From Escherichia phage CMS-2020a, in sequence record CP054387.1: a stretch of 64,000 nt of DNA; one strand, written 5' to 3'. The position numbers and the translations under genes were made by a program. Within the stretch, counting starts at the first letter, position 1, and every line of letters starts with the position of its first letter. The notes below the pieces were generated by a model. It was not told the origin of the DNA and ran no database searches. It worked only from the letters and a program-made list of their open reading frames with translations. This document shows positions 1 through 64,000 of this stretch, piece by piece.

Positions 1-282
1 CGTCTGAAACCACCCAAAAGCAGATCCACCGCTTCCTCGCGGAACAGGGGTAATGCGGATTTTGGCAATGTTGTCAGACTGCCCCATCATCTGATATTCA
101 CTCTCGTCCACAGACCACTTGTGGCCCTGTTTATTGGTGATCTGGATGTGGTATCTGTCATAGGTTTTGATATTGCGCTTCATCCATGCTTTAAAACCAG
201 GCTTATTGGCCTCAATTAAATCCAGAGCCTGTTTTGTATTGCGCACCTTTAGATGCCAGTGGCGGCCAAAATGTTTGGCCAT
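1..282 (-). CDS. tail assembly protein I-like, truncated by the window edge
   Basis: Minus-strand frame open from ATG at 282 to position 1 (MAKHFGRHWHLKVRN...IRITPVPRGSGGSAF); lies directly downstream of the K-like gene in lambda order M-L-K-I. Confidence 0.45.
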   Translation of the reverse strand, partial: MAKHFGRHWHLKVRNTKQALDLIEANKPGFKAWMKRNIKTYDRYHIQITNKQGHKWSVDESEYQMMGQSDNIAKIRITPVPRGSGGSAFGWFQT

Positions 283-305
283 AGGGCCGCCAAGCTGCAC
301 ATGAA

Positions 306-1130
306 CTAACTCAGACACGCCTCATCTCCCTTGAGCAAGTCTCTGTGACGCAAGTGATGCGTCGTATGTTTCTGATACATCCCGCCGTAATAAGCACGAC
401 AACTAAGGCGGTCGATCTGGTGATGAAGAATCATTCCATCGCCGATATAAACCGCGCAGTGGTCAGGCATTTTTCCGTATTGGATAAAGAAGACGTCCCC
501 ACGTTGAGGTTCTGTTCCGGGCGCAAGCCGTACCAATCCTTCGTTTCGGTAGTTCTGGTCGAGAATGTCGTTATCGCCGGTGTACCACGATGGAATATGC
601 AGGTGTGCGTTCGGGTTTAGTTCGACGTTAAACTCACGCTTCAAATAGTCCCGACACAACATCCAGCAATCGAATACGCCAAATACATACGGTCTACCCA
701 GGTATGGCATTTCGAAACCATCAGGTGTGATCACATTCATCTCGCTAAAATGGAAAGGGGCATCTCCCTCAACATTCTTGCGAATAGCCAGAATCATCCA
801 CGGAACTTCCGTCGCTTCGCAGCCTGCACGATCGGCATCAGATGCTTCTGCTGATTCATCAGTATGTGAATGCCAGATTGCGATAACATCACCCGCATCC
901 TCAGCCGCCATAATGTCGTCAACGTGCATTACAAAAGTGTTCTGCGGGTTCTCCGAAACATTCCGCGCTTCCATAAAGCGATATTTGTCGCCATTAGTTC
1001 TAACCAGAAAGCCACACGCTTCATTAGGGTAGCGATTTATGGCGCAGAGATAGATTTGCTGCATAACGTCAGAGCCAAGCTCAGGGATTGCTTTATTACC
1101 CATACCGCGTAGCTCCAATAAATCCGCCAA
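306..1130 (-). CDS. tail assembly protein K-like (MPN/JAMM plus NlpC/P60 domains)
   Basis: JAMM motif HSHTDESAEASDAD; C-terminal Cys/His NlpC/P60-like residues; true start may be an internal Met (1103 or 1064) since the ORF overlaps L. Confidence 0.6.
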   Translation of the reverse strand: MADLLELRGMGNKAIPELGSDVMQQIYLCAINRYPNEACGFLVRTNGDKYRFMEARNVSENPQNTFVMHVDDIMAAEDAGDVIAIWHSHTDESAEASDADRAGCEATEVPWMILAIRKNVEGDAPFHFSEMNVITPDGFEMPYLGRPYVFGVFDCWMLCRDYLKREFNVELNPNAHLHIPSWYTGDNDILDQNYRNEGLVRLAPGTEPQRGDVFFIQYGKMPDHCAVYIGDGMILHHQIDRLSCRAYYGGMYQKHTTHHLRHRDLLKGDEACLS

Positions 1131-1794
1131 AATGGATCACACCGTCGGCAAAATAATTCCGACGCGCATTACAGGCGTCATAACGTTTTGTGCAGTAGTC
1201 CGCACCAGACATAGACGTCTGCTGGTTATTTTTGTCGAAATATGGACCGGTATAGCCGCATTCTGGCCCTCGATATTTCCACGGGCAGGTGTTTTTAATG
1301 ATCTGACGATACGGCAGTTGCACCCCCATCAAATCGAACACACTGGACAATTCAAACTCGACAACCTGATGAGTTTCGAGAGTTTTCTGTTCGATAAACC
1401 ACATTTCATCGGGGAAATGTTGGTTTGGATCTGCTGTTGGGTTGCCGTCTTTAAAATTAACGGCATCGAGGAAGCGAGCCAGCGTCATCTTGCGAATAAT
1501 GCGGCAGCCAACAAGATCGTCGTTTGCCTGAACTTCCGCAGAGACGGTTCCGGCAAAGTTCGATACCTGAATTTTTGGACGTGGCAACGTTCCCTGGCCC
1601 GTTTTGTCAAAACCTGATGCTTTGATTGGCCACGGCTCGTATGTCACTCCTTGCCAGACGACCGGTTGCATCAGTTCGTTTGTTCCGGCGTGGAAGAATA
1701 GCTTCCCCCCTGAAGTTGTATTCGACATATCCAGTACGAACAACTCAATGAGTGCAGAGGGAGATAAGCTCTGAATATCAGCTTTAATTCCCAT
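1096..1794 (-). CDS. minor tail protein L
   Basis: Recalled lambda gpL signatures ARFLDAVNF, VWQGxxYxPxPIxxSGF, YRGPECGYTGP and a C-terminal Cys cluster; start set at MGIKADIQ (ATG 1794, RBS AAGGA), giving 232 aa. Confidence 0.75.
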   Translation of the reverse strand: MGIKADIQSLSPSALIELFVLDMSNTTSGGKLFFHAGTNELMQPVVWQGVTYEPWPIKASGFDKTGQGTLPRPKIQVSNFAGTVSAEVQANDDLVGCRIIRKMTLARFLDAVNFKDGNPTADPNQHFPDEMWFIEQKTLETHQVVEFELSSVFDLMGVQLPYRQIIKNTCPWKYRGPECGYTGPYFDKNNQQTSMSGADYCTKRYDACNARRNYFADGVIHFGGFIGATRYG

Positions 1795-1876
1795 TGTTTC
1801 ATCCTTGAAATAAGTAGGCGCTGACATCCTGTCAGCGCCACAATAATAGTAAATTAGCACTTACTTATCCAGATGC

Positions 1877-2212
1877 TTAAACCTCAAATACTTGTCTGAA
1901 TGTAGCAGTTAAGACACAGTACCCCTGATATCGCTTGACCGTATGACTGTCACATACAACTACAATCTGCTTGCCTCTTGGATTAACCCAATAGAACGAT
2001 TCAACGCCTGATCGCTCAGTCAGGAAGTCATCGATTGCATTAATTTCGTTGTATGATCTGGTAAAGGTTAACGACCATTCTTCTTTAATACGATTAAGAC
2101 CTTGAGCCTGTCGCTGCTCGTAGTCATCACCAAAATTAAGTACCGTTACATTCGGTTTTACGCTTTTTTCAGATTCGTAATCTGGATACCAATTAAACGT
2201 TTGTCTTTCCAT
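1877..2212 (-). CDS. minor tail protein M-like
   Basis: 111 aa; FGDDYEQRQAQGLN resembles lambda gpM FGDGYSQRAPAGLN; position between tape measure and L. Confidence 0.6.
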   Translation of the reverse strand: MERQTFNWYPDYESEKSVKPNVTVLNFGDDYEQRQAQGLNRIKEEWSLTFTRSYNEINAIDDFLTERSGVESFYWVNPRGKQIVVVCDSHTVKRYQGYCVLTATFRQVFEV

Positions 2213-2254
2213 CTCACATCCTTGTGAGACTACCCCGGTCGGGGCAGTCGATAG

Positions 2255-5200
2255 TTAGTTACGTTGAGTGTTTGGGTTGAGTGATCCGCCAGGGCGTTTC
2301 TCTTGAGCGATAGTCTCAAGCGCGATTGCTTTCATCCGTTGAGCGGCATTGTTCCATATGCTTTCTGTATCGCCGGATTCAGTTGTGCTACCGTCACTAT
2401 GGACGTTGATCTCAATTGATACCGGAGAAAGAACATTTCCTCCTCCACTCATACCATCGGTACTGAGCGTTACAGGGATTGTTCGACCATCAGGCAATGG
2501 AACATACGCCTCATTCATATCGCCTTCCCCAAACAACGCCAATTGAGGTGAGTTGGCGATACCGCCTTTTTGGTATGCCCGGAGCGGGATCACGCCGTCT
2601 TTTCCGAATATTCCTCCATTTGCAAACTTCGGGATTGCAGGAATGCCTTTAGTTCCGTCAGCCACACTGCTGGTTGCGGTTTTAGCAGAGCTTGATGTCA
2701 CGCTGTCGAAACCACCGCCAGCCCAAGCTGAAACAAGACCAGATGCAACCGTTGCTCCAAAACTCAACCACTTATTACCAGAGCCGGAAGCATTAGCTCC
2801 AAGCATTGCAAACGCGGCAGACAGCGCGCCGGTAACAGAGCTGAGGTTCTGCATCGAGAAGATGGAGTCCTTCACGGCTTTTGTCTCGGCATCTTTGGCT
2901 TCAGTGCTATCAAATAGCCCTGATACCCAGCTACCAATCGCATTTGTTGCAGTGCCAATTGCGCTGGTGGTCTGCTGTGTTGTTTGCCCCAATCCAGTTA
3001 CCGAACTGGACGTCTCCTTCGTGGCTTCTCCTACAGACTTGTCGCCGTTAACAGTGTTGCCCATTCGTACCCCTTGATTGGCAACGGCGGAAGCAACCCC
3101 GGTCAGCAAATTACCACTCTGTGAACTACCAGCTGCGGTGGTTCCCATCCCCAACATGTTCATTAGAGGCAGCGTGATCTGCGACTTCACGACCATATTG
3201 GTGATATCTTTCAAAATAGACTGAGATAGGCTGGAGAAACTCATCTTCCCGTTAATAACGAAATCAGTCAGGACATCAGTTAAGCCACTAAACAAATCAG
3301 TCCAGGTGCTTTCGATCTGCTCTGCCAGGTTTTCGTATTCCAGTGCCAACTTCTGCGTCGCAGTCCCCGTCTCTTTAATAAGCGCGGTATTGCCAGCAGC
3401 AATCAGTTGATTGATTTTCTTTGTATAAAGCGCCACAACTTTAGGATCAGACGCCTTATCACGAAGTTCTATCAACGCTTTGAGATTGCGGTTGTAGGTG
3501 TCTTCGAAATCAGCAACTTTCTCTTCACGAGACGGCGTATAGCCAGCACTAATAATGGAATCCGACTCCGGTGCCCAGGTGGAGATCATCTGCTCAACAT
3601 TGCGGCGATTAAACATCTCGCGATATTCAGGTGTCGCATTTTTGAGGTCTTCAAGACGTTTTTTCGCCTTGTCGATCATCTCTTGAGTGATGAACTCGTT
3701 AGGAACCGCATTAGCCAAATCTGTCAGCGATTTCGTTGTATCGCGAAGAGACTGATCAAACGATACCGTAGCCTTAGAGCTTTCACCCATTTGCCCCATA
3801 AGCTGATCGGCTTTGTCCAGAGCCTTCTGGTATCCGGCTGCCAGTTTCTGTTGCGCTGCCTGTTCTTTCTTGGCCGCACGCTGCGAGGCATTAGCTGATC
3901 GTTGGGCTGCTTTTTCGGCGGCTGCTGCATCCTGTTCACGAGCTTTAGTCAGTGCAGCAATGGCTGCGGCACGCTCTTCATCGCTCATTTTCTCCAGAGA
4001 GCTGGCACTGGATGCTTTCTGCAAATTAAGCTGCGTCTTGAGTTGTTTAGGCCCAATAATCGGCTTACCTTCGAAGTCCATCATCGGAGTGCCGTCAGGC
4101 AAAGTACGCTGATAAGTCGCAGAATCCATCTGGTTTCGCATATATTGCGCCAACGCCTTCTGGGCAGCTTTATCAGTTGTACCTAACCCAAGAACAGTCC
4201 CCTGGTTTGACATTACGCCCTTACCAGTTTTGGCAGCGTTATCTCTCTCGAACTCTGCCTGAGTCAGTTCCTGAGCGACGACTTCCAAATTCTCCTGATA
4301 ACCACGAATACTTCCTTGCAGTTTCTTGATCTGCTCGGTGTTTCCTTCCTTTTTCGCTTTTTCAAGCTGATCATTAAGAGTGGCTATTTGCCCCTCGACA
4401 GCATTCTTACGAGAAGAAAGTGAATCAACCAGTTTTTGCGCAGGCTCCAGATAGCTTTTGTTTACCGTTTCACGTAACGGTGCCAATAGCTTGTTCTTTT
4501 CGTCATCTGAAAGTGAACCGTCATCATTGATTTTCTGGATCTTATCCAGAGCCTCCTGCCGGGCTTTCACGAATGTTGCCGCAAAGTCTCTATTCTCTTC
4601 CCGTATTTTCTCTATCTGTGATTCTGCCGCATCTTTTGCAAGACGTTTGGCTACAGCAATGTCTCCGCGTTCAATTGCCCCAGTAGTTTTATCGCGTTTC
4701 TTACGAAGGTCATTTAGCTCATTTTCTATACGCTTACGTTCATCCTGATTAATCTTTACTGTAGTTCCGGCCATACCCGGCCCATAAACCACCTTTTCGC
4801 CAGATTTTAACTCTTGTTCCTTTTGCGTGATTTGTTGCTCAAGACGCGCTTTATACTCCGCCATCTGTGCACGTTTGGCCGCCGTCATCGCCTCTGGTAT
4901 TTTCCTAATCTCGTCAACGACCTTTGAAGTTTCGCTGCGGAGCATGGTCATGTACGTGATTAGGCCAGCAACAGCTACAGTGGCAACTGTAAATGCTGCC
5001 CCTATAGGATTTGCTGCAATGAACGCCGTTAATCCAGCAAAAGCGCCTTTAAGCCCCGTAATCGCCCCACGGATGGCGAAAATAAGAGAGGGGATCGGAG
5101 CCAGCCCCATACGTGCCGCACGATTGAATCGAGTTACTGCTGTAGCGCCGAGGTTAAATGGAGTCTGTATGGCGGTCGCCATCGTGGCAAAGGTGCTAAC

Positions 5201-6838
5201 CATCTGGCTGCCTGCGCCAACTACCCCCATGATCCCTGCTCGCATCAGTTTGAACGCAACCATCGCGGCCACGACCTTACCGAGATTAATTACCAGCTCT
5301 TGGTTCTTTGCTAACCATTGAGCAAGCTGACGCAACCCATCGATTGCCGTTGTTAACCCCGAACCTAAAGAATTGGCAAACGAAATCCCTTCGGCGCTAT
5401 TCATGATTGAAGCCAGTTCTTTCATCCCCTTCGATAGAGAATCCAGATATCCGGCCTGACCAACCCGATCAGCAAATAACGTGAATGACGTCTGAAGTTG
5501 CGCCAGCGCACCTGTGTAGGTTTGCATCATGTCTTTCGCTGCGTTCTCATTCTCCGCACGCAGACCAACAAACATCAGAGACAACGCCTGTTTTGCCTCA
5601 ACCGTACCGCTGGCAACGGCTTTAGTCAGTTCCCCCATAGTGATGCCTGCTGCGTCCGCCATTGCCTGCATCGCGTTAGGAACGGCTTCACCTAATTGCT
5701 GACGTAGCTCTTCCATTGACACGACGCCCTTACCGGACATCTGCTGAACGGCCACAGCCGCACGTTTCAACAGCTCACTATTACCACCAAAACGAGCAAC
5801 GGAGTCCACCAGCGCCTTCAGAGAACCATCGGTTGGATCTAAGCCAGCAGAACGAAACTTCACGAAGGAGTCTGTTAACGCCTGCATCGCGAACGGCGCA
5901 TTTTGAGCCATGTCTACGATGTACTTCATATCATCAGCGGCAGCCTGGCCCGGGTTGGACTTCTCCTTATTCAACCCTCGAAGCATCACCCGCATACGTT
6001 CCATTTCGGCCGCAGCTTCAATAATAGGCTTCTGCCAACCAAACATGATACTGGTGACGGTTCTTGCAGCATCTCCGATCTCACCAAGCAGGAAAATGTT
6101 GCCACGAAGGCCAGAGAACATACTGCCTTCGTTATTTTTACCGATATGCCAAGAGTAACCACCACGTCCACCGCTACCCCCACCATTTCCGCTTCCTGAT
6201 GTGCGAACGCGTACAGGCTTGTTAATCAGTTGCTGACGTCCGATAACTTCGTCCATCTGCTCACGAACTTTTTTTAGTCCCTCGGCAGCCTGGCTTGTTG
6301 TCACACCCCAATTACTGAGTCGCTTCGTCGTGGTATTAAGGCGCGTATTCATGCCACTCACGGACGCAGAGGCTTCTTTGACCTCCGTACCAAAACGGCT
6401 TGCGCTTTTGCTTGCATAGGTCGCCCAATCAGAGAAATCATTTAGCTCTGATTGCACTTTACGTAATGACGCGGTGAGTTTATCTACTGAAGAAGTTGTC
6501 GTATCGACGCGCTCAATCAGGGCTTTAAGACCAGAATTGAGGCTGGTGATGTTGCCACGCATTTTACGCGTAGCATCTGAAGCAAGCTCAAAACCGGCAG
6601 CTACATCCTGTAGTTTATCTGCCGTAGAATCGAGCTTGCTTTCCAGAACGCCAATGATACGGGCGACCGAACCCAAAGAGCGTTCAAAGGTTTGGATTTT
6701 TTGAGCAGGCTTTGTTACCTGCTCACCAAATCGAGTAAGCAGTTTTCCCGCACGATCGATTGACGCTGTAAACTGTTTGTCTTCCAGCGACAGGATAAAC
6801 TCTACGTTTTGTGACATTCCCTTGTCATCCTCTGCCAA
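2255..6838 (-). CDS. tail tape measure protein
   Basis: 1527-aa ORF, long Ala/Gln/Lys-rich helical stretches and Gly-rich segments, located between G/T chaperones and M/L/K. Confidence 0.8.
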   Translation of the reverse strand: MAEDDKGMSQNVEFILSLEDKQFTASIDRAGKLLTRFGEQVTKPAQKIQTFERSLGSVARIIGVLESKLDSTADKLQDVAAGFELASDATRKMRGNITSLNSGLKALIERVDTTTSSVDKLTASLRKVQSELNDFSDWATYASKSASRFGTEVKEASASVSGMNTRLNTTTKRLSNWGVTTSQAAEGLKKVREQMDEVIGRQQLINKPVRVRTSGSGNGGGSGGRGGYSWHIGKNNEGSMFSGLRGNIFLLGEIGDAARTVTSIMFGWQKPIIEAAAEMERMRVMLRGLNKEKSNPGQAAADDMKYIVDMAQNAPFAMQALTDSFVKFRSAGLDPTDGSLKALVDSVARFGGNSELLKRAAVAVQQMSGKGVVSMEELRQQLGEAVPNAMQAMADAAGITMGELTKAVASGTVEAKQALSLMFVGLRAENENAAKDMMQTYTGALAQLQTSFTLFADRVGQAGYLDSLSKGMKELASIMNSAEGISFANSLGSGLTTAIDGLRQLAQWLAKNQELVINLGKVVAAMVAFKLMRAGIMGVVGAGSQMVSTFATMATAIQTPFNLGATAVTRFNRAARMGLAPIPSLIFAIRGAITGLKGAFAGLTAFIAANPIGAAFTVATVAVAGLITYMTMLRSETSKVVDEIRKIPEAMTAAKRAQMAEYKARLEQQITQKEQELKSGEKVVYGPGMAGTTVKINQDERKRIENELNDLRKKRDKTTGAIERGDIAVAKRLAKDAAESQIEKIREENRDFAATFVKARQEALDKIQKINDDGSLSDDEKNKLLAPLRETVNKSYLEPAQKLVDSLSSRKNAVEGQIATLNDQLEKAKKEGNTEQIKKLQGSIRGYQENLEVVAQELTQAEFERDNAAKTGKGVMSNQGTVLGLGTTDKAAQKALAQYMRNQMDSATYQRTLPDGTPMMDFEGKPIIGPKQLKTQLNLQKASSASSLEKMSDEERAAAIAALTKAREQDAAAAEKAAQRSANASQRAAKKEQAAQQKLAAGYQKALDKADQLMGQMGESSKATVSFDQSLRDTTKSLTDLANAVPNEFITQEMIDKAKKRLEDLKNATPEYREMFNRRNVEQMISTWAPESDSIISAGYTPSREEKVADFEDTYNRNLKALIELRDKASDPKVVALYTKKINQLIAAGNTALIKETGTATQKLALEYENLAEQIESTWTDLFSGLTDVLTDFVINGKMSFSSLSQSILKDITNMVVKSQITLPLMNMLGMGTTAAGSSQSGNLLTGVASAVANQGVRMGNTVNGDKSVGEATKETSSSVTGLGQTTQQTTSAIGTATNAIGSWVSGLFDSTEAKDAETKAVKDSIFSMQNLSSVTGALSAAFAMLGANASGSGNKWLSFGATVASGLVSAWAGGGFDSVTSSSAKTATSSVADGTKGIPAIPKFANGGIFGKDGVIPLRAYQKGGIANSPQLALFGEGDMNEAYVPLPDGRTIPVTLSTDGMSGGGNVLSPVSIEINVHSDGSTTESGDTESIWNNAAQRMKAIALETIAQEKRPGGSLNPNTQRN

Positions 6839-7094
6839 ATATTTGCATCAGTTGCTCTTTGGCGTCAGGGTCTGCCCTATCCTGGCTTGGATCGTAGACT
6901 TTATCTGTTACGACTGGTCTTCCAATCCTGAGTTGCAAACCCTCCATGAACGCCTTCACGCTCTCGCCATCTGCCTGAGCAGCGAGAGCGACTTGCAGGT
7001 TGCGGACATCCTCTTCCGCACGTAGACGGTCGATGTTGCGACTGAGCATCCAGAACATCGTGAGAGGGATGTTCAGTAGTTCTAACGGCGACAC
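6825..7094 (-). CDS. tail assembly chaperone T-like segment, possibly made as a G-T fusion by -1 frameshift
   Basis: Frame is -1 relative to the upstream G-like ORF and stays open across the G stop codon; ends overlapping the tape measure start; no canonical slippery heptamer identified. Confidence 0.4.
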   Translation of the reverse strand: MSPLELLNIPLTMFWMLSRNIDRLRAEEDVRNLQVALAAQADGESVKAFMEGLQLRIGRPVVTDKVYDPSQDRADPDAKEQLMQIFGRG

Positions 7095-7174
7095 GGCGTA
7101 GTGAGCAACTACACGACTGAAATAGAATCCGAGATCTATTGAGACGGTCCTTGTCCCGGATTCATCGCGGGAAA

Positions 7175-7492
7175 TTACTTTGCCCCTTCGCCAGCCGCTT
7201 TTTCGTTTTCTTCATCAATCACTTCCATAGCGAAGGTGAAGATCTGCTGAAGTTGCGGAACAGTCAGTTTTTCAAGAACTTCGTCGGGCACTGAAGGGAT
7301 AACCTTGCGAACCAGATCTGCATAAGCTGTCACTTGCTCAACAGGAGACATATTGGTCAGATCTTTACCTTCCATCTGCTTAATGGAAACGAACAGACCT
7401 ACCGTCATTTCAACGATGGGATATTCCTGGCCGCCAAATTTGACACTTTTTTTAGGAGGTAGGATGGAGTCGAGATCGAGTAATTTTGTCAT
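7175..7492 (-). CDS. tail assembly chaperone G-like
   Basis: 105-aa acidic protein directly upstream of the tape measure gene, conserved lambda-like position. Confidence 0.5.
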   Translation of the reverse strand: MTKLLDLDSILPPKKSVKFGGQEYPIVEMTVGLFVSIKQMEGKDLTNMSPVEQVTAYADLVRKVIPSVPDEVLEKLTVPQLQQIFTFAMEVIDEENEKAAGEGAK

Positions 7493-7559
7493 TTGTTAAA
7501 ATCCTTTTAAAAGAGAGGCCCATCATGAGCCTCAATTTATAGATTAATAAGTTGCTTGA

Positions 7560-8297
7560 TTATTGATTAACCGTCACTAATTTGGTTACTTTCTTGCTAC
7601 CGCTATTGCTGGTGAATGATATGTTTGCAGAACCTTGTTCCACACCACGCACAAGACCAGTCTGATCAACAGTGGCTTTTTTATTATCAGATGACCATAC
7701 GCCTGTTTTATCAACTACATCATCTGGGGTGAAATTAGCAGTCAGTTGAACTGTCGCCCCGACCTTTACACTCGGAGATTCAGGTGTAATCGTCACGTTT
7801 TTCACCGGTTTTGGGCCACTCATTTTGCCAAGAACCCCCTCATCATCAGGGTACGCGTTGAACTGAACAGAGAACACACGTACATCATCAGACTGGTAGG
7901 ACATAGTGAAGTTGCCAGCGGTTGCCGCTTTCGGGAGCGTCAACACATAGTCGGTGGTGTCCTGCGGTGTCAGGACGAGTTCCTTCGCCACGTTGATCAG
8001 ATTTACGCCCTGTGCAGATGTGATGGTGACGGAGTTGTCATCTTCGCTCAAAGTAGAACCAGGCATAAGATCGACCATGTTTTTGAGCACAGACTCGGCC
8101 AGAGGTGCGGTAATGGTAATGTTACGCCCCTGAACCAATTCAGAGATTACAGTCTGACCTTGTTGATCGACTGTAACTTTAAGCGTTTCAGTGGCTACTT
8201 CAACCTGAACACCACCTTTGGTGTAACCCAGATCCACACCACCAAATGATACCTTGCAGGCACCAAGCTTGATGTTTTTTACATGGGTATTAGACAT
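7560..8297 (-). CDS. major tail protein with C-terminal Ig-like (Big_2-type) domain
   Basis: 245 aa; C-terminal VTITPESPSVKVGATVQLTANFTPDDVVDKTGVWSSDNKKATV is Ig-like; position upstream of G/T. Confidence 0.65.
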   Translation of the reverse strand: MSNTHVKNIKLGACKVSFGGVDLGYTKGGVQVEVATETLKVTVDQQGQTVISELVQGRNITITAPLAESVLKNMVDLMPGSTLSEDDNSVTITSAQGVNLINVAKELVLTPQDTTDYVLTLPKAATAGNFTMSYQSDDVRVFSVQFNAYPDDEGVLGKMSGPKPVKNVTITPESPSVKVGATVQLTANFTPDDVVDKTGVWSSDNKKATVDQTGLVRGVEQGSANISFTSNSGSKKVTKLVTVNQ

Positions 8298-8370
8298 TGA
8301 TGGAAACTCCTTTTTCCGTTAATTTCACGCATTCATTGCGCTATATTTAAGTATATACTTACCTATTTAT

Positions 8371-8754
8371 TTAATTCAATAAATAGCCAGCAAATTCAAC
8401 TGGAATACCGGCTTCTATTAACGATCCATCATTTTTCGGATAAACGACAGGCATAGCCATAGGCCGTACAAGTCGAAAATAGACCTCTCCAGATTCCGTT
8501 TCCTCTACGGGAAACATATCAATGATCTTACGCGCTTTCTCAATAGTCGTTGTAATTGACGAGCCACGCACAATGATTGTGAACGACTCATGATAAAAGC
8601 CCTGTAACTCATGATCGATACTGATACCGGTATTTGGGTTAATAAGCAGGACACCGGATTTGACATAGGCAGGTAAGTAATGACAGAAAATGTCTGTCCC
8701 TACCGTGCCAATCTTTGCCTTCTGCATCAAATTTGCAAATGCTTCAATAAACAC
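8371..8754 (-). CDS. tail terminator / tail completion protein (putative)
   Basis: Position between head-tail genes and major tail protein; start placed at GTG 8754 overlapping upstream stop (alternative ATG 8727). Confidence 0.4.
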   Translation of the reverse strand: MFIEAFANLMQKAKIGTVGTDIFCHYLPAYVKSGVLLINPNTGISIDHELQGFYHESFTIIVRGSSITTTIEKARKIIDMFPVEETESGEVYFRLVRPMAMPVVYPKNDGSLIEAGIPVEFAGYLLN

Positions 8755-8755
8755 A

Positions 8756-9229
8756 TTAACCTCTCGTAAACCCGGCTTTTTTGGCAGCCTCAAGAATCGC
8801 TTCGGAGAACTGCTTCTCGCTAATTTCCACCGCTCTTTCCAGAAAGTGTGGACCAACACGAGGTTTTACACCTTCAATTGGTGGGTTTGTCACGTTCTTC
8901 ATTCGAGAAAGATAACCGAGACGGTATTTGCCCAGCTCCATGTACTTAGCATAGTCACCTACTTCTACGCCAGGATGCCCCTGACGTGGCTTTGCCCCAG
9001 ACACAGAAAGCTCAATGCGCAGCCCTGAATAACCTTCTTTAATCACCCTAGCAAAGATGGCTGTCTCCAGAGATCCGGTTTCCAGCGGGGCCATTGCACG
9101 GCTGAGGCGCTCAACCAAACGCGCCAGCTTTTCCATGTCCCGAATAAGATATCGCTTAAATGCTTTCTGGCTGTTGTTGAGTCTATTCCCCGCACGTTTG
9201 AACTGATGCGCATCGTATTTCAGACCCAT
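8756..9229 (-). CDS. head-tail joining protein (HK97 gp10-like, putative)
   Basis: 157 aa, synteny in morphogenesis module. Confidence 0.4.
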   Translation of the reverse strand: MGLKYDAHQFKRAGNRLNNSQKAFKRYLIRDMEKLARLVERLSRAMAPLETGSLETAIFARVIKEGYSGLRIELSVSGAKPRQGHPGVEVGDYAKYMELGKYRLGYLSRMKNVTNPPIEGVKPRVGPHFLERAVEISEKQFSEAILEAAKKAGFTRG

Positions 9230-9564
9230 ATATTCGCCCCTACTTCAAGATGCCCAGGTCTTCCTCGTAGCCCCCAGCGGCGATGAACACTGGACACCTT
9301 TAATTTTTGACCTTCAAGGATCAGTACATCATCAAGTTCTACAGCCGATTCCAAAGGAACAACTAACACAGCATCAAACAGCTCCAGACTCGCCTTGCCA
9401 CGACTACCAGAGCTATCAGCACGAACTGACGATTTCTCATTACTCTGTTCGAATTTAACTACACCTACATTCGTCTTCCTGACGAACTGCAATTGCGCTT
9501 CACCGTAGACGTTCTTTGTGCCAAAGCGGTAGATCGCAATTTCTGTTTGCCATGAAATATTCAC
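9220..9564 (-). CDS. head-tail connector / head closure protein (putative)
   Basis: 114 aa, synteny. Confidence 0.35.
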   Translation of the reverse strand: MNISWQTEIAIYRFGTKNVYGEAQLQFVRKTNVGVVKFEQSNEKSSVRADSSGSRGKASLELFDAVLVVPLESAVELDDVLILEGQKLKVSSVHRRWGLRGRPGHLEVGANIWV

Positions 9565-9635
9565 GCTCTCTCCCTGTTGTCGATCTCATTGCCAGCCAAA
9601 ACTATTGCTTCCAAAACCAAATAATGAGAAAGACA

Positions 9636-10469
9636 TTACGAACGTCGGACAATCATACGATTGTCTATATAACGGATCAGTAAACGCCAGGTGCTGCGAG
9701 CAACATGCACGTTTGCTGATTTACCGGTACGATACATGTTGGTAGTTTCACCGATAGATTCTGACAAAATGCCATCCTCTCGTGCTGCGACGATATCATT
9801 GCCATTTGCTATCTCACACGCTTCATTAACAACGGCTAGCATTAACGCTTCTTTGAAGTAGTCAGGGAACTCTTCAAACTTCTCCTGAGTAATCTTTTCC
9901 CAATCGACTAAATCATGCCGGTACGCTCCATCTGCTCCCCACGGAATGTCATACACATTCAGCATATTTTGAGGGCGATCGTATCGGTCAAAGTCGATAC
10001 GTAGAATTTTGCGGATTGAGAACGGTAAAGTTTTAATACGTCTTGTAGCCTCAATGAGACGCTTGCGCATTAAGCCTTCACCATCCGACAGCAAAGTGTC
10101 CCCATTCAGCATATCGATCGCCTGCATTTGAGCATCAGCGACAGTTGCAAACGACTGTTCTGGTATCGACAGTTCAAAAGTATTCAGCAGAACATACATT
10201 TGACGCTCTTCATGCGTCAGGCCCGATGCAACAGCCTTCACAATGACGTACCGCAGATCTCGCTCTTTCTCAGAGAGCTGGTTATATTCAGCCGACACGA
10301 CAACCGGAATCGACATTTGACCGCTGGTAATTTCTAGCGGCTCGCCATCAACGAGAATAGCCCCGGTGCTGTCCTTTACTGTGTAGGTGGCAGATTCGAT
10401 ATCCAGCACGTTGAAGGCAAATGAAAGAGAAACAGCTTCACCGCTACGATACGAGTCGATCTGCGCCAT
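9636..10469 (-). CDS. hypothetical virion morphogenesis protein
   Basis: 277-aa ORF within the head module, no recognisable motif. Confidence 0.35.
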   Translation of the reverse strand: MAQIDSYRSGEAVSLSFAFNVLDIESATYTVKDSTGAILVDGEPLEITSGQMSIPVVVSAEYNQLSEKERDLRYVIVKAVASGLTHEERQMYVLLNTFELSIPEQSFATVADAQMQAIDMLNGDTLLSDGEGLMRKRLIEATRRIKTLPFSIRKILRIDFDRYDRPQNMLNVYDIPWGADGAYRHDLVDWEKITQEKFEEFPDYFKEALMLAVVNEACEIANGNDIVAAREDGILSESIGETTNMYRTGKSANVHVARSTWRLLIRYIDNRMIVRRS

Positions 10470-10903
10470 TACTCACCGCCTTGTGCTTTCAGGATGCCGT
10501 CAATCATTTCGACAATTCCTTTCGCCTTAACACCAATCTTATTCCCAATTGAACGTAAACCGGCAATACCCTCACTATCAGCAATTGACTCCAGTTCTTC
10601 CCGTGTGAAAGTTTGAATTGGTTTAGCTGGTTCATCTGCCGTTCCGCGCTTCATTGGAACAATGTCAGGTGCTGATGGCTCAACAATCTGATCTACGTTC
10701 AGATCATTACGTTCGCCATATGCAGCAGATGGAGAAACGTTTTTACCCTCAACAGTTGATGCGCGCATTGATGCACAAATCCTCTGCTGGTCGATAAAAG
10801 GTAACTCGGAAACGGATACCCCATTCTCAAACTTAACTCCACACAACATTCCCGAATAATCAGAAAATTGCGGTTCCAATAAACGAATTTTTGCTGGTTT
10901 CAT
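10469..10903 (-). CDS. hypothetical head protein (possible decoration/adaptor)
   Basis: 144-aa ORF immediately downstream of the putative capsid gene. Confidence 0.35.
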   Translation of the reverse strand: MKPAKIRLLEPQFSDYSGMLCGVKFENGVSVSELPFIDQQRICASMRASTVEGKNVSPSAAYGERNDLNVDQIVEPSAPDIVPMKRGTADEPAKPIQTFTREELESIADSEGIAGLRSIGNKIGVKAKGIVEMIDGILKAQGGE

Positions 10904-10931
10904 TACGCTTTCTCGCTATACAGGCATATTT

Positions 10932-10968
10932 AAAACCTACAAAAAGGGTGGGCGTATAGCCCACCCTT
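10932..10968 (-). terminator. rho-independent terminator after the putative capsid gene
   Basis: Hairpin AAGGGTGGGC-TATA-CGCCCACCCTT followed by a T-rich run on the minus strand. Confidence 0.55.
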
Positions 10969-11000
10969 AAGCATAGGTAATTACATACCTATTGTTTTAG

Positions 11001-11921
11001 TTAAATTTTTACATTGTTCAGTGCAGCGATAGCCTTATCGTGCTTATTCGCCAGAGAGCAGTACCATTTCACACGAGTACGTACTGCATCTTTATTCTGT
11101 ACCGTGCCAATGTTCTCCACAACGATACCAGCATTGTCACCGCCATACAGACCGGTAAGACCATTTTCTTCTGACAAATGCAGACAATAAATGTTAGCAG
11201 TACCTTCCTGGCCTTCCGTTTTCTGCTCTGAACCTTCAGTAACTTTAACCCCATTTTTAGGAATGAAGTCGTTAACAATAAATGGAATACCATTATGGCA
11301 CAGCATAGGACGACCGAAGTTCTCCATCATGATTTCAGACGGGCCTACGTTTACTGTACGCAGCAGCGCACGGTAAGCACGCAGGTGCTCTGAACGCATC
11401 ATGATGCAGTCAGCGCCCAAATCTTTCACCGCATCGACCAGCTCGTCGAACATAGAGAAAGTCATAGATGCACCAGCAATGTCGATCTTCTGATCTTTGT
11501 GCATCAGACGCGGAATACCATCAAACGCTTTGGTATTAGTTTCAGAATTACCCAAGATCAGATTTCGACGGAATGCACGAGCCAGACCTTTCACTTTCTG
11601 GCGAACCTGAACAGCCAACTGATTGTTAGTATCGGACATAGTTGTTGCCAAGAATTTATCAACGTCAACGTCACCAGCCAGAATACGCAGTTTTGCAACA
11701 TGTTCGCTGAATGTTGCTGCGCCTTCCGCAATAGTATCGTTTACATCAATAAAGGTCGCTTCACTAAGCGTTGCTTCGCGATTATAAAGATATGCCTTCG
11801 AGTTAATCTTCATAAAAGGCAGAATCGCAAACAGGTCATCGCGATCGATGATAGTTTCGATCACACCCTGTTCAAGTTCATTATTGGATAGCTTTTCAGC
11901 TTCTTCACGCAGTAATGGCAT
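11001..11921 (-). CDS. putative major capsid protein
   Basis: 306 aa, directly follows the scaffold-like gene; a terminator hairpin follows its stop. Confidence 0.45.
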   Translation of the reverse strand: MPLLREEAEKLSNNELEQGVIETIIDRDDLFAILPFMKINSKAYLYNREATLSEATFIDVNDTIAEGAATFSEHVAKLRILAGDVDVDKFLATTMSDTNNQLAVQVRQKVKGLARAFRRNLILGNSETNTKAFDGIPRLMHKDQKIDIAGASMTFSMFDELVDAVKDLGADCIMMRSEHLRAYRALLRTVNVGPSEIMMENFGRPMLCHNGIPFIVNDFIPKNGVKVTEGSEQKTEGQEGTANIYCLHLSEENGLTGLYGGDNAGIVVENIGTVQNKDAVRTRVKWYCSLANKHDKAIAALNNVKI

Positions 11922-11946
11922 CTATCAATTCCCTTTGATTTAGATG

Positions 11947-12834
11947 TTACTTAAGTCCAATTTTCCCAAGACCAGAGGTCAACTTATCCATAGTCGACTT
12001 GTTCTTCGGTTGGGATATTGTGTAGGTCGATTTGGAATGTGAGCCTACACCCTGCTTGGCTTCGCTACGCATCAATGCGTCAGCTTCCGGATCTGCCCGC
12101 ACAATGCGTTCAATCGCGGATTCAAACGGCAACGGCTTACCTTCACCGTCAACCAGAACAGCTCGTTCTTTATGACCTGCCGGTTTGTCATAACCCACTA
12201 CGCTACCGTCTTCACCCACTTCAAAATGAGAACCGTAGATCACGCGGGCTTTTGCCGGGGTCATCAGAACTTTGTCACGTAGGAAGAGAGAGTTACTGAA
12301 GGAAGCGCCCACGGTCATCTCGACTAATTGAGATTTCAGTGATGCGTTTTCACTTTCCAGTGCTGTATAACGTTCGTCACGCTGTGCCAGCTCTGCCTGG
12401 TGTGCTTCGATCATCTGTTTTTTAACAGCATCGAACTCACCACGACGCTCCAGTTCAGCTTGCTCCGCCTCACGACGTGCATTTTCTGCGGCCTGTTCAG
12501 CTTCTAAAAGCTGGCGAGCACGCGCCGGGTCGATATCACCGTACTGAGCAAGCTGATCGGCCAATGTGCGCTCTTTCTCTTTGCGCTTCATGTTCTCCTT
12601 CAGCAGTTCAGCACCAGCTTTCTTGGTTTTACGAAGTTCGGCCAGTAACTCTTCCTGAGTCATGCCAGCGTATTCGTCATCGCCCTTCGGCTGCTCTTTT
12701 TGTTCACCCTGTTTGTCAGGATCTTGTGTGCTCTGCTCATTATCAGCAGCTACACCGCCAGCGCCTCCACGCTCATGCGCTTCAGCGACATCCATCAGAC
12801 CACGACGGGCCAAAAGCATTTGCCACAGATTCAT
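11947..12834 (-). CDS. scaffolding protein (putative)
   Basis: 295 aa, highly charged Glu/Ala/Lys/Arg helical region, between portal and capsid genes; RBS AAAGGAA. Confidence 0.5.
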   Translation of the reverse strand: MNLWQMLLARRGLMDVAEAHERGGAGGVAADNEQSTQDPDKQGEQKEQPKGDDEYAGMTQEELLAELRKTKKAGAELLKENMKRKEKERTLADQLAQYGDIDPARARQLLEAEQAAENARREAEQAELERRGEFDAVKKQMIEAHQAELAQRDERYTALESENASLKSQLVEMTVGASFSNSLFLRDKVLMTPAKARVIYGSHFEVGEDGSVVGYDKPAGHKERAVLVDGEGKPLPFESAIERIVRADPEADALMRSEAKQGVGSHSKSTYTISQPKNKSTMDKLTSGLGKIGLK

Positions 12835-12855
12835 AAAAATTCCTTTTGTTACTTA

Positions 12856-14430
12856 TCACTCGTTCTCTTGAGTAGATGAGTCCCCATTCCCTCGGGGTTG
12901 ATCTTGCCCGCTTTCTTGGGCTGCACCACGATCATAAGTAAGTACTGACTTATTTTCAAGGGTATTTAGATCATTTTTTGGAGGAAAATTCAAGAGATCT
13001 TTATCAAATTCCTTTTTCATCGCCTCAGTAATGTTCGGGAAAATCTTCTCAATAAGCATTTCCATCTGGTGACGACGTACAGAGTCCGGTGCCTGAAGTA
13101 ATGACAGTTTCTCGGCAACAGAAAATTCATCAGTAAGGCCACGAATATCGAAACTTTCTGGATACGCAATTAAAGAGTGGTCTTCGTCCAGATCTACCCC
13201 CATCCATTTCGCAACCAGTAGCATGATTTGGCGTTCAGCCCTTTCCAGACGCTCTGCTTTTGTGACAAGCAAGCTATTTACACGCTGGAAGTCATACATT
13301 TTTGCGGCACCAGATGAATTATCGATTCCCTGTGCGTTGTCCTGCTTCGTTCGCTCACCAGCTACACCAACTGAATGGTAGATTTCGTTAATCACCGTCT
13401 TAATCGTAGTGATGATCATCTGAGCTTGTTTCGGGTCTGGTGACAGATAAAACGGCTGGTTTCCACCTTCAGAATCGTAGGTGAAGACTCGCTTTGTGCC
13501 CATTTCAAGCACTTTAGTGTGGTTTTCATCACCAGGTAAAAGCGACTGTACCGGTATAGCCAACTGGCTAAATGTCTGATCCTGAATAATGGCATCAAGG
13601 TTTGACAGATAGTTTGCAACCGCACGATCAAGATAAGCGATATCATCGATCAACGATGGGCTGAAATACGGTGATTCACTTTCTCCAATACAATCAACAG
13701 GAAACACAGGAACTACGCCGAGATTATGCTCACCGCTATCCTCTAAAATAACTTTTGCCTGACGGCGACCTGCTCCACCAGCGCCCTTCTTCACTTCCTC
13801 ACGGAACAGATACCACTCGTTTTGTGTCCACAGACGATAACGTTGGTATTCCTGACCTGTAGAAGTAAAAGGATCTGCGTCATCACGAGCGACTTCCACA
13901 ATTAACGCCCACAACATATTCCCGTCGTCGTCCCATGCCACATCCAGCATTTGCTGAGGTGAAATCCAGTAGGCGTAGGCGCGAGCATCTTTCTTTTTCT
14001 CGTCAGCTACTGACTCAACATCACCACTCATCGTGCTATCGACAACAACCCATATGCGACCGTAAATAGACGACTGCAAATCAATGGCGGCCATAAATGA
14101 GTCAATAGAGGCATTCTGGCGAGTCGCACGTTTCCAGAAATTGCGGATCTGCTCTGGTGCCTCTTCGATATTTCTATGAATGTCTTCTTTAAAGAGATAT
14201 TTGTTGATGAGGTTTACCACCTCACGAGTGTGGTTGAAGCGATAGGCACGCTCAACACGCTCCTTAAACTCCTGATCTCCCTCTTTAAAGTAACGAAAGA
14301 TATTGTCTGTAAACCAACCACGCCCGCCAGCGTAAGTGCTGGCGAGGAAGTCCCAATGTTCTTTTTTCTTTTCGTATTCCGGGTGGCGTCGCGCCACCAG
14401 ATCCTTAATTTGTTTGTCGTTCAAATCCAT
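12856..14430 (-). CDS. portal protein (putative)
   Basis: 524 aa, directly downstream of the large terminase gene. Confidence 0.55.
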   Translation of the reverse strand: MDLNDKQIKDLVARRHPEYEKKKEHWDFLASTYAGGRGWFTDNIFRYFKEGDQEFKERVERAYRFNHTREVVNLINKYLFKEDIHRNIEEAPEQIRNFWKRATRQNASIDSFMAAIDLQSSIYGRIWVVVDSTMSGDVESVADEKKKDARAYAYWISPQQMLDVAWDDDGNMLWALIVEVARDDADPFTSTGQEYQRYRLWTQNEWYLFREEVKKGAGGAGRRQAKVILEDSGEHNLGVVPVFPVDCIGESESPYFSPSLIDDIAYLDRAVANYLSNLDAIIQDQTFSQLAIPVQSLLPGDENHTKVLEMGTKRVFTYDSEGGNQPFYLSPDPKQAQMIITTIKTVINEIYHSVGVAGERTKQDNAQGIDNSSGAAKMYDFQRVNSLLVTKAERLERAERQIMLLVAKWMGVDLDEDHSLIAYPESFDIRGLTDEFSVAEKLSLLQAPDSVRRHQMEMLIEKIFPNITEAMKKEFDKDLLNFPPKNDLNTLENKSVLTYDRGAAQESGQDQPRGNGDSSTQENE

Positions 14431-14456
14431 TTGAATAACCTTAGATAATTACTTAC

Positions 14457-15713
14457 CTATCGAGAACCACCAAGAATAACACGGTTTTTGACTGGATACC
14501 TACGATGTACTGGATAGCCCAATGCGTCTGCACTATGCTCAATGCCACCTGTCTTATCCATATCTCGTGTTCCAGGCTTGTAGATGACTTTTTCCAGTGA
14601 ATCAATCAAATGCTTGCACTTCGGATCGATATACAGCCGGATATCTCCAGATGCGGACATCAGCATTCGGTTAACAGCATTAACACGATCCGCAATTGGC
14701 GGGTGCTTTTTCGAATAATCGACACGTAAGAATCCCTTCTCTTTGAATATGTCTACGTCAGACTCCCCACGAGCATGTTGGCGATAAGCACCTGCCGGAT
14801 CTGGAAATACCGTTACCTGTGATTTCCAGCGCCAGAAGCGTCTCTCAAGCTCATCACAAACTTCTGCCGTGTTAGAGGAAAAGAGCACCAATTCATCAAT
14901 TGCCCATAGCTCACCATTTGGCTGAGGTTGCAAAATTACTGAAGACATCGGGTCAATGTTGAAGTCCTGCCCTACCCATATAGGCAACCGAGGGTTGAAC
15001 TGAAGCGGTTTTACATGCACGTTACGATCGAACGGGTAGTAAACGCGCCCGGACATGTTCTCAAAGCTGGCCAGGTACTCCTGAGCGAACGATTTGGGGT
15101 CCATATCGTTCTTAGCAGCTTCAATTTCCGCCGTAGGTACAAACGGAGAATCGGCAGTTACAAACTGCCAGCTCTTCCACTGTCCCTTTCTTTGCAGCTC
15201 TACGTTCTGGCCTATAGTCCACAGTTTGTGAAATTCCGAGAAGCCTTTTGGCGTACCAATGATCAGTGCACCGCCGCGTGTCGATGAAAGAGTAGGTCGT
15301 AACACCTTGTACCAGGTGTCAGCCTTCATATCCTGAAATTCATCAAGCACTACAAAATGCAACGCTACGCCGCGCAGAGTGTCAGGCTTATCAGCACCTT
15401 TGAGGGCGATCTCCGAACCGTTCTTCAACACGATTGTCATCGTGGTGTCGTTCTTTTTCCTAACCCACTTACGAGGCAGAACTTCCTGTAGATCGTCCCA
15501 CAAAATCTGGCGAGCCATCTGGTAAGTAGGAGCGACATACCAGACCCTTTGCTTTTTTTCCTTTGCCGCCGCACGAATAATAGTGGAGATCGACAACCGG
15601 GATTTTCCCCAGCGTCGACCAGCACAAACAACTTTAAATCGATGCGGAGACTGGAAGACTTTCATCTGTCCAGAATGCAGTTGCACAAGACTGAGCGAGG
15701 ACGGGATTGCCAT
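14457..15713 (-). CDS. terminase large subunit
   Basis: Walker A VVCAGRRWGKS, Walker B HFVVLDEFQD, C-terminal nuclease-like acidic motifs. Confidence 0.75.
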   Translation of the reverse strand: MAIPSSLSLVQLHSGQMKVFQSPHRFKVVCAGRRWGKSRLSISTIIRAAAKEKKQRVWYVAPTYQMARQILWDDLQEVLPRKWVRKKNDTTMTIVLKNGSEIALKGADKPDTLRGVALHFVVLDEFQDMKADTWYKVLRPTLSSTRGGALIIGTPKGFSEFHKLWTIGQNVELQRKGQWKSWQFVTADSPFVPTAEIEAAKNDMDPKSFAQEYLASFENMSGRVYYPFDRNVHVKPLQFNPRLPIWVGQDFNIDPMSSVILQPQPNGELWAIDELVLFSSNTAEVCDELERRFWRWKSQVTVFPDPAGAYRQHARGESDVDIFKEKGFLRVDYSKKHPPIADRVNAVNRMLMSASGDIRLYIDPKCKHLIDSLEKVIYKPGTRDMDKTGGIEHSADALGYPVHRRYPVKNRVILGGSR

Positions 15714-16345
15714 TATTTGTCCTCCCCTTCACTTCCATCATCTGTCGCATCAAATTCGCTTAGAGCTTCTTCTTCCAACGTCTCAAGCAATTCGTCATCG
15801 ATGATTTCAGGCTCGTCGTCTTCCTGACGTAATTTCGCCACCTGGGAAGGCGTAAGCTCACCAAATACCAGGTTCGGAATTTCTTCCTCGTCATTTTCCG
15901 CATGATCCATGCCCAATGCTTTGGACGAAACTTCAAAGCATTTTGCAAGGGTATTACTGGCTCTCTGTAAGCTCTTGAGAGAATCCTCAATCGCCCCTAA
16001 AGGCTTACCCTCACGTTTGGCCGTAGTGACTTCGACCATCACCATCTGCCCCAACGCATACGCCCAGCCGTCATAACGTGTACGACGTTCTTCTATCTTT
16101 TCCGCACGGGCTTTAGCGCGAAGCTCTGCGTCAGATTTAAGAGACTCACGAACCATCTTCCCAACAGAGTCCGCGCCTTTCTCTAATCCTCGCTTTTTGA
16201 AATGTCTGGAGAGTGTTTCACGACGAATGCCGTACTCTTCCTCCAGCTTTGAGAGTGTATATTCGCCTGACGTCCATTTGGCTTCAGCTTCGGCCCACTC
16301 CGCTGGTGTCAGGCGAGTTTTTACCTCGTCTTTTTCGACCGTCAT
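15713..16345 (-). CDS. terminase small subunit (putative)
   Basis: 210 aa, N-terminal HTH-like region, very acidic C-terminus, stop overlaps large terminase start. Confidence 0.5.
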   Translation of the reverse strand: MTVEKDEVKTRLTPAEWAEAEAKWTSGEYTLSKLEEEYGIRRETLSRHFKKRGLEKGADSVGKMVRESLKSDAELRAKARAEKIEERRTRYDGWAYALGQMVMVEVTTAKREGKPLGAIEDSLKSLQRASNTLAKCFEVSSKALGMDHAENDEEEIPNLVFGELTPSQVAKLRQEDDEPEIIDDELLETLEEEALSEFDATDDGSEGEDK

Positions 16346-16440
16346 AGATCCCTCTAAAACACACAGAGCGCGTCCATGCGCTCTAAAACAACTTGTTTAC
16401 TGCATCTGCTAACCAACTTGTTTTCTGGGGTGTTTAATTA

Positions 16441-16532
16441 GGTCTGGCATGTCTTACGAAGCCTGCTTCCGTATATATTTAATAAGTTACTTATTATTTA
16501 TATATACAGATGCAGGTCTTTAAATAAGCTCC
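16441..16532. repeat. large imperfect palindrome (GCCTGCTTCCGTATAT, AT-rich core, ATATACAGATGCAGG)
   Basis: Inverted arms at 16461-16477 and 16501-16518 with outer GGTCTGG/CCAGACC; second copy at 47951-48040. Confidence 0.5.
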
Positions 16533-16540
16533 CAGACCGA

Positions 16541-16807
16541 TTACATCACCAGTAACTTCGCTTTGGCTCGACCTAAAGTGGTTAACCCAAGAGTTCGGCG
16601 GTGATAGCGATTGTCACTGCGTTGGCGCGTATGCCCTTTCTCCACCAGCCCCTTTTTTATCAGAGCGCGAATTGAGAACTGGATACTTTGCTTGGTTGTC
16701 TTGTACGGCAAAACTTCAAGCAATTCGTCCAGGTCAAGTAGATGACCTCGCTCATAACCGAGATTGAGCGTTTTGATGATGTCCTTTTGTTTATCGGTTA
16801 ACGTCAT
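16541..16807 (-). CDS. small DNA-binding protein (winged-helix-like, putative)
   Basis: 88-aa basic ORF. Confidence 0.35.
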   Translation of the reverse strand: MTLTDKQKDIIKTLNLGYERGHLLDLDELLEVLPYKTTKQSIQFSIRALIKKGLVEKGHTRQRSDNRYHRRTLGLTTLGRAKAKLLVM

Positions 16808-16816
16808 GGCAAATCC

Positions 16817-17707
16817 TTATGCCGGTAAAGCAATTTCTAACGGTTTATCCAAAGGTTGTTTGTCGAATGCCAGCAATGGCAGCGTGTCAGGCAGTCGACG
16901 ACCAAAGTCAGGGTTTCGATACACACCATACAACGGAGACGTAAAGCTCAGGTTGTGAATGTCCTTGAGCAGCTTCACAATGCTGGCCTCGTCCACCAGA
17001 CTGTCGGCAATGTCCTGAATCGTCGTGCCACGATTCCGCCCAGCTTTTGCCAGGGAACTGTTCTTGTGGTAGTCCGCCACCAGATCACGCAGTGCACGGC
17101 GACGACGAGACTCGCTCATTGCGAACAACTCTTTGACGATCGCCTCGTTATCACCCGTGTCGGAACGGAAATGGCGCTGGAATACACGCAGTGCACTTTC
17201 ATAGCTCTTCGGTCGCTCAGGGCGGATGAACTTAAACCCTGCTTTCATGGCGAAGGGATTGTATTTGCTCATCGAGGACTGGATCTCAATGATTGGCCGG
17301 TCATGCATCCTGCTAACCAGGTTAATCATTCGATAAGAGACGCCTACGCCACGATACTGAGTATCCACAACTGAGCGACTGATCACCGCAAAGTTGTTAT
17401 TCACGTACCGACCCCAGTACTGGTTAGCCACGGTGGTATTAGTGGTTGGTTTCAACTTAGGAAACATGCGGTGGCGAGGTGCCAACAGTAGTTTCGGGTA
17501 AGCCATAACCACGACGCCCACCAGACGATCATCAAGTTCGCAGCGATAGTAAGTTGGCGCGAAAGGTTTGCCGTCTGTTTTGTAGTGAAGCGACTTAAGA
17601 GCGTGCCAGTCCTCTACAGTTCCCTTTGTAACAGTCATTCGCTCCAGAAAGTCCAGATGACGCGGAAACTCTTCAGGGCGGTAGCGTTTAATGATGATGT
17701 CCGTCAT
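16817..17707 (-). CDS. hypothetical protein (296 aa), fourth gene of the ParB/ABC operon
   Basis: Translationally coupled to the ABC ATPase gene (ATGA overlap at 17704-17707); weak GNAT-like YRGVGVS motif only. Confidence 0.5.
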   Translation of the reverse strand: MTDIIIKRYRPEEFPRHLDFLERMTVTKGTVEDWHALKSLHYKTDGKPFAPTYYRCELDDRLVGVVVMAYPKLLLAPRHRMFPKLKPTTNTTVANQYWGRYVNNNFAVISRSVVDTQYRGVGVSYRMINLVSRMHDRPIIEIQSSMSKYNPFAMKAGFKFIRPERPKSYESALRVFQRHFRSDTGDNEAIVKELFAMSESRRRRALRDLVADYHKNSSLAKAGRNRGTTIQDIADSLVDEASIVKLLKDIHNLSFTSPLYGVYRNPDFGRRLPDTLPLLAFDKQPLDKPLEIALPA

Positions 17708-18369
17708 AAATGGACCTCATCATGACTACCATTGTGATATTCCACCTTCACGCGTTCTTTGTAGTGCTTGGTGATCTGCATATCCGGGCGCAGCGCGTTC
17801 TTCAGGTCTTCGTGAGTCGTCGCCACCATTACCGTCGCACCAACCTTTCGAGCGGCACGCTGGAGGTTAGATGCCACAACCTGAGCGGTTACACGGTCTA
17901 GAACAGCACCGAACTCGTCAGCAGCCCACACTTTAGCGCCTGACTCAATCAGTTTGGCAATCTTGAGACGATATTTCTGGCCGTCTGACATTTCAGAAGG
18001 CTTGCGAACAAACAGATATGCATCGTTCAGACCAGCCATAGATAACAACCCAAGCGCATCGCTGGTCGTTTTGCCCAACTGATCGATGACGTTAACCTCA
18101 TTATCGAAGGTAAAATCATCGATGGAGGCTACAGACAGCCCTTCATCCTTCATCTGTCGTTGCAACTCGCGCAGCACAACGGATTTGCCGGAACCGGATT
18201 GGCCGGTGATGTACACCACATCGCCCTGCTTCACTTCCAGCTCCAGATTGTCGTAAAGCGTCCACTCTTTTTCGTCCAGGCCAAGCCCGAACGACTCAGC
18301 GATTTCCAACGTGCGCGTGGTTTTATTTACGCGTGTCTGAAACGATACGTTGATGTTGTATTTGCTCAT
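17704..18369 (-). CDS. stand-alone ABC-type ATPase
   Basis: Walker A GQSGSGKS, ABC signature MSDGQKYRL, Walker B VWAADEFG, H-loop ATTHE. Confidence 0.7.
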   Translation of the reverse strand: MSKYNINVSFQTRVNKTTRTLEIAESFGLGLDEKEWTLYDNLELEVKQGDVVYITGQSGSGKSVVLRELQRQMKDEGLSVASIDDFTFDNEVNVIDQLGKTTSDALGLLSMAGLNDAYLFVRKPSEMSDGQKYRLKIAKLIESGAKVWAADEFGAVLDRVTAQVVASNLQRAARKVGATVMVATTHEDLKNALRPDMQITKHYKERVKVEYHNGSHDEVHL

Positions 18370-19034
18370 GCAGCCATCTCCCCGGAAGAGATCTTCTCCG
18401 CATATGCCACAAATGCGTCTACCCCGCTTTCTCCCGTCATTTCTTCCATATGGGCAAGCAAATCACCAACAACAATGGCAGAGCCAGCAGGGAGAGTTTT
18501 AAAGCCCAATACGTCGACAACACGTACTTCTTCCGCTGCAACTTCACGACTGATCTCGGTGTGTTCATCCTTCTGTCGTTTAGTTTCTTCGCTAAGATCG
18601 ATAACTAGCGAGTCGGTGTCCATTTCTTCTGTCATACTGCCAACGAGAACATTCAACTCACGCTCTTCAAAGCCGAAAACCTCGATATCGTCCAGAACAA
18701 GCGACTCAAGCTCTTTCTGTAGCTTAATTGCATCGTAATCAATGCTGGCAAGTCGGTTATCTTCAAGGCGCTTCGCACGAACCTCGTCATCACTGAGATC
18801 ATCGCGAACAATAACCGGTACACGCTCAAGTCCAGCAAAAATTGCAGCCTCACGGCGGCCGTGGCCAGTAATAATTACGTCGTTCTTATCGACCGTAATT
18901 GGCTGGTCAAATCCGCGCTTTTTAATGGCTGCGGCCAGATCTCTGATCTGCTGTTCATCATGCTTTTTGGCATTCATCTCATAGGGAATAAGATCTGCCG
19001 GGTCGCGATATACGATTTCAAACTTTTTGGTCAT
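18366..19034 (-). CDS. ParB-like nuclease domain protein
   Basis: ParB N-terminal domain pattern (ITGHGRREAAIFAGLERVPVIV); start at ATG 19034 with AAGGAG RBS. Confidence 0.6.
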   Translation of the reverse strand: MTKKFEIVYRDPADLIPYEMNAKKHDEQQIRDLAAAIKKRGFDQPITVDKNDVIITGHGRREAAIFAGLERVPVIVRDDLSDDEVRAKRLEDNRLASIDYDAIKLQKELESLVLDDIEVFGFEERELNVLVGSMTEEMDTDSLVIDLSEETKRQKDEHTEISREVAAEEVRVVDVLGFKTLPAGSAIVVGDLLAHMEEMTGESGVDAFVAYAEKISSGEMAA

Positions 19035-19732
19035 TACATACGCTCCTTGTAGTAGTCGACCAGCCACACTAGAGCCTCACCAGCGTTTTCCATTTCATTG
19101 CCAGTATTAATTGCCTGGTCTTTGATGATGTTTTTTATGGTTTCTGCAACGCGATCTGACGCATCGAAGGTTACTTTGAAGCGCATGGTCTGATGTTCCG
19201 CACCGACACGTTCGGTTTTCTCTCGTTTGTCGGTATCGACAGGCTCATCACTACCACGAGACAACGCCTCCAGTGCTTCAAGGTCGATTGCCGCCTCTTT
19301 TGCTAAAACCATCGAGATTTCGTCGTCATACGGGGCGATTTCAGACAGTTGATAGTCAAGTTCTGACTGAATTTCTTCAATGAAGCGTTGCAATGCGATT
19401 TGGTCGTCTTCACCGTATCGCTCGTTGTCCACCAGTGACATCTGTTTTGCCACGACATCGCTAATTTTGCCCACAGAAAGCACAGGAACCGTTGAAATTC
19501 CTTGCTCAATAGCAGCACGCCAGCGATGTTCGCCGCCGAGGATTTCAAAAAATCCATCTTCAAGCTCACGAGCCAAAATTGGCTTAAAAAAGCCCAATTT
19601 TTCGATAGAACCTTTCAGTTTTTCGAAATTCTGCGCACCAACCGAATTGGTGTTCCAGGTATTCGGGCGAAGGTTGGCAACATCAACCTGCAAAATCGTG
19701 ATTTTTACGTCCATTTTATTGCTACAATCCAC
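19034..19732 (-). CDS. ParB-like nuclease domain protein
   Basis: ParB motif GGEHRWRAA; first gene of the four-gene operon; start uncertain (19732 or 19714). Confidence 0.6.
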   Translation of the reverse strand: MDCSNKMDVKITILQVDVANLRPNTWNTNSVGAQNFEKLKGSIEKLGFFKPILARELEDGFFEILGGEHRWRAAIEQGISTVPVLSVGKISDVVAKQMSLVDNERYGEDDQIALQRFIEEIQSELDYQLSEIAPYDDEISMVLAKEAAIDLEALEALSRGSDEPVDTDKREKTERVGAEHQTMRFKVTFDASDRVAETIKNIIKDQAINTGNEMENAGEALVWLVDYYKERM

Positions 19733-19796
19733 TAAGTAATCACTTACTTATTATAATAGCCAAATAACATACAAAAGGCACTAAGGAAAGAGGTTT

Positions 19797-21356
19797 ATGA
19801 CTGTTCGGATTGTATCTAACGCAGTAAATGCGCTTATTTCTGGCGCAGATGACAAGGTAAAGCAACTGGTGCAGCAAATGTTGAGCTACGAAGTCGAGGC
19901 TGGCGACTGGAAGGGCACAAGCACAATGTTCAACTGGAGCAAAAACTCGTTCCCTGCTGGCTTTGCCAAGCCCGTGGCGGCTAATTTGAACAAGGCGGGC
20001 ATCAAATGTGTTCATATCCGCAAAGACAAAGCCCCGGCGCTTGGTAAACCAAATCCGGCGGTTAACCCATTCCCATACAATCCTGATTATGCGTATCAGG
20101 ATCAGACTGTGGAAACACTGGTTCGAGAGGGAATGATGATTGCGCAGATCGCTACTGGTGGCGGGAAATCTAACGTTGCCTGCAAAGCAGCTGCACGTAT
20201 CGGTCGAATGACATTATTTTTAACAACCCGCTCTGTTCTGATGTTTCAAATGGCCGAAAACTTCCAGAGATCCATCGACTACCGCGCCGAAAATGGCGAA
20301 CCGTGGTTAAAGGGCCAAAAGGTTGGAGTCATTGGCTCGGGTGAGTTCCAGGTATCACGACATATCAACGTCGCTACAGTTCAAACTCTGGCAAGTTTCC
20401 TTGAAGAACCACCACGCGATGCAACACCAGATAAAAAGAGCTACCACCTCAAACGTCGGGAGTTGGTGAAACGCTTCCTTTCAAGTGTGTCTCTGCTTAT
20501 TCTGGAAGAAGCGCATGAGTCTTCAGGCTCTAATTTCTATGACATTGCTAGATTATGTGTGAACGCAGACTATCGTCTGGCGCTTACAGCCACGCCGTTC
20601 ATGAAGGATTCGACGGAAGCCAACATGCGCCTGATGGCGATGGCCGGGCGAATTGAAATTAAAGTCACAGAAAAGTATCTGATTGATCGAGGCATTCTGG
20701 CAAAGCCGTACTTCCTTTATCATAAAGTTGCCTACAAGCCAGACGAGGCCAGAATCAAGGCCGAACTTGCCAACAAACACCTCAATTTTAGAGTTGGTAT
20801 GAGCACCGCCTACCAAAAGGCTTATCAGTTGGGGATCGTGTATAATTTGGGACGTAACGAGGCCATTGTGCGCGAAGCATTGCTCTATAAGCAACATTCT
20901 CTCAATTGCATGACTCTGGTTCGTCTTAAACGCCACGGGCAAATCCTGATGGAGATGATGAAGGAGTCCGGCCTTATAGTTGACTTCATCTATGGGGAAT
21001 CGAACCAGGCGACAAGGCAAGCAAAGCTGAACAGTTTAGCGTCTGGCGAAATAGATGTTTTAATAGGCTCGACTATTCTGGATGTCGGTGTTGATGTGCC
21101 AAGCGTTGGTGCGGTCATTCTGGCTGGTGGTGGGAAAGCAGAAGTTGAAATGAGACAGCGTGTCGGTCGTGGCTTACGAGCCAAGAAGAATCAGGCAAAC
21201 GTGTGTTTTATCACTGATTTCATTGACATTAGCAACAAATACCTGTTGTCTCACTCTTATGAGCGAAAACACATCATCGACACCACACCTGGCTTTGCAG
21301 AAGGTGTATTGCCTGTTGATGGCGCATTCGATTTTGGAGTTCTGAAACGAGATTAG
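19797..21356 (+). CDS. superfamily 2 DNA helicase (DEAH-box)
   Basis: Walker A ATGGGKS, motif II ILEEAHES, C-terminal helicase domain; RBS AAGGAAAGAGG. Confidence 0.7.
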   Translation: MTVRIVSNAVNALISGADDKVKQLVQQMLSYEVEAGDWKGTSTMFNWSKNSFPAGFAKPVAANLNKAGIKCVHIRKDKAPALGKPNPAVNPFPYNPDYAYQDQTVETLVREGMMIAQIATGGGKSNVACKAAARIGRMTLFLTTRSVLMFQMAENFQRSIDYRAENGEPWLKGQKVGVIGSGEFQVSRHINVATVQTLASFLEEPPRDATPDKKSYHLKRRELVKRFLSSVSLLILEEAHESSGSNFYDIARLCVNADYRLALTATPFMKDSTEANMRLMAMAGRIEIKVTEKYLIDRGILAKPYFLYHKVAYKPDEARIKAELANKHLNFRVGMSTAYQKAYQLGIVYNLGRNEAIVREALLYKQHSLNCMTLVRLKRHGQILMEMMKESGLIVDFIYGESNQATRQAKLNSLASGEIDVLIGSTILDVGVDVPSVGAVILAGGGKAEVEMRQRVGRGLRAKKNQANVCFITDFIDISNKYLLSHSYERKHIIDTTPGFAEGVLPVDGAFDFGVLKRD

Positions 21357-21358
21357 TT

Positions 21359-21637
21359 ATGAGTGAAAAGAAAACAACTTATTGCCAAGTGGCATTGTCT
21401 GATAAGGCCAATGAAAAACTTGGAAAATTTCAAATAAAACTCAAAGAGAAAAAAATCAAGATGTCTAAGGCTGAAGTTATCAATGCCATTCTGGAGACGA
21501 TGACTATGGCTGAATTTGACAAAGTCACATCTGCCGTTGGGGTTTCCGCTAAGACGCGTGAGAAAATCATGCGCATCTATGAAAACTCCAATATGACAAA
21601 AAAAGATTTAGAGGAAATACTGAGCAGGTTGCCGTAA
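21359..21637 (+). CDS. hypothetical protein
   Basis: 92-aa ORF immediately after the helicase gene. Confidence 0.4.
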   Translation: MSEKKTTYCQVALSDKANEKLGKFQIKLKEKKIKMSKAEVINAILETMTMAEFDKVTSAVGVSAKTREKIMRIYENSNMTKKDLEEILSRLP

Positions 21638-21702
21638 CATTTCATATTTACCCCCTATCTACTAATTCTATGATGTGCTCACTTGTTAGAAAGAAGCACA
21701 TC

Positions 21703-22269
21703 ATGAGTTGGTTAAAAGAATTATCATTTGTTGACACCACTGGCGCTAAGAAAAATCATTCTTTCTGGAAAGTCAGCGATCCTTCTGATTTTCTTGTTGG
21801 TGCTAATGCTGCTTTTGAATTGCTTAACTTTTATCAACGTTATCCTGAAATGAAACACAGTCCACTCCTGTACAGAATAACAAACGATATGAATAGGTCT
21901 GGTTTATTATCAAGTGAGTCAGCGAAAGGCTTTTTTAGCAAAATAACGCCACACATATCATTCGATGCTGCAAACGAAATTGATTATCTATCCACGAAAC
22001 CTCAAGAACAATTATCTGTACCACCTGAGAAAAAAGAAAGACGAATTGCCAGCATTGAAAATATATCGAAAGAGCTTCGCACAACAACGTTGAGGCTGCT
22101 GAACTTTCTTACGCTACTGAATTGGATAGATGATCAAACATTGATTCCATCAACCGAAGCGTTGGATAACAGAGTCCTTCGTCTAAACAAAAAATCGCAA
22201 TTTGGTTTTGTGTTCACCAAAAAAGGTGAAGATTTAATCAAAAGAAAATATAGATTATTGAATAATTAA
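21703..22269 (+). CDS. hypothetical protein
   Basis: ORF 21670-22269; start placed at ATG 21703 after a hairpin at 21672-21702. Confidence 0.4.
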   Translation: MSWLKELSFVDTTGAKKNHSFWKVSDPSDFLVGANAAFELLNFYQRYPEMKHSPLLYRITNDMNRSGLLSSESAKGFFSKITPHISFDAANEIDYLSTKPQEQLSVPPEKKERRIASIENISKELRTTTLRLLNFLTLLNWIDDQTLIPSTEALDNRVLRLNKKSQFGFVFTKKGEDLIKRKYRLLNN

Positions 22270-22414
22270 TAGTCTACATGCAGGTGTATGAGAGCACCTG
22301 TATGTGACATTCATCACATTTTTTGAAGTACACACCTCCGGCTGAAAAAATTTCTTGATTGGCTGAACGATATTTGTAGGCTTTTCAATTGATAACTAAG
22401 GTCGGATACTGTAG

Positions 22415-22903
22415 ATGAGTATTTCTATAAACAAAATAATTAACTCTTTACGACATAAAATATCACATGGAAAAGATGTTCTTTTTAAAGACAAATATTA
22501 TCTATTCAACTTAGAGCCGTACAAATGTACAAAATTTTATATCACTCGCAACCGTAAATATTCAGTTTCAATCACAAAAGACATGAAGAAAATCTCTTCA
22601 GAAGAGTACTTCATATCACATATTTATATCTACCCATTTAAATTAGAACCATTAAATATAATTCTTCCAACAATAAAAGGGGTTGAACTTGAAGGTTATA
22701 CTTTAAGCTCTAACTTTAATGATATGGGTGTACAAAAACCAGGGACAAGGTCATACTACGCCTACAAAGTAAAATGCAATAACTACAACGCACTTAACAT
22801 GCTAATCAGCAAACTTGAAACGGAGATAGTCGAAGGAAATCTAAATGACGATCATGAAAAATTAGAACAAATAGAAAGACTTAGAAAGTGTGATGTTAAA
22901 TAA
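22415..22903 (+). CDS. hypothetical protein, low-GC accessory gene
   Basis: 162 aa, Lys/Asn/Ile-rich, visibly AT-rich versus the rest of the window. Confidence 0.4.
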   Translation: MSISINKIINSLRHKISHGKDVLFKDKYYLFNLEPYKCTKFYITRNRKYSVSITKDMKKISSEEYFISHIYIYPFKLEPLNIILPTIKGVELEGYTLSSNFNDMGVQKPGTRSYYAYKVKCNNYNALNMLISKLETEIVEGNLNDDHEKLEQIERLRKCDVK

Positions 22904-22918
22904 TTGGATTATCATGAT

Positions 22919-23518
22919 ATGAAAATGAAACTTTCGTTACTCCTTGCTTGCATATACCTCCCGGCGTTTTCCGCCAACGCATTATCAGATTTCGTCTCTG
23001 ACATGCAAAAAACGTACAGCATGTTTACCTCCGAAGACGTAGTAGAATACAAATCACGAGGTCTGAATCAGCCAGTTTGGTTCAGATTCTCAGACAACGC
23101 AGAAGAAACAATACTTAATGGAGGAAAAGAAAGATTACGGTTGCAAATTAACGGGACCGCTGTACCAGAAAACGTTAATGTAAGCTCTGACGAAGCCATG
23201 AAGCCATCTGGAATTGTTTTAGAAGTTCAAGACGGCACACTTTACTGTGATGAAATGGCTACAACAGGTTGCCAAGTAAACATTAGGGTTGGCAATGAAG
23301 ACCCTATCGTTACTTACGCCAAGGCTGAAGGGAATACAAGTGGAAAGGTATTGTTTATCGATGAAAATACCTCAAAACGTATCGTTCGTGACATACAGAA
23401 AACAGCGAACTCTAAATCCGTCGATAAAAAAATCTATGTTGAGGTTCCCTTCTTTGTCGTTGGTAACAAAGAATTTAAATTTGGGTTGCTGAAAACACCT
23501 CTAAGAGTATCAGAATGA
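22919..23518 (+). CDS. secreted/periplasmic protein (signal peptide)
   Basis: N-terminus MKMKLSLLLACIYLPAFSANA then LSD: signal peptide with AxA cleavage site; start placed at the first ATG. Confidence 0.45.
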   Translation: MKMKLSLLLACIYLPAFSANALSDFVSDMQKTYSMFTSEDVVEYKSRGLNQPVWFRFSDNAEETILNGGKERLRLQINGTAVPENVNVSSDEAMKPSGIVLEVQDGTLYCDEMATTGCQVNIRVGNEDPIVTYAKAEGNTSGKVLFIDENTSKRIVRDIQKTANSKSVDKKIYVEVPFFVVGNKEFKFGLLKTPLRVSE

Positions 23519-24039
23519 GAACATTGGACATCACCTACGGCATACCGGCTGAAGTATGGCCGCGAGACTACGAACATGCTGAACGTACCTTGCTCTTCTG
23601 GCGGAAAGCTAAATTTCCTGTCAGAGTCACACTTGAAGATGGTCAGGTGTTTTGCATGTATGTGCAGGGAACAATGTCTTCCCGCAACAAGCTAGATTTA
23701 TGTCCAGCACCGCTTGATAATGACAATCGTATAAGACTCCCACTTGAGCGCATTAGTACAATTGAATCAGGTGTCATTGATGGCATTGCTTACGATTTCA
23801 AAGGGAGACTAACAATACATCCTGACTATGTAGATAACCAGCCATCACGTCGTGACTTTTTTAAGATATGTCGTCAGGCTTACCAAAACGGCAAATCTAT
23901 AAGGGTCTACATGGCAGACGGTCGCGAAATTGAGGGAACGTCAGATGGTGTTGACGCCTGTCTAGTCACACTTAAGTTGGAGGACGGTAGAAAAATACTT
24001 ATTTTCTTCGATTGGGTTGAACGAATCCTTCCGTTCTAA
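23515..24039 (+). CDS. hypothetical protein, possible tandem Sm/Hfq-like fold
   Basis: ATGA overlap with the upstream gene; two internal repeats (VRVTLEDGQVF... and VRVYMADGREIEG...KILIFFDWVERI); terminator follows. Confidence 0.4.
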   Translation: MRTLDITYGIPAEVWPRDYEHAERTLLFWRKAKFPVRVTLEDGQVFCMYVQGTMSSRNKLDLCPAPLDNDNRIRLPLERISTIESGVIDGIAYDFKGRLTIHPDYVDNQPSRRDFFKICRQAYQNGKSIRVYMADGREIEGTSDGVDACLVTLKLEDGRKILIFFDWVERILPF

Positions 24040-24054
24040 TTTCTATAAGGGCAA

Positions 24055-24082
24055 TAACCGGCTAAGTCCGGTTATTATTTTA
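24055..24082 (+). terminator. rho-independent terminator
   Basis: ATAACCGGCTAAGTCCGGTTAT hairpin followed by TATTTT, after the gene ending at 24039. Confidence 0.6.
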
Positions 24083-24327
24083 CATGTCATTCATTTAATA
24101 CCTTTTCAATTCTACCCCGTATAAATATATAAGGTCGAAAGCCGGAATCAATTATTTATTTAGGGAACACCTTCGACGATCTCGCTTTTATTTCTAGGAC
24201 TTTCATCCCTGCAAAAATTTTAAAAAAATCGCTTGCAATCTTTTTTCGCATATCGATAATTGAACTCGTCGAAAGCAAACAAGCTAACGACAAATAAATT
24301 TAAATATTTACATTAAGGAATAAAATC

Positions 24328-24978
24328 ATGGCTAACATTATCATTTCTAAAAAGTCTATCATTGAAGCTGCATCTATTGTATCCGACGAGCTGCGCGAAA
24401 AAGCAGATCTGGCAACTCAAACATATAACGAACATTATAAAAATGGCACGCACACTAAAGCAGACAAAGCAAATATGCAAGCTGCGACCACTAAACTTGC
24501 TTACTTCATCAACAACGTCGTAAACGCAGTAGAAGACGAAAAATTATGCTCTGTTTTCTACTATGCGATTAAAGCAAGCAAACAAGCGCCAGAAGTATTT
24601 TTCCGTGATGCAATGACTAATAGTTATTCACTGGAAAAACTGGTTTATCTGGTTAAATCAATTAAATCTGGTAAATGCGTTTATTCCATCGCTGATATGT
24701 CTGGATCTCGTGTATTTGCTTTAATCGATATGATTAACGACGAGATCGACACGTTCACCAATGGCGCTGTTTTCGATTTAATGAATGAAGCTAAAAAAGC
24801 GTGTGAGATTAAATTGGACGCTGGCTATACTCAAGCCAACCAGTTGATCAATCTTTGCGAACGTCTTGGACTTGTTGAAAAAGTCAAAGGAGCTGGGATC
24901 GCAAAAGCTGGTACTCAGCAATATCGCTTCATTAAAAATGATTTCTACAATTATTTAGCTGACGCTTTCAAAGCGTAA
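24328..24978 (+). CDS. hypothetical protein
   Basis: 216-aa ORF with an AT-rich promoter-like region upstream. Confidence 0.4.
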   Translation: MANIIISKKSIIEAASIVSDELREKADLATQTYNEHYKNGTHTKADKANMQAATTKLAYFINNVVNAVEDEKLCSVFYYAIKASKQAPEVFFRDAMTNSYSLEKLVYLVKSIKSGKCVYSIADMSGSRVFALIDMINDEIDTFTNGAVFDLMNEAKKACEIKLDAGYTQANQLINLCERLGLVEKVKGAGIAKAGTQQYRFIKNDFYNYLADAFKA

Positions 24979-25026
24979 TTAATGGAATTAAGCGCCCATA
25001 GTGGGCGCTTTAAAGGAGCTTTAAAG

Positions 25027-25230
25027 ATGGTCAGCTATGACAAGATCCGCGCGGAATATCGCGCAAAGTATCGCGCTTATAAACTAGAATTAATCGATGA
25101 TTTGATCGCGCAACGCGACCAATTAAATTTTACGTTTTCTGATTTGCTTAACAGCAAGCGAGATTGCAAGCGCAAACGTGAATACTTACGTTTAAGCGCA
25201 TTAATCGGAAAACTTCAAAATTCTATTTAA
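25027..25230 (+). CDS. hypothetical small protein
   Basis: Start placed at ATG 25027 (RBS AAAGGAG) downstream of the hairpin at 24992-25010. Confidence 0.35.
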   Translation: MVSYDKIRAEYRAKYRAYKLELIDDLIAQRDQLNFTFSDLLNSKRDCKRKREYLRLSALIGKLQNSI

Positions 25231-25251
25231 TTTTTTTTAAGGAGCTTAATC

Positions 25252-25482
25252 ATGTTTGTTCTTATCGCTGGCGTTAACGTCCATAATGAATATTATGTTA
25301 ATCGCATCGCTGGGATCGCTGGTTACGCTGGGCGCGCAGTCGAGCTTATAGATGAAACGACGCGCAAAATTGACTTATTGAGCGACCAGGAGCGAAAAAA
25401 AGCAGACGTGAACGACGCTGATATATTTTTAATGTTAAAAGCGTTTGTCGAAATGGGATTTAAAATCAGTTTACACAAATAA
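25252..25482 (+). CDS. hypothetical small protein
   Basis: 76-aa ORF with RBS AAGGAG, followed by tandem terminators. Confidence 0.35.
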   Translation: MFVLIAGVNVHNEYYVNRIAGIAGYAGRAVELIDETTRKIDLLSDQERKKADVNDADIFLMLKAFVEMGFKISLHK

Positions 25483-25486
25483 AATC

Positions 25487-25513
25487 GAGCGCCCACTATG
25501 GGCGCTTTTTTCG
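25487..25513 (+). terminator. rho-independent terminator
   Basis: GAGCGCCCACTATGGGCGCTT hairpin followed by TTTTTC. Confidence 0.6.
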
Positions 25514-25532
25514 TTTCCAATACACCTACCAT

Positions 25533-25560
25533 AACGCGCCAATGATGGCGCGTTTTTATT
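25533..25560 (+). terminator. rho-independent terminator (second of a tandem pair)
   Basis: AACGCGCCAATGATGGCGCGTT hairpin followed by TTTATT. Confidence 0.55.
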
Positions 25561-26097
25561 GTCTTTAACTCACTCCAACAACATAAAAATAAGCGCCAAA
25601 ATAACGCCATAGACGCGCTTTTATATCCTTGTCAGTACATACCCATTACTTAACACATTAACGCGCTTAAAACACGTTATATTGCGCTATAGAGTATGGT
25701 TAATCATTGGCTTTTAGTCTTGCTATGTGATCCGCGTTTATTTGTCGGCGCGGATCGGCATTTTGTTTTGTTCCGTATCCGCTCGCGTATTATGTGCGCG
25801 TGATTTTTCACATAATCACACCACTTAATCACGTATGCGATTACGCTACGAAAGAAATCTGGATGTCTCAGGCGACGAAAGTCATCATAATTTTCCCCGC
25901 TCACCTGTCCGACAACCGCTGGTTGGATTCCACCAGCTTCCCGATGTTTTTTCTACATAAAGGCGAATGCAGCCGTTTCCCGAAAAAATCCTGGCCGTTC
26001 CCCGTCGGTTCATGAATACGTTCCTCGCCGTTTCTGAAAATTTCCCTGCGGCATCTGGTGGCTATAGAGAAAGGGCCGTTACTGGCCCTCTTCTCAG

Positions 26098-26580
26098 TTA
26101 CACGCCATCAAGGATGTGGATGCGGTTGCTTGCGTATACATTCAGCATAAAGTTAGCGCAAAACAGTTTCCATGTATCAACGCCAGCGGTATACGTAATG
26201 TTTTTGCATTTAATTGCATTGTTGGCGATCCGCATCCCCTGCGATACTGCTTCATCGTCGGAAAATTTGAACGACGATTGAGTTTTAATCCAGACAGAAA
26301 TCTGCGTAGCGAACTCAATCAGCTTGGACTGGCAGAATCGCCCGGAGCGCACCGGAAAGACGAACGTTCCGAATCCAGAATTTACCACATACGCTTTCTC
26401 AAATACCCGCGAGTAACGACGATTGCCAATGATGTCGCGTGCAATAATGCATTTTTCTTGTGCTGACAGTTCTACCGTCTCATTGTCGCGCCATGCACCA
26501 AGTACTCGTTTTTCAATGTCAGAGAACGTTACAGCGATATTGCCATGTGCGGGTGCGTTTACAGTAGCGATAAAATTCAT
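26098..26580 (-). CDS. hypothetical protein
   Basis: 160-aa ORF. Confidence 0.4.
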   Translation of the reverse strand: MNFIATVNAPAHGNIAVTFSDIEKRVLGAWRDNETVELSAQEKCIIARDIIGNRRYSRVFEKAYVVNSGFGTFVFPVRSGRFCQSKLIEFATQISVWIKTQSSFKFSDDEAVSQGMRIANNAIKCKNITYTAGVDTWKLFCANFMLNVYASNRIHILDGV

Positions 26581-26930
26581 GATTAATTCCTTATCGTAAA
26601 TAACAAATTGTTTTCTTGTTGGCGTTAATTATCGTTGTACGAATAAGGCGTCAAAGTGGAAAGTTGCGGTAGCCGGACGGGAACAGGTGGGTTTGTCGGT
26701 TGCCTGGAGGTAAGAGGTTGGTGTTTTTAGCCTGCGGGAAACAGGATGGTCATTTAAGGCCACCAGCAGTGGTGGCCTTAATAATTATCGACCGATTACG
26801 CTAAGGATCTTTTCCTCAACTGATTTGTTGTTGCGACTAAACTGCCTTGCGTATCTGATGACAGAAGAGGCGTTTTGCTTTCTGACTATCTCGGCTCTTT
26901 CCTTCAGGCGTTTCTTGAAATCGCCCATAT

Positions 26931-27305
26931 TTACCACCAGGCGCAGAAGGTCAGTCTGTTATTGTGAAAGTCGTGGTTCTTAATCAGCTCTTCCACAAGT
27001 TTTTTCAACTCCCCCACGTCATGCCAGTACCCTTCATCGTACTCCTGACTGCCGAAGAAAAAACCTTCACAGGTAGGTAAGTACTCTTCGCAGTTACTTT
27101 CGTTCATGTGCATCAAATGAGCTTTCAGAGCACAAATGTCATTCATCGTTAATTCTAAAAGCTCACAATTTTTGACTTCACCTACGTTGCGTTCCATCCA
27201 CCCAAAGAGAGCATTGAACTTACGGAAGTAAGCAACCTTCTTTCTGGATGCATCGTTATTCAGATCGTTTTTTGGTTGCGTCTCAATGTAGATATCAAGT
27301 CCCAT
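26931..27305 (-). CDS. hypothetical protein
   Basis: 124-aa ORF, AAACAAnTTGTT motif upstream. Confidence 0.4.
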   Translation of the reverse strand: MGLDIYIETQPKNDLNNDASRKKVAYFRKFNALFGWMERNVGEVKNCELLELTMNDICALKAHLMHMNESNCEEYLPTCEGFFFGSQEYDEGYWHDVGELKKLVEELIKNHDFHNNRLTFCAWW

Positions 27306-27423
27306 GATGGTTTCCTTATCAAGTTGCTTTCAGTGAAAGCATTTTCACAAATCAGATAAGGCAGAAAACAAATTGTTATCGGGCATAAGAAAATGGCGCG
27401 GTTTACGCGCCATTCAAAGAGGA

Positions 27424-27819
27424 TTAAGCGAATACGCTTTCAGGGATTAAGGTGTCAGCAGGAATGCCGGAGGTAATGCGCAGACCATACTGACCAATCC
27501 AGGTAGTGTTAGTGTTCAGACTGGAAGCGAATACGGTGTTAACCATATTCATCATGGTTTCAAACACCTCTTTATTCACCTTACGGAAGTAACTTTCAAT
27601 TTTCAACAACAACGGGTCCGTTGCATCAAAAATGGACTGATATTGCGCCTCATATTCCCCGCCTGATGTATCTCCTTTACGCACAATAGTACTTGCCTGA
27701 ACTTCAGTTCCAGTTTCGGTGTTGTACGTAACGACGGTGATTTTAGCTACATTCTTACCTTCGGCGCTTTCTGAAGCATAGTAGACATCAACTGTCAGGT
27801 TTTCTCGTTTAACGCTCAT
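27424..27819 (-). CDS. hypothetical protein
   Basis: Start at ATG 27819 with RBS GGAGAG. Confidence 0.4.
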   Translation of the reverse strand: MSVKRENLTVDVYYASESAEGKNVAKITVVTYNTETGTEVQASTIVRKGDTSGGEYEAQYQSIFDATDPLLLKIESYFRKVNKEVFETMMNMVNTVFASSLNTNTTWIGQYGLRITSGIPADTLIPESVFA

Positions 27820-27944
27820 ATCACTCTCCATAGTGTCTTGGTTATTTTTCTATTTTATAGACATAGGTATGTACTTACAATACAAAAAACCCCGTAAGGA
27901 TGGCGGGGCTGTCGTACTGTCGACTAATTACCACTTGCACATTA

Positions 27945-28256
27945 TCAGGCTATTGCCATCACTGATGCTCTCTGAATCTCTTGCTGGGCCACGCGGTTAA
28001 CTTCCATCAAAGCCAGTTCGAGCTGATGTTCCGGCCACATTCTTTGAAATGCCATCCAGCCTTTTCCACGCTGGCGACGAACATTCATTACATAACGAGT
28101 AAAGGTGTTTTTATCGAAAGACACCGCTGTTTCACGGAACAGACGAATAGAGGTTCCATTGGCAACGATGTCCAGCAAAGTTAATTGAGCAACCAGTGCA
28201 GGCTTCTCTTTTCTCTTCTGGTCTTTGTCCAGACCAAGAACCAATGATTTTTTCAT
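27945..28256 (-). CDS. hypothetical protein
   Basis: Start at internal ATG 28256 preceded by GGAG and the palindromic motif. Confidence 0.4.
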   Translation of the reverse strand: MKKSLVLGLDKDQKRKEKPALVAQLTLLDIVANGTSIRLFRETAVSFDKNTFTRYVMNVRRQRGKGWMAFQRMWPEHQLELALMEVNRVAQQEIQRASVMAIA

Positions 28257-28267
28257 CACAACTCCGT

Positions 28268-28283
28268 AAACAACTTGTTTTCT
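28268..28283. promoter_or_regulatory. palindromic motif family 1 (AAACAA-N-TTGTTT), representative copy
   Basis: AAACAACTTGTTTTCT about 12 nt upstream of the start at 28256; similar copies at 16385, 26600, 27363, 28753, 31183, 31223, 35160, 40279, 44826, 45555, 55773. Confidence 0.5.
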
Positions 28284-28410
28284 CAATGGCGTAAATAATA
28301 CCAGTAAGAAAACGGCTACAAAGCATATTGATCAGGCGCATGAGCGATATGCAGGTTCTTCCCTGCGGCTACAGATGAAGTTAAGCCAGCAATGCTGGCT
28401 TTGGTTGGGC

Positions 28411-28740
28411 TTACGCGAATATCGCAAGGAAGTCCTGAACGTCCCAATGCTGGACGAGGTGAAGATAGACCTTAGAAATCACGTCATTTTCGCTATCGCA
28501 TGTGAAGTAGTACTTCTGGCTGCGGTTGTATGTGTCCACACAAAATTCGCTCATATCCATAAAGTCAGCATCTTCACCCATGTCGCAAATCATCAAAGCA
28601 GGTGCGTCATCACGAGTCATCAGCTCCAGCACCCATCTTGAATTAATCAGAGTGGAAGACCAACCTTCCAGCTCATAAAACTGGTCAAACTCTTTTTGAG
28701 TCAATTTCTTAATTTGGTTGATGTCGATATTTGCAAACAT
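28411..28740 (-). CDS. hypothetical protein
   Basis: Start at ATG 28740 (RBS AAGGA); motif copy immediately upstream. Confidence 0.4.
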   Translation of the reverse strand: MFANIDINQIKKLTQKEFDQFYELEGWSSTLINSRWVLELMTRDDAPALMICDMGEDADFMDMSEFCVDTYNRSQKYYFTCDSENDVISKVYLHLVQHWDVQDFLAIFA

Positions 28741-28878
28741 AAAGCAATCCTTAAACATGTTGTTTTCTGAATTACGTAAACAATACCAGTAAGAAAACGG
28801 CCACAAAGTATATCGTTACGGTGCTACGCTGCCCCGAGGTTAATAGCGACAAAAGCCACCGTGCTGGTGGCCTCACTC

Positions 28879-29097
28879 TTAATCTTGGTCGTCCGGGAAC
28901 TCGCTGTGTACCGCGCCCACCAGCTCCCGCTTTTCATCTTCACTCAGCAGGTGCCAGATATCCTTCCCTTTGGGCGATTCCCCTTCTGCCGGGACGAACG
29001 ACCACAACTTGCGGTACAACTCCGGCCCCACTGCATCCAGACACTCAGCCAGGGAATCCACGCCCCACACCTCAACCGTCACAGGCATCTTAATCAT
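28879..29097 (-). CDS. hypothetical small acidic protein
   Basis: 72-aa ORF. Confidence 0.3.
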   Translation of the reverse strand: MIKMPVTVEVWGVDSLAECLDAVGPELYRKLWSFVPAEGESPKGKDIWHLLSEDEKRELVGAVHSEFPDDQD

Positions 29098-29749
29098 CTC
29101 TTCATCCTCACTTCGTTTCTATAACGTCTAAATATGCTGTTTACTTGTTGGTGTTATTATCGCAATAAGATAAAGGCGAAAAAGGATTTTATGTCGGGAA
29201 AGCCAGGCTGGGCAGTGAATATCCGGGAACGACACGAGAGCCAGTATTTACGATATTCTGCTCTACGCGCGCCGCGGGGCTGGTGGGTAGAATAATCCTC
29301 TCCCCGAAAACCTACTGAAATCGATTGTGACCCGCTGGCTGTCTGGCACAATTACGCTGTATCTGGCATTCAGAGGGAATCCAGCGGTAAGCAAGTCAGC
29401 CTGCACGTGAGCGCCTCTCTTCTTCCCGCACATTACAGGTGGGTAGCTGCAACTCTCTCGCTATACCGGTACGCCGCCGTTCCTGAACCGGCATCGAGCC
29501 TTTTCCCGAAATCCACACAGGCAACTCGACCGTTTCCCTGAAAATCCCCAGCCGTTTCTGTAGCGTATGCAACCTTTTCTCTGTATGGACCGAAGGCTGA
29601 CCGTAGGGGTGTTACGGGGGGTGATGGTAAGATGTTGAATAAATACGAAAAAGGAGGCGACACACCTCCTTCCCTCTCCACTTATACATACCTGGCTTCT
29701 TCGCTATACATGTTGTGTTTTATCTGTCTCAACCTCTCTATAGGCGTTA

Positions 29750-39428: not shown

Positions 39429-39669
39429 TGGCTGCCTCCTGCTTTTCTGCCTTCAACACCATGCGAGAACCATCATCCAGCTCCCACACTATCTCACCAC
39501 CTTCAGCCATGACCAGTTGCCACACCAATTGAGCAGCCTCATTGGTAACATCACGACCTGGATCATTGCCAACGCGCATACGTCCACCTTCAACATCGCG
39601 CATTTTTGCCAGCATGATAGTTTTTGATAGCGGTGAAAAACCAAGCTGTAGTCGTGCTGAATTACTCAC
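39415..39669 (-). CDS. hypothetical small protein
   Basis: 84-aa ORF. Confidence 0.3.
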   Translation of the reverse strand: MSNSARLQLGFSPLSKTIMLAKMRDVEGGRMRVGNDPGRDVTNEAAQLVWQLVMAEGGEIVWELDDGSRMVLKAEKQEAASERN

Positions 39670-40208
39670 TGGTTGCCTCCTTTGCGAAGCTGGGCAGCAA
39701 AGTCAACTAACCACTCAGTCATTTCAACCTTCCCTACCAGGTCTGAACCAGGGTGCATACAGCAATCACTCTGCGCCGCTTTGAAATCCTTATACTCATA
39801 TTCTTGGGCCACCAGATTTTTTGCAGCTTCTATAGCAGCATCCACCCCCTGCGCACGTACTTCAGCCAGAAAAGCATCGGTGGCTGGAGTCTCCGTTAAT
39901 TCGCTAACCCAATTATCTCCGTGTTCCTCGGCACACATCGCATCGAATGCTCGCTCAGATTCTTTCAGGGCTGCATTCTCCGCCGCTAATGCGTCTCTCT
40001 GCGCCCGCAACTTCTCAATTTCGGCAGCCATGTAGTAACCAACCATAGCGAAGACGGCAAAAGAGTTGTCTGCCTCATCAGGCGACACTGAGGCCATTAG
40101 CAGACCATCGTAATAATCGTGACTCCCATTGGTGATCGCCACCTCATAGGAGTCGTGGTTCTCACGCTTGTGAATGAGAACTACGGGGTTTTCGATTTTG
40201 TTACTCAT
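39666..40208 (-). CDS. hypothetical acidic protein
   Basis: 180-aa ORF. Confidence 0.4.
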   Translation of the reverse strand: MSNKIENPVVLIHKRENHDSYEVAITNGSHDYYDGLLMASVSPDEADNSFAVFAMVGYYMAAEIEKLRAQRDALAAENAALKESERAFDAMCAEEHGDNWVSELTETPATDAFLAEVRAQGVDAAIEAAKNLVAQEYEYKDFKAAQSDCCMHPGSDLVGKVEMTEWLVDFAAQLRKGGNQ

Positions 40209-40346
40209 GTGTTTTTCTCTTCTTTGCTGTTACATAAGCACTACCAAGTGCTGGTTTATTTTCACAAATAAGAAAATGTAGAAAACAATTTATTTAAGGC
40301 CACAACTTATGGCCTTTATTTATTCATGCCGAAGGATTTGTAGCGT

Positions 40347-40727
40347 CTAATTGCCGTATAAAATGGGGTGAGGTGCTTGCCAGTAGGCTCCACCGGTCCA
40401 TGTGAACCCCATGCGAATAAGAGTGTTTATTGCGGCTTTGGTAGACTCCGATTCGACACTGGCTTTACGAAACTCTTGAACCTCTTTCGCCAACCTGTAT
40501 GTAATTGTGCAGGGGACGATTGCAGCCCAGCCTTTCTCATGACTGTTAATGACCATCTGGATGTGACCATCCAGAATAGGTTGATTAGACATGTTATTGA
40601 AAATGTCTGCCTGTTTTTGAATGTGAAGAAAAAGCCTTGCCAGCTCCATTTGCTCACTACGAGACAAGGGATTATCAAGAGGGCTTTTTGCAAAAGCGGC
40701 TATACGCTGTGCGTCAATGCCAAACAT
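40347..40727 (-). CDS. hypothetical protein
   Basis: 126-aa ORF. Confidence 0.35.
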   Translation of the reverse strand: MFGIDAQRIAAFAKSPLDNPLSRSEQMELARLFLHIQKQADIFNNMSNQPILDGHIQMVINSHEKGWAAIVPCTITYRLAKEVQEFRKASVESESTKAAINTLIRMGFTWTGGAYWQAPHPILYGN

Positions 40728-41431
40728 CAGCGCACCTCACCATCTTTATGGCTGGAGTTAACTTCCGCCATTAAATGTCTGACGTAATCGACAAGAGAGC
40801 CACCTGGTGGAATCTGGCATTCCTCAACTAACTGGAAGTAGATATCCGCAGCATTACGTGTATTGCTACCCGCGCATATTCTTTCTTCCCGAAGTGCATG
40901 AAGCTCGTTGATCAAACGGTCACACTCTCCGTTACGCTGATCCACAACAGCCTCAAGTTCTGCGACGCGTTCACCTGGCGTCTTACCTTCTTCGCGTTGG
41001 ATGGTAACGACGAAATCGCCAATTGCAGGGACGTTGTAATCCAGCTCAAGGTAGTTTTTGGCACCGCTGCGGACGAACTCACCCGCGAACATGGTGGCGA
41101 ACATCTCAGAGGCCATTGTGCTGTTGAAAAGTGACTCCAGATCTAACGGAGTCCCGGCAGCCAGAGCCTCTTTTGCTGTATCCATTGTATCCATGAACCG
41201 ATCAAACTCATTAGCGCGCTTTTCCAGGTCTTTCCATTGCTCGCTCCAACGTTTGGCAATGAAGTCTATGAATGTTTTCGCGGATTCATCAAAATCCCCC
41301 TCAAACTTAACGATGCCTTTATCAATAATGATCTGGCCTACCGCATCCTCTGCATAACCTTTCAATGTAAACTTGAAAGGAAAATCAGAATGGCCTGTGA
41401 CGTTAAAATGCTCTAACTGGAGGTTGTTCAT
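40727..41431 (-). CDS. hypothetical protein
   Basis: 234-aa ORF. Confidence 0.4.
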   Translation of the reverse strand: MNNLQLEHFNVTGHSDFPFKFTLKGYAEDAVGQIIIDKGIVKFEGDFDESAKTFIDFIAKRWSEQWKDLEKRANEFDRFMDTMDTAKEALAAGTPLDLESLFNSTMASEMFATMFAGEFVRSGAKNYLELDYNVPAIGDFVVTIQREEGKTPGERVAELEAVVDQRNGECDRLINELHALREERICAGSNTRNAADIYFQLVEECQIPPGGSLVDYVRHLMAEVNSSHKDGEVR

Positions 41432-41492
41432 ATGTTTTTCTCTTATCGTTTAGTTATTACATTCTTACACAAATTAAGTAAGTATTTACCTA

Positions 41493-43178
41493 TCATTTAA
41501 CGCGTTTGAAAACGTATACGCTGACTGTGATCCCTGTGTCTTCAAACTCGTTGGTAAACGACTTCCCTCTGGCATAAACGTAATTATCCATCGTCATCCA
41601 GTCCAGTATTGGCGCAGTGCCCGGCAATACTGCTACAAGACGCCCGCCGACTTTCAGATGCCCCAGCGCAGCCAGCGTGTGCTCTCTATGACGACCAAGC
41701 GAGTACGGCGGGTTCATAACGATTTTGTCGAACTGATAACCTGCGTTGTCCTCAGACCACTTTATGAAGTCGCAGCAAATCGTGTTCGTATACCCTTTTC
41801 CACGCAGGATATCAGCGAAGAGAGGTGCGATTTCTATGCAGGTAACATCTTCCAGATCGGCGTTAATATAGGCCAGAAGATCCCCACGTCCGGCTTGAGG
41901 CTCCAACAGCTTCTCACCAGGCTTCAATTCAGTGGCTCTGGCAACGTACTCAGCAATCAAGCGTGGGGTAGGGTAGAACTGGTGTGATTTTGTATCCGGT
42001 ATTAAACCGGTAGCCACAATCGTATTTAGCGTATGGCCGATCTCATACGGGAACTGCCAGTGCTTTTTCTCCTGCACGCCGCCAATGAAGCTCAGTGTGC
42101 GCTCAAGCTCTTCCACCTGCGACTTCTGGAGAGCTGAATCAGAGAAGTACCATACGCCTTTGTCTTTGCTCAATCGCCCGTCACGAAGCGCAGTGCGAAC
42201 CGGCACGGAGATCGTCTTCTGGATTAACCCGAACTGCTTTGGTGCCCGTGTTTTTGGCGCAGTTCGGCATGGCGCGGGGATTGCAGCAGGCATACTGTAA
42301 GCCAGCACCTCATTCAACTTCCAGGCCACGTCAGGATGTATTTCAAAGTGAACGTTGCCGTTCTTGAACATCTTCACGCGCATCAGATTTCCATCGACGT
42401 TCATCCAGTCACCGGTCTGGCAGTCGTTTGCCCGATACGCAGCTGATAGCACCTCAGCAGTGCGGTTGATGGTAATAAATTCTTTGTGCGCGAAGAAATG
42501 AAGCAAGACACGCAGATCGTCGATGTAGTCCTCTTTGCGATAGTTCACGCTAACGCTGTCACGCCAGAAATCAGAAATGCAGTCAGCGATTATCAGACGC
42601 TCGCTGAAACCGTTTGTCTTATTTGTCTTGTGCGCAGGACTCAGCGCCTTAAACAAGCCATACACGCGCTCAGAGAGATATTTGTGCCTGTCATTCAGCA
42701 AATTAAGCATCGTTGGTATGACCGTTTCTGCTTTGAACTCCGGTACACCAACGAACTCTTTAACCTTCATCTGATAGCCGGTTCTGTCAGTTTTGATGAC
42801 TTCCTGCTTGCCCTCGATAAATAGCTCACGCCACTCGTCGCGACGGGAAGCTGGCATGATCAGCAGAACGTTAGTCATATCCGTAACCTTCCTCCAGTAC
42901 TCGGCCCAAATATTCTGTTTCACCCATTCCAGATCGACGTTATCCAGCCAGACTCGATTCAAACGTGAGCGATCTTCATCTGGTCGGTGGTTTAGTCGAA
43001 GCAGGCGATTAATCATGTTGTGGCGTTCATCGCCATAAACGAAGTCGTGTACCTGATACATGAAGGAGATCTCTTTCTCGCACTCGGCCACAATTTCGTG
43101 GATGACGTTCATTTCCTGTCGATAGTCGATAGCAGTGTTTGAGCTGGCATCGCCCATGATGGAAAGGGCTGTATTCAT
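41493..43178 (-). CDS. DNA N6-adenine methyltransferase with a large N-terminal domain of unknown function
   Basis: C-terminal half has SAM motif LLEPQAGRGD followed by catalytic VMNPPYS; about 400 N-terminal residues unassigned. Confidence 0.55.
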   Translation of the reverse strand: MNTALSIMGDASSNTAIDYRQEMNVIHEIVAECEKEISFMYQVHDFVYGDERHNMINRLLRLNHRPDEDRSRLNRVWLDNVDLEWVKQNIWAEYWRKVTDMTNVLLIMPASRRDEWRELFIEGKQEVIKTDRTGYQMKVKEFVGVPEFKAETVIPTMLNLLNDRHKYLSERVYGLFKALSPAHKTNKTNGFSERLIIADCISDFWRDSVSVNYRKEDYIDDLRVLLHFFAHKEFITINRTAEVLSAAYRANDCQTGDWMNVDGNLMRVKMFKNGNVHFEIHPDVAWKLNEVLAYSMPAAIPAPCRTAPKTRAPKQFGLIQKTISVPVRTALRDGRLSKDKGVWYFSDSALQKSQVEELERTLSFIGGVQEKKHWQFPYEIGHTLNTIVATGLIPDTKSHQFYPTPRLIAEYVARATELKPGEKLLEPQAGRGDLLAYINADLEDVTCIEIAPLFADILRGKGYTNTICCDFIKWSEDNAGYQFDKIVMNPPYSLGRHREHTLAALGHLKVGGRLVAVLPGTAPILDWMTMDNYVYARGKSFTNEFEDTGITVSVYVFKRVK

Positions 43179-43281
43179 AATTGCACCATTAAGAAATGAT
43201 TTGTTTAATGATGCAATTATTTCAAAAATAAAAAGGTGCTAAATAGAAATTAACAGGCAATACTTAAAATAAAGGCATTGA

Positions 43282-43956
43282 CTAATCATACTTGGATGTA
43301 TTTATAACCAGGACTTTATTTGTATATAGTTTTTTTACATTCCATGTAACATTACTTGAATACCATTCACCATTATATATTTGGTTTCCCGTTGCGCCTG
43401 TCATTGTTACGTATACAGGTCTGTCGTAAGGTGTTCGTCTATAGTTATATACTCCAACCATTGCAGGCATTATCGCACACGGGTATCCCATATTTATGGT
43501 AAATTGAGGATTTGTAATAGTGATAATCTCTGCATCAAGGGGCATCATCTCACCGTGATATACCATTTTACCTGCGCTATTATACATGGCAATACCATAT
43601 CCTGAATGTGGTAACACCATATCAGAAAAAGCATAAACTGTTATCGTTCCGGGGTTTCCTCCAACCTGATTCAGTCTGAGAACATTATACCCATCTCTAA
43701 ATTCATGAACGAACATCATATTCGCCTTATTACTGCTTTTTATAAAGAAAAAACATGATTTGTTCGACGGTATTGAAGTCTTAAAAACAGAACCTTTAGA
43801 CGTGGACATTGTCCCCCTATTAATCAAATTTTGCGGTGTAAATTCTGGACTCATCCACACATTACCATTTGACTGAGTAATTGACATCCCGAACATTATT
43901 GTTATCCCCAATATGTATATATATAAGATCCAAGTCCCTTGTATAAATTTGACCAA
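43282..43956 (-). CDS. hypothetical membrane/secreted protein, low-GC accessory gene
   Basis: N-terminal hydrophobic segment WILYIYILGITIMFGM; AT-rich; overlaps ORF 43902-44183 in another frame (possible frameshift). Confidence 0.3.
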   Translation of the reverse strand: MVKFIQGTWILYIYILGITIMFGMSITQSNGNVWMSPEFTPQNLINRGTMSTSKGSVFKTSIPSNKSCFFFIKSSNKANMMFVHEFRDGYNVLRLNQVGGNPGTITVYAFSDMVLPHSGYGIAMYNSAGKMVYHGEMMPLDAEIITITNPQFTINMGYPCAIMPAMVGVYNYRRTPYDRPVYVTMTGATGNQIYNGEWYSSNVTWNVKKLYTNKVLVINTSKYD

Positions 43957-44237
43957 CTTACTGTATTGCCGTTAATAGTGATAGTTGGTGTAGGTATATT
44001 TACATGGTTATCGTTATTTAAAGGCATCAATGAGCACACAGCATGTAATGATTTGCCAGGTGGTGGATTTGGGTAAGTCTTAGAGCCTGACGTGGTTGTA
44101 AATCGATCAAGAAAAAAAATAGGAGTAAGGAAGCCGGTAACGTTAACTCCCTTATTATTGTAGATCCCTGTACCGTATGCCATTTTTCATCCTTGTTTTT
44201 ATCAACATAATATGGCCGATCATGCGGCCATATCAGA

Positions 44238-44807
44238 TCAATTAGAGCTTTGAAAGGCTTTGTGTGGCTGTGTTGCGAGGTTATGTCGATGGCTTAACTC
44301 ACGCATCATGTCTTCAAGGCGACTCTTTGTGTCGTCGAGTTGGTCAGCCATTGCTCCTAAAAGCTGACGAACTACCATCGGATCGTCGCTGTTTAGTGAT
44401 GGCATTTTATAACCCGCCTGAGAAGACATCAGATTGAATGCTGACATCAACATCGTTAGAGAGGATTTAAGCCCGGCAATTTCACGATCTTTGCTGGCAA
44501 TAATCGTCTCACTTTTGTTACTGTCATGAGTTCCTTGAGTCTCGATCACCATATCCAAAGTCTCTTGCAACTTATCAGCTCTCTGTTTTTCAGCAAGATA
44601 ATGAACACCGAAATGATGTGCTAAAGCTACAACCTGAGTTGGCTCTTCAAAGGTGGACTCAAAATTAAGTGCTGTAACCACTCTCTCAAAAATGGAAACG
44701 TCTTCTATTCCTCGAAGAATGGCTAACATTTTGACAAGTTCATTAGCATCCATTTCTTCGAATAGGGCGTTTTGTTCATCAGCTATTGCTTTGCATTTCT
44801 CGCACAT
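44238..44807 (-). CDS. hypothetical protein
   Basis: 189-aa ORF; AAACAAGTTGTTTTCT motif upstream. Confidence 0.4.
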   Translation of the reverse strand: MCEKCKAIADEQNALFEEMDANELVKMLAILRGIEDVSIFERVVTALNFESTFEEPTQVVALAHHFGVHYLAEKQRADKLQETLDMVIETQGTHDSNKSETIIASKDREIAGLKSSLTMLMSAFNLMSSQAGYKMPSLNSDDPMVVRQLLGAMADQLDDTKSRLEDMMRELSHRHNLATQPHKAFQSSN

Positions 44808-45104
44808 ATGTTTTCCTTAATGCTTAAACAAGTTGTTTTCTTATTGGCTTTATTGTGATGTGGCATAAAAGGGGAGCAAGCTAAACGTAAAGGTGCAAAC
44901 TCTCTATTTCGGTCAACGAAACACAATGGCCATTTGACCCTTGTCATTAACACGTTGCTTTACGGACTAGCGGATAAGCGAAGTAGATCGCCAGACCAAT
45001 GAGGACGCCATCAGAAATGACAGACATCATCTTTCCCGTAAAATCCACCAACACCGCCATCACCAGAAGAGCAATGACGGTCACAAGCCGGAATCTCTCA
45101 AGCA

Positions 45105-45530
45105 TTAGAGATAAGCATCCAGTGACAACTGAAGCGCCTGGGCGATCTTTTTCAGCGCCTGCTCTTCTGGTTCATCAATGCCGTCTTGGTCGGCAATATC
45201 AAGGCACAGACAAAGTACATCTACTGCATCATCAGTCCCGGCCACATCCGCCAGCTCACGTAAAGCCTGGGCATTAGCACGGCGCGGTGAGGCTTCGTAT
45301 TGAGCGCGGATATTGGCGCTCATCTGGGCAATCTCACCAGCAAAAGGAGAAAATGCAGGCAGAGCTGCAATTGTTTTCTCAAGAATGGAAATTTCTTTTG
45401 CATCGCATGTACCGTTGGCATAGGAGATCATGTACCCACCCCACACGGTGGCTTCAACCGCATCACGGTTCTCCATTTTTTTGACTTCGATAACTGCTTT
45501 ACGAGTTTTCTTTTTGAAGAAACCTAACAT
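45105..45530 (-). CDS. hypothetical protein, possibly TerB-like
   Basis: 141 aa; weak TerB-like pattern; motif copy upstream. Confidence 0.3.
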   Translation of the reverse strand: MLGFFKKKTRKAVIEVKKMENRDAVEATVWGGYMISYANGTCDAKEISILEKTIAALPAFSPFAGEIAQMSANIRAQYEASPRRANAQALRELADVAGTDDAVDVLCLCLDIADQDGIDEPEEQALKKIAQALQLSLDAYL

Positions 45531-45623
45531 GTGTTTTCCTTTTGTTATTGGTCAAAACAAGTTGTTTTCTAGTTAAATAAATTGCTTACGCAAAGACGGT
45601 CAATGCATATGCACTAACAACCG

Positions 45624-45812
45624 TCAGAAATAACCAAGTACCGAACCGACTGGAAAAATAAAAATCCCAACTACACGAGCCAAGGTCATGCCAGCCTGAA
45701 ACTGGAGATCGCCAGAGCAAACAAGTTTTATAATGTTCGATACCCAACCGGCGGCCATGAGGGCAAGAATTGCCAGCCAAATTTTTCCAAAGTGATTTGA
45801 AAACCAGTTCAT
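45624..45812 (-). CDS. small membrane protein (two predicted TM helices)
   Basis: 62 aa, hydrophobic (IWLAILALMAAGWV and VVGIFIFPVGSVLGYF). Confidence 0.35.
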   Translation of the reverse strand: MNWFSNHFGKIWLAILALMAAGWVSNIIKLVCSGDLQFQAGMTLARVVGIFIFPVGSVLGYF

Positions 45813-45821
45813 ACAACCGCC

Positions 45822-46337
45822 TTAGTCACAGCATGATCCTGAGTAACTGGATGAACTTGAGGTATCGCATCCACCGTCATCCCATCCAGAGTGACAGGTC
45901 GCTCTACTGGAGTGGTGGTAATTGTCGTCGACGGAGGTGTGGTGATGGATGAATCCGGCATCAAAAGGCTCTGACCGGCTGGAACGGCTACCGTCGCCAG
46001 TGAAACTATAATGAGAACGTAGGCCATTGGTTTCAGCCTCTTTCTTTGAAAATTTTCCATTCGAACTGTCCTTGTTGTTTTTCTCCTTCACTAAAGGCCG
46101 TGCATTTTTCGCTTCGCGTGAAGAACCAGAGGCAACAATCGCCCACACGTTCGCAACAACTGACGCTTGATTATCTAAACGTTCATTCAGCAACCGAACG
46201 GTAGTCTCTAGTTCATCAAGGCGTGACATAACACGACCGCTAAATAATTCGGCCAAAATTTGACGTAAAGAACGAGGACGTTTAGTTACAGAAGTGAAAT
46301 AGGTTTGACGTGCCATGTGGACTCCATCCAGTGTCAT
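45822..46337 (-). CDS. hypothetical protein (3' portion uncertain)
   Basis: 171-aa ORF; N-terminal 90 aa look protein-like, C-terminal Ser-rich part overlaps alternative ORF 45809-46060 encoding a signal-peptide protein. Confidence 0.3.
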   Translation of the reverse strand: MTLDGVHMARQTYFTSVTKRPRSLRQILAELFSGRVMSRLDELETTVRLLNERLDNQASVVANVWAIVASGSSREAKNARPLVKEKNNKDSSNGKFSKKEAETNGLRSHYSFTGDGSRSSRSEPFDAGFIHHHTSVDDNYHHSSRATCHSGWDDGGCDTSSSSSYSGSCCD

Positions 46338-46461
46338 AAAGAGTTGCGGCTGGCAATCGCCAGCCGCCTTTCTCGTTCCATCCTGGAACTGTGTCTTACC
46401 GACACATTGTCATCCTGACGCCGATAAGATACATGATTTATAATGATAGGTAAACACTTAC

Positions 46462-47055
46462 TTACTGTTTGTTATAAACAAAACCAATATCTTTCTTGTG
46501 AGGCATATCTGCTGCTGAAAAAGCTGCGATCTTCGCGAGTCGATCACATATTTCATTTTCACGATGCCCGGCGTGACCTTTAACCCACTTCCAGCGAACA
46601 TTATGTCGACTTGCGGCCTCATCCAGACGCTTCCACAGATCAACATTCTTTACCGGTTTTTTGTCAGAAGTCATCCATCCATTGCGTTTCCACCATTTCA
46701 TCCACTGTGTCATGCCGTTTTTCAGATACTGGCTATCAGAGTGCAAAATAACGTTGCATGGATATTTCAAACGCTCCAGCCCGATAAGTGCCCCCATCAT
46801 CTCCATGCGGTTATTGGTGGTGCTATGAAAACCATCTGAGAACTCGCGTTCCTCGCCACGATACTGGAGAACGATACCGTAACCGCCCGGGCCACCCGGA
46901 TTTTTAAGGCAAGAGCCATCACTAAAGATTTTCACGGTTTTAAGCTGGGGATTGAACTCTACGACAGGCGTTGTGGGATTGGTGCGGGGAGAATTTTTGT
47001 TTTTGTCTTTTTTGCGAGTTTTTGCTTGCGGTCGGGCTGGTGTCTTCGTTGTCAT
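46462..47055 (-). CDS. ribonuclease HI
   Basis: [18 protein letters not shown] and FSDGSC...GYG motifs typical of RNase HI; start at ATG 47055 (RBS AGGAG). Confidence 0.8.
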
Positions 47056-47636
47056 ATAAACTCCTGAATCAAGCGCCGCGCCGATTTTTCCTCGCGCGTG
47101 CGCACACGCGTGCGTGTTAATAATTATTAAAATAAACAAATTACTTCCCAGAACAGGTTTTTATAAACCTGAACTGAACGAACGAAGTGAGTGAAGTTCA
47201 CCTCGAACGAAGTGAGAGGTTGTCTTTTCAGGTAATACTCTCCCAGGGAGGTGAGTATAAAATTCCTCACCAACCTGGTCGTTTCATAACCTGAAAAGCT
47301 ATGGTCTAAGTCTACTGCCAGCTTAGACTTGGGAAGTTATGGATGACAGCACCCCAGAACCGAGATCTTCCCACACTTTATGAAGGGGAGTACTGGATTC
47401 AACCTCTCGAAACACCCCAGACTCGACAATCATAAAGTGACCCTTGTCTCCGCTCACTTTGGTTCCCCCTTCCCCGACACCTAAACGGCACCGGTTCTAC
47501 GCTGGTAGTGAGCTTTTTTAAACCTGACGCCAGTGACGCTTACCCCCACCCATCAGGTCGAGTCTCCAGTCTACGACTGGAAACTATCAGATCTTAGCAC
47601 TTACAATTCATCTTATGAATAGTTTGTACTTATCTA

Positions 47637-47891
47637 TCATTTCGATTGATTATTTTCTCGACCATGTAGTTGAACATTCAAGGCAAACACCTCGTTGATC
47701 AACTCACCTAAAAGCTGTTCAACAAGTTCGCGATGCTCCCCAAGATGCAAGCACTTAATTGCCCACTCGTACAAGTTGAAAGCCTGCTCACGATCTTTCA
47801 TCATTTCACGAGCCTGGGCCAGAAAATCGCTGTCTACGAGCGCAACGACATTAGTCGGGTATGACATGTTGGTTTCCTTAAAGTGGTTCAT
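47637..47891 (-). CDS. hypothetical small protein
   Basis: 84-aa ORF. Confidence 0.35.
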   Translation of the reverse strand: MNHFKETNMSYPTNVVALVDSDFLAQAREMMKDREQAFNLYEWAIKCLHLGEHRELVEQLLGELINEVFALNVQLHGRENNQSK

Positions 47892-47950
47892 AAAATCGAT
47901 TTTAAAGCGTCTGGGAAGGGGGGTCTAGTGGATTCTGTAGTGATGTTCAG

Positions 47951-48040
47951 GTCTGGAGTCTCTGATACAAAACAGCCTGCTTCCGTATATTAATAATTAA
48001 TATGTAGTTATTTATATATATACAGAAGCAGGCTAATTAC
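47951..48040. repeat. second copy of the large imperfect palindrome
   Basis: CAGCCTGCTTCCGTATAT ... ATATACAGAAGCAGGCTAA, one mismatch between arms. Confidence 0.5.
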
Positions 48041-48055
48041 AGACGCCAGAACAAA

Positions 48056-48649
48056 CTAAGCAGCCTTCTTTGATGGTCTTTTTTTCCTGATCACATTCGC
48101 AGGATCATACCCTCCCAGACTTTTCATGACGTCCAAAGGGATCTTGCTTATAGAGTGCCCAGCGTCCTGACAGAATCCTCGAAAAACAACGAGCATACTG
48201 CCACCGGGGTTGATGTTTACTTCTACCTGACCCAAATTGACGTCAGGCTCGACAAACGCTACGCGGCCACCAGACAGAATAATCGTCTCATTCGCATACT
48301 CTGTTGCACGCTCATACCACTTTGTATCGAGGGATTGAGGAATTAGCATCACTGTAGTAACTCCGCGAGCCTGCTCACGTATAGCAGCATCAATCCAGGG
48401 GGAGATTTTGGAGTAGGGTGGATTGAGGAAGGCAATTGTACCTGGCTGTCCCCATTCAGATTTCAAAGCATCACGCTCAATGCCTATGAAATTAGGCAGC
48501 TTTGCGTTGTCCTTGTTGCAGGCAACGTCAACATCAAATGTCACTCCAAGATAACGTTGAATGGCAGAAAACAGCCAATCAGGTGTTCTCCAGAGGTCAC
48601 GAAGAGAGTTGTCGCGCTTTCGCTGTTTGATTTTTTCGGCTGCAATCAT
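48056..48649 (-). CDS. DNA N6-adenine methyltransferase (phage Dam-type)
   Basis: 197 aa; FLNPPYSKISPW catalytic motif; architecture of small phage Dam methylases. Confidence 0.7.
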   Translation of the reverse strand: MIAAEKIKQRKRDNSLRDLWRTPDWLFSAIQRYLGVTFDVDVACNKDNAKLPNFIGIERDALKSEWGQPGTIAFLNPPYSKISPWIDAAIREQARGVTTVMLIPQSLDTKWYERATEYANETIILSGGRVAFVEPDVNLGQVEVNINPGGSMLVVFRGFCQDAGHSISKIPLDVMKSLGGYDPANVIRKKRPSKKAA

Positions 48650-48660
48650 CTTCTTTCTCG

Positions 48661-48680
48661 ATAGGTAAGTAAATACCTAT
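48661..48680. promoter_or_regulatory. palindromic motif family 2 (ATAGGTAAGTA...TACCTAT), representative copy
   Basis: ATAGGTAAGTAAATACCTAT; related copies at 8348, 10973, 14442, 19733, 27863, 41473, 46441, 58211, 62893, mostly just upstream of minus-strand gene starts. Confidence 0.5.
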
Positions 48681-48715
48681 TTTTGCATTTGATTTTATGT
48701 ATGGCAATCAAATAA

Positions 48716-48761
48716 AACGCGCCAGAAATGCGAACAAGAAGCTCTCTGGCGCGTTTTTTTG
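48716..48761. terminator. bidirectional hairpin terminator
   Basis: CGCGCCAGA...TCTGGCGCG stem with TTTTTTT on the plus side and A-run on the other side; second perfect hairpin GTGCTGGGTA/TACCCAGCAC at 48761-48792. Confidence 0.55.
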
Positions 48762-48831
48762 GTGCTGGGTATGGGTTATCTTACCCAGCACTATAAAGCT
48801 CTCTATGGGCTTTATTTTCAGTAGGGGAACG

Positions 48832-49641
48832 TCATCCAATAGTGTACTCCGCGACAAACTTCTTAACGATCGGTGATTCTTCGTTCAATGTTAGATTTCC
48901 ACCGTCTCTAACGGCAATTCCTGTAGCTGGAAATACAGCCATCATTTGCCCAGCCTGAGTTGACGCAGTGTTAAGCGGATACGGTTTTTCTGGATTGCTC
49001 ATTAAAGCAATCTTAATACTATTACTTGTAGCCTTCTTTTCTGTAAGAAGGTGTCTCATGGAAATTACCGTGTAAACACTAATATCTGGACCTCCGCTAA
49101 ACCAATTAAGAAGGTTTAATATCTTATCCTTCGCTTTGACAGGCGCGTTTTCGTAAGCGTCTAAGAAAATATCTTTTTCTAAGCCTGCTTTATTGAAAAA
49201 CGAATCATCTTTATCACTTAAAGTAAAACTAGGACCTCTTGCAGCACGAGTTTTTTTATTTGTATTGCTATCATTTGACTGTTGAACTTTTAATTCATCA
49301 TTAACCTCAACACAATCTTCAACCTCAATGATCCCCAACTGTTCTGGCTCATTTTCGGCAGCTTCACCACTTTCAGCGTTAATTACGTTTATAGGCTCAT
49401 GCGCTAACTCCAACTCATTTAAAGCAGAGCTGAAATCACCTGCTTTTTCTTCATTGAACAGTTCTTCGGCAACATCATCAGAACTCATGGCTACGCCAGC
49501 ATCGATGCCGAGAAGCAGATCGTCAATATCATCAGTATTTTCAACCTGTGCAGCTTTTTTTACTGGTTCATCAAGTGATTGCAACATGGCTGTCAGCTCA
49601 TCCAGATCATCATTTGTCATTACATTTTCAACCGAACTCAT
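48832..49641 (-). CDS. hypothetical highly acidic protein
   Basis: 269 aa with a long Asp/Glu-rich N-terminal half. Confidence 0.4.
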   Translation of the reverse strand: MSSVENVMTNDDLDELTAMLQSLDEPVKKAAQVENTDDIDDLLLGIDAGVAMSSDDVAEELFNEEKAGDFSSALNELELAHEPINVINAESGEAAENEPEQLGIIEVEDCVEVNDELKVQQSNDSNTNKKTRAARGPSFTLSDKDDSFFNKAGLEKDIFLDAYENAPVKAKDKILNLLNWFSGGPDISVYTVISMRHLLTEKKATSNSIKIALMSNPEKPYPLNTASTQAGQMMAVFPATGIAVRDGGNLTLNEESPIVKKFVAEYTIG

Positions 49642-49801
49642 GTAAGTCTCCTTCTGTTTAGTTGCATTTGCGTTTCGATGGCTACATTTTGACTAAACCT
49701 ATCAGGCGGAAAAGTATTAAATACAGGCAGGAAATGATTGAAAGGCGACTGTTCTTTAAAAGAAAGCCTGCTTCAAACTCTCTTTAAAGCAGGCTTTTGT
49801 T

Positions 49802-50359
49802 TTACACAATTTCAGAGGGTAATTTAAAAAATCCGTATTTATTACGTGCCTTAAAGAAGCATTGCATCATTAAGTTTGTGTCATATAAGGCACTATGTGC
49901 TTTGGCATGATCGTATATAAAGCCAAGAGAGAAGGCCAATTCTTCAAGGCGAGGACGTTTACCGTCTTCTGTGGCCCACAATCCCGATAACATAGTATCT
50001 ATAACGGGAACGTCTGGCAGTCTTACTCCATACCCTGAAAACTCGTGTCTAATAAATGGTATATCAAACGCTTCGCCGTTATGAGCAACCCACGCACTAC
50101 ATGCCTCCATATAAGCGCCAATTTCGCTAGCATGATTTGACAACAAAGGTTCAGCTGCGAGCTGTTCTAATGAAATGCCATGAACGGCTTGAGCTTTCGG
50201 ATCTATGTTTCTGCGAGGGTTAAAACGCATCTCCAGACTATCAATATGTCTCTGTGTCTCCAGTTCATAGCGGGTAATTGCGATTTCAATAATTTTATGA
50301 CCAGCAAGGAAATCCAGTCCCGTAGACTCGATATCGATGCCTGCAACAATCGTTGTCAT
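49802..50359 (-). CDS. DnaQ-like 3'-5' exonuclease (DEDDh)
   Basis: Exo I GIDIESTG, Exo II HNGEAFDIPF, Exo III HSALYD. Confidence 0.75.
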   Translation of the reverse strand: MTTIVAGIDIESTGLDFLAGHKIIEIAITRYELETQRHIDSLEMRFNPRRNIDPKAQAVHGISLEQLAAEPLLSNHASEIGAYMEACSAWVAHNGEAFDIPFIRHEFSGYGVRLPDVPVIDTMLSGLWATEDGKRPRLEELAFSLGFIYDHAKAHSALYDTNLMMQCFFKARNKYGFFKLPSEIV

Positions 50360-50368
50360 CAGAACTCC

Positions 50369-50788
50369 TTACAACTTCTTAGCGCCCTTAAGTAGTGCGC
50401 TACGTACAAATTGAGCCGCTTTTTTCAAAGTTTCTTCACTGGTTTCACAGACAATCGGATCTTTCCACTTACCTGACGCAGTGTTGAGAATATTGATTTG
50501 GTTGCTATCCAGACAAACAGAGATATAAAGCACCGTGCCACCAGCCAGCATCAAATGCATAGGAAACAGAGGCTTTTTACTGTCTTCACTGAACTGAGAC
50601 ATGGCGATGTTAATGGCTTCACCTACTTGTGCGCCAACAAGCCCCTGCGCAGTTTCGAATATGGCACGAATAGCCAGACGAGCCTCTCGATCGCTCATAA
50701 GCGACCGGGAATGTTCGTCCGCTACACGAATCAAAGCCTCTGTTGTTTTCCGATCCAGTTCATCTTCAAGCAACATTTCACTAAACAT
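50369..50788 (-). CDS. hypothetical protein
   Basis: 139-aa ORF. Confidence 0.4.
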   Translation of the reverse strand: MFSEMLLEDELDRKTTEALIRVADEHSRSLMSDREARLAIRAIFETAQGLVGAQVGEAINIAMSQFSEDSKKPLFPMHLMLAGGTVLYISVCLDSNQINILNTASGKWKDPIVCETSEETLKKAAQFVRSALLKGAKKL

Positions 50789-50849
50789 TTTTTATCCTTA
50801 ACCCATTTTGAGAGTTTTATTGTCGCAATGTCGAAGAGGCGAACAATTT

Positions 50850-51494
50850 CTAATGAACGGTCACTCGACCACAGAACCGGTTTTCTATCTTTTCTACAGC
50901 GTTATCTAGCATTCTCATCACTGATCTGGCTCTTGCTTCAACCGTGCGATATCGGTTGGAAACGACGAAGGTTTGCAGATCCCCCCTTTGCGGATGCAGG
51001 TGAATTTTTGTCAGTTCCCCGCACATCAACGCATCAATACGAGCGACATACAGACGGTCTAATGATGCTCGTTGTGATCGCAAGTAATCTCGCTCTGAGA
51101 GAGCGACTCCCGGGCGTAGGCCAGCAATGGCGTTAAAGTTTGAAATAGCAGTTTTGTGGCAAAACTTTTCGATATCGAGGGCTAACTCAATACATCGATC
51201 TTCATTGGTATGGCCGACCAAATCCAACGTGTAGGCCATAACATCAGCAGGTGTGCGATCGATAACAAAGCCTTCAACACCACGCGTAAGTAGCTCTATA
51301 TGCTTTGCGATTTCCATTTGAATCTGAAGCCGCTCATATAGAGGCATAGACTCACCTACTCGAACACCGAGTCGGCTCATCAAACTTCCGACACCAGCAT
51401 CCACGTAAGGGATTCCGTAATGTTTGTCGATATATTTTGCCAGGGTTGTTTTCCCACTGCCCTGAGCACCAGTGATCCCAATCCGGTAATCCAT
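50850..51494 (-). CDS. P-loop kinase, putative (deoxy)nucleoside monophosphate kinase
   Basis: Walker A GITGAQGSGKTTLAKY; sits within the nucleotide-metabolism block. Confidence 0.5.
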   Translation of the reverse strand: MDYRIGITGAQGSGKTTLAKYIDKHYGIPYVDAGVGSLMSRLGVRVGESMPLYERLQIQMEIAKHIELLTRGVEGFVIDRTPADVMAYTLDLVGHTNEDRCIELALDIEKFCHKTAISNFNAIAGLRPGVALSERDYLRSQRASLDRLYVARIDALMCGELTKIHLHPQRGDLQTFVVSNRYRTVEARARSVMRMLDNAVEKIENRFCGRVTVH

Positions 51495-51970
51495 TACGAC
51501 CTTCTGTATACGATCTGCGAAAAGCCAGGCTCTTCCTCGCTGGCTCGTTGGGTAAAAACTGTTTCAACAGGCACAAAGCCTAAATTACGCATCATGCTTG
51601 CCGGGAAGAATGCATCGGCGTTTGGCACATCAACGCCGATGTGGGAGAGCCAAATCTCTTCAACATGCGGCATGAATAGCGAGTAAATTTGTTCCCCGCC
51701 AATCACCCACACAGGCTCTGGTAATCGCAACACATCATCCACACCAGCAGGGTAGAATCCATTTGGTACAAAGCCATGAGAGCGCGTCAAAACGAGGTTA
51801 TGACGCTCTGGAAGAGGGCGTTTGAGACTTTCCATCGTTTTACGCCCCATAACGACAGTGGCGTTTTTGGTGAGTCTCTTAAATAGCTTCAGATCGGTAG
51901 AACAACGCCAGGGCAGTTCGTTCGCTATGCCGATCTCATAGTTACGGCCAACAGCAGCTATCATCTTCAT
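51494..51970 (-). CDS. dihydrofolate reductase
   Basis: 158 aa; IAAVGRNYEIGIANELPW...VVMGRKTMESL matches DHFR signatures. Confidence 0.8.
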   Translation of the reverse strand: MKMIAAVGRNYEIGIANELPWRCSTDLKLFKRLTKNATVVMGRKTMESLKRPLPERHNLVLTRSHGFVPNGFYPAGVDDVLRLPEPVWVIGGEQIYSLFMPHVEEIWLSHIGVDVPNADAFFPASMMRNLGFVPVETVFTQRASEEEPGFSQIVYRRS

Positions 51971-52380
51971 TTGCTCACCTCATAGATGACCGGTCTATGA
52001 TGAGAGTCAGCTAAAGCGGCACGGAGTCGAGGATCGTGCACCAGCGCAGCGATAAGCAGATCGCCTTTATGCTCCGCTAATGTGCGCTTAATATGCTTCT
52101 CATAACTGGTGCCATTCGGTACGAGATGAAGCCAGTCGTAATCAACGCCAAAATCTTTCAGCCATCGTTTAGTGGGCGCTTCAAGAGTTTCAGAGCGGCT
52201 ACTGATAAGCACCACTTCAGCCCCTGAGCGAGCAAAACCACGCAACATACGGCTGGTGGGGAAAATGAGTTCATCACCGGCAATGAGCTGGCCTGCATCC
52301 GTGTCAGGTACAGATTTACGATGGCTGGTATTTGCCAGCACACCTTCAATTTCGCATAAGACATACATACCTCTTGCCAT
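51967..52380 (-). CDS. hypothetical protein
   Basis: Start at ATG 52380 just after the ThyA stop; ORF-track start 52428 overlaps ThyA. Confidence 0.35.
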   Translation of the reverse strand: MARGMYVLCEIEGVLANTSHRKSVPDTDAGQLIAGDELIFPTSRMLRGFARSGAEVVLISSRSETLEAPTKRWLKDFGVDYDWLHLVPNGTSYEKHIKRTLAEHKGDLLIAALVHDPRLRAALADSHHRPVIYEVSK

Positions 52381-52381
52381 A

Positions 52382-53485
52382 TCACACCGCCACTGGAACC
52401 TTGATCCACGGTAGAGGGTCATAGCCAAGAATCAGAATATCGTCCCATTTGAAATCATCCAGCTCAGACCATTCATGAGGGAAAATAACGACCGGATCTG
52501 AATGCTCTGGAGCCTGTCGTTTCATTAGCTCACACACACCTTCCATGTGGTTGTTGTACAAATGCACGTCAAAGCCAAAATGCACAAATGCACCGGCCAT
52601 GTGACCCGTAATCTTCGCGAGAAAATGAGTGAGAATGCCATAGCCAGCAATATTGAATGGCATACCAACAAAAGTGTCTACGCTACGCTGTACGAGGCAG
52701 GAGTTGAGGATGCGTTTGGGGATTCCAAGTTCATCCAGTTCAGTTTCAGTAACACTGCCGTCCATCTCCAGATCGTATAGCATCTTGGTGTAGATAGACT
52801 CATAACCGAAGCGACTGTGTTGAAGACCAATGTCAGTTGCCATCGTTAAACGGGTTTCAAAATCAAGCTCACGACTCCACAAAGAGAAGACAAAGTGGCA
52901 AGGTGGCAGTTTCATATCCTCAAGCTCGCCTACGTTCCATGCGTTAAGCATGATGCGACGATCGGTAGGGTTCGTGCGCAGTGTGTCGACAATACGCTGT
53001 AGCTGATCGATTTCACGGGACAGCACTACGCGATCTTCACTGATACCCAGGTATCCCTCGACTTTGTACCCGCGTTCACGGAAAGTAGCGATCTTGCTCA
53101 GATATTCACTATGGCTCACGATGCGGGTATCTTCCCATCGACGCCACTGCTTACCGTAAACCGGCCCCAAATCGCCATTCTCATCGGCCCATGCATCCCA
53201 AATCTTAACGCCGTTATCCTTAAGAAATTGGATGTTGCCCGTGCCTTTCAGATACCACTCAAGTTCGACAAGCAGTGGCTTAAGATTTACCGCCTTTCCA
53301 GAAATAAGCGGCACAGTCCCACCAGTAAGCATGTAGTAAGAGGGAACGTAGCAGGTGCTTAAAGTACCAGTGCCTGTGCGATCATCAGTCTGCACGCCGC
53401 TTTTAAGCACCGTCTCAATAACTTTTGCATACGATGCGTTTGTTACCTGACCGTTCGTATGCTCACGATTCAAAAGGAGTGACAT
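52382..53485 (-). CDS. thymidylate synthase family protein (ThyA-like, with insertions)
   Basis: DRTGTGTLS, IWDAWAD, GDLGPVYGKQWRRW, LPPCHF (catalytic Cys), VQRSVDTFVGMPFNIAGY; 367 aa is longer than canonical ThyA. Confidence 0.7.
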   Translation of the reverse strand: MSLLLNREHTNGQVTNASYAKVIETVLKSGVQTDDRTGTGTLSTCYVPSYYMLTGGTVPLISGKAVNLKPLLVELEWYLKGTGNIQFLKDNGVKIWDAWADENGDLGPVYGKQWRRWEDTRIVSHSEYLSKIATFRERGYKVEGYLGISEDRVVLSREIDQLQRIVDTLRTNPTDRRIMLNAWNVGELEDMKLPPCHFVFSLWSRELDFETRLTMATDIGLQHSRFGYESIYTKMLYDLEMDGSVTETELDELGIPKRILNSCLVQRSVDTFVGMPFNIAGYGILTHFLAKITGHMAGAFVHFGFDVHLYNNHMEGVCELMKRQAPEHSDPVVIFPHEWSELDDFKWDDILILGYDPLPWIKVPVAV

Positions 53486-53652
53486 AAAACCTCACGAAGA
53501 TAAGTAATCAATTATTTATCACGTGAGTTTACATTCATTGATAAAACAAGACCAGATAGATAAAAAATGGTGGCCATAGGCCACCAAAAAGAATAGTCGT
53601 TCCAGAGTTTTATACGCAAATCAAATATACATTAGTAGATAATCACCTACAA

Positions 53653-54522
53653 TTATTTTTTGATCATTCCGTACATTGCTGAGGCTTTAGCTTGCTCAAC
53701 AAAGGAGGATAAATCGACATCACTATAGGTTGGAGACTTCAGAATCTTTCCATCGGAAATTCGAAAACCGATCATCTTATCGGTGCCATCAGCATGGCGA
53801 AATCCCAGGTCTGAAGAGTCGTATTTGCAGTTGGCCACAGCCTGGCGACGTTCCTCTACATCAGCAGGCCATAATTTTGTCATGTTAGACCGATGAATTT
53901 CGCCAACCAGCTCGACTACATTGATACCGAGGAAATCAGCCAGTCGATAGGTCATCATGCACGCCACATAGATTTTGTTCATGACACGGCGCAGTTCCTG
54001 AATCAGCTCAGAATCCTTAACAGTCTTGTTCTCAAGTTTATCTGCCAGCTCTTCGAGCATACATGACGCCTCACGAGCTTCCTGAAATGGCATTGCCATA
54101 TCATCGAAAACAGTGTTACCGGGCACAAAAATTGTCTGCATAAAGCGATCAATGCTCTGTTCCTGCGTGTAATAGGTCATGCCGGTAGAAATACCACCTT
54201 TGATGGCGACCATCGTACCAACACCAACGTATAAAAAGTCGGCCATTGCATCCAGCAGTTGCTCAATATCCCCATTCATTGCAGCTGGAATACCTTCCAC
54301 TACAGCTTCTTCATGAATCAGGCTTGCACGGAGACGAAGCAGCTCTGGTGTCGGCATAACGCGTCTCGGATGCTGGAAGAGTTCATGAAACTGATCGACC
54401 ATCTTGTAAATACTTTCAGTAGCTACACCATGACCTTCATGCAACTCATATGGTTCTGGCTTAAATCCAATGAGACGATCGGTGGCAAGTTTCAGGTGGT
54501 CAGTCAGTTTGGTAAAGTTCAT
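53653..54522 (-). CDS. hypothetical protein, possibly MazG/HisE-like nucleotide pyrophosphohydrolase
   Basis: All-alpha, EE-rich segments; start at ATG 54522 (RBS AAGGA); weak call. Confidence 0.3.
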   Translation of the reverse strand: MNFTKLTDHLKLATDRLIGFKPEPYELHEGHGVATESIYKMVDQFHELFQHPRRVMPTPELLRLRASLIHEEAVVEGIPAAMNGDIEQLLDAMADFLYVGVGTMVAIKGGISTGMTYYTQEQSIDRFMQTIFVPGNTVFDDMAMPFQEAREASCMLEELADKLENKTVKDSELIQELRRVMNKIYVACMMTYRLADFLGINVVELVGEIHRSNMTKLWPADVEERRQAVANCKYDSSDLGFRHADGTDKMIGFRISDGKILKSPTYSDVDLSSFVEQAKASAMYGMIKK

Positions 54523-54599
54523 GCTAGTTTTGTTCCTTCTTAATTCTTGTGATCCATTGTGGCCCAGCGTTGCCAGGTCACATAATGCTTTGTATCGGT

Positions 54600-55742
54600 T
54601 CACAGGTCTGCAAACTGGCTTAGAGAAGCCTTGTCCACGGTAGAATCGATCTGACCTACCAGATATGTGCTTTGCTCTGCCTCTTGTGGTGCAATTTGCA
54701 GTGTGTCGGTTAACAACCACTTGTTCATCCAGACCAGCGGATCGGTGGTAACCTCTGGAAATAAAGCCTTCAGGCCAAGACGATTCATAGCCAGATTGGT
54801 GCGGTATTTTACATAGGTCTTCAAAATATCCGCGTTTAAACCAATCATCGAACCGTCTTTGAAGAGATACTCGGCCCAGTTCATTTCTTGTTCGGCGACT
54901 GATTTCATGGTGTCGTAAATGACGTTTTCTTCATCAGCAGCAATCTCTTTCCACAATAAACCTTCGCGACCGGTACGCATGAAGCGGATCATGCGTTCAG
55001 TTCCTTCGCAATGCAGAGCTTCATCACGGGCAATAAAGCGCATAATTTTGGTGTTACCCTCAAGCAACTTCCGTTCGCCAAAGGCAAACGTACATGCAAA
55101 ACTTACATAGAAACGGATCGCCTCAAGCGCATTAATGGACACCAACGTGCGGAAAAGCTGACGGTGCAAAGGATATGGCTCCCAGCCATATTCATTTACG
55201 TACAGACGCTCAAATTCCTTCTCGCCTAACGACTGGCGCTCGCAGGTCATCCCATAAAGCCTGTCATATTCAGCAGAGATACTGATCGCTCGGTTGATGA
55301 TTTCTTCATCCGTAACAATACCGTCAAAAACAATGCTCGGATCGTCCACCATGCCACGAATAATGTGGGTGTAGCTGCGGCTATGGATAGTCTCAGAGAA
55401 AGACCATGTTTCAACCCACGTTTCCAGTTCAGGAATAGAGATAAGCGGCAGCAGCGTTGCATTTGGGCTACGTCCCTGAACTGAATCGAGTAACGTTTGA
55501 TAACGGAGATTGCTCAGAAAAATGTGACGTTCGTGGTCCCGCAGCTTCGTGTTGAAGTCGATACGATCGCTCGAAATATCAACTTCTTCCGGCCGCCAGA
55601 AGAAAGACAATTGACGTTCAATCAACTTTTCAAAATCACGGTATTTTTGCTGATCGTAACGTGCCACGTTGACAGATTGTCCGAGGAACATAGGCTCTTT
55701 GGTTGCATCATTAGCACCCAAACGGAACGTTGAATATGACAT
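54600..55742 (-). CDS. nrdB: ribonucleotide reductase class Ia beta subunit
   Basis: Very close to recalled E. coli NrdB (MSYSTFRL...RPEEVD...[15 protein letters not shown]...[13 protein letters not shown]...ARDEALH); start at ATG 55742. Confidence 0.9.
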
Positions 55743-55847
55743 GTGTTTTTCCTTTTGCTTTTTGATGTGTTTAAACAAGTTGTTATCCTATTTGTTTAAA
55801 CAAGGCTTACAAATCAAAGAGAAGGTGGGGATACACCCCACCATATG

Positions 55848-58163
55848 TCAGATTTTGCAGGCTCCGTCGCACTCATCTTCTGGCTCGACGGCTACAGCTT
55901 GCGTCAGTGGATTCTGCGGTTCGTCGTCATCACGCTTTCCTGCCCCATCTCTGGTGTTGTGGTAGTAAAGCGTTTTAACTCCCATCTTGTAGGCGAGAAG
56001 CAAATCTGACAGTAGCGTCATCATTGGGACTTTATCGCCTTCAAAGCGAGAAGGGTCATAGTTGGTATTGGCCGAAATAGCCTGGTCAAAGAACTTCTGG
56101 ATGATCGCCACCTTTGTCAGATAGCCGCGGTTGTCCGGCATATCCCACAGGTATTCATACTGTTCCTTCAGTTTTTCAATCTCAGGCACGACCATCTTAA
56201 CGATGCCGTCCTTAGAAGATTTCACCGACACCGGTCCACGAGGCGGTTCGATGCCGTTTGTGGAATTAGTGATCTGGCTGGAAGTCTCGCATGGCATTTG
56301 TGCCGTCAGTGTGGAGTTGCGAAGACCGTATTTTGCAATACGTTCACGCAGTTCTTCCCACGGCATCTTTAACTCAAAGTTGGTTTCGCCACTTTCGTCT
56401 AATGAAGAACGGTAATGGTCGATCGGCAACTGACCAATTGCGTACTTGGTCTGCTCAAACCAGTCACACTCACCTTTTGCTTCAGCAAGTTGGCAGCTGG
56501 CATCAAGAAGGTAATACTGGATAGCTTCGAACGTTTCATGCACCAGTTTATTACCAGCGGTATCAGAATAACGAATGCCATTCTTTGCCAGGTAATAAGC
56601 AAAGTTGGTTACACCGATCCCCAGGCTACGACGAGCTTTGGCAGGCACTTCGGCTGCCTCCATCGGATAGTCTTGATAATCCAGTAACGAATCCAGTGCA
56701 GCAACGGCATAGAACGCCACCTCTTTAAGAGACTCCAGTGAACGGATGGCTCCGAGGTTAAAAGCGGATAAAGTGCATAGCGCGATCTCACCGTTCGGGT
56801 CGTCGGTAAATGCCAGTGGACGGGTAGGTAGGGTGATCTCCATACACAGGTTTGACTGGCGGACAGGTGCAAGAGCAGGAATGAAAGCGCCATGCTCATT
56901 AATATGATCGACGTTCGCAATATAAATTCGGCCCGTGGACGCTCGTTCCTGCATCAGAGATGAGAACAGCTCAATGGCAGGTACTGACTTCTTGCGAATT
57001 GAATCATCGGCTTCGTATTTATGGTACAGCTTTTCAAACAGCTCCTGGTCTGTGAAGAAGGCTTCGTACATATCAGGCACATCATGCGGGCTGAACAGAG
57101 TGATGTTCTCGCTTCTGACGAGTCGACGGTACATTAGACGGTTACTCATGACGCCGTAATCAAGATGGCGAACGCGGTTTTCATCAATACCACGGTTATT
57201 TTTCACCACCAGCAGACTTTCAACTTCAAGATGCCAGATCGGGTAAAACGCTGTTGCTGCGCCACCACGAACACCACCTTGCGAACAAGATTTAACAGCC
57301 GTCTGGAAATGCTTCAGGAATGGAATAACTCCGGTATGGGTGGCTTCACCATTGCGGATCTCGCTGCCCAGCGCACGGATACGGCCAAAACCAATACCAA
57401 TTCCAGCACGACGTGAAACGTAGTCGATAATTGCGGCTGAAGCTGCACTAATCCCTTTCAGACTATCGCCAGACTCAATCAGCACACAACTGGAGAACTG
57501 ACGGGTTGGAGTACGGACGCCGGCCATGATTGGTGTGGGCAGAGACAGTTTGAACGTACTTGTAACGTCATAGAAACCTTTGACCATCTCCATACGTGTT
57601 TTGCCAGCGCAGTCGTCTTCCCAATTCTGGAACAGACACATGCCTACCAGCATATAGATATGTTGCGGCCCCTCATGAATCTCACCAGTAACACGGTTTT
57701 GAACGAGGTATTTGCTTTGCAACTGCACCGTAGCTGCATAGCCAAAAAGATCGTCACGTTTCGGCTTAATGTAATTACCGAGTTCTTCGATCTCTTCAAA
57801 CGAATAATGTGTCAGCAAATCCTTGTCATAAACGCCCTTGTTAACGTTCTTGACAATGTGTTGGTAGAAGTTCGGATAGTCGTAACGACCGAAGGCATCT
57901 TTGCGGATTTTAAAAATGTTCAGGCGGGCAGCCACCTGTGAGTAATTTGGTGCTTCTGGTGAGATCAAATCAGCGGCAGATTTAACCAAAGCCTCATGCA
58001 ACTGGCTGGTGGTCATCCCATCAAAAATGCTGGCCGCAGCTCCCATTGCTACAGCGGATGCGCTTACACCACGAATGCCTTCTACGCCATACATTACGAC
58101 GCGGTTGTATTTTTCTTCGGATAACGGCTCTGTTTGGCCGTTACGTTTTACGATGCTTATCAT
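55848..58163 (-). CDS. nrdA: ribonucleotide reductase class Ia alpha subunit
   Basis: 771 aa; SLPTPIMAGVRTPTRQFSSCVLIE and AVKSCSQGGVRGGAATAFYPIWHLEVESLLV match NrdA active-site regions; C-terminal Cys pair. Confidence 0.9.
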   Translation of the reverse strand: MISIVKRNGQTEPLSEEKYNRVVMYGVEGIRGVSASAVAMGAAASIFDGMTTSQLHEALVKSAADLISPEAPNYSQVAARLNIFKIRKDAFGRYDYPNFYQHIVKNVNKGVYDKDLLTHYSFEEIEELGNYIKPKRDDLFGYAATVQLQSKYLVQNRVTGEIHEGPQHIYMLVGMCLFQNWEDDCAGKTRMEMVKGFYDVTSTFKLSLPTPIMAGVRTPTRQFSSCVLIESGDSLKGISAASAAIIDYVSRRAGIGIGFGRIRALGSEIRNGEATHTGVIPFLKHFQTAVKSCSQGGVRGGAATAFYPIWHLEVESLLVVKNNRGIDENRVRHLDYGVMSNRLMYRRLVRSENITLFSPHDVPDMYEAFFTDQELFEKLYHKYEADDSIRKKSVPAIELFSSLMQERASTGRIYIANVDHINEHGAFIPALAPVRQSNLCMEITLPTRPLAFTDDPNGEIALCTLSAFNLGAIRSLESLKEVAFYAVAALDSLLDYQDYPMEAAEVPAKARRSLGIGVTNFAYYLAKNGIRYSDTAGNKLVHETFEAIQYYLLDASCQLAEAKGECDWFEQTKYAIGQLPIDHYRSSLDESGETNFELKMPWEELRERIAKYGLRNSTLTAQMPCETSSQITNSTNGIEPPRGPVSVKSSKDGIVKMVVPEIEKLKEQYEYLWDMPDNRGYLTKVAIIQKFFDQAISANTNYDPSRFEGDKVPMMTLLSDLLLAYKMGVKTLYYHNTRDGAGKRDDDEPQNPLTQAVAVEPEDECDGACKI

Positions 58164-58236
58164 GTATCACCAAATAAAGAGGGCCACTAAATATAGTGGC
58201 CCATGTTAATAGATAAGCACTTACCTATCAATGAAA

Positions 58237-58806
58237 TCAAATGAGAGACTTAAGAACATCGCGCACCTGGCGGAACTGATCTGTTTGCATACCGGTATGG
58301 ATGGCAGCCACCGCATCAGCCAAATGTTCGTTTTTGTTCACGAGAACATCCTGTCCAGATTGCTTACGACGCAGCCACGGTGCTTTAGAGTGTTTTTTCG
58401 TAGCCCACTGGATAATCTCTTCTTTCGATGTAGTAAGTTTATTGCCGACAAAATGCTTGATTTCGTTTGGAGTAACCTGGATCAATGGCTTATCCACACA
58501 CGCAAGTACACCGATACAAATACCGTAAGACGTCTGCGAACGAGAGTTTTGGCTCCCAACCGGTAGCTCACAAAAAACCATATTTGCCTTATCAATGATT
58601 GGCTTCGCAACACGCCATATTTCACTGGCTCGGCGCAGATCGTCACTGTTCACACGAACGGTCTTTTTGTTACTCCCCGCTTTAGTCTCAACAAGAGTAA
58701 GGTCGTGAATCTCAAGTTCGTCCGTTTCAAGGTCTAAAGTGCCCACAGCAAGCCCAAAGTTGCTCATTGAGGGATCAACACCAACTACGCTGATTTTTTT
58801 ACTCAT
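58237..58806 (-). CDS. RuvC-like Holliday junction resolvase (putative)
   Basis: N-terminal ISVVGVDPSMSNFGLAVG resembles RuvC-fold nucleases; acidic residues downstream. Confidence 0.4.
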   Translation of the reverse strand: MSKKISVVGVDPSMSNFGLAVGTLDLETDELEIHDLTLVETKAGSNKKTVRVNSDDLRRASEIWRVAKPIIDKANMVFCELPVGSQNSRSQTSYGICIGVLACVDKPLIQVTPNEIKHFVGNKLTTSKEEIIQWATKKHSKAPWLRRKQSGQDVLVNKNEHLADAVAAIHTGMQTDQFRQVRDVLKSLI

Positions 58807-58815
58807 ATAGTCTCC

Positions 58816-59559
58816 TTACCATGTTCCCCATATAGGGTTTTCCAATAATCTCGCCTCCAACGAATTGGTTACTATTGCCGTTTGCAACGTTGGTTGGGGA
58901 GAGTTTGCAAAGTCTGAATACTCATTTTCCTGCGTGACACGTTTATCTACGGCATGTTTAACGCCACTTGCTATGAAATGACGCATGATGCCCAACAGCC
59001 TCCGACTGTCTGCACTATCGTTTGCTAAAACATGCGGGAGCTGAAGTTCGATTTCTACCATTTCTCCATACTTACCAACAAACTGTAGTTTGTCCGCACT
59101 GTACTTTTTATCCCTCCTTTGGATAAGGAAACCAGTAAAAGCATCACCTGGCGATGCCAAACTATCCACCCGCTTATTGGCAAGTCGAATAAGGTTGGTG
59201 AAAGCCATACAGTGATGCGCACCCATTCCCCCAAAGAACCCTTCGCTATTAATGTTAAGATCTTCATTTTCATGGGATGCAATAAACCCAGGCCCGACGT
59301 TGGGAAGATATCCCCCCTCAACAAAAGGATTAATCAGGATCGGCGCAATACATCCAGGTGGTAGTGATTTCAAACTTTGCATCAATGGCGTCTCGGATAT
59401 TAGACCAAGCAACGCGGCAAATTGTACTCCGTCAATATTGTTGCTGCCCCACAGAATACGTGGAGCCGCACCATTGGAAGTATGCCCATTGATCAGTTTT
59501 ATCGACTGCATCACTGCAAATACCTGCAAAAACTGCGAGCGGCTTAATTTAAACGACAT
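58816..59559 (-). CDS. hypothetical protein
   Basis: 247-aa ORF between SbcC-like and RuvC-like genes. Confidence 0.4.
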   Translation of the reverse strand: MSFKLSRSQFLQVFAVMQSIKLINGHTSNGAAPRILWGSNNIDGVQFAALLGLISETPLMQSLKSLPPGCIAPILINPFVEGGYLPNVGPGFIASHENEDLNINSEGFFGGMGAHHCMAFTNLIRLANKRVDSLASPGDAFTGFLIQRRDKKYSADKLQFVGKYGEMVEIELQLPHVLANDSADSRRLLGIMRHFIASGVKHAVDKRVTQENEYSDFANSPQPTLQTAIVTNSLEARLLENPIWGTW

Positions 59560-61465
59560 AGCTGCGCCCCTCTTTAACTTCCAGCGTAATAGTTTCCCGG
59601 AACCATGACTTCATCTCTTTATGGGAGATAATCAGCACAGTACCTCGCTCGCGAGCTTTGGACTCCAGAATACCCATGAGGCGTTCAAGACCGGCTGTAT
59701 CGAGTGCATCGTCAATTTCGTCGCCGATAAACAAATCGATGTTTTTACTCGCCCGGTTACTAACCAGATCCTGCAATGCCAAAGAACACGCAATGCGAAC
59801 CTTCCGCTTCTCACCACCAGAGAGGGTCTGGAACGACTTACTTGAACCTTTCTTCTGCACACTAATGTTGAATTTGTCGCGATACTCACCTTTTTTGGTG
59901 ACATCCATCGTCGACCACTCAGCAGTAATATTCCCGTCAGACAACGTATTGAGATACTCGGCAGTGCGTGTATTCAGGAAAGGCGTAACAGACGTCAAAA
60001 TATGAGAACGCACCCCGGCAGGAGAGTAGACCTGACGAGCTTTTTCCAATAGCAACGTTTGTTCCTGAATAGCCTTCAACTCATCTTTTAAGGACTTGAA
60101 GGTAGACTTACTGGATACCAGGTTATCTTCGTGTCTGGCGATAAGAGCAATAAACGGATTAATCTCTTTTGATATACGATCGACCTCAGTACGAGCACGA
60201 GTCACAAGAGACTCAATAGCAACAATCTCCTTCTCACGATGACGCAAAGATGAGAGTTGTTTCGTAAGCTCTTCAATCCGGGCAATGATAGCCGTTACAT
60301 CAGGTGTCGTTTTAACAAGGGCAGACTCAATGCTTAACGCTTTCTCAAGATTCGTTTTGTGTTTAGCCATTGCCTCTGCAAGTGTCTTCGCCTGACCAAT
60401 TTCCTGACGTGCTTGTTCAATGAAATTCTCCTTCACCGTTGATAGATCTTCTTCGCAGTAGGCTTTGCCACAAGTAGGGCATGGTGATCCCACTTTAGTA
60501 CCAACCTCTTCTGCTTTGGTCTTAAAATTACGCGCGCGGTTCATTGCATCAGCCTGACTATTTTCTGTAGCTTTGATGCTTGCCCGAATATCAGTTATCG
60601 CACCACGAACTTTGAGCAACTTGGCGTCATGTTCTTCTTTTGAGGCTAACTTTTTGCGCTCACTTTCGATTGCCTTCTCGGTATCACGGATCTGTTCGGG
60701 AAGAGTGCGGATCTCAAGTTCAACTTCCGTTAACTCAACTTCGGCACTTGCCAGCCCAGCCAGGGCATCGTCATAACGTTTAGAACGCTCTTGTTCCCAT
60801 GATTCAGAGGAGGCTTTCGCGGACTCAATTTCTGACTGTGTTGCCTCAATGGTCGAGATTGTCGACTCCAATTTGGTTTTAACCACATCCATACGTGCGG
60901 CAGCTGCATTAGCTCGCTCACGAGCAATAGCGTAGGCGCGTGTCAGTCTGTCAACGCCAGCGGCTTCTTCTACGATGGTTTTGAGGTTTTTGTCGGACAT
61001 TCCAGGTAAATCTGGCATAGCTTCTTGGCTCGCATAGATGGAAGCCATGAAAACCTCTTTAGATGCACCGATCAGACGCTCGACGAACTCTTGCGTCAGC
61101 GCATCTTTGCCTTTCGTCATATCGCCGTCTTCACCACGAACGATAAGCCGATTTTTGAACTCTTTGTGTTTACGGTGACGAATGATCGCATATCTCTTGC
61201 CTTCATCCTCGATGGTTACTGCAACACGACAGTTCTTTTCATGGTCGGTAGACAACACATCGTCACCCTTCACACCATGAGCTGTTTCGCCATAAAGACA
61301 CCACATCAGGCTATTCATTAGCGTTGACTTTCCAGAGCCATTACTTGATGCGGAACTATCATCACTATTAACACCCTGAATGAGCACTAAACCACGCTGA
61401 TCTAACTCGACCTCCGCGCTAGCGATAGCCATAAAATTCTCAACCTGGAGCTTTAAAAACTTCAT
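59549..61465 (-). CDS. SbcC/Rad50-like recombination ATPase
   Basis: Walker A NGSGKSTLMNSL, central coiled coil, signature LSGGEKRKVRIACSLAL, Walker B LFIGDEIDDALD. Confidence 0.8.
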   Translation of the reverse strand: MKFLKLQVENFMAIASAEVELDQRGLVLIQGVNSDDSSASSNGSGKSTLMNSLMWCLYGETAHGVKGDDVLSTDHEKNCRVAVTIEDEGKRYAIIRHRKHKEFKNRLIVRGEDGDMTKGKDALTQEFVERLIGASKEVFMASIYASQEAMPDLPGMSDKNLKTIVEEAAGVDRLTRAYAIARERANAAAARMDVVKTKLESTISTIEATQSEIESAKASSESWEQERSKRYDDALAGLASAEVELTEVELEIRTLPEQIRDTEKAIESERKKLASKEEHDAKLLKVRGAITDIRASIKATENSQADAMNRARNFKTKAEEVGTKVGSPCPTCGKAYCEEDLSTVKENFIEQARQEIGQAKTLAEAMAKHKTNLEKALSIESALVKTTPDVTAIIARIEELTKQLSSLRHREKEIVAIESLVTRARTEVDRISKEINPFIALIARHEDNLVSSKSTFKSLKDELKAIQEQTLLLEKARQVYSPAGVRSHILTSVTPFLNTRTAEYLNTLSDGNITAEWSTMDVTKKGEYRDKFNISVQKKGSSKSFQTLSGGEKRKVRIACSLALQDLVSNRASKNIDLFIGDEIDDALDTAGLERLMGILESKARERGTVLIISHKEMKSWFRETITLEVKEGRSYVV

Positions 61466-61694
61466 ATAACACCTTTGATACCGTGTGTTAGCTTTTGACC
61501 TTCTTTCAATCTGAACTCCGTATGCGCCGGGAAGGATCTGCGCCTCAATACGCCTTTTCTGGTTAACCTTCCAAGATAAAACGCTACGGGATTTCCTTGT
61601 GGCGGGTAGGGCTTGTGAAACATCACCGTCTGGCCTCGTTCAAGTCTTTTCATCGTGATGGCAAAGTCTCGAAAGCTCCCATAACGACTTTGTC

Positions 61695-62780
61695 TCACAC
61701 AGCCTCCGAACTCTCCGCTTCGGTGAGGATTTCCTGACACAAAATATCCAACTTGCTCAGATCAAATCCGCCGTCAGTATCGTGGACAATCTTGCAATAA
61801 GCAGATACCGACTCTCCCAGGCTATCGATTTTGCTGGTTTCAGTTGTGCTGGCTGTCCCTTCCATCATTGATGACTTACGGATGAAGTTGCACACGACAC
61901 CTTTTGCGCCCATTGTTTTGAGGATGTTCTGGTACTTAATGCCTTCTTCATCGTTCTCAATTACGGCGCGGAAACGCACGTAGTTGCCGCGAATTTGGTC
62001 ATCAGCAACATCATCTTCCAGGTTAATGAATTTAGGCGCACTGGTTTCGTAGTGACTGAAACTGCCGTCCGGGTTTACGATCATGTAACCAGCCAGAGAT
62101 CCAACATCTCCCCAATTTTGATGGGTCAGTGCACCGACACTGATAACTCCAGGAATGACCTCTTTGTGGTTGTGGTAATGCCCACTAAGCACGAGACGAA
62201 AGCCGATATCCTTTAACTCCTGCGCATCGATACCGACGTCAGGCATTGTTGGAATGGCTTTGTTAATGGATGTATGGATAACAACGTCATGATTATCACC
62301 TTCTACGCTCTTACGTAATGCTTTCAGATCGCTGATAAGCTCCGCATGATTGTTACGCCAGCTAATCAGGTGGACAGTCACATCACCAATTTTTATTGAG
62401 TGTGGGCGTTTGCCACATACGATTACCACGCCGATAGAACTCAGCGATGCTGCTGCGTTGGCGCTATATACTGAATCGTTGGTTTCAAGATCGTGATTAC
62501 CGGCCAGCATTACTACTGTCAGATCAAGCTCGTTGATAATCCACTTGTACGTTTCAGTTACGTAATGCAAAACAGAAGGGGACACAGTTCCTCGGACGTG
62601 AAATGTATCACCGGCAACCAACATGTACTTACAACCGGCCTTCTTCATGGCGATGGCTGCTTCTTTCGTTGCTTCCAACTGTATTTCAAGTCTGGAGTTA
62701 AGCCCCTCTGCGTTCGTCGTGGAGAACGCATCCCATTTGTGGTAGTGGCAGTCAGAAATGACGCCGTATGGCAAAGTCAT
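61695..62780 (-). CDS. SbcD/Mre11-like nuclease
   Basis: Calcineurin-like phosphoesterase motifs ISDCHYH, VAGDTFH, LAGNHD, GHYHNH. Confidence 0.8.
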   Translation of the reverse strand: MTLPYGVISDCHYHKWDAFSTTNAEGLNSRLEIQLEATKEAAIAMKKAGCKYMLVAGDTFHVRGTVSPSVLHYVTETYKWIINELDLTVVMLAGNHDLETNDSVYSANAAASLSSIGVVIVCGKRPHSIKIGDVTVHLISWRNNHAELISDLKALRKSVEGDNHDVVIHTSINKAIPTMPDVGIDAQELKDIGFRLVLSGHYHNHKEVIPGVISVGALTHQNWGDVGSLAGYMIVNPDGSFSHYETSAPKFINLEDDVADDQIRGNYVRFRAVIENDEEGIKYQNILKTMGAKGVVCNFIRKSSMMEGTASTTETSKIDSLGESVSAYCKIVHDTDGGFDLSKLDILCQEILTEAESSEAV

Positions 62781-63034
62781 GTGTTTTTCCTTTGTGGTTA
62801 TTTTGATACAAATTTTAAGAGCAATGAGAAGGTAAACAACTATGCATAACGGTATGTTAGGAATGAAACGAGCGTCTTAATATACAAAATTTATAAGTAA
62901 GTATATACCTATTTATTGTGGCGCAACTTTGCTTGTCTGTATGACTAAAAATAAGACAGGATCACTGTAGAACGCTATGAGAGCTATTTTGAGGAGGCGT
63001 AGATTCTATCTACGCCAATATACGATCTGGAGGG

Positions 63035-63679
63035 TTACAGCGCGTCAGTGGGCTTTTTACGCGCTGCGTTTATGCTTATGACGCCAGCTTTTGGACGTGG
63101 GTCAACAAGGTTAAGCTCTTCTTCGCTGTGGTATTCGAGGTCGAACTCACGTTTTACATGTCTGATGTAGATTGCGGTGAGCAGGCTATCTTTGGTCAGA
63201 AAGTGTCCGTAGGATTTGCGGATCACTTCTTCTACCTTCTCGATTTTCTCACCACCCATACAGAGATGATTAAACCGGCTGTGTTTCCGCAACATTTCGT
63301 CTACTGGGCCTGAGTAAACCTTGTCTACTTTCCCAAAACGGATGATTTTTCCTGTGTCTGCGGATACGAGGCAAATCAGCTTGTCTGGTGATAAACGATC
63401 TCGCCACGTCACACCTGAACGGAGTGTGTTGAAGTAGGGGGCATCCAATCCGATGATCGGTTTACGAAATGCGAGTAATGGAACGTACCTGATGCAACTG
63501 TTTAAATGAAAATTCACACCAGCCTTATCAAGTTTAATTCTGGTTTCGTAGATCGGGCACTTCGCCGCTATACCGCAGATGTCACAAAGCAACTTCTGCT
63601 TATTCAGGTTGGAATTTGATTCGATAGTGTAGGAGCCGTCTTCAAGACGACGAACCCAGCGCGTGCGTTTTAGATCCAT
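63035..63679 (-). CDS. hypothetical protein
   Basis: 214-aa ORF with CDICG...C cysteine pattern, adjacent to the origin-like region. Confidence 0.4.
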   Translation of the reverse strand: MDLKRTRWVRRLEDGSYTIESNSNLNKQKLLCDICGIAAKCPIYETRIKLDKAGVNFHLNSCIRYVPLLAFRKPIIGLDAPYFNTLRSGVTWRDRLSPDKLICLVSADTGKIIRFGKVDKVYSGPVDEMLRKHSRFNHLCMGGEKIEKVEEVIRKSYGHFLTKDSLLTAIYIRHVKREFDLEYHSEEELNLVDPRPKAGVISINAARKKPTDAL

Positions 63680-63757
63680 ATGTCATTTTTCTGTGATTGT
63701 TAGCCGAGGCAACGATAACCCACCAGGTGCGCCGAAGGTAGTAAATGCCTGTTTTAA

Positions 63758-63774
63758 TTATTCACATATCCACA
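63758..63774. promoter_or_regulatory. tandem DnaA boxes
   Basis: TTATTCACA (perfect TTATNCACA) overlapping ATATCCACA (8 of 9). Confidence 0.55.
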
Positions 63775-63778
63775 GGAT

Positions 63779-63832
63779 AGATCCTAATAAAGAGATCCAT
63801 AGATAGATCCTTATATAGATCAAATAAGATCC
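63779..63832. repeat. five GATC-containing heptamer repeats (AGATCC/AGATCA)
   Basis: AGATC[CA] at 63779, 63793, 63805, 63817, 63827 with 10-14 bp spacing. Confidence 0.6.
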
Positions 63833-63883
63833 CCGATCGCTGTAAGCCGCGCCACGACTGGTCTGAAGTCATGTTCATGTATG

Positions 63884-63979
63884 CTGTCAGCGGTAATTGA
63901 TAGTCTGTCAGCGGTTCACCGTATGCTGCCAACTGTTTTTGGTATTCTGTCAGCGGCAAATCAAGTATGCTGTCAGCGG
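63884..63979. repeat. iteron array (five direct repeats of CTGTCAGCGG, about 21-22 bp spacing)
   Basis: CTGTCAGCGG at 63884, 63905, 63948, 63970 and a degenerate copy near 63926; array runs to the window edge. Confidence 0.6.
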
Positions 63980-64000
63980 TTGAATGACAAAGGTGTCCAC

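Follow-up and report, generated by a model that had tools for sequence, protein, structure and literature searches.

Three small open reading frames (ORFs) lie close together after a helicase gene in the 64,000-nucleotide stretch of CP054387.1 that we analyzed (the window), and they raise the question of whether they form one acquired unit, possibly for superinfection exclusion or defence/anti-defence, as a sequence-only reading had suggested, or genes of different origin and role. The window comes from an SSU5/pHCM2-like phage-plasmid of ~109 kb, here 100% identical to p09EL50 of Escherichia coli O104:H4, and SSU5, Cyrano and PhiR41_1 are related phages. The segment with the three ORFs is the distal end of the helicase-side operon of this SSU5/pHCM2-type phage-plasmid.

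Organization of the locus

All three plus-strand ORFs claimed earlier were recovered, and they are designated g1, g2 and g3 in the following list of features.

21359-21637, plus strand: orf92, conserved backbone gene (phrog_1466), left border of the variable slot, directly after the helicase in all enterobacterial relatives
21670-22269 (probable true start 21703), plus strand: orf199, first accessory gene in the slot (phrog_13473), 35.7% GC
22276-22305, plus strand: inverted repeat/hairpin after orf199, with 11-nt arms, an 8-nt loop and 91% complementarity, without an adjacent T-run
22415-22903, plus strand: g1, 162-aa cytoplasmic protein, 29.4% GC, rare cargo
22919-23518, plus strand: g2, 199-aa protein predicted from its sequence to be Sec-exported (SPI) and periplasmic or secreted, with a conserved Cys pair, uncommon cargo
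23515-24039, plus strand: g3, 174-aa FljA-family protein (PF03614), predicted to form two tandem Hfq/Sm-like barrels, core gene and putative regulator
24053-24083, plus strand: intrinsic-terminator-like hairpin AATAACCGG-N6-CCGGTTATT plus a T-rich tail, 100% complementary, ending the operon
24125-24291, plus strand: conserved noncoding blocks upstream of orf216 (alignment), candidate cis element
24233-24260, plus strand: promoter-like site upstream of orf216 (promoter scan)
24268-24291, plus strand: 5′-leader hairpin upstream of orf216 (RNAalifold)
24328-24978, plus strand: orf216, conserved backbone gene (phrog_1513), right border of the module

The genes had been described as linked by adjacent or overlapping stop and start codons. 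The overlap is real for g2 and g3, which share ATGA; the g1 stop and the g2 start are adjacent, 15 nt apart, and a possible TTG start of g2 at 22904 would abut the g1 stop. The plus strand yielded no sigma-70-like promoter between 21759 and 24233, and the last gene ahead of the terminator, g3, is conserved. The dN/dS values against diverged homologues (g1, 0.12, computed against the Salmonella homologue; g2, 0.11; g3, 0.09-0.20) indicated purifying selection on each of the three genes.

Base composition

The region from 22400 to 24040 has 38.4% GC compared with 46.1% for the window, which places it at the 3.5th percentile among same-size windows. Its low GC was therefore correctly noticed, but the claim that it is AT-richer than its immediate flanks did not hold, with 37.6% GC in orf92, 35.7% in orf199, 31.6% in the spacer from 24040 to 24327 and 38.1% in orf216. 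The AT-rich block is wider than had been stated, extending over about 21.2-25.8 kb at 37.9% GC, and the minimum-GC windows of 1.64 kb and 4 kb across the 64 kb both begin at 21301. Inside the operon, the composition is uneven, rising from 29.4% in g1 to 40.3% in g2 and 44.4% in g3, the last of which is near average.

The cargo slot and its genes

We found a recombination-prone cargo slot between the backbone gene orf92 and the FljA-like gene g3, occupied here by orf199, g1 and g2. Among relatives, the slot holds zero to three genes, and its content differs between otherwise near-identical elements; p09EL50 and pNT1F31 share one orf92 protein accession despite their different slot content. In most relatives examined, the gene beside g3 encodes an exported protein or a lipoprotein, and these belong to nonhomologous types. 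The exceptions are L009 and L010, which have no cargo, and L017, in which a g1-like protein abuts g3 and a lipoprotein is encoded further upstream. When the upstream gene has the same direction, its stop codon and the g3 start are 0-9 nt apart, except in pE17KP0053-3 (49 nt). The proposed horizontal acquisition fits orf199, g1 and g2, with their GC content of 29-40% and sporadic occurrence, and fails for g3 (44% GC, 831 records). Orthologues of g3 are present in all enterobacterial SSU5-like relatives, syntenic and with near-average GC in the window, which makes g3 a core backbone gene rather than cargo.

The first gene of the slot, orf199, is present in the window, Cyrano and pNT1F31, has relatives at the 42% level in the elements of Klebsiella (pE17KP0053-3), Salmonella and L017, and is absent from SSU5, pMT1, pECOH89 and pKA2-4. 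Both the PGAP call and the PHROG alignment place its start at residue 12.

Although rare, g1 and g2 are real genes, as judged from their dN/dS of about 0.11-0.12. Among about 830 related plasmids, g1 occurs in 23 records (only three clusters among 5.8e9 proteins) and g2 in 65 (14 clusters). Homologues of g1 align from residue 1, which supports the long start at 22415, and the shorter start called by PGAP at 22583 is probably wrong. In L013 and L017, this slot is occupied by remote relatives of g1 with a common IYPF core. No Pfam model scored above its cutoff for g1, and no match was obtained in NCBIfam, PADLOC or the PDB, the last also when searched with the family profile; an assignment to YmgB was rejected as too weak (18.8 bits, cutoff 22.3).

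The signal peptide claimed for g2 agrees with its N-terminus, which reads MKMK, a hydrophobic core and then a predicted SANA/LSD site. The A-x-A site and the mature-region cysteines C110 and C118 are conserved in homologues. We also considered a lipoprotein and rejected it, as the cysteine of "LLAC" is missing in the homologues P0090, P0091 and P0094, which keep A-x-A; this pattern of conservation argues that g2 is a Sec/SPI protein. No match to g2 was found in Pfam, PADLOC or the PDB, and its AF2 model was poor (pLDDT 54.8) and gave no meaningful fold match (Foldseek best E 0.04, TM <=0.24).

The suggestion of defence or anti-defence gained no support from PADLOC, Pfam or the PDB for g1 and g2. 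The defence models of PADLOC-DB gave zero matches for g1, g2, g3 and orf216, and just a weak 12-bit SspC fragment for orf199. Superinfection exclusion by the exported g2 protein is plausible. T5 Llp and phi80/N15 Cor are small exported proteins or lipoproteins that act in receptor masking or superinfection exclusion and occupy variable "moron" positions of temperate elements. The slot beside g3 resembles these positions in carrying exported proteins or lipoproteins in most relatives examined; however, g2 resembles neither Llp nor Cor in sequence or structure and is not predicted to be a lipoprotein.

Family membership and distribution of g3

With g3, a known family is found in a setting that has been little studied. 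Residues 5-171 matched positions 1-170 of the 170 positions of PF03614 (Flag1_repress) with 267 bits (cutoff 24, E 8.8e-80). An exhaustive HMMER search provided a Salmonella reference, P0144, from a cluster named "phase 1 flagellin gene repressor FljA [Salmonella enterica]", and g3 is colinear with it at 31% identity over 175 columns (E 2e-32). The two proteins have in common an N-terminal motif, DIxYGxAExWPRDY, and the C-terminal motifs PSRRDxFxIC and FDWVxRI. A scan of genome contigs with peptide patterns yielded six loci, the patterns being specific to the phage-plasmid lineage and chromosomal fljA lying out of their reach. Upstream of g3, in the window and in relatives, the genes have no flagellin domain, and neither an invertase nor an invertible segment was found. 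The sequence-only reading had not recognized that g3 belongs to PF03614 (FljA, the phase-1 flagellin repressor).

g3 is present in 831 plasmid records compared with 823 for the neighbouring helicase, with matching genus counts. The carriers include Klebsiella (341 of the 831) and Y. pestis (62 of the 831), and the position of the gene is syntenic down to 37% identity, also in L017. Between two Klebsiella plasmids, the dN/dS of g3 was 0.14, a value derived from only 12 substitutions. Among full-length lineages with readable context, all are phage-plasmid-borne except Salmonella FljA; the contigs of the metagenomic P0134 and P0142 are too short for context. In the Acinetobacter relatives, which have a nonflagellate host, the gene is absent altogether.

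Predicted fold of g3

Two internal repeats reminiscent of tandem Sm-like folds had been noted in g3, and the AF2 model (pLDDT 83.8, pTM 0.80) supports them at the structural level, with two modules of one helix and five strands. Each half is predicted to consist of an N-terminal helix followed by five strongly bent β-strands forming a small barrel, which corresponds to the Hfq/Sm-like fold. At the sequence level, the repeat is weak: hhalign with a diverse alignment placed the N-half and the C-half in register (E 1.3e-4, probability 54%), and with close homologues only, the comparison was not significant. Sequence-level membership in the Hfq or LSM families was not found in Pfam (Hfq PF17209, 15.0 bits against a cutoff of 27; LSM PF01423, 13.0 against 23.4), and PDB sequence and profile matches to Hfq, Sm and Lsm were not significant (E 0.2-1.5).

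The orf216 leader

Downstream of the terminator, the noncoding blocks before orf216 are invariant in the alignment even in a divergent Klebsiella lineage. The leader hairpin obtained with RNAalifold has seven pairs with one compensatory change, probably a single event, and L010 has a 7-bp hairpin of different sequence at the same place upstream of orf216. Adjacency is the sole link between this leader and g3. An Rfam scan of 19-27 kb gave two chance-level matches only, with no antisense RNA or Rfam element nearby. The host E. coli possesses a fliC leader; in the window, fliC-leader-like sequence was limited to matches of <=11 nt, which is chance level.

Discussion

Overall, we favour a reading to which we give about an even chance, namely that exchangeable envelope cargo is expressed together with a conserved RNA-binding repressor of translation, whose selected target probably includes more than host flagellin. 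From what is known of the family, g3, like FljA, would bind an mRNA leader and block its translation. According to PMC2652032, which cites Bonifield & Hughes 2003 and Yamamoto & Kutsukake 2006, FljA blocks the translation of fliC mRNA. With low confidence, g2 may be a Sec-exported periplasmic protein with g1 as its cytoplasmic neighbour, and both may be co-transcribed with the regulator g3, the ATGA overlap coupling the translation of g2 to that of g3. Similarly, we only speculate that g1 and g2 serve lysogenic conversion as swap-in cargo with a role at the cell envelope, such as superinfection exclusion.

The distribution of g3 bears on its target. g3 is intact and under purifying selection in every enterobacterial member, also in those of nonflagellate Klebsiella and nonmotile Y. 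pestis, and therefore its target is probably not fliC alone. This argument is weakened by the fact that phage-plasmids may move between flagellate and nonflagellate hosts. The absence of g3 from the Acinetobacter relatives, in a host that likewise has no flagella, also counts against our reading. The distribution suggests that the selected primary target is most likely a transcript other than, or besides, host fliC; the likeliest alternative would be a phage-plasmid transcript, with the orf216 leader hairpin as one candidate. On this view, FljA of Salmonella would be a specialized offshoot of the family. Nevertheless, fliC stays a possible target, since fliC repression is the only characterized activity of the family and g3 has kept the FljA motifs well. 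In the literature searched, we found no experiment or binding data on any phage-plasmid FljA homologue.

The strongest competitor of this reading is a lysogenic conversion of motility, which we consider possible but doubtful. In this case, g3 would bind the 5′ leader of host fliC, stop flagellin translation and leave the carriers de-flagellated, while the exported cargo remodels the envelope; they would gain by resisting flagellotropic phages, evading immunity or saving energy. Such an arrangement would mirror fljB-fljA and also the fimbrial operons that end with PapX and MrpJ. It is favoured by the full-length PF03614 match with all three shared motifs, and g3 is also like Salmonella enterica FljA in having about the same length and in standing last in its operon, tightly behind a gene for an exported protein, as in fljBA. 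The family does not extend beyond phage-plasmids of Enterobacterales, whose hosts are mostly flagellate, and is missing in the Acinetobacter relatives. Additionally, FljA(z66) of pBSSB1, a linear plasmid of S. Typhi, and repressors of the fljA/flkB type from E. coli, which like g3 are FljA homologues borne on mobile elements, have been shown to keep fliC mRNA from being translated in a heterologous host background (PMC2652032, PMC1876496, PMC3378880), and the pBSSB1 homologue is a functional fliC translational repressor across species (PMC2652032, PMC1876496). However, the gene immediately preceding these repressors encodes an alternative flagellin, in contrast to the unrelated exported proteins encoded ahead of g3. 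Unlike Salmonella FljA, g3 has neither a linked flagellin gene nor a hin-invertible promoter, its identity to FljA is just 31%, and it is a phage-plasmid core gene rather than a moron. Moreover, g3 also occurs in nonflagellate hosts, and the Klebsiella and Y. pestis carriers have no flagellin to repress, yet they retain the gene intact under purifying selection. Furthermore, S. Typhi CT18 expresses H:d flagella despite having pHCM2 with a g3 homologue, and O104:H4 strains are typed H4; both points count against silencing of host flagella.

An RNA-binding role different from that of our favoured repressor was also weighed. Instead of repressing translation sequence-specifically, g3 could be a general Hfq-like RNA chaperone that helps antisense RNAs to control the replication or partition of the plasmid. 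The predicted tandem Hfq-like fold makes RNA binding plausible, the gene lies in a region with ParB and the helicase, proximal to replication, and it is core regardless of host flagellation. Nonetheless, we regard this explanation as improbable, because the Pfam Hfq and LSM models stay below threshold, the characterized family member FljA is a specific repressor, and neither an antisense RNA nor an Rfam element was detected nearby. In addition, g3 differs from Hfq in its two predicted barrels per chain and in a conserved, disordered N-terminal motif.

The weakest explanation, a defence, anti-defence or toxin-type system in which g1-g2-g3 were acquired as a unit, deserves very little credence: the tight packing in one orientation, the low GC, the joint occurrence of g1-like and g2-like genes in Salmonella plasmid CP053410 and the roughly parallel divergence of g2 (54%) and g3 (64%) between the window and pNT1F31 speak for it, but g3 is found with wholly different neighbours or none, g2 occurs without g1 in pNT1F31 and L008, g1-like proteins stand with other exported partners (L013) or alone beside g3 (L017), no PADLOC match and no toxin, nuclease or NTPase domain was found, and the discordant distributions (23, 65 and 831 records for g1, g2 and g3) led us to reject a single three-gene system.

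Returning to the swappable cargo with a conserved repressor, a bolder version of this reading, which we put forward tentatively and think somewhat unlikely, places the origin of the FljA family in phage-plasmids. The family would comprise RNA-binding translational repressors with a tandem Hfq fold, translationally coupled to a hot-swappable slot for envelope conversion, and their native target would be a phage-plasmid leader RNA, such as the orf216 hairpin. Salmonella FljA would then be a domesticated copy of this viral regulator. In the phase variation of Salmonella, FljA enforces mutual exclusion between both flagellins. If the fold prediction is true, FljA would consist of two fused Hfq-like barrels, which would explain its mRNA binding and give a fold-level account of a classic phase-variation regulator.

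While g1 and g2 themselves are otherwise ordinary ORFan cargo, the slot of varied exported proteins that they occupy offers a list of candidate factors for envelope modification or exclusion. The relatives of FljA are overwhelmingly core genes of a large and clinically widespread phage-plasmid family, whose members include pHCM2 (S. Typhi), pMT1 (Y. pestis) and the SSU5-like elements of E. coli and Klebsiella. This raises the question of whether host flagella are silenced by these elements, or whether g3 and its relatives serve an older, virus-internal RNA target from which the Salmonella repressor was recruited.

Identity of the element and layout of the operon

The segment 19797-25500 was 100% identical to two plasmids, p09EL50 (E. 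coli O104:H4 2009EL-2050) and that of FDAARGOS_348, and many non-mobilizable E. coli plasmids of ~110 kb were 94-97% identical to it. Its phage matches were PhiR41_1, Cyrano and CMS-2020a, with Salmonella phage SSU5 more distant. These matches to p09EL50-type plasmids and SSU5-related phages therefore identify the window, by sequence, as an SSU5/pHCM2-type phage-plasmid. In the p09EL50 annotation, an ABC-ATPase comes first, followed by two ParB-like genes on the minus strand; next, on the plus strand, are a DEAD/DEAH helicase, small genes annotated as hypothetical and one labelled 'transcriptional regulator'; the backbone is common to p09EL50, SSU5 and Cyrano.

The feature marked by the sequence-only reading is real but was misread in part. 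All three proposed open reading frames were present at the coordinates given.

Features of the region
21359-21637 (+), orf92, left border of the variable slot
21670-22269 (+), orf199, first accessory gene of the slot
22415-22903 (+), g1, 162 aa
22919-23518 (+), g2, 199 aa
23515-24039 (+), g3, 174 aa, FljA-like
24053-24076, terminator-like hairpin with T-rich tail, directly after the g1-g2-g3 unit
24125-24291, candidate cis element in the AT-rich g3-orf216 spacer: conserved non-coding blocks, promoter-like site and leader hairpin
24328-24978 (+), orf216, right border

The genes had been described as adjacent or overlapping; g2 and g3 overlap by ATGA, and a 15-nt gap separates g1 from g2. A promoter scan detected no sigma-70-like site on the plus strand between 21759 and 24233. 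Transcription of the three genes together with the helicase operon is probable. Judged by their sequences, all three are genuine genes, with dN/dS values against diverged homologues of 0.12 (g1), 0.11 (g2) and 0.09-0.20 (g3).

The GC content of 22400-24040 was 38.4% (3.5th percentile) compared with a window mean of 46.1%. However, the claim that this segment is AT-richer than its flanks failed, since equally low GC was seen in orf92 and orf199 on one side and in the 24040-24327 spacer and orf216 on the other. The low-GC block spans ~21.2-25.8 kb (37.9%), and the lowest-GC 1.64-kb and 4-kb windows within the 64 kb both start at position 21301. Among the genes, g1 is extreme (29.4%), g2 has 40.3% and g3 is nearly average (44.4%). 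At 25487-25800, strong hairpins of terminator-like form are densely grouped on both strands, where the plus-strand gene block ends and meets convergent minus-strand transcription. Farther along, 29600-30600 shows an extreme strand composition (GC skew up to +0.46 and AT skew -0.54 over ~1 kb) with no counterpart elsewhere in 15-32 kb.

g3, an FljA-family protein predicted to adopt an Hfq-like fold twice

Over its full length, g3 matched Pfam PF03614 ('Repressor of phase-1 flagellin') with 267 bits against a cutoff of 24 (E 8.8e-80), and it aligned colinearly with Salmonella FljA at 31% identity (E 2e-32), sharing the motifs DIxYGxAExWPRDY, PVR, PSRRDxFxIC and FDWVxRI. Both the profile match and the homology place g3 in PF03614. 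The PHROGs label for its family is transcriptional repressor, and the gene itself is not new: some public records call it 'repressor of phase-1 flagellin' or 'transcriptional regulator'. The FljA family is very small, because an exhaustive HMMER search with a profile of the family returned only 28 matches among 1.84 billion representatives; one of the matching clusters carries the title 'phase 1 flagellin gene repressor FljA [Salmonella enterica]'. In the SSU5 locus (L002, 5329-5856), RefSeq SSU5_121 begins at 5410 and looks truncated, losing the conserved DITYG...WPRDY motif encoded from the ATG at 5329.

No solved structure was found for the PF03614 family. An AlphaFold2 model of g3 (27 homologues; pLDDT 83.8, pTM 0.80) places one helix and five strands in each of residues 20-85 and 113-173, giving the Sm topology twice, and every one of its top 50 PDB matches in Foldseek was an Hfq, with target TM values of 0.7-0.83. 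The tandem Sm-like architecture proposed for the third protein is thus reproduced by the model. At the sequence level the duplication has weak support: a profile comparison of ten diverse lineages was in register over 49 columns (E 1.3e-4, probability 54%), and close homologues alone gave no significant signal. The C-terminal half produced sub-threshold echoes of Hfq and LSM in Pfam, and matches of the g3 profile to PDB Hfq, Sm and Lsm sequences also fell below threshold. By predicted structure, g3 resembles an RNA binder of the Hfq/Sm fold, but it fails Hfq and LSM membership at the sequence level. Our literature search found no paper describing FljA as Sm-like.

A core gene preceded by swappable cargo

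g3 is a core gene at the operon end, with swappable cargo before it. The sequence-only reading had suggested that all three genes were horizontally acquired; presence and absence in relatives support sporadic cargo for g1 and g2, but not for g3.

Plasmid records with a tblastn match
g3 (FljA-like): 831
Neighbouring helicase, at least 60% identity: 823
g2: 65
g1: 23

By genus, g3 was found in Klebsiella (341), Escherichia (229), Enterobacter (92), Yersinia (62) and Salmonella (60), with nearly equal helicase counts. Part of the module occurred in 130 of 5,426 complete E. coli genomes and at least 80% of it in 35, always plasmid-borne. The order parB, helicase, orf92, slot, FljA-like gene, ~300-bp spacer and orf216 is kept across relatives, including a Klebsiella lineage and the divergent element L017, whose FljA-like proteins are 37% and 47% identical, respectively. 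Except for Salmonella FljA, all full-length PF03614 lineages with readable context were phage-plasmid-borne (P0134 and P0142, on metagenomic contigs too short for this, are outside the count). The Acinetobacter plasmids (153 records; e.g., L019, A. baumannii pDETAB4), which are more distant relatives, carry the ParB, helicase and orf92-like backbone, with the helicase at ~43% identity, and no FljA-like gene at or near the corresponding position.

MAG contigs binned as 'Bacillota bacterium' and 'Candidatus Fimivivens' (L008, L009) carry enterobacterial SSU5-like sequence (helicase 93% and 82% identity), and a protein labelled Gemella morbillorum (P0079) is 67% identical to g3; these labels probably reflect mis-binning or contamination. 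The sole chromosomal-size match for the phage-plasmid-type protein (P0075, 5.2-Mb E. coli contig; 47% identity, locally scrambled alignment) may have arisen by sequencing error or may be an integrated copy in decay.

Contents of the slot in relatives
Empty: L009; L010
140-aa lipoprotein, weak DUF2846: SSU5, Y. pestis pMT1-like, Kluyvera, Buttiauxella, pECOH89
Lipoprotein homologous to the 140-aa type, inverted: Klebsiella pKA2-4
Unrelated 266-aa lipoprotein, opposite strand: Cyrano (with orf199); 151-aa relative in L017
204-aa g1-like protein and 118-aa signal-peptide protein: Klebsiella pE17KP0053-3
g2-type protein without g1: pNT1F31, L008
g2-type protein with g1: window, Salmonella CP053410

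In most relatives examined, the regulator's slot neighbour is an exported protein, of several non-homologous kinds. Same-direction neighbours stop 0-9 nt from the FljA-like start or overlap it, the sole exception being 49 nt in pE17KP0053-3. Between p09EL50 and pNT1F31, orf92 is identical but identity falls to 54% for g2 and 64% for g3, which indicates recombinational mosaicism at the slot. pECOH89 (L014 5029-5337) and K. pneumoniae pA4 (L018 2017-2325) encode an extra ~102-aa signal-peptide protein 4 nt after the FljA-like gene, so genes for exported cargo can lie both before and after the regulator.

Homologues of g1 align from the ATG at 22415. Since this long form is the conserved one, the PGAP start in p09EL50 (window 22583) is likely truncated. 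The g1 family is small and very AT-rich (29-35% GC), with a common core …IYPF… and three divergent forms in the slot (162, 204 and 241 aa).

Members of the g1 family
L013, 3438-4052
L017, 2643-3368
L016, 3969-4457
Window, 22415-22903

They lie directly 5' of an exported-protein gene or, in L017, of the FljA-like gene itself, with a lipoprotein gene on the opposite strand just upstream. The signal peptide proposed for the middle protein was confirmed as a conserved Sec/SPI type (SANA|LSD), and the mature region of g2 has two conserved cysteines. A lipoprotein assignment for g2 was rejected because the apparent lipobox cysteine is not conserved. Neither g1 nor g2 had an above-cutoff Pfam match or relatives in NCBIfam, PADLOC or PDB, and no confident structure model of g2 was obtained. 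What can be supported for the pair is limited to this: both are rare cargo, under selection and exchanged horizontally, and one of the two is exported; by analogy, they may act in envelope-level lysogenic conversion or exclusion.

Putative target of g3

Translation of fliC mRNA is blocked by FljA homologues, among them one carried on a plasmid of S. Typhi (PMC2652032, PMC1876496; see also PMC3378880). By family analogy, g3 would bind an mRNA leader and block its translation. The simple reading is that g3 represses host fliC; it is the main rival to the target favoured below, and we regard it as possible but rather doubtful. Neither a linked flagellin gene nor an invertible promoter, the canonical context of FljA, accompanies g3. 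Plasmids of Klebsiella and Y. pestis retain g3 intact in their hundreds, and purifying selection acts on it there (dN/dS 0.14 for a pair of Klebsiella plasmids; 0.09-0.10 for Klebsiella versus Yersinia or SSU5 lineages). It has backbone status. Moreover, S. Typhi carrying pHCM2 is flagellate. These points speak against flagellin repression as the principal function under selection, and we therefore favour, at about even odds, a target that goes beyond host flagellin, most likely a transcript of the phage-plasmid. No fliC-leader-like sequence was found in the window, and our literature search found no paper on FljA in SSU5/pHCM2 phage-plasmids.

The spacer element adjoining g3 downstream offers a lead as a candidate target. 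Its blocks ATATATAAGG, ATTTATTTAGGSAACACCTTCGA and TTTTATTTCTARGACTTT are invariant in all relatives, even where neighbouring proteins are ~37% identical, and are more strongly conserved than the flanking genes. Next come a promoter-like TTGCAA-N16-GATAAT and, at 24268-24291, a leader hairpin in which one pair is compensatory; the most divergent lineage (L010) has a hairpin of different sequence at the matching position.

Overall, our analysis extends the existing annotation with a model-based fold assignment for g3 and a slot of exported-protein cargo coupled to the FljA-like gene, and it presents PF03614 as essentially a phage-plasmid core family, non-flagellate hosts included.

Follow-up and report, generated by a model that had tools for sequence, protein, structure and literature searches.

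The locus and its two methylase genes

The window analyzed here, a stretch of 64,000 nucleotides from sequence record CP054387.1 (Escherichia phage CMS-2020a), carries two genes with adenine methylase motifs on its minus strand (Table 1). The larger one encodes a 561-aa protein and sits within a long same-strand gene block that also specifies the Dam-family methylase as well as thymidylate synthase, DHFR, RNase HI, and a 3'-5' exonuclease. The interval separating the two methylases contains the genes of a TerB-like protein (annotated as tellurite/colicin resistance) and RNase HI (window positions 45105-45530 and 46462-47139). As called mechanically, the RNase HI open reading frame begins at a TTG and comprises 225 aa, compared with 197 aa in RefSeq, i.e., it has an N-terminal extension of ~28 residues. 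Promoter and terminator scans around the 561-aa gene gave counts that were not above those of shuffled sequence.

Table 1. Features of the DUF4942-methylase gene and of the second methylase gene in the window
Feature	Residues	Window positions	Strand	Remarks
DUF4942 plus methyltransferase ORF, 561 aa	1-561	41493..43178	(-)	Complete, ATG start, stop codon included; full-length phrog_6263 match
N-terminal segment, poorly conserved, acidic	1-80	42939..43178	(-)	~20% mean family identity; median pI 4.8
DUF4942 module, alpha/beta	81-303	42270..42938	(-)	
Basic small alpha/beta sub-domain joining DUF4942 to methylase, variable	304-395	41994..42269	(-)	Least conserved internal segment; pI 9.7
Minimal class I Rossmann SAM-dependent methyltransferase, gamma-type motif order	396-561	41496..41993	(-)	
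Motif X, QFYPTP	400-405	41964-41981	(-)	Direct translation
Helix after motif X	406-416			AF2 model
Motif I, LEPQAGRGD	424-433 (EPQAGRGD, 426-433)	41880-41903 (EPQAGRGD)	(-)	Direct translation
Motif IV, NPPY	489-492	41703-41714	(-)	Direct translation
Phage Dam-family adenine methylase, 197 aa, own NPPY motif		48056..48649	(-)	PF05869 / TIGR01712

The 561-aa gene is 100% identical to copies on plasmid p09EL50 of E. coli O104:H4 2009EL-2050 and on Shigella sonnei plasmids, and it shares 90% identity with SSU5_095 of Salmonella phage SSU5. By these identities, the window represents an SSU5/pHCM2-type phage-plasmid; as a whole, it is also 100% identical to p09EL50. The equivalents of the protein (SSU5_095 and WP_014962270.1) are named inconsistently, being called a "DNA methyltransferase" in the SSU5 record and in PHROG 6263 and a "DUF4942 domain-containing protein" in RefSeq. 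The uninformative RefSeq name arises because the generic Pfam and NCBIfam methylase models all score below their cutoffs on this protein. The PHROG 6263 profile, in turn, aligns residues 1-561 with positions 1-548 of its 548 (E 2e-298).

Elsewhere in the window, we observed a divergent gene pair of chromosomal type, consisting of metG (methionyl-tRNA ligase; 31322-33484, minus strand) and apbC/mrp (33513-34613, plus strand), where the GC content rises locally to 0.505 (31322-34613). The pair is missing from the 19.7-kb SSU5 stretch that we examined. It occurs at 95-100% identity in ~200 plasmids, 191 of them from Escherichia and nearly all non-mobilizable, and these plasmids form the E. coli lineage of SSU5-like elements.

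The smaller gene had been read in the first-pass annotation as a separate phage Dam-type methylase, and profile searches bear this out: its product exceeds the cutoffs of both PF05869 "Dam" (130.8 bits vs. 28.1) and TIGR01712 "phage N-6-adenine-methyltransferase" (113.6 vs. 97.05), the latter also being its annotation in NC_018651.1. It is unrelated in sequence to the 561-aa enzyme, and we found no solved structure homologous to it. The target of the Dam-family enzyme is probably GATC, a specificity that we assume by analogy with its characterized relatives, the Dam enzymes of T1, HP1, and VT2. GATC itself occurs at a normal frequency in the window (observed/expected = 0.88). In addition, a scan of the window for avoided 4-mer palindromes, as a clue to specificity, revealed just the depletion of CTAG that is usual for enterobacteria.

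Domain architecture of the 561-aa protein

The C-terminal part of the protein had been proposed to be an adenine methyltransferase on account of EPQAGRGD and NPPY. Translation confirms both motifs and adds QFYPTP upstream of them, so that motifs X, I, and IV all fall within the last 165 residues. They follow the order X, I, IV, with a TP-capped helix ahead of motif I. The DarB-like/EcoKI/TaqI-like adenine DNA methyltransferases of phages and plasmids are characterized by this arrangement, in which a TP motif caps a helix and motif I and NPP(Y/F) come next (Iyer et al. 2017; PMC5512222). On its motifs and sequence matches, the catalytic unit can be assigned to this EcoKI/TaqI/DarB-like branch. 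An AlphaFold model built from 27 homologues has a mean pLDDT of 82, rising to ~90 in the methylase domain. In structure-based comparisons, the identities of the Rossmann domain are highest to DNA m6A enzymes (CamA, 27%; TaqI, 25%; HsdM, 22%), although in fold alone RNA m6A enzymes are equally close. Moreover, the family profile matches EcoR124 HsdM and TaqI in the PDB, and the PADLOC models that match the catalytic stretch are mad2 (1e-15) and those of Type II methyltransferases (2e-10), including Type II/IIG. The rRNA adenine methyltransferase models all remain below their cutoffs (RrnaAD, 12.3 of 24 bits; ksgA, 15.7 of 171; Erm, 16.5 of 350). The gene product is very probably a DNA adenine methyltransferase.

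Among 47 representatives, N489 and P491 of the catalytic tetrapeptide are found in 100% and P490 in 97%, with Y or F at position 492. E426, G430, D470, and H500 are, like N489 and P491, invariant among relatives with ~30% identity. In the AlphaFold model, the 69 residues after NPPY complete the Rossmann sheet, and the C-terminal target-recognition domain of canonical gamma enzymes is absent; likewise, the protein, which ends at this point, has no match to an SF2/SNF2 helicase C-terminal to the methylase. The same methylase unit is also matched inside giant proteins, namely in several PHROGs (positions 660-905 of phrog_9133 match residues 328-560, E 1.9e-50) and, by tblastn, in a 3764-aa "DarB-like antirestriction" protein of Serratia phage Parlo.

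The N-terminal two thirds had been described as matching nothing recognizable. This description does not hold for residues 81-303, where Pfam PF13708 (DUF4942) scores 71.3 bits against a gathering cutoff of 25 (residues 140-295), but it stands in the sense that DUF4942 has neither an assigned function nor a relative in the PDB when used as the query of a structural search. Ahead of it, residues 1-18 are disordered (AF2 pLDDT <50) and are followed by a long helical hairpin (helices 20-48 and 52-62). DUF4942 is present in all 47 sampled relatives, most of which also have a recognizable MTS or N6_Mtase domain, and its core equals the catalytic domain in conservation, the variable parts being residues 1-80 and 304-395. 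Ten N-terminal residues are invariant (W95, L179, S180, H183, T185, N186, W258, H277, N289, and L292). The N-terminal region has no nuclease-fold match among known structures, and neither fold nor sequence searches linked DUF4942 to a known activity. According to a domain charge analysis, the middle segments, DUF4942 included, are just mildly basic.

The sub-domain at residues 304-395 accompanies the methylase unit in polyvalent proteins, given that the phrog_9133 match starts at residue 328, and its G366-G367 pair is near-invariant. We considered whether it corresponds to LPD36, a four-helix domain with a GxG(G/A/S) motif. This identity was not established, as the sub-domain has an alpha/beta structure, carries a GG motif in place of GxGU, and matches no Pfam LPD model.

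Searching 1.84 billion representatives exhaustively by phmmer with residues 1-395 alone recovered 611 clusters (410 at E <=1e-10). Nearly all of them are 500-580 aa long, which indicates a common two-part architecture; the combination of DUF4942 and methylase is thus fixed in at least 611 protein clusters. Nevertheless, DUF4942 also exists as a stand-alone protein of 281 aa (WP_000065752.1), which is intact in E. coli B, where its gene lies directly after cbtA, DUF5983, and DUF957. Of 5426 complete E. coli genomes, 3349 (62%) have this stand-alone gene, with a maximum of six copies; the O157 Sakai version is broken into fragments (ECs_4542/4543). Annotations of CP4-57-type islands in E. coli place DUF4942 at their end (SRL PAI orf56 / O157 L0010; PMC6980539). 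The 281-aa protein matches the full Pfam model (E 5e-68), and hhalign aligns it to residues 81-303 of the query (probability 98.5%), ending exactly where the variable linker starts. With this protein on one side and the methylase unit of phrog_9133 on the other, both halves of the 561-aa protein occur independently elsewhere.

A domain check of the N-terminal part, for which a known target-recognition domain of a common orphan methylase family had been raised as the refuting outcome, returned DUF4942 instead. Its occurrence on its own marks it as an autonomous module and argues against a classical, specificity-determining target-recognition domain. The data favor a conserved accessory role for DUF4942, e.g., in DNA binding, recruitment, or a separate activity. 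The gene also shows intragenic mosaicism: some Klebsiella-type alleles share 95% identity over residues 121-300 and only ~49-56% from residue 301 onward (~49% in residues 396-561), which indicates recombination exchanging the linker and methylase unit between lineages.

Distribution and genomic company

A DNA-level search found the gene on 557 PLSDB plasmids. In complete E. coli genomes, it was matched in 251 of 5426, almost always on a plasmid, and in 64 of these 251 every match falls short of 80% gene coverage (in a few of the 64, what matches is a CRISPR spacer and not a gene copy). On pIncFIB of PC-NDM34, the gene is cut after ~157 codons by an inserted type I restriction-modification system (HsdR, HsdS). 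Because of these incomplete copies and this truncation, the gene is regarded as dispensable. Indeed, the locus is a variable spot, and the gene is a pseudogene in some SSU5-like plasmids; phrog_16000 (158 aa) probably consists of its truncated stumps.

Nine chromosomal places match the methylase gene among the 5426 E. coli genomes. On the chromosome of E. coli AST85, a type I-E CRISPR array on the iap-cas2e side contains a 33-nt perfect match to window positions ~42471-42503 (gene nt 676-708). It follows from these matches that E. coli CRISPR spacers target the methylase gene of SSU5-like phage-plasmids.

Beyond close relatives, a tblastn search with the DUF4942 core matched 2319 PLSDB plasmids, 1363 of them conjugative. 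The IncHI2 prototype R478 encodes a collinear 563-aa homologue (31% identity, E 9e-86, with NPPF), 1.8 kb from a D12-class Dam gene and near repHI2. The gene order observed on IncHI2 plasmids is D12-class Dam, an unannotated conserved gene of ~360-390 aa, and DUF4942-methylase, close to repHI2 and a gene for an Ig-like repeat protein, so that a methylase pairing like that of the window recurs there with other components. On an IncHI2-like contig, a distant homologue adjoins D12 Dam, and in the early-right operons of lambdoid prophages distant homologues adjoin N6_N4 and C5 methylases. Further distant homologues were found in Pseudomonas and Aeromonas phages and on one Pseudomonas megaplasmid. 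A species-dereplicated scan identified 270 genomes with relatives, distributed over the Gamma-, Beta-, and Alphaproteobacteria, and a scan of IMG/VR loci returned almost exclusively SSU5-like relatives. Judged by these matches, homologues are confined to mobile contexts, i.e., SSU5-like phage-plasmids, lambdoid prophages, IncHI2 R478, and other plasmids. We also noted a copy with 94% identity to the enterobacterial protein on a contig from a metagenome-assembled genome labeled "Bacillota bacterium" (JAEWTL010000044.1), for which the most likely explanation is wrong binning of a phage-plasmid contig, as opposed to a true homologue in a Firmicute.

Other DNA methylases are frequent neighbors: at least 28 of the best 80 loci have one within 10 kb, a lower bound given that it was obtained by phmmer with six seeds. 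The open reading frames that immediately flank the gene vary widely among 46 diverse loci (C5 methylases, Q antiterminators, ParB-HTH, SSB, PsiB, Gp157, and DnaT) and include neither a recurrent partner gene nor a recurrent restriction nuclease; one neighbor has a modification-dependent, PvuRts1I-like nuclease domain. In the window, neither Pfam nor PADLOC yields a match for the flanking genes, and no nuclease or defense domain was found in them. Since no recurrent partner and no flanking nuclease were found, the gene is classed as an orphan methylase, of the kind typically encountered in the early/replication regions of phages and the establishment regions of plasmids.

Proposed function and comparison with known systems

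We put at somewhat better than even the chance that the 561-aa protein is an orphan N6-adenine DNA methyltransferase that methylates the element's own DNA at replication and so protects it against restriction in the next host. The TP-capped helix and motif I would bind SAM, and a flipped adenine would enter the NPPY pocket. Given that the enzyme lacks a C-terminal target-recognition domain, the N-terminal part, chiefly DUF4942, would have to provide for substrate binding or recruitment. The DNA of the element would be methylated while it replicates, and packaged or plasmid DNA would reach the next host already protected against restriction enzymes. A further methylation pattern, different from the first and probably at GATC, would be contributed by the Dam-family enzyme encoded 5 kb away. 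The first-pass annotation had explained the pair by different target specificities, for example one for origin GATC control and one for anti-restriction, an interpretation that our analysis supports in part. Orphan methyltransferases of prophages and plasmids are often promiscuous, silent in the lysogen or carrier, and protective on entry (PMC4659465; PMC7736820). Our literature search found no functional study of DUF4942/PF13708 or of SSU5/pHCM2 or IncHI2 methylases, and no methylome or biochemical data for any member of the DUF4942-methylase family.

Tentatively, DUF4942 might confer a non-canonical substrate selection (replication intermediates, single-stranded DNA, or a host protein) or be an anti-defense effector itself, which we consider possible, if unlikely. 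If true, the fusion would unite two functions in one compact anti-restriction protein, whose methylation would be promiscuous or dependent on context. A related reading, in our view rather unlikely, takes the protein as a "mini-polyvalent" one, in which DUF4942 has a methylation-independent activity, e.g., the binding or inhibition of a host factor or defense complex or the recruitment of the enzyme to replication intermediates or single-stranded DNA, and the methylase contributes a second, possibly promiscuous, anti-restriction activity. There is a precedent in the partner-dependent methylation of single-stranded DNA by plasmid methyltransferases (PMC7736820), and both the presence of DUF4942 as a separate 281-aa protein in CP4-57-type islands and in 3349 of 5426 E. 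coli genomes and that of the methylase unit in polyvalent proteins are consistent with two functions. The invariant polar residues of DUF4942 (H183, T185, N186, H277, and N289), together with its catalytic-domain level of conservation, would fit an activity of its own. However, DUF4942 has no fold or sequence link to any known activity, its charge is just mildly basic, and the strict fusion in at least 611 clusters is equally compatible with a simple DNA-binding role.

It is doubtful that the enzyme acts as an epigenetic self-regulator (of origin use, packaging, a lysis-lysogeny switch, or a copy-number switch) instead of in anti-restriction. Dam and CcrM are orphan methyltransferases with regulatory roles, and P1 packaging requires Dam methylation; accordingly, the position of the gene among replication and nucleotide-metabolism genes, and that of its IncHI2 homologues near repHI2, could be read in this way. 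On the other hand, the gene is often truncated or replaced on plasmids that are nonetheless kept, and its homologues reside in very different replicon types that share no common replication machinery.

A takeover function in which the substrate is host RNA (m6A in rRNA or tRNA) or protein (N5 of glutamine) seems quite improbable: the closeness of RNA m6A enzymes in fold is set against RNA methyltransferase models that stop far short of their thresholds (12.3 bits for RrnaAD, against 24, and 16.5 for Erm, against 350), the nearest relatives by sequence are DNA methyltransferases and DarB-like modules, and the genomic neighbors are DNA methylases and DNA-metabolism genes. Finally, the idea that the gene supplies the modification part of a restriction-modification system, or of another defense system, on the phage-plasmid is largely refuted and has very little probability left, since the PADLOC mad2 and Type II/IIG matches of the catalytic domain and the insertion of type I restriction-modification systems at this hotspot in some plasmids are countered by flanking genes without a nuclease, specificity subunit, or defense protein, by the absence of a conserved neighbor in the 46 diverse loci, and by an N-terminal region without a nuclease-fold match.

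An orphan methylase at such a locus, or two methylases on one phage-plasmid, will not surprise a specialist, and nothing we found contradicts the well-established general role of orphan methylases on mobile elements. Pfam (DUF4942), PHROG (6263), and RefSeq already list the family, which is extremely common, albeit functionally uncharacterized; what is new is only the recognition that the 561-aa protein combines two autonomous modules, one of them wholly uncharacterized. Its methylase nature is easily missed given that the RefSeq label reads just "DUF4942 domain-containing". In Enterobacterales, SSU5-type phage-plasmids and IncHI2 plasmids play a major part in carrying resistance genes, and a methylase present in nearly all of these elements probably influences which hosts they can enter. 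Furthermore, DUF4942 is among the commonest uncharacterized island genes in E. coli, and assigning its function would annotate thousands of genomes.

Among known systems, the EcoKI/TaqI-like gamma-order methyltransferases and the DarB-like module (PMC5512222) resemble the 561-aa protein in their class I Rossmann fold and in the succession of motif X (F-Y-P-T-P plus helix), motif I (LEPxAGxG), and motif IV (NPPY/F); DarB-like modules also share carriage by phages and plasmids, as well as the sequence matches to giant DarB-like proteins. The differences lie in the surroundings of the catalytic unit. DarB-like dyads have a C-terminal SF2/SNF2 helicase and a giant multidomain context, TaqI has a C-terminal target-recognition domain, and EcoKI has an HsdS partner, whereas the 561-aa protein has none of these. 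At its N-terminus, DUF4942 takes the place of HsdM-N or LPD36, and, unlike for DarB-like systems, there is no evidence of virion packaging.

The orphan methyltransferases of phages (phage Dam, PF05869; P1 Dmt; and promiscuous prophage enzymes of the M.EcoGII type) are likewise nuclease-free, are encoded in the early/replication regions of temperate phages, often with several per genome, and have a presumed role in self-protection (PMC4659465), but they belong to another catalytic lineage and have another architecture. M.EcoGIX and M.BceJIII are orphan, plasmid-borne, silent, promiscuous m6A enzymes of anti-restriction with PolI as partner (PMC7736820) and offer a possible functional analogy for an enzyme that lacks a target-recognition domain. 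They are of the beta class, with DPPY and with motif IV before motif I (PMC7736820), in contrast to NPPY and motif I before motif IV in the 561-aa enzyme, to which they have no sequence relationship. The name "YdiA" on a Typhi homologue had suggested an identity with M.EcoGIX/M.BceJIII, which we rejected on account of that beta-class DPPY motif.

The stand-alone DUF4942 proteins (O157 L0010 and WP_000065752.1) have the LSxx(H/Y)KxN, FKxGxxH, and LN motifs in common with residues 81-303, but they lack a methylase domain and are encoded on the chromosome, after cbtA-DUF5983-DUF957. Collectively, these comparisons identify the 561-aa protein as an architectural variant of the known orphan adenine methylases of mobile elements.

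Follow-up and report, generated by a model that had tools for sequence, protein, structure and literature searches.

A long ThyA with two inserted modules, encoded among the deoxynucleotide-supply genes of an SSU5-like phage-plasmid, is probably a true thymidylate synthase

The phage enzymes that hydroxymethylate pyrimidine nucleotides are homologues of ThyA, and all three dUMP hydroxymethylases in our comparison are long proteins (SPO1 gp29, 383 aa; a Kuttervirus homologue, 346 aa; a Yuavirus homologue, 351 aa). The window, which is the whole 64,000-nt stretch of Escherichia phage CMS-2020a analysed here (CP054387.1), encodes a ThyA-like protein of similar length within a block of nucleotide-metabolism genes, and the original prediction took its altered architecture as a possible sign of a hydroxymethylase and of modified DNA. 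Does this protein modify bases, or does it make dTMP? Our analysis favours the second answer, with a probability of about 0.9: the block is the module that supplies deoxynucleotides in an SSU5-like temperate E. coli phage-plasmid, and the 367-aa ThyA in it is a bona fide thymidylate synthase.

The block (positions 50850-58163, minus strand) consists of seven co-oriented genes, which encode NrdA, NrdB, a MazG-like protein, ThyA, a HAD-like protein, DHFR and a P-loop kinase-like protein (Table 1). All of the open reading frames named in the original prediction lie on the minus strand where it had placed them, and family scores in Pfam and NCBIfam bear out its gene identifications. It had described the named genes as contiguous, which is so except for an overlooked ORF of 137 aa (52380..51967) between thyA and dfr that codes for the HAD-like protein. 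The terminator-like hairpin upstream of thyA suggests that the block may be read as two transcription units, nrdA-nrdB-mazG and thyA-HAD-dfr-kinase.

Table 1. Features of the nucleotide-metabolism block and their positions in the window
Feature	Position	Strand	Basis or remark
nrdA, class Ia ribonucleotide reductase alpha, 771 aa, N-terminal ATP-cone	55848..58163	-	Pfam ATP-cone + Ribonuc_red_lgN + lgC
nrdB, class Ia ribonucleotide reductase beta, 380 aa from MSYSTF	54600..55742	-	NCBIfam NF006576
MazG/DR2231-like all-alpha NTP pyrophosphohydrolase, 289 aa from MNFTKL	53653..54522	-	PF01503 PRA-PH
Terminator-like GC hairpin and T-run	53568..53586	-	Between the MazG-like gene and thyA; TGGTGGCCTATGGCCACCA then TTTTTTATCT; consensus match only
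thyA, classical (ThyA-type) thymidylate synthase, 367 aa	52382..53485	-	PF00303, TIGR03284
ThyA insertion 1, residues 119-155, 37 aa	53021..53131	-	Gap against E. coli ThyA; in place of short loop Ec ~102-106
ThyA insertion 2, residues 204-258, 55 aa	52712..52876	-	Beta-hairpin turn after the catalytic-Cys strand, Ec 154-159
Small HAD-like protein, 137 aa	51967..52380	-	phrog_5387, E = 3.8e-89
dfr, dihydrofolate reductase of DfrA51 type, 158 aa	51494..51970	-	PF00186, E = 2.9e-34
P-loop (deoxy)nucleoside or nucleotide kinase-like protein, 214 aa	50850..51494	-	AAA_28

The identities of NrdA, NrdB, ThyA and DHFR are shown by sequence, fold and context. NrdA scores 1298 bits with the class Ia alpha equivalog NF006578 (cutoff 813) and aligns end to end with E. 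coli R1 (2r1r; 1054 bits), and NrdB, whose start follows the SSU5 annotation (1143 nt; the mechanical ORF opens upstream at a TTG, 55778), scores 608.7 bits with the class Ia beta equivalog (cutoff 346) and shows 60% identity with E. coli R2 over 377 columns. The closeness to the enterobacterial enzymes, which had been called striking, is thus moderate, and NrdA and NrdB are orthologue-like proteins rather than recent host copies. A MazG-like pyrophosphohydrolase had been proposed only as possible, and it is supported by PF01503 (34.8 bits, cutoff 21.3) and by the phrog_671 family "nucleotide pyrophosphohydrolase" (E = 1e-47). Its core is split by ~85 aa and followed by ~70 additional C-terminal residues, and its alignment with Deinococcus DR2231 is weak and split (q51-104 and q189-217).

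Downstream of thyA, the HAD-like protein matches PF25109 HAD_PNKP at 22.6 bits, under the cutoff of 27.6, and it also matches 4xrp, the phosphatase domain of Pnkp1 (E = 3.8e-5). In the latter alignment CEIEGVL stands opposite CDLDGTL, so that the nucleophile position of motif I holds Glu instead of Asp; this Glu10 is invariant in 11 homologues. DHFR scores 334.1 bits with the NCBIfam model trim_DfrA51 (cutoff 322) and shows 89% identity with SSU5 DfrA51, whose expression in E. coli confers trimethoprim resistance (PMC12217456). The SSU5 orthologue is an active enzyme and, by analogy, the DHFR of the window is presumably functional. The kinase-like protein scores 38.3 bits with AAA_28 (cutoff 27), and its AlphaFold2 model (pLDDT 89.2) is closest in fold to deoxyadenosine kinase, NadR, thymidylate kinases and dNK; most query-normalised TM scores are 0.5-0.6. 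The HAD-like start lies 1 nt past the thyA stop (TGAtATG), the dfr start overlaps the HAD-like stop (ATGA) and the kinase-like start overlaps the dfr stop (TAATG); judging from these junctions, dfr is translationally coupled within a tight thyA-HAD-dfr-kinase string. In the proposed pathway, NrdAB would reduce ribonucleoside diphosphates, the MazG-like protein would most likely yield the monophosphate from dUTP or from some other non-canonical dNTP, and ThyA would methylate dUMP to dTMP with methylene-tetrahydrofolate and release dihydrofolate, from which the translationally coupled DfrA51-type DHFR would restore tetrahydrofolate; dTMP, or another dNMP, is the probable substrate for phosphorylation by the kinase-like protein.

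ThyA itself scores 266.7 bits with PF00303 and 222.7 bits with the equivalog TIGR03284 (cutoff 108.35), and shows 45% identity with E. coli ThyA (PDB 1tys/2tsc). Its AlphaFold2 model (pLDDT 94.6, pTM 0.92) matches many E. coli TS structures in Foldseek with a TM score of 0.94 normalised to the target, so the core fold is shared. The two sequences align in three blocks (q18-118 with Ec3-102, q156-203 with Ec106-153 and q261-367 with Ec160-264). The catalytic motifs, including the P-C-H cysteine, are all present together with large insertions, as had been noticed before. Relative to the E. coli enzyme, all residues tied to dUMP specificity, folate and hydride transfer are retained: R36 (E. coli R21), E74 (E58), W96/W99 (W80/W83), Y110 (Y94), R176/R177 (R126/R127), L193 (L143), C196-H197 (C146-H147), R267/S268/D270 (R166/S167/D169), N278 (N177) and H308/Y310 (H207/Y209), and the C-terminus KVPVAV corresponds to KAPVAI. 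The 103 additional residues of the window protein are a 17-aa N-terminal extension and two structured insertions in the canonical core, neither of which replaces a catalytic residue.

The two insertions are predicted to be folded surface modules, each located where the core has a loop or a hairpin turn. According to DSSP of the model, insertion 1 contains a beta strand, two short helices and a beta hairpin, and insertion 2 is a three-helix module (helices 209-225, 231-242 and 247-253). Both are under purifying selection: in comparison with SSU5, pN and pS are 0.035 and 0.588 in insertion 1, 0.129 and 0.855 in insertion 2, and 0.056 and 0.762 in the ThyA core. It is also evident that both insertions occur at matching positions in the ThyAs of Erwinia jumbo phage Derbicus (gp110), Phikzvirus PA_ZH1 and uncultured phage-like contigs of 100-356 kb. 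These share 37-40% identity with the window ThyA and keep the edge motifs DTRxV..RG(Y/F) of insertion 1 (in shared form DTRxV...RGY) and (S/T)REL..R and LD..(I/V/A)P.R of insertion 2, whose edges SREL..R and LD..IP.R.L are kept across the clade, whereas there is little conservation inside the insertions. The top viral fold match reaches a query-normalised TM score of 0.87, and Pseudomonas phage 201phi2-1 ThyA is alike by fold only (0.83). In the phiKZ-type ThyA a third insertion, of ~110 aa and absent from the window ThyA, follows the counterpart of W83, and the genomic neighbours of thyA in the jumbo phages are unlike those in the window. The insertions are thus an old, selected feature of a ThyA lineage that SSU5-like phage-plasmids share with several jumbo phages, and our best guess is that they may make contacts with a subunit or a partner protein.

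A second, lineage-specific role could follow, in which the insertions of a normal synthase serve in docking to DHFR, to the HAD-like protein or to a phage dNTP-synthesis complex, or in evading a host factor directed against thymidylate synthesis; this ThyA would then be more than ordinary. The confident folding of both insertions, the selection on them and the persistence of their positions and edge motifs across SSU5-like elements and phiKZ-type phages alike are consistent with such a role, as are the catalytically odd HAD-like protein between thyA and dfr and the absence of either insertion from the solved TS structures found by Foldseek, where the query-normalised TM score is only 0.68. However, any such partner is conjectural, neither the HAD-like nor the MazG-like neighbour is kept beside the long ThyA in the jumbo phages examined, and insertion 2 has zero matches outside ThyA of this lineage among 1.84 billion representatives. 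Moreover, other thymidylate synthases (L. casei, eukaryotic) also have lineage-specific surface inserts without known function. We regard a second role as tentative and rather unlikely.

It is very improbable that this long ThyA hydroxymethylates dUMP in a SPO1-like thymidine-replacement pathway, with the MazG-like protein as dTTPase/dUTPase, the HAD-like protein as dTMPase and the P-loop protein as 5-hmdUMP kinase, an arrangement that would place 5-hmU, or a compound derived from it, in virion DNA. Accessory activities of such kinds do serve the SPO1 pathway (PMC8989533), the pyrophosphohydrolase, HAD-like and kinase-like neighbours could also fit thymidine replacement, and dUMP hydroxymethylases belong to one superfamily with the window ThyA and share the catalytic Cys and the equivalents of Glu58, Tyr94 and Arg166/Ser167/Asp169. 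However, identity with SPO1 gp29 (an established hydroxymethylase), with the homologues from Kuttervirus and Yuavirus (so assigned from annotation or context) and with T4 gp42 is 22-23%, about half of that with E. coli ThyA, and phrog_5131 gives 63 bits for the window ThyA vs 456 for gp29. The three dUMP hydroxymethylases have P-C-N, with neither the W80/W83 motif nor a C-terminal PVA(I/V), whereas the window ThyA has P-C-H and both motifs; their added length is a C-terminal extension of ~110 aa, not internal insertions, and His147 and both insertions are absent from them and from the T4 dCMP hydroxymethylase. Positions 177 and 147 are the two by which TS homologues from modified phage contigs are best told apart from those on unmodified ones (PMC8670742), and the window ThyA, with Asn and His, is of the unmodified type, although the sequence rules for hydride transfer vs hydration derive from a handful of characterised enzymes. 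DHFR is needed by thymidylate synthase and not by dUMP hydroxymethylase (PMC4528723; PMC7824862), and the three hydroxymethylases lack a partner DHFR; because a coupled DHFR would be superfluous otherwise, its presence downstream argues for a true synthase. Glu at the nucleophile position of the HAD-like protein is also unfavourable to a dTMPase, and the kinase-like protein shows no similarity to Nmad5 or to 5-hmdU DNA kinase (5-HMUDK), the gene of which adjoins that of the Yuavirus hydroxymethylase. No known hypermodification families, and no dCMP deaminase, 5-HMUDK, aGPT-Pplase or glycosyltransferase, were found in Pfam scans of 41 non-structural window ORFs (the window is ~60% of the element; 19 short ORFs lie outside the scan), and none is in the SSU5 annotation.

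Activity of ThyA on dCMP as a methylase or hydroxymethylase, giving 5-mC or 5-hmC DNA in T-even style, is next to negligible: T4 gp42 is of the same superfamily and likewise in phrog_160, but it has only 27% identity over 75 residues, 246 aa, M-C-T instead of P-C-H and Asp instead of Asn at position 177 (N278 in the window), the specificity position (PMC8670742), and no glucosyltransferase or carbamoyltransferase was found in the Pfam scans of the window.

These results suggest that ThyA is a true thymidylate synthase with two added surface modules, judging from alignment and model, and base modification through it is very unlikely. The alignment with ThyA and with dUMP and dCMP hydroxymethylases had been put forward as the check on the altered architecture; with the insertions found to be surface modules of a canonical ThyA, the discriminating positions of synthase type, DHFR coupled and no hypermodification genes in the window, the suspicion is not supported at the sequence level. 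Virion DNA of phiKZ is cleaved by ordinary restriction enzymes, and in vitro by Cas9 (bioRxiv 10.1101/370791), which may be taken as weak, circumstantial support for ordinary bases; the ThyA compared here is that of PA_ZH1, not of phiKZ, and such cleavage does not strictly exclude 5-hmU.

The block as a whole is an already known, ordinary dNTP-supply module. Over its whole length the block shows 99.3% identity with Escherichia phage PhiR41_1, 98.6% with Cyrano and 76.5% (nucleotide) with Salmonella phage SSU5, and it is alike in gene order and annotations in all three. The E. coli element carries other cargo than SSU5 outside the block, e.g., metG-apbC and a FljA-like repressor. Within the block, the module of SSU5/pHCM2-type phage-plasmids (SSU5_078-084, with dfrA51) has the same seven genes in identical order, with amino-acid identities of 87% for ThyA, 89% for DHFR and 87% for the HAD-like protein, and shows no substantive difference from that of the window.

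The seven minus-strand genes at 50850-58163 form a 7.3-kb nucleotide-metabolism block (see the table), and this block is matched over essentially its full length in Escherichia phage PhiR41_1 (99.3% identity), Escherichia phage Cyrano (98.6% identity) and Salmonella phage SSU5 (76.5% identity). In the literature, Cyrano is described as an E. coli LF82 phage-plasmid and SSU5 as the type member of a well-known phage-plasmid group (PMC7969092). The records of all three phages annotate the block as NrdA, NrdB, nucleotide pyrophosphohydrolase, thymidylate synthase, hypothetical protein, dihydrofolate reductase and AAA/ATP-binding protein; the block, with the functions given in the original prediction, is thus already in public databases. 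The gene calls of that prediction agree with the profile scores and the shared minus strand, but the HAD-like ORF between thyA and dfr had been missed.

Features of the nucleotide-metabolism block and hairpins in and beside it
Feature	Position	Strand	Length and evidence
NrdA	58163..55848	-	771 aa; class Ia alpha equivalog NF006578 1298 bits, cutoff 813
NrdB	55742..54600	-	380 aa; class Ia beta equivalog NF006576 609 bits, cutoff 346
MazG-like	54522..53653	-	289 aa; PF01503 34.8 bits, cutoff 21.3
ThyA	53485..52382	-	367 aa; PF00303 266.7 bits, TIGR03284 222.7 bits (cutoff 108.35)
HAD-like	52380..51967	-	137 aa; phrog_5387 E = 3.8e-89
DHFR	51970..51494	-	158 aa; trim_DfrA51 334.1 bits, cutoff 322
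P-loop kinase-like	51494..50850	-	214 aa; AAA_28 38.3 bits, cutoff 27
Terminator-like hairpin	53586..53568	-	parts thyA-HAD-dfr-kinase from nrdA-nrdB-mazG; consensus match only
GC-rich hairpin + T-run	58181-58202	-	just upstream of nrdA start; consensus match only
GC-rich hairpin + T-run	55824-55842	-	just past nrdA stop; consensus match only

NrdA, which bears an ATP-cone (PF03477), and NrdB are both equivalog-level members of class Ia ribonucleotide reductase. NrdB shares 60% identity with E. coli R2, and the alignment of NrdA with E. coli R1 runs from end to end (1054 bits), so that their predicted closeness to the enterobacterial class Ia enzymes is a fair description, but neither is a recent copy of the host enzyme. 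From thyA to the kinase-like gene, the last four genes of the block are translationally coupled, with the junctions TGAtATG, ATGA and TAATG. Judged by sequence, the identities of NrdAB, ThyA and DHFR are established at the equivalog or family level, together with an operon-like coupling. The hairpin upstream of nrdA could be the terminator of an upstream operon and that past the nrdA stop an nrdA/nrdB attenuator; the number of terminators in the scan is at expectation, and the hairpin positions serve as hints only. The promoter scan gave fewer matches than shuffled sequences, and Rfam at a permissive threshold gave zero matches in 49000-60000.

Long ThyA, the 367-aa ThyA-like protein of the block, exceeds the PF00303 cutoff (24.3 bits) and likewise that of the TIGR03284 equivalog of thymidylate synthase (TS), and it falls below the cutoffs of the narrower PRK01827 sub-models, as expected because of its two insertions. 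It shares 45% identity with E. coli ThyA in three alignment blocks, in which residues 18-118, 156-203 and 261-367 correspond to E. coli residues 3-102, 106-153 and 160-264. The 103 extra residues thus fall into three parts: the N-terminus is extended by 17 aa, insertion 1 occupies residues 119-155, and insertion 2 occupies residues 204-258. The view that large insertions accompany a full set of catalytic motifs is borne out. C196-H197 corresponds to C146-H147 of E. coli, and N278 to N177, the pyrimidine-specificity position. The phosphate-binding arginines R36, R176, R177 and R267 (R21, R126', R127' and R166 in E. coli) are kept and are invariant in both alignments (A1 and A2); R126' and R127' are the pair donated across the dimer in TS. 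Also kept are the folate and hydride-transfer residues E74, W96, W99, Y110, L193, D270, H308 and Y310 (E58, W80, W83, Y94, L143, D169, H207 and Y209 in E. coli), as well as R267/S268/D270, and the C-terminus, KVPVAV, fits the P-V-A-(I/V) carboxylate end. The role of these folate-site residues and of the C-terminus in hydride transfer is established TS enzymology. AlphaFold2, given 46 homologues, yields a model that is confident over its whole length (pLDDT 94.6, pTM 0.92), and in Foldseek the core of this model is superimposed on E. coli TS with a TM of 0.94 when target-normalised (E = 1e-30) and 0.68 when query-normalised. These results indicate that long ThyA has a canonical active site and, in the predicted model, the TS fold, and it is thus most likely that it makes dTMP, for which we estimate a probability of about 0.9 or higher. 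PHROG names were left out of the functional evidence for ThyA, because T4 gp42, a dCMP hydroxymethylase, is also in phrog_160 and PHROGs are therefore unable to part synthases from hydroxymethylases.

TS oxidises its folate to dihydrofolate, whereas a hydroxymethylase releases tetrahydrofolate (PMC4528723), so that DHFR is required by the former but not by the latter. This need explains why TS and DHFR co-occur across jumbo phages (PMC7824862). In the block, dfr lies two genes downstream of thyA in the same coupled string, and the coupled DHFR is indirect support for the production of dTMP and dihydrofolate by long ThyA. The DHFR shares 89% identity with SSU5 DfrA51, which is active in E. coli and for which trimethoprim resistance was shown with the SSU5 protein (PMC12217456). 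Because it also passes the NCBIfam cutoff of the allele family, an AMR pipeline would flag the element as a dfrA51 carrier.

Among the other neighbours, the kinase-like protein has a Walker A motif (GAQGSGKT) and a predicted fold that most resembles those of deoxyadenosine kinase, thymidylate kinases and dNK (query-normalised TM mostly 0.5-0.6); none of the specific NCBIfam kinase models comes near its cutoff, and comparison with the 5-hmdU DNA kinase (5-HMUDK) and Nmad5 revealed no relation. The HAD-like protein, whose family is found mainly on SSU5-like contigs of ~100-115 kb, has C-E-I-(E/D)-G-V-L as motif I, compared with CDLDGTL in Pnkp1. The Glu at the nucleophile position is invariant (11 of 11 aligned homologues), the Asp-nucleophile DxD signature is missing, and the Pfam HAD_PNKP score is below cutoff. 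Since the Asp nucleophile is replaced by this invariant Glu, the protein is not easily a dTMPase, and its sequence suggests that it is probably not a standard phosphatase. The MazG-like protein contains the MazG/PRA-PH domain and has about double the usual number of residues: an insertion of ~85 aa (residues ~105-188) splits its DR2231-like core, which is a weak match in two pieces, and ~70 further residues extend the C-terminus.

In a Pfam scan of 41 non-structural ORFs of the window, beyond which ~40% of the element lies, we found no 5-HMUDK, Nmad, aGPT-Pplase, dCMP deaminase, glycosyltransferase, amino-acid transferase, TET/JBP or transglycosylase. What the scan did find was only a Dam-type methylase and a DUF4942 protein, and the SSU5 annotation likewise has no hypermodification genes. 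A phage N6-adenine methyltransferase is encoded at 48056-48649 on the minus strand (TIGR01712, 113.6 bits; Pfam Dam). Also on the minus strand, at 41493-43178, lies a 561-aa ORF whose position and length agree with those of the SSU5 gene annotated as a DNA methyltransferase. On gene content, 6mA is thus the only DNA modification clearly encoded in the window.

Turning to the two insertions, insertion 1 is predicted by AlphaFold2 to contain two short helices besides a strand and a beta hairpin, and insertion 2 to form three helices in the hairpin turn after the catalytic-Cys strand; the Foldseek structure search found no solved TS with these modules. Between the window and SSU5, pS is 0.59-0.86, near saturation, and pN is 0.035 in insertion 1, 0.129 in insertion 2 and 0.056 in the core. 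Because pN is low while synonymous sites are near saturation, the insertions are not decaying junk. Moreover, both are present in ThyAs of 315-354 aa (~40% identity) on phage-like metagenomic contigs of 104-356 kb, which share the edge motifs DTRxV...RGY, SREL..R and LD..IP.R.L, and in the ThyA of Erwinia jumbo phage Derbicus. The 488-aa ThyA of Pseudomonas phage PA_ZH1 (Phikzvirus; L011:295-1761) carries both as well as a third of ~110 aa, directly after the W83 equivalent. L. casei TS has a classic 50-residue insert between the equivalents of W83 and Y94, which is also the site of this third insertion; insertion 1 is not that insert, as it follows W101. Fold matches in BFVD with a query-normalised TM of 0.83-0.87 are likewise long ThyA-like proteins, the named one being from the jumbo Pseudomonas phage 201phi2-1. 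Virion DNA of phiKZ is cut in vitro by common restriction enzymes and by Cas9 (bioRxiv 10.1101/370791); such cutting fits unmodified DNA, although it is no strict proof against 5-hmU, and the ThyA in this comparison comes from the Phikzvirus PA_ZH1 rather than from phiKZ.

Searched by itself against 1.84 billion representative proteins, the 55-aa insertion 2 returned a fragment of its own sequence and two spurious repeat-like matches only, giving no support to a mobile domain borrowed from elsewhere. The long MazG-like protein was also rejected as a conserved partner of long ThyA, since the MazG-like proteins encoded near ThyA in the 356-kb contig and in Derbicus have nothing more than the generic MazG core, or nothing at all, in common with it. 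In the literature searched, we found no description of the two-insertion architecture. A speculative reading, to which we give rather low odds, is that the insertions define a phage-specific lineage of long ThyAs in SSU5-like phage-plasmids and in phiKZ-type and other jumbo phages, as modules with a function of their own. Candidate roles would be to bring ThyA together with DHFR and further phage enzymes in a complex for dNTP synthesis, or to make thymidylate synthesis insensitive to a host regulator or defence. It is much less likely that they open the active site enough for a non-thymine product.

The window also carries a full-length methionyl-tRNA synthetase gene at 31322-33484 on the minus strand (NF001100, 1018 bits), divergent from a plus-strand gene at 33513-34613 for an ApbC/Mrp iron-sulfur carrier (NF008669, 759 bits). 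This metG-apbC pair resembles a captured piece of chromosome; it is annotated in PhiR41_1 too, but the SSU5 annotation lacks it. Within a low-GC stretch (~22000-26000, GC 0.38-0.39), a 174-aa protein encoded at 23515-24039 on the plus strand matches Pfam Flag1_repress, the FljA-type phase-1 flagellin repressor (267 bits, E = 8.8e-80), and the phage-plasmid might thus influence flagellin expression of its host.

Together, the proteins of the block lead from ribonucleotides to thymidine nucleotides in a self-contained route, which presumably serves the lytic replication of the phage-plasmid. In such a route the MazG-like enzyme would supply dUMP or clean the nucleotide pool, the kinase-like protein would act on dTMP or other dNMPs, and the insertions may serve in contacts with the other subunit or with partner proteins. 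The block itself is an ordinary one that was known before: it explains a boost of dNTPs, especially dTTP, in SSU5-type phage-plasmids and matters little beyond bookkeeping, and its DHFR already counts as the trimethoprim-resistance determinant dfrA51. What remains of mild interest is a conserved, selected pair of insertions that marks a broad lineage of phage ThyAs.

The original prediction suspected that long ThyA, with its altered architecture, makes hydroxymethyl-pyrimidines for phage DNA. To weigh this, the references were T4 gp42, SPO1 gp29 (an established dUMP hydroxymethylase) and the gp29 homologues of Kuttervirus Maynard and Yuavirus Lydia, of which the last is annotated as deoxyuridylate hydroxymethyltransferase and adjoins a 5-hmdU DNA kinase. 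By tblastn, gp29-like proteins occur in Ackermannviridae phages, Kuttervirus among them, and in Yuavirus phages, the two groups to which phages ViI and M6 presumably belong. The thymidine hypermodifications of ViI and M6 derive from 5-hmdU (PMC8989533). Long ThyA shares 22-23% identity with each of the four references (19-23% across the comparisons with the gp29-like enzymes), in contrast to the 45% with E. coli ThyA, and it scores 63 bits against phrog_5131, for which gp29 scores 456 bits. Aligned with all these enzymes, it shows a canonical ThyA core, and it has the TS state at all four motif positions of the gp29 clade. The three dUMP hydroxymethylases have P-C-N instead of P-C-H, an 'SDDG' segment in place of the W80/W83 motif WADENGDLGP, and no C-terminal PVA(I/V); they also lack both insertions, and their length is due to a C-terminal helical extension of ~110-130 aa, whereas the extra length of long ThyA is internal and its C-terminus is that of a canonical TS. 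A metagenomic association study found that positions 177 and 147 best separate TS homologues on modified from those on unmodified phage DNA (PMC8670742), and long ThyA has Asn and His there, the unmodified type. Sequence, fold and gene context, including the lack of hypermodification genes in the 41 non-structural ORFs scanned, all speak against the suspicion, and a dUMP hydroxymethylase is highly improbable. A gp42-like dCMP hydroxymethylase is very improbable too, as long ThyA has P-C-H and Asn278 where T4 gp42 carries M-C-T and, at position 177, Asp, and the two share 27% identity over 75 aa only. A long ThyA alone is no sign of modified DNA, and a true TS is instead told from these hydroxymethylases by His147 and Asn177, together with the W80/W83 motif, a PVA(I/V) C-terminus and the presence of a DHFR partner.

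Follow-up and report, generated by a model that had tools for sequence, protein, structure and literature searches.

The question raised by the right-hand end of the DNA analysed here, a stretch of 64,000 nucleotides that is called the window in what follows, is whether the short repeats crowded into it are the place from which the element replicates as a plasmid. The reading we favour, with a probability of roughly 0.93, is that the last 245 bases of the window are oriR, the plasmid-prophage origin of an SSU5-supergroup phage-plasmid and an iteron-controlled theta origin of the P1 type. The feature would then be an ordinary origin. Its replicon type has a place in existing catalogues and is known to belong to the RepFIB/P1 family. 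The ATG of the initiator gene, rep, would be window position 64001, which means that the window has been cut exactly one base before rep, with the whole cis-acting origin inside and the initiator gene outside; several circular sibling records have been linearised at the same point.

On its left side the origin begins with two tandem DnaA boxes on the plus strand (63758-63774), which overlap as the original prediction had claimed and have one base in common. The first, TTATTCACA at 63758-63766, is an exact match to the consensus TTATNCACA, and the second, ATATCCACA at 63766-63774, departs from it by one mismatch. Both coincide, column for column in the alignment, with the DnaA protein_bind feature annotated in P1 oriR (L003 1167-1184), and TTATCCAC is conserved across an alignment of 11 diverse P1/RepFIB/IncT-type origins, made up of the window, Klebsiella, P1/IncY, a p0111-like plasmid, SSU5 (two copies), Cyrano, pMT1, a Pantoea megaplasmid, an IncT plasmid and an IncFIB plasmid of Salmonella Infantis. 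DnaA-like 9-mers with up to one mismatch are not enriched window-wide (62 observed, 61.4 expected), so that enrichment was rejected as stand-alone evidence, and the only things that give the boxes meaning are their arrangement in tandem and the homology to P1. Another DnaA-like box, GTGTCCACA, absent from the earlier reading of this DNA, occupies the last nine bases of the window (63992-64000, plus strand). This right-hand box is putative, having two mismatches to the consensus, and a repeat of it, TGTCCACA, spans the rep start codon right after the window end; the box inside the window aligns with the right-hand sequence CTATCCACA of P1 and with GTATCCACA of the Klebsiella relatives. DnaA boxes would in this way flank the origin, with the tandem pair that aligns to the annotated P1 site on one side and a weaker box on the other.

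The tandem boxes are followed by an AT-rich zone (63778-63839; 69% A+T, as compared with 53.9% in the whole window), by analogy with P1 likely to be the Dam/SeqA target as well as the unwinding region, in which six GATC (Dam) sites are packed into 59 bp, at 63780, 63794, 63806, 63818, 63828 and 63835. Five GATC heptamers at about one helical turn from each other had been proposed at this place; the cluster is real, but its members are six and their spacings shrink from 14 through 12, 12 and 10 to 7 bp. In order, the heptamers read TAGATCC, GAGATCC, TAGATCC, TAGATCA, AAGATCC and CCGATCG. No other GATC cluster of the 64 kb is as dense, only two other places reaching three sites per 62 bp, and the Poisson probability of finding at least six GATCs in 59 bp is 3.9e-7 per position, or about 0.025 over the whole window. 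In the 11-origin alignment the AGATCC heptamers are conserved and the sequence between them is variable, and the pattern of GATC heptamers in AT-rich DNA, then a G+C-rich spacer, is conserved across all 11 origins. The spacer itself (63840-63877) joins the heptamers to the iterons and contains GCCGCGCCACG.CTGG; the 34 bases from 63833 to 63866, which contain GCCGCGCCACGACTGG, are 35% A+T. Moreover, the window, the Klebsiella relatives and P1 all have GCCGCGCCACG unchanged, and the stretch from there to the first iteron is free of indels. Mutagenesis of the P1 origin has revealed that the heptamers are critical but the short intervals between them are not, and that the G+C-rich stretch serves as a fixed-length spacer.

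The remainder of the origin is taken up by an incC-like array of five direct repeats on the plus strand (63879-63981), the presumed Rep binding sites and rep operator, with the consensus (G/A)TATGCTGTCAGCGGT. Their 14-nt cores start at 63881, 63902, 63923, 63944 and 63967. The array of five direct repeats at 21-22 bp described in the original prediction is thus present, with two corrections: four copies are good and the third is degenerate, and the start-to-start spacing is 21, 21, 21 and 23 bp. The exact sequence TGTCAGCGG occurs four times, all within 63885-63979 on the plus strand and nowhere else in the window, as compared with an expected count of 0.44; none of 100 shuffles reached four. 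Tandem Repeats Finder independently detected both this array, at 63875-63980 with a period of 42, and that of the GATC heptamers. The degenerate third iteron (63923-63936), ATGCTGCCAACTGT (TGCCAACTG), stands in the correct phase, and the third P1 iteron (copy 12) likewise deviates from its consensus. Comparison with the Klebsiella relative pJN2-26 indicates selective conservation of the repeats, with 77 of 85 iteron positions identical as against 8 of 18 positions in the spacers between them (Fisher P 4e-5), and the degenerate third iteron itself is kept in the Klebsiella relatives. Between the core and rep there is, in short, a five-iteron array at a spacing of about two helical turns.

What follows the window can be read in circular sibling plasmids, the last kilobase of which is 99.9-100% identical to that of the window, and in which a rep ORF, as had been predicted, begins at the base after window position 64000 (L001 6002). 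In the Shigella sonnei plasmid NZ_CP045933.1, with a last kilobase 100% identical, positions 1-1095 encode the same Rep of 364 aa, and in the circular siblings p09EL50 and pUTAK-6-1 the gene after the repeats is annotated as a 'RepB family plasmid replication initiator'. The protein carries a Rep3_N winged-helix domain (PF01051, E 3.9e-9), the Pfam match covering the N-terminal winged-helix (WH1) half only, and it is 46% identical to P1 RepA over 278 aa (BLASTP, E 3e-86; by tblastn, 43.5% identity to P1/P7 RepA, E 2e-64). It also matches phrog_775 (E 5e-133), and is 47.9% identical to the RepA of SSU5/Cyrano and about 85% identical to the Rep of Klebsiella phage-plasmids; neither the NCBIfam search nor the PDB sequence search with Rep gave a match. 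The origin is therefore followed immediately by an initiator of the Rep3/RepA family, encoded outside the window. PHROGs-derived annotation (phrog_775, and RefSeq phage records such as that of repA in NC_005856) calls P1 RepA-type initiators 'replication helicase'; these proteins are winged-helix origin-binding proteins, not helicases.

The RefSeq version of the Rep CDS (WP_001348683.1, 404 aa) starts at an ATG inside the first iteron (window 63881, L001 5882), probably 40 codons too far upstream. A start at the ATG that corresponds to window position 64001 is more plausible: the Shine-Dalgarno sequence AAGGTG precedes it, the equivalent codon was chosen in the annotation of a Klebsiella relative, and the alignment with P1 RepA begins only at residue 32 of the shorter, 364-aa Rep. 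Both ends of the latter (residues 1-31 and 310-364) are extensions with no counterpart in P1 RepA. As for the expression of rep, a consensus scan of the iterons retrieved no sigma-70 promoter on the plus strand, and a relaxed scan yielded a weak candidate, TTGGTA-18-AAGTAT (63939-63968, plus strand; 7 of 12 matches), which overlaps iterons 4 and 5 about 5 bases downstream of the columns aligned to the hexamers of P1 PrepA (63934-63939 and 63959-63964). Since the scan gave no convincing rep promoter, autorepression is something that we infer, and the rep promoter is the weakest link of the mechanism proposed below.

The second iteron set that the original prediction had thought worth looking for lies 3' of rep. 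In the sibling plasmids, past the window end, five copies come directly after the stop codon (L001 7098-7213) and seven more after a gap of 160 bp (L001 7376-7628); these 12 downstream iterons have the layout of P1 incA and form a second array, presumably for the control of copy number. Altogether, 17 iterons in one orientation surround rep, and none is found elsewhere in the 11-kb locus. In the Klebsiella phage pJN2-26 (MZ779062.1), 20-bp direct repeats at L005 1378-1397 and 2648-2667 have been labelled attR and attL; by position and sequence, they are likely mis-annotated Rep iterons flanking rep.

All these parts recur in phage P1, for which the annotated record AF234172 served as reference. 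Its annotation gives, in this order, a DnaA site of two tandem boxes, five Dam sites, five RepA-binding incC iterons (21-22 bp start-to-start, with PrepA inside them), repA and nine incA iterons. The core of the window origin (63758-63862) shares 81 of 106 aligned positions (76.4%) with the DNA of the P1 oriR core, and its identity to the Klebsiella relatives is 81%, whereas the iteron zone is only 41.9% identical to that of P1. The five P1 Dam sites map one-to-one onto 63780, 63806, 63818, 63828 and 63835, no indel separates window and P1 between the core and the first iteron, and the five iterons follow in corresponding order. P1 and P7 (IncY) thus share with the window, in the same order, the tandem DnaA boxes, the GATC heptamers, the G+C-rich spacer, five iterons at a spacing of about 21 bp, rep and the downstream iterons, and P1 is also a phage-plasmid. 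The P1 oriR-type architecture that had been proposed from the motifs is in this manner matched in order and register. There are also differences. The P1 iteron is GATGTGTGCTGGAGGGAAA instead of TATGCTGTCAGCGGT, with only the ATGT.TGCTG half in common; P1 has five GATCs instead of six, the P1 heptamer CAGGTCC taking the place of GAGATCC at window 63794; nine downstream iterons stand against 12 in two blocks here; and P1 RepA has 286 aa, as compared with 364 aa and terminal extensions in the Rep described here. Furthermore, parAB follows the downstream iterons in P1 but not here, and the phage backbones are unrelated, the present one being that of an SSU5-like siphovirus. Judging from the aligned DNA and protein sequences, the window origin is a clear relative of P1 oriR, and the likeness is one of homology, in the cis-acting DNA as well as in the initiator.

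Among the alternative readings, the one that survives best, although we regard it as very unlikely, is that the repeats are only the operator and promoter of rep, acting in autoregulation and incompatibility, and that DNA synthesis in the plasmid state starts elsewhere on the element. The position of the iterons directly 5' of rep and the overlap of the weak promoter candidate with iterons 4 and 5 would fit such a role, and operator function is in any case part of the P1 model. However, the segment is 76% identical to the annotated rep_origin of P1 and matches it part for part, an operator would have no need for DnaA boxes, Dam heptamers and a spacer, and these non-iteron parts are conserved across replicons with different iterons.

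The element to which the origin belongs is well represented among natural plasmids. The last kilobase of the window shares 99-100% identity with the Escherichia phages CMS-2020a and PhiR41_1; for phage Cyrano (pLF82) the figure is 90%, and for Salmonella phage SSU5 it is 78%. Among plasmid records, 461 from E. coli, Shigella, Enterobacter, Yersinia, Salmonella and others match it, nearly all being non-mobilizable. More than 100 plasmid records are 99-100% identical, and every sibling record fetched is marked circular; the inference that the element can exist as a plasmid is thus borne out. A similar core is present in 2,057 plasmid records, and of five diverse ones three have a RepB-family initiator gene adjacent to it, the other two records ending before its place. 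The SSU5 supergroup also includes pHCM2 of Salmonella Typhi and pMT1 of Yersinia pestis (bioRxiv 10.1101/2025.09.12.675607; PMC7969092), and for the related phage-plasmid Cyrano a copy number of about 5.5 per cell has been described (PMC9928086).

With respect to replicon typing, the origin is that of the IncFIB(H89-PhagePlasmid) type (pECOH89/p09EL50, MOB-suite rep_cluster_488), with no difference at the sequence level. In pECOH89 (NC_023916 / HG530657), which we take to be the reference sequence of this PlasmidFinder label, the core is 100% identical over the part present at the start of the record, and the accession of its RepA is that of the protein encoded after the window, WP_001348683.1. 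This RepA has been reported to be identical to the one in p09EL50 and to have 48% similarity to the one in pLF82, with parA, parB and dam also listed for pECOH89 (PMC3999498). Such plasmids have been described as SSU5-like phage-plasmids with an FIB replicon (PMC3999498, PMC12838234), and PlasmidFinder recognises IncFIB(H89-PhagePlasmid) and a separate IncFIB(pLF82-PhagePlasmid) (PMC12838234). For the H89-type replicon, the searchable literature describes the rep gene and the typing label, and a description of the cis-acting anatomy was not found there. Nor did the search return a paper on DnaA boxes, GATC heptamers and 17 iterons for this clade, one that describes iterons in SSU5-type elements, or an experiment on this particular origin. 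The cis-acting anatomy of the clade follows directly from the homology to P1.

More improbable still is a second alternative, in which the feature would be the lytic (vegetative) origin of the phage and not a device for plasmid maintenance. The element is a phage-plasmid with replication and nucleotide genes of its own, nrdA and SbcCD-like genes lie just upstream, and dnaE and dnaG have been listed for such an element (PMC3999498). Against this, the homologous oriR/RepA pair of P1 is annotated as the origin of plasmid replication, similar cores lie beside Rep genes in non-phage plasmids (the Pantoea megaplasmid, the IncFIB plasmid of Salmonella Infantis and, presumably, the IncT plasmid), and the downstream control iterons would be a copy-number brake, which runs counter to lytic amplification. 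P1, moreover, uses a separate lytic replicon. As for motifs brought together by chance, or the remains of a decayed origin without function, the least probable reading, the chance rate of single DnaA-like boxes and the one degenerate iteron in five could be cited for it, but it is already contradicted by statistics and conservation: four exact 9-mers against 0.44 expected, a GATC cluster unique in the window, the more than 100 nearly identical plasmid records, an intact rep ORF, and iterons selectively conserved over their spacers, down to the degenerate copy.

Returning to a P1-type plasmid origin, its anatomy, its non-randomness, the homology of its DNA to P1 oriR and of its protein to P1 RepA are shown by the sequences, as are the downstream iterons, the selective conservation of the iterons and the presence on circular plasmids; every biochemical step of the mechanism would be carried over from P1. 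Replication would start when RepA monomers on the five origin iterons, together with host DnaA on the left tandem boxes, and probably also on the weaker box at the right end, open the AT-rich heptamer zone. Firing would require full methylation of the GATCs in this zone, and after replication the hemimethylated sites would be sequestered by SeqA, so that immediate re-initiation is blocked. RepA bound to the origin iterons would at the same time repress its own promoter. Finally, the 12 iterons 3' of rep would hold down the copy number, both by titrating RepA and by pairing with those of the origin (handcuffing). The dependence on Dam and SeqA would be taken over entirely from P1, in which such a precedent has reportedly been established, and conservation of the GATC positions is the one local feature that would point to it here.

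The element also encodes, as previously claimed, a Dam-family enzyme of its own. The gene (48056-48649, minus strand) is predicted to specify an N6-adenine DNA methyltransferase of 197 aa, the product matching PF05869 with E 5.4e-38 over profile positions 5-160 of 169, and phrog_111 ('DNA methyltransferase') with E 2.8e-65; the PDB sequence search found no solved relative. The window shows no depletion of GATC, which occurs 4.5 times per kb, a figure that is uninformative about the specificity of the enzyme. A coupling between this gene and the origin is a plausible speculation, and host Dam would suffice in E. coli. A more speculative possibility is that the Dam of the element keeps the core with its six GATCs fully methylated, overriding sequestration by SeqA when the phage must amplify.

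Comparison with the other SSU5-like elements suggests how such origins may diversify. SSU5, pHCM2, pMT1 and pLF82 (Cyrano), of the types IncFIB(pLF82-PhagePlasmid) and IncFIB(pHCM2), carry the same origin core at the same genomic position. The backbone of Cyrano is 93-98% identical to the window element and its RepA is homologous (47.9%), but its iterons, A(T/A)CCACT(A/G)TAGAGAG, are different. In the alignment with Cyrano, the flanks are 93% identical up to window position 63867 and 98.4% identical from about 65658 (L001 5868 and 7659), and the 1.8-kb iteron-rep-iteron cassette between them (window 63868 to about 65657) is unalignable. The breakpoints thus fall on the boundary between the spacer and the first iteron and just after the last downstream iteron, about 1.66 kb past the window end. 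The window type and Cyrano differ by a precise swap of the replicon cassette, one that is already implied by the typing schemes; the analogous case of IncY and p0111 as alternatives at one position has been described in P1-like phage-plasmids (PMC7969092). The SSU5/pLF82/pMT1 replicon differs further from that of the H89 type in having two tandem sets of core and iterons 5' of repA, instead of one. These two sets lie at L004 1750-2440 in SSU5, L006 1250-1940 in Cyrano/pLF82 and L009 2488-3180 in pMT1; in all three, the repA-proximal core has lost most of its GATCs (GAGAACC, GAGACCC, AAGACCC) and the distal copy is intact. Outside the phage-plasmids, RepFIB (F-type plasmids) and IncT (Rts1-type) replicons have the same family of origin core beside a RepB/Rep3-family initiator (presumed in the IncT record), but with more distant core and iterons, and on non-phage, often conjugative backbones.

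These comparisons raise the tentative idea, to which we would give somewhat less than even odds, that the origin consists of two separately evolving modules: a core that serves as interface with the host (DnaA boxes, Dam heptamers and spacer), and a specificity cassette (origin iterons, rep and control iterons) that is swapped as a unit in SSU5-like phage-plasmids. The core module is 76-83% identical in the comparisons among the window, P1 and Klebsiella, and similarity search finds it in about 2,000 enterobacterial plasmid records. If the idea is true, the cassette swap would let near-identical phage-plasmids escape incompatibility and share one cell.

Some other features of the window are worth recording. 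Directly 5' of the origin, an ORF of 214 aa on the minus strand (63035-63679) matches phrog_2105 (unknown function, E 1e-132) and gave no match in Pfam or NCBIfam; it is annotated in Cyrano as an ASCH-domain protein and is linked to the core in SSU5, pMT1 and the Klebsiella relatives. Also just upstream of the origin, part of the DNA-metabolism block of the phage on the minus strand (59549-62780) encodes an SbcC-like AAA ATPase (638 aa) and an SbcD-like metallophosphoesterase (361 aa), with nrdA beyond. Far from the origin, an unannotated gap of about 470 nt between convergent genes (25624-26097) holds a weak tandem repeat of 23 nt (25996-26038; CGTTCCCCGCCGGTTCTGAATA, 1.9 copies), and could possibly serve as a cis element, for example as a site for protein binding. 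Scans of the whole window for Rfam families, tRNAs and tandem repeats retrieved nothing relevant besides the origin; the 64 kb contain no tRNA gene and no Rfam family at the gathering threshold, and the two tRNAs reported for pECOH89 must therefore lie in the part of the plasmid outside the window.

A last question to be addressed is what the origin means for the family of elements that carries it. The understanding of how such origins work is unchanged by these results. What they do provide is the exact cis-acting origin, which had been left unannotated in the plasmid and phage records examined, and the confirmation that the phage from which these 64 kb derive is maintained as a plasmid at low copy number. 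Phage-plasmids of the SSU5 kind are frequently met in clinical E. coli, Shigella, Klebsiella, Salmonella and Yersinia pestis (pMT1), in some cases with CTX-M-15, and a defined minimal origin together with its iteron sequence would be useful for the prediction of incompatibility, for curing strategies and for the design of vectors.
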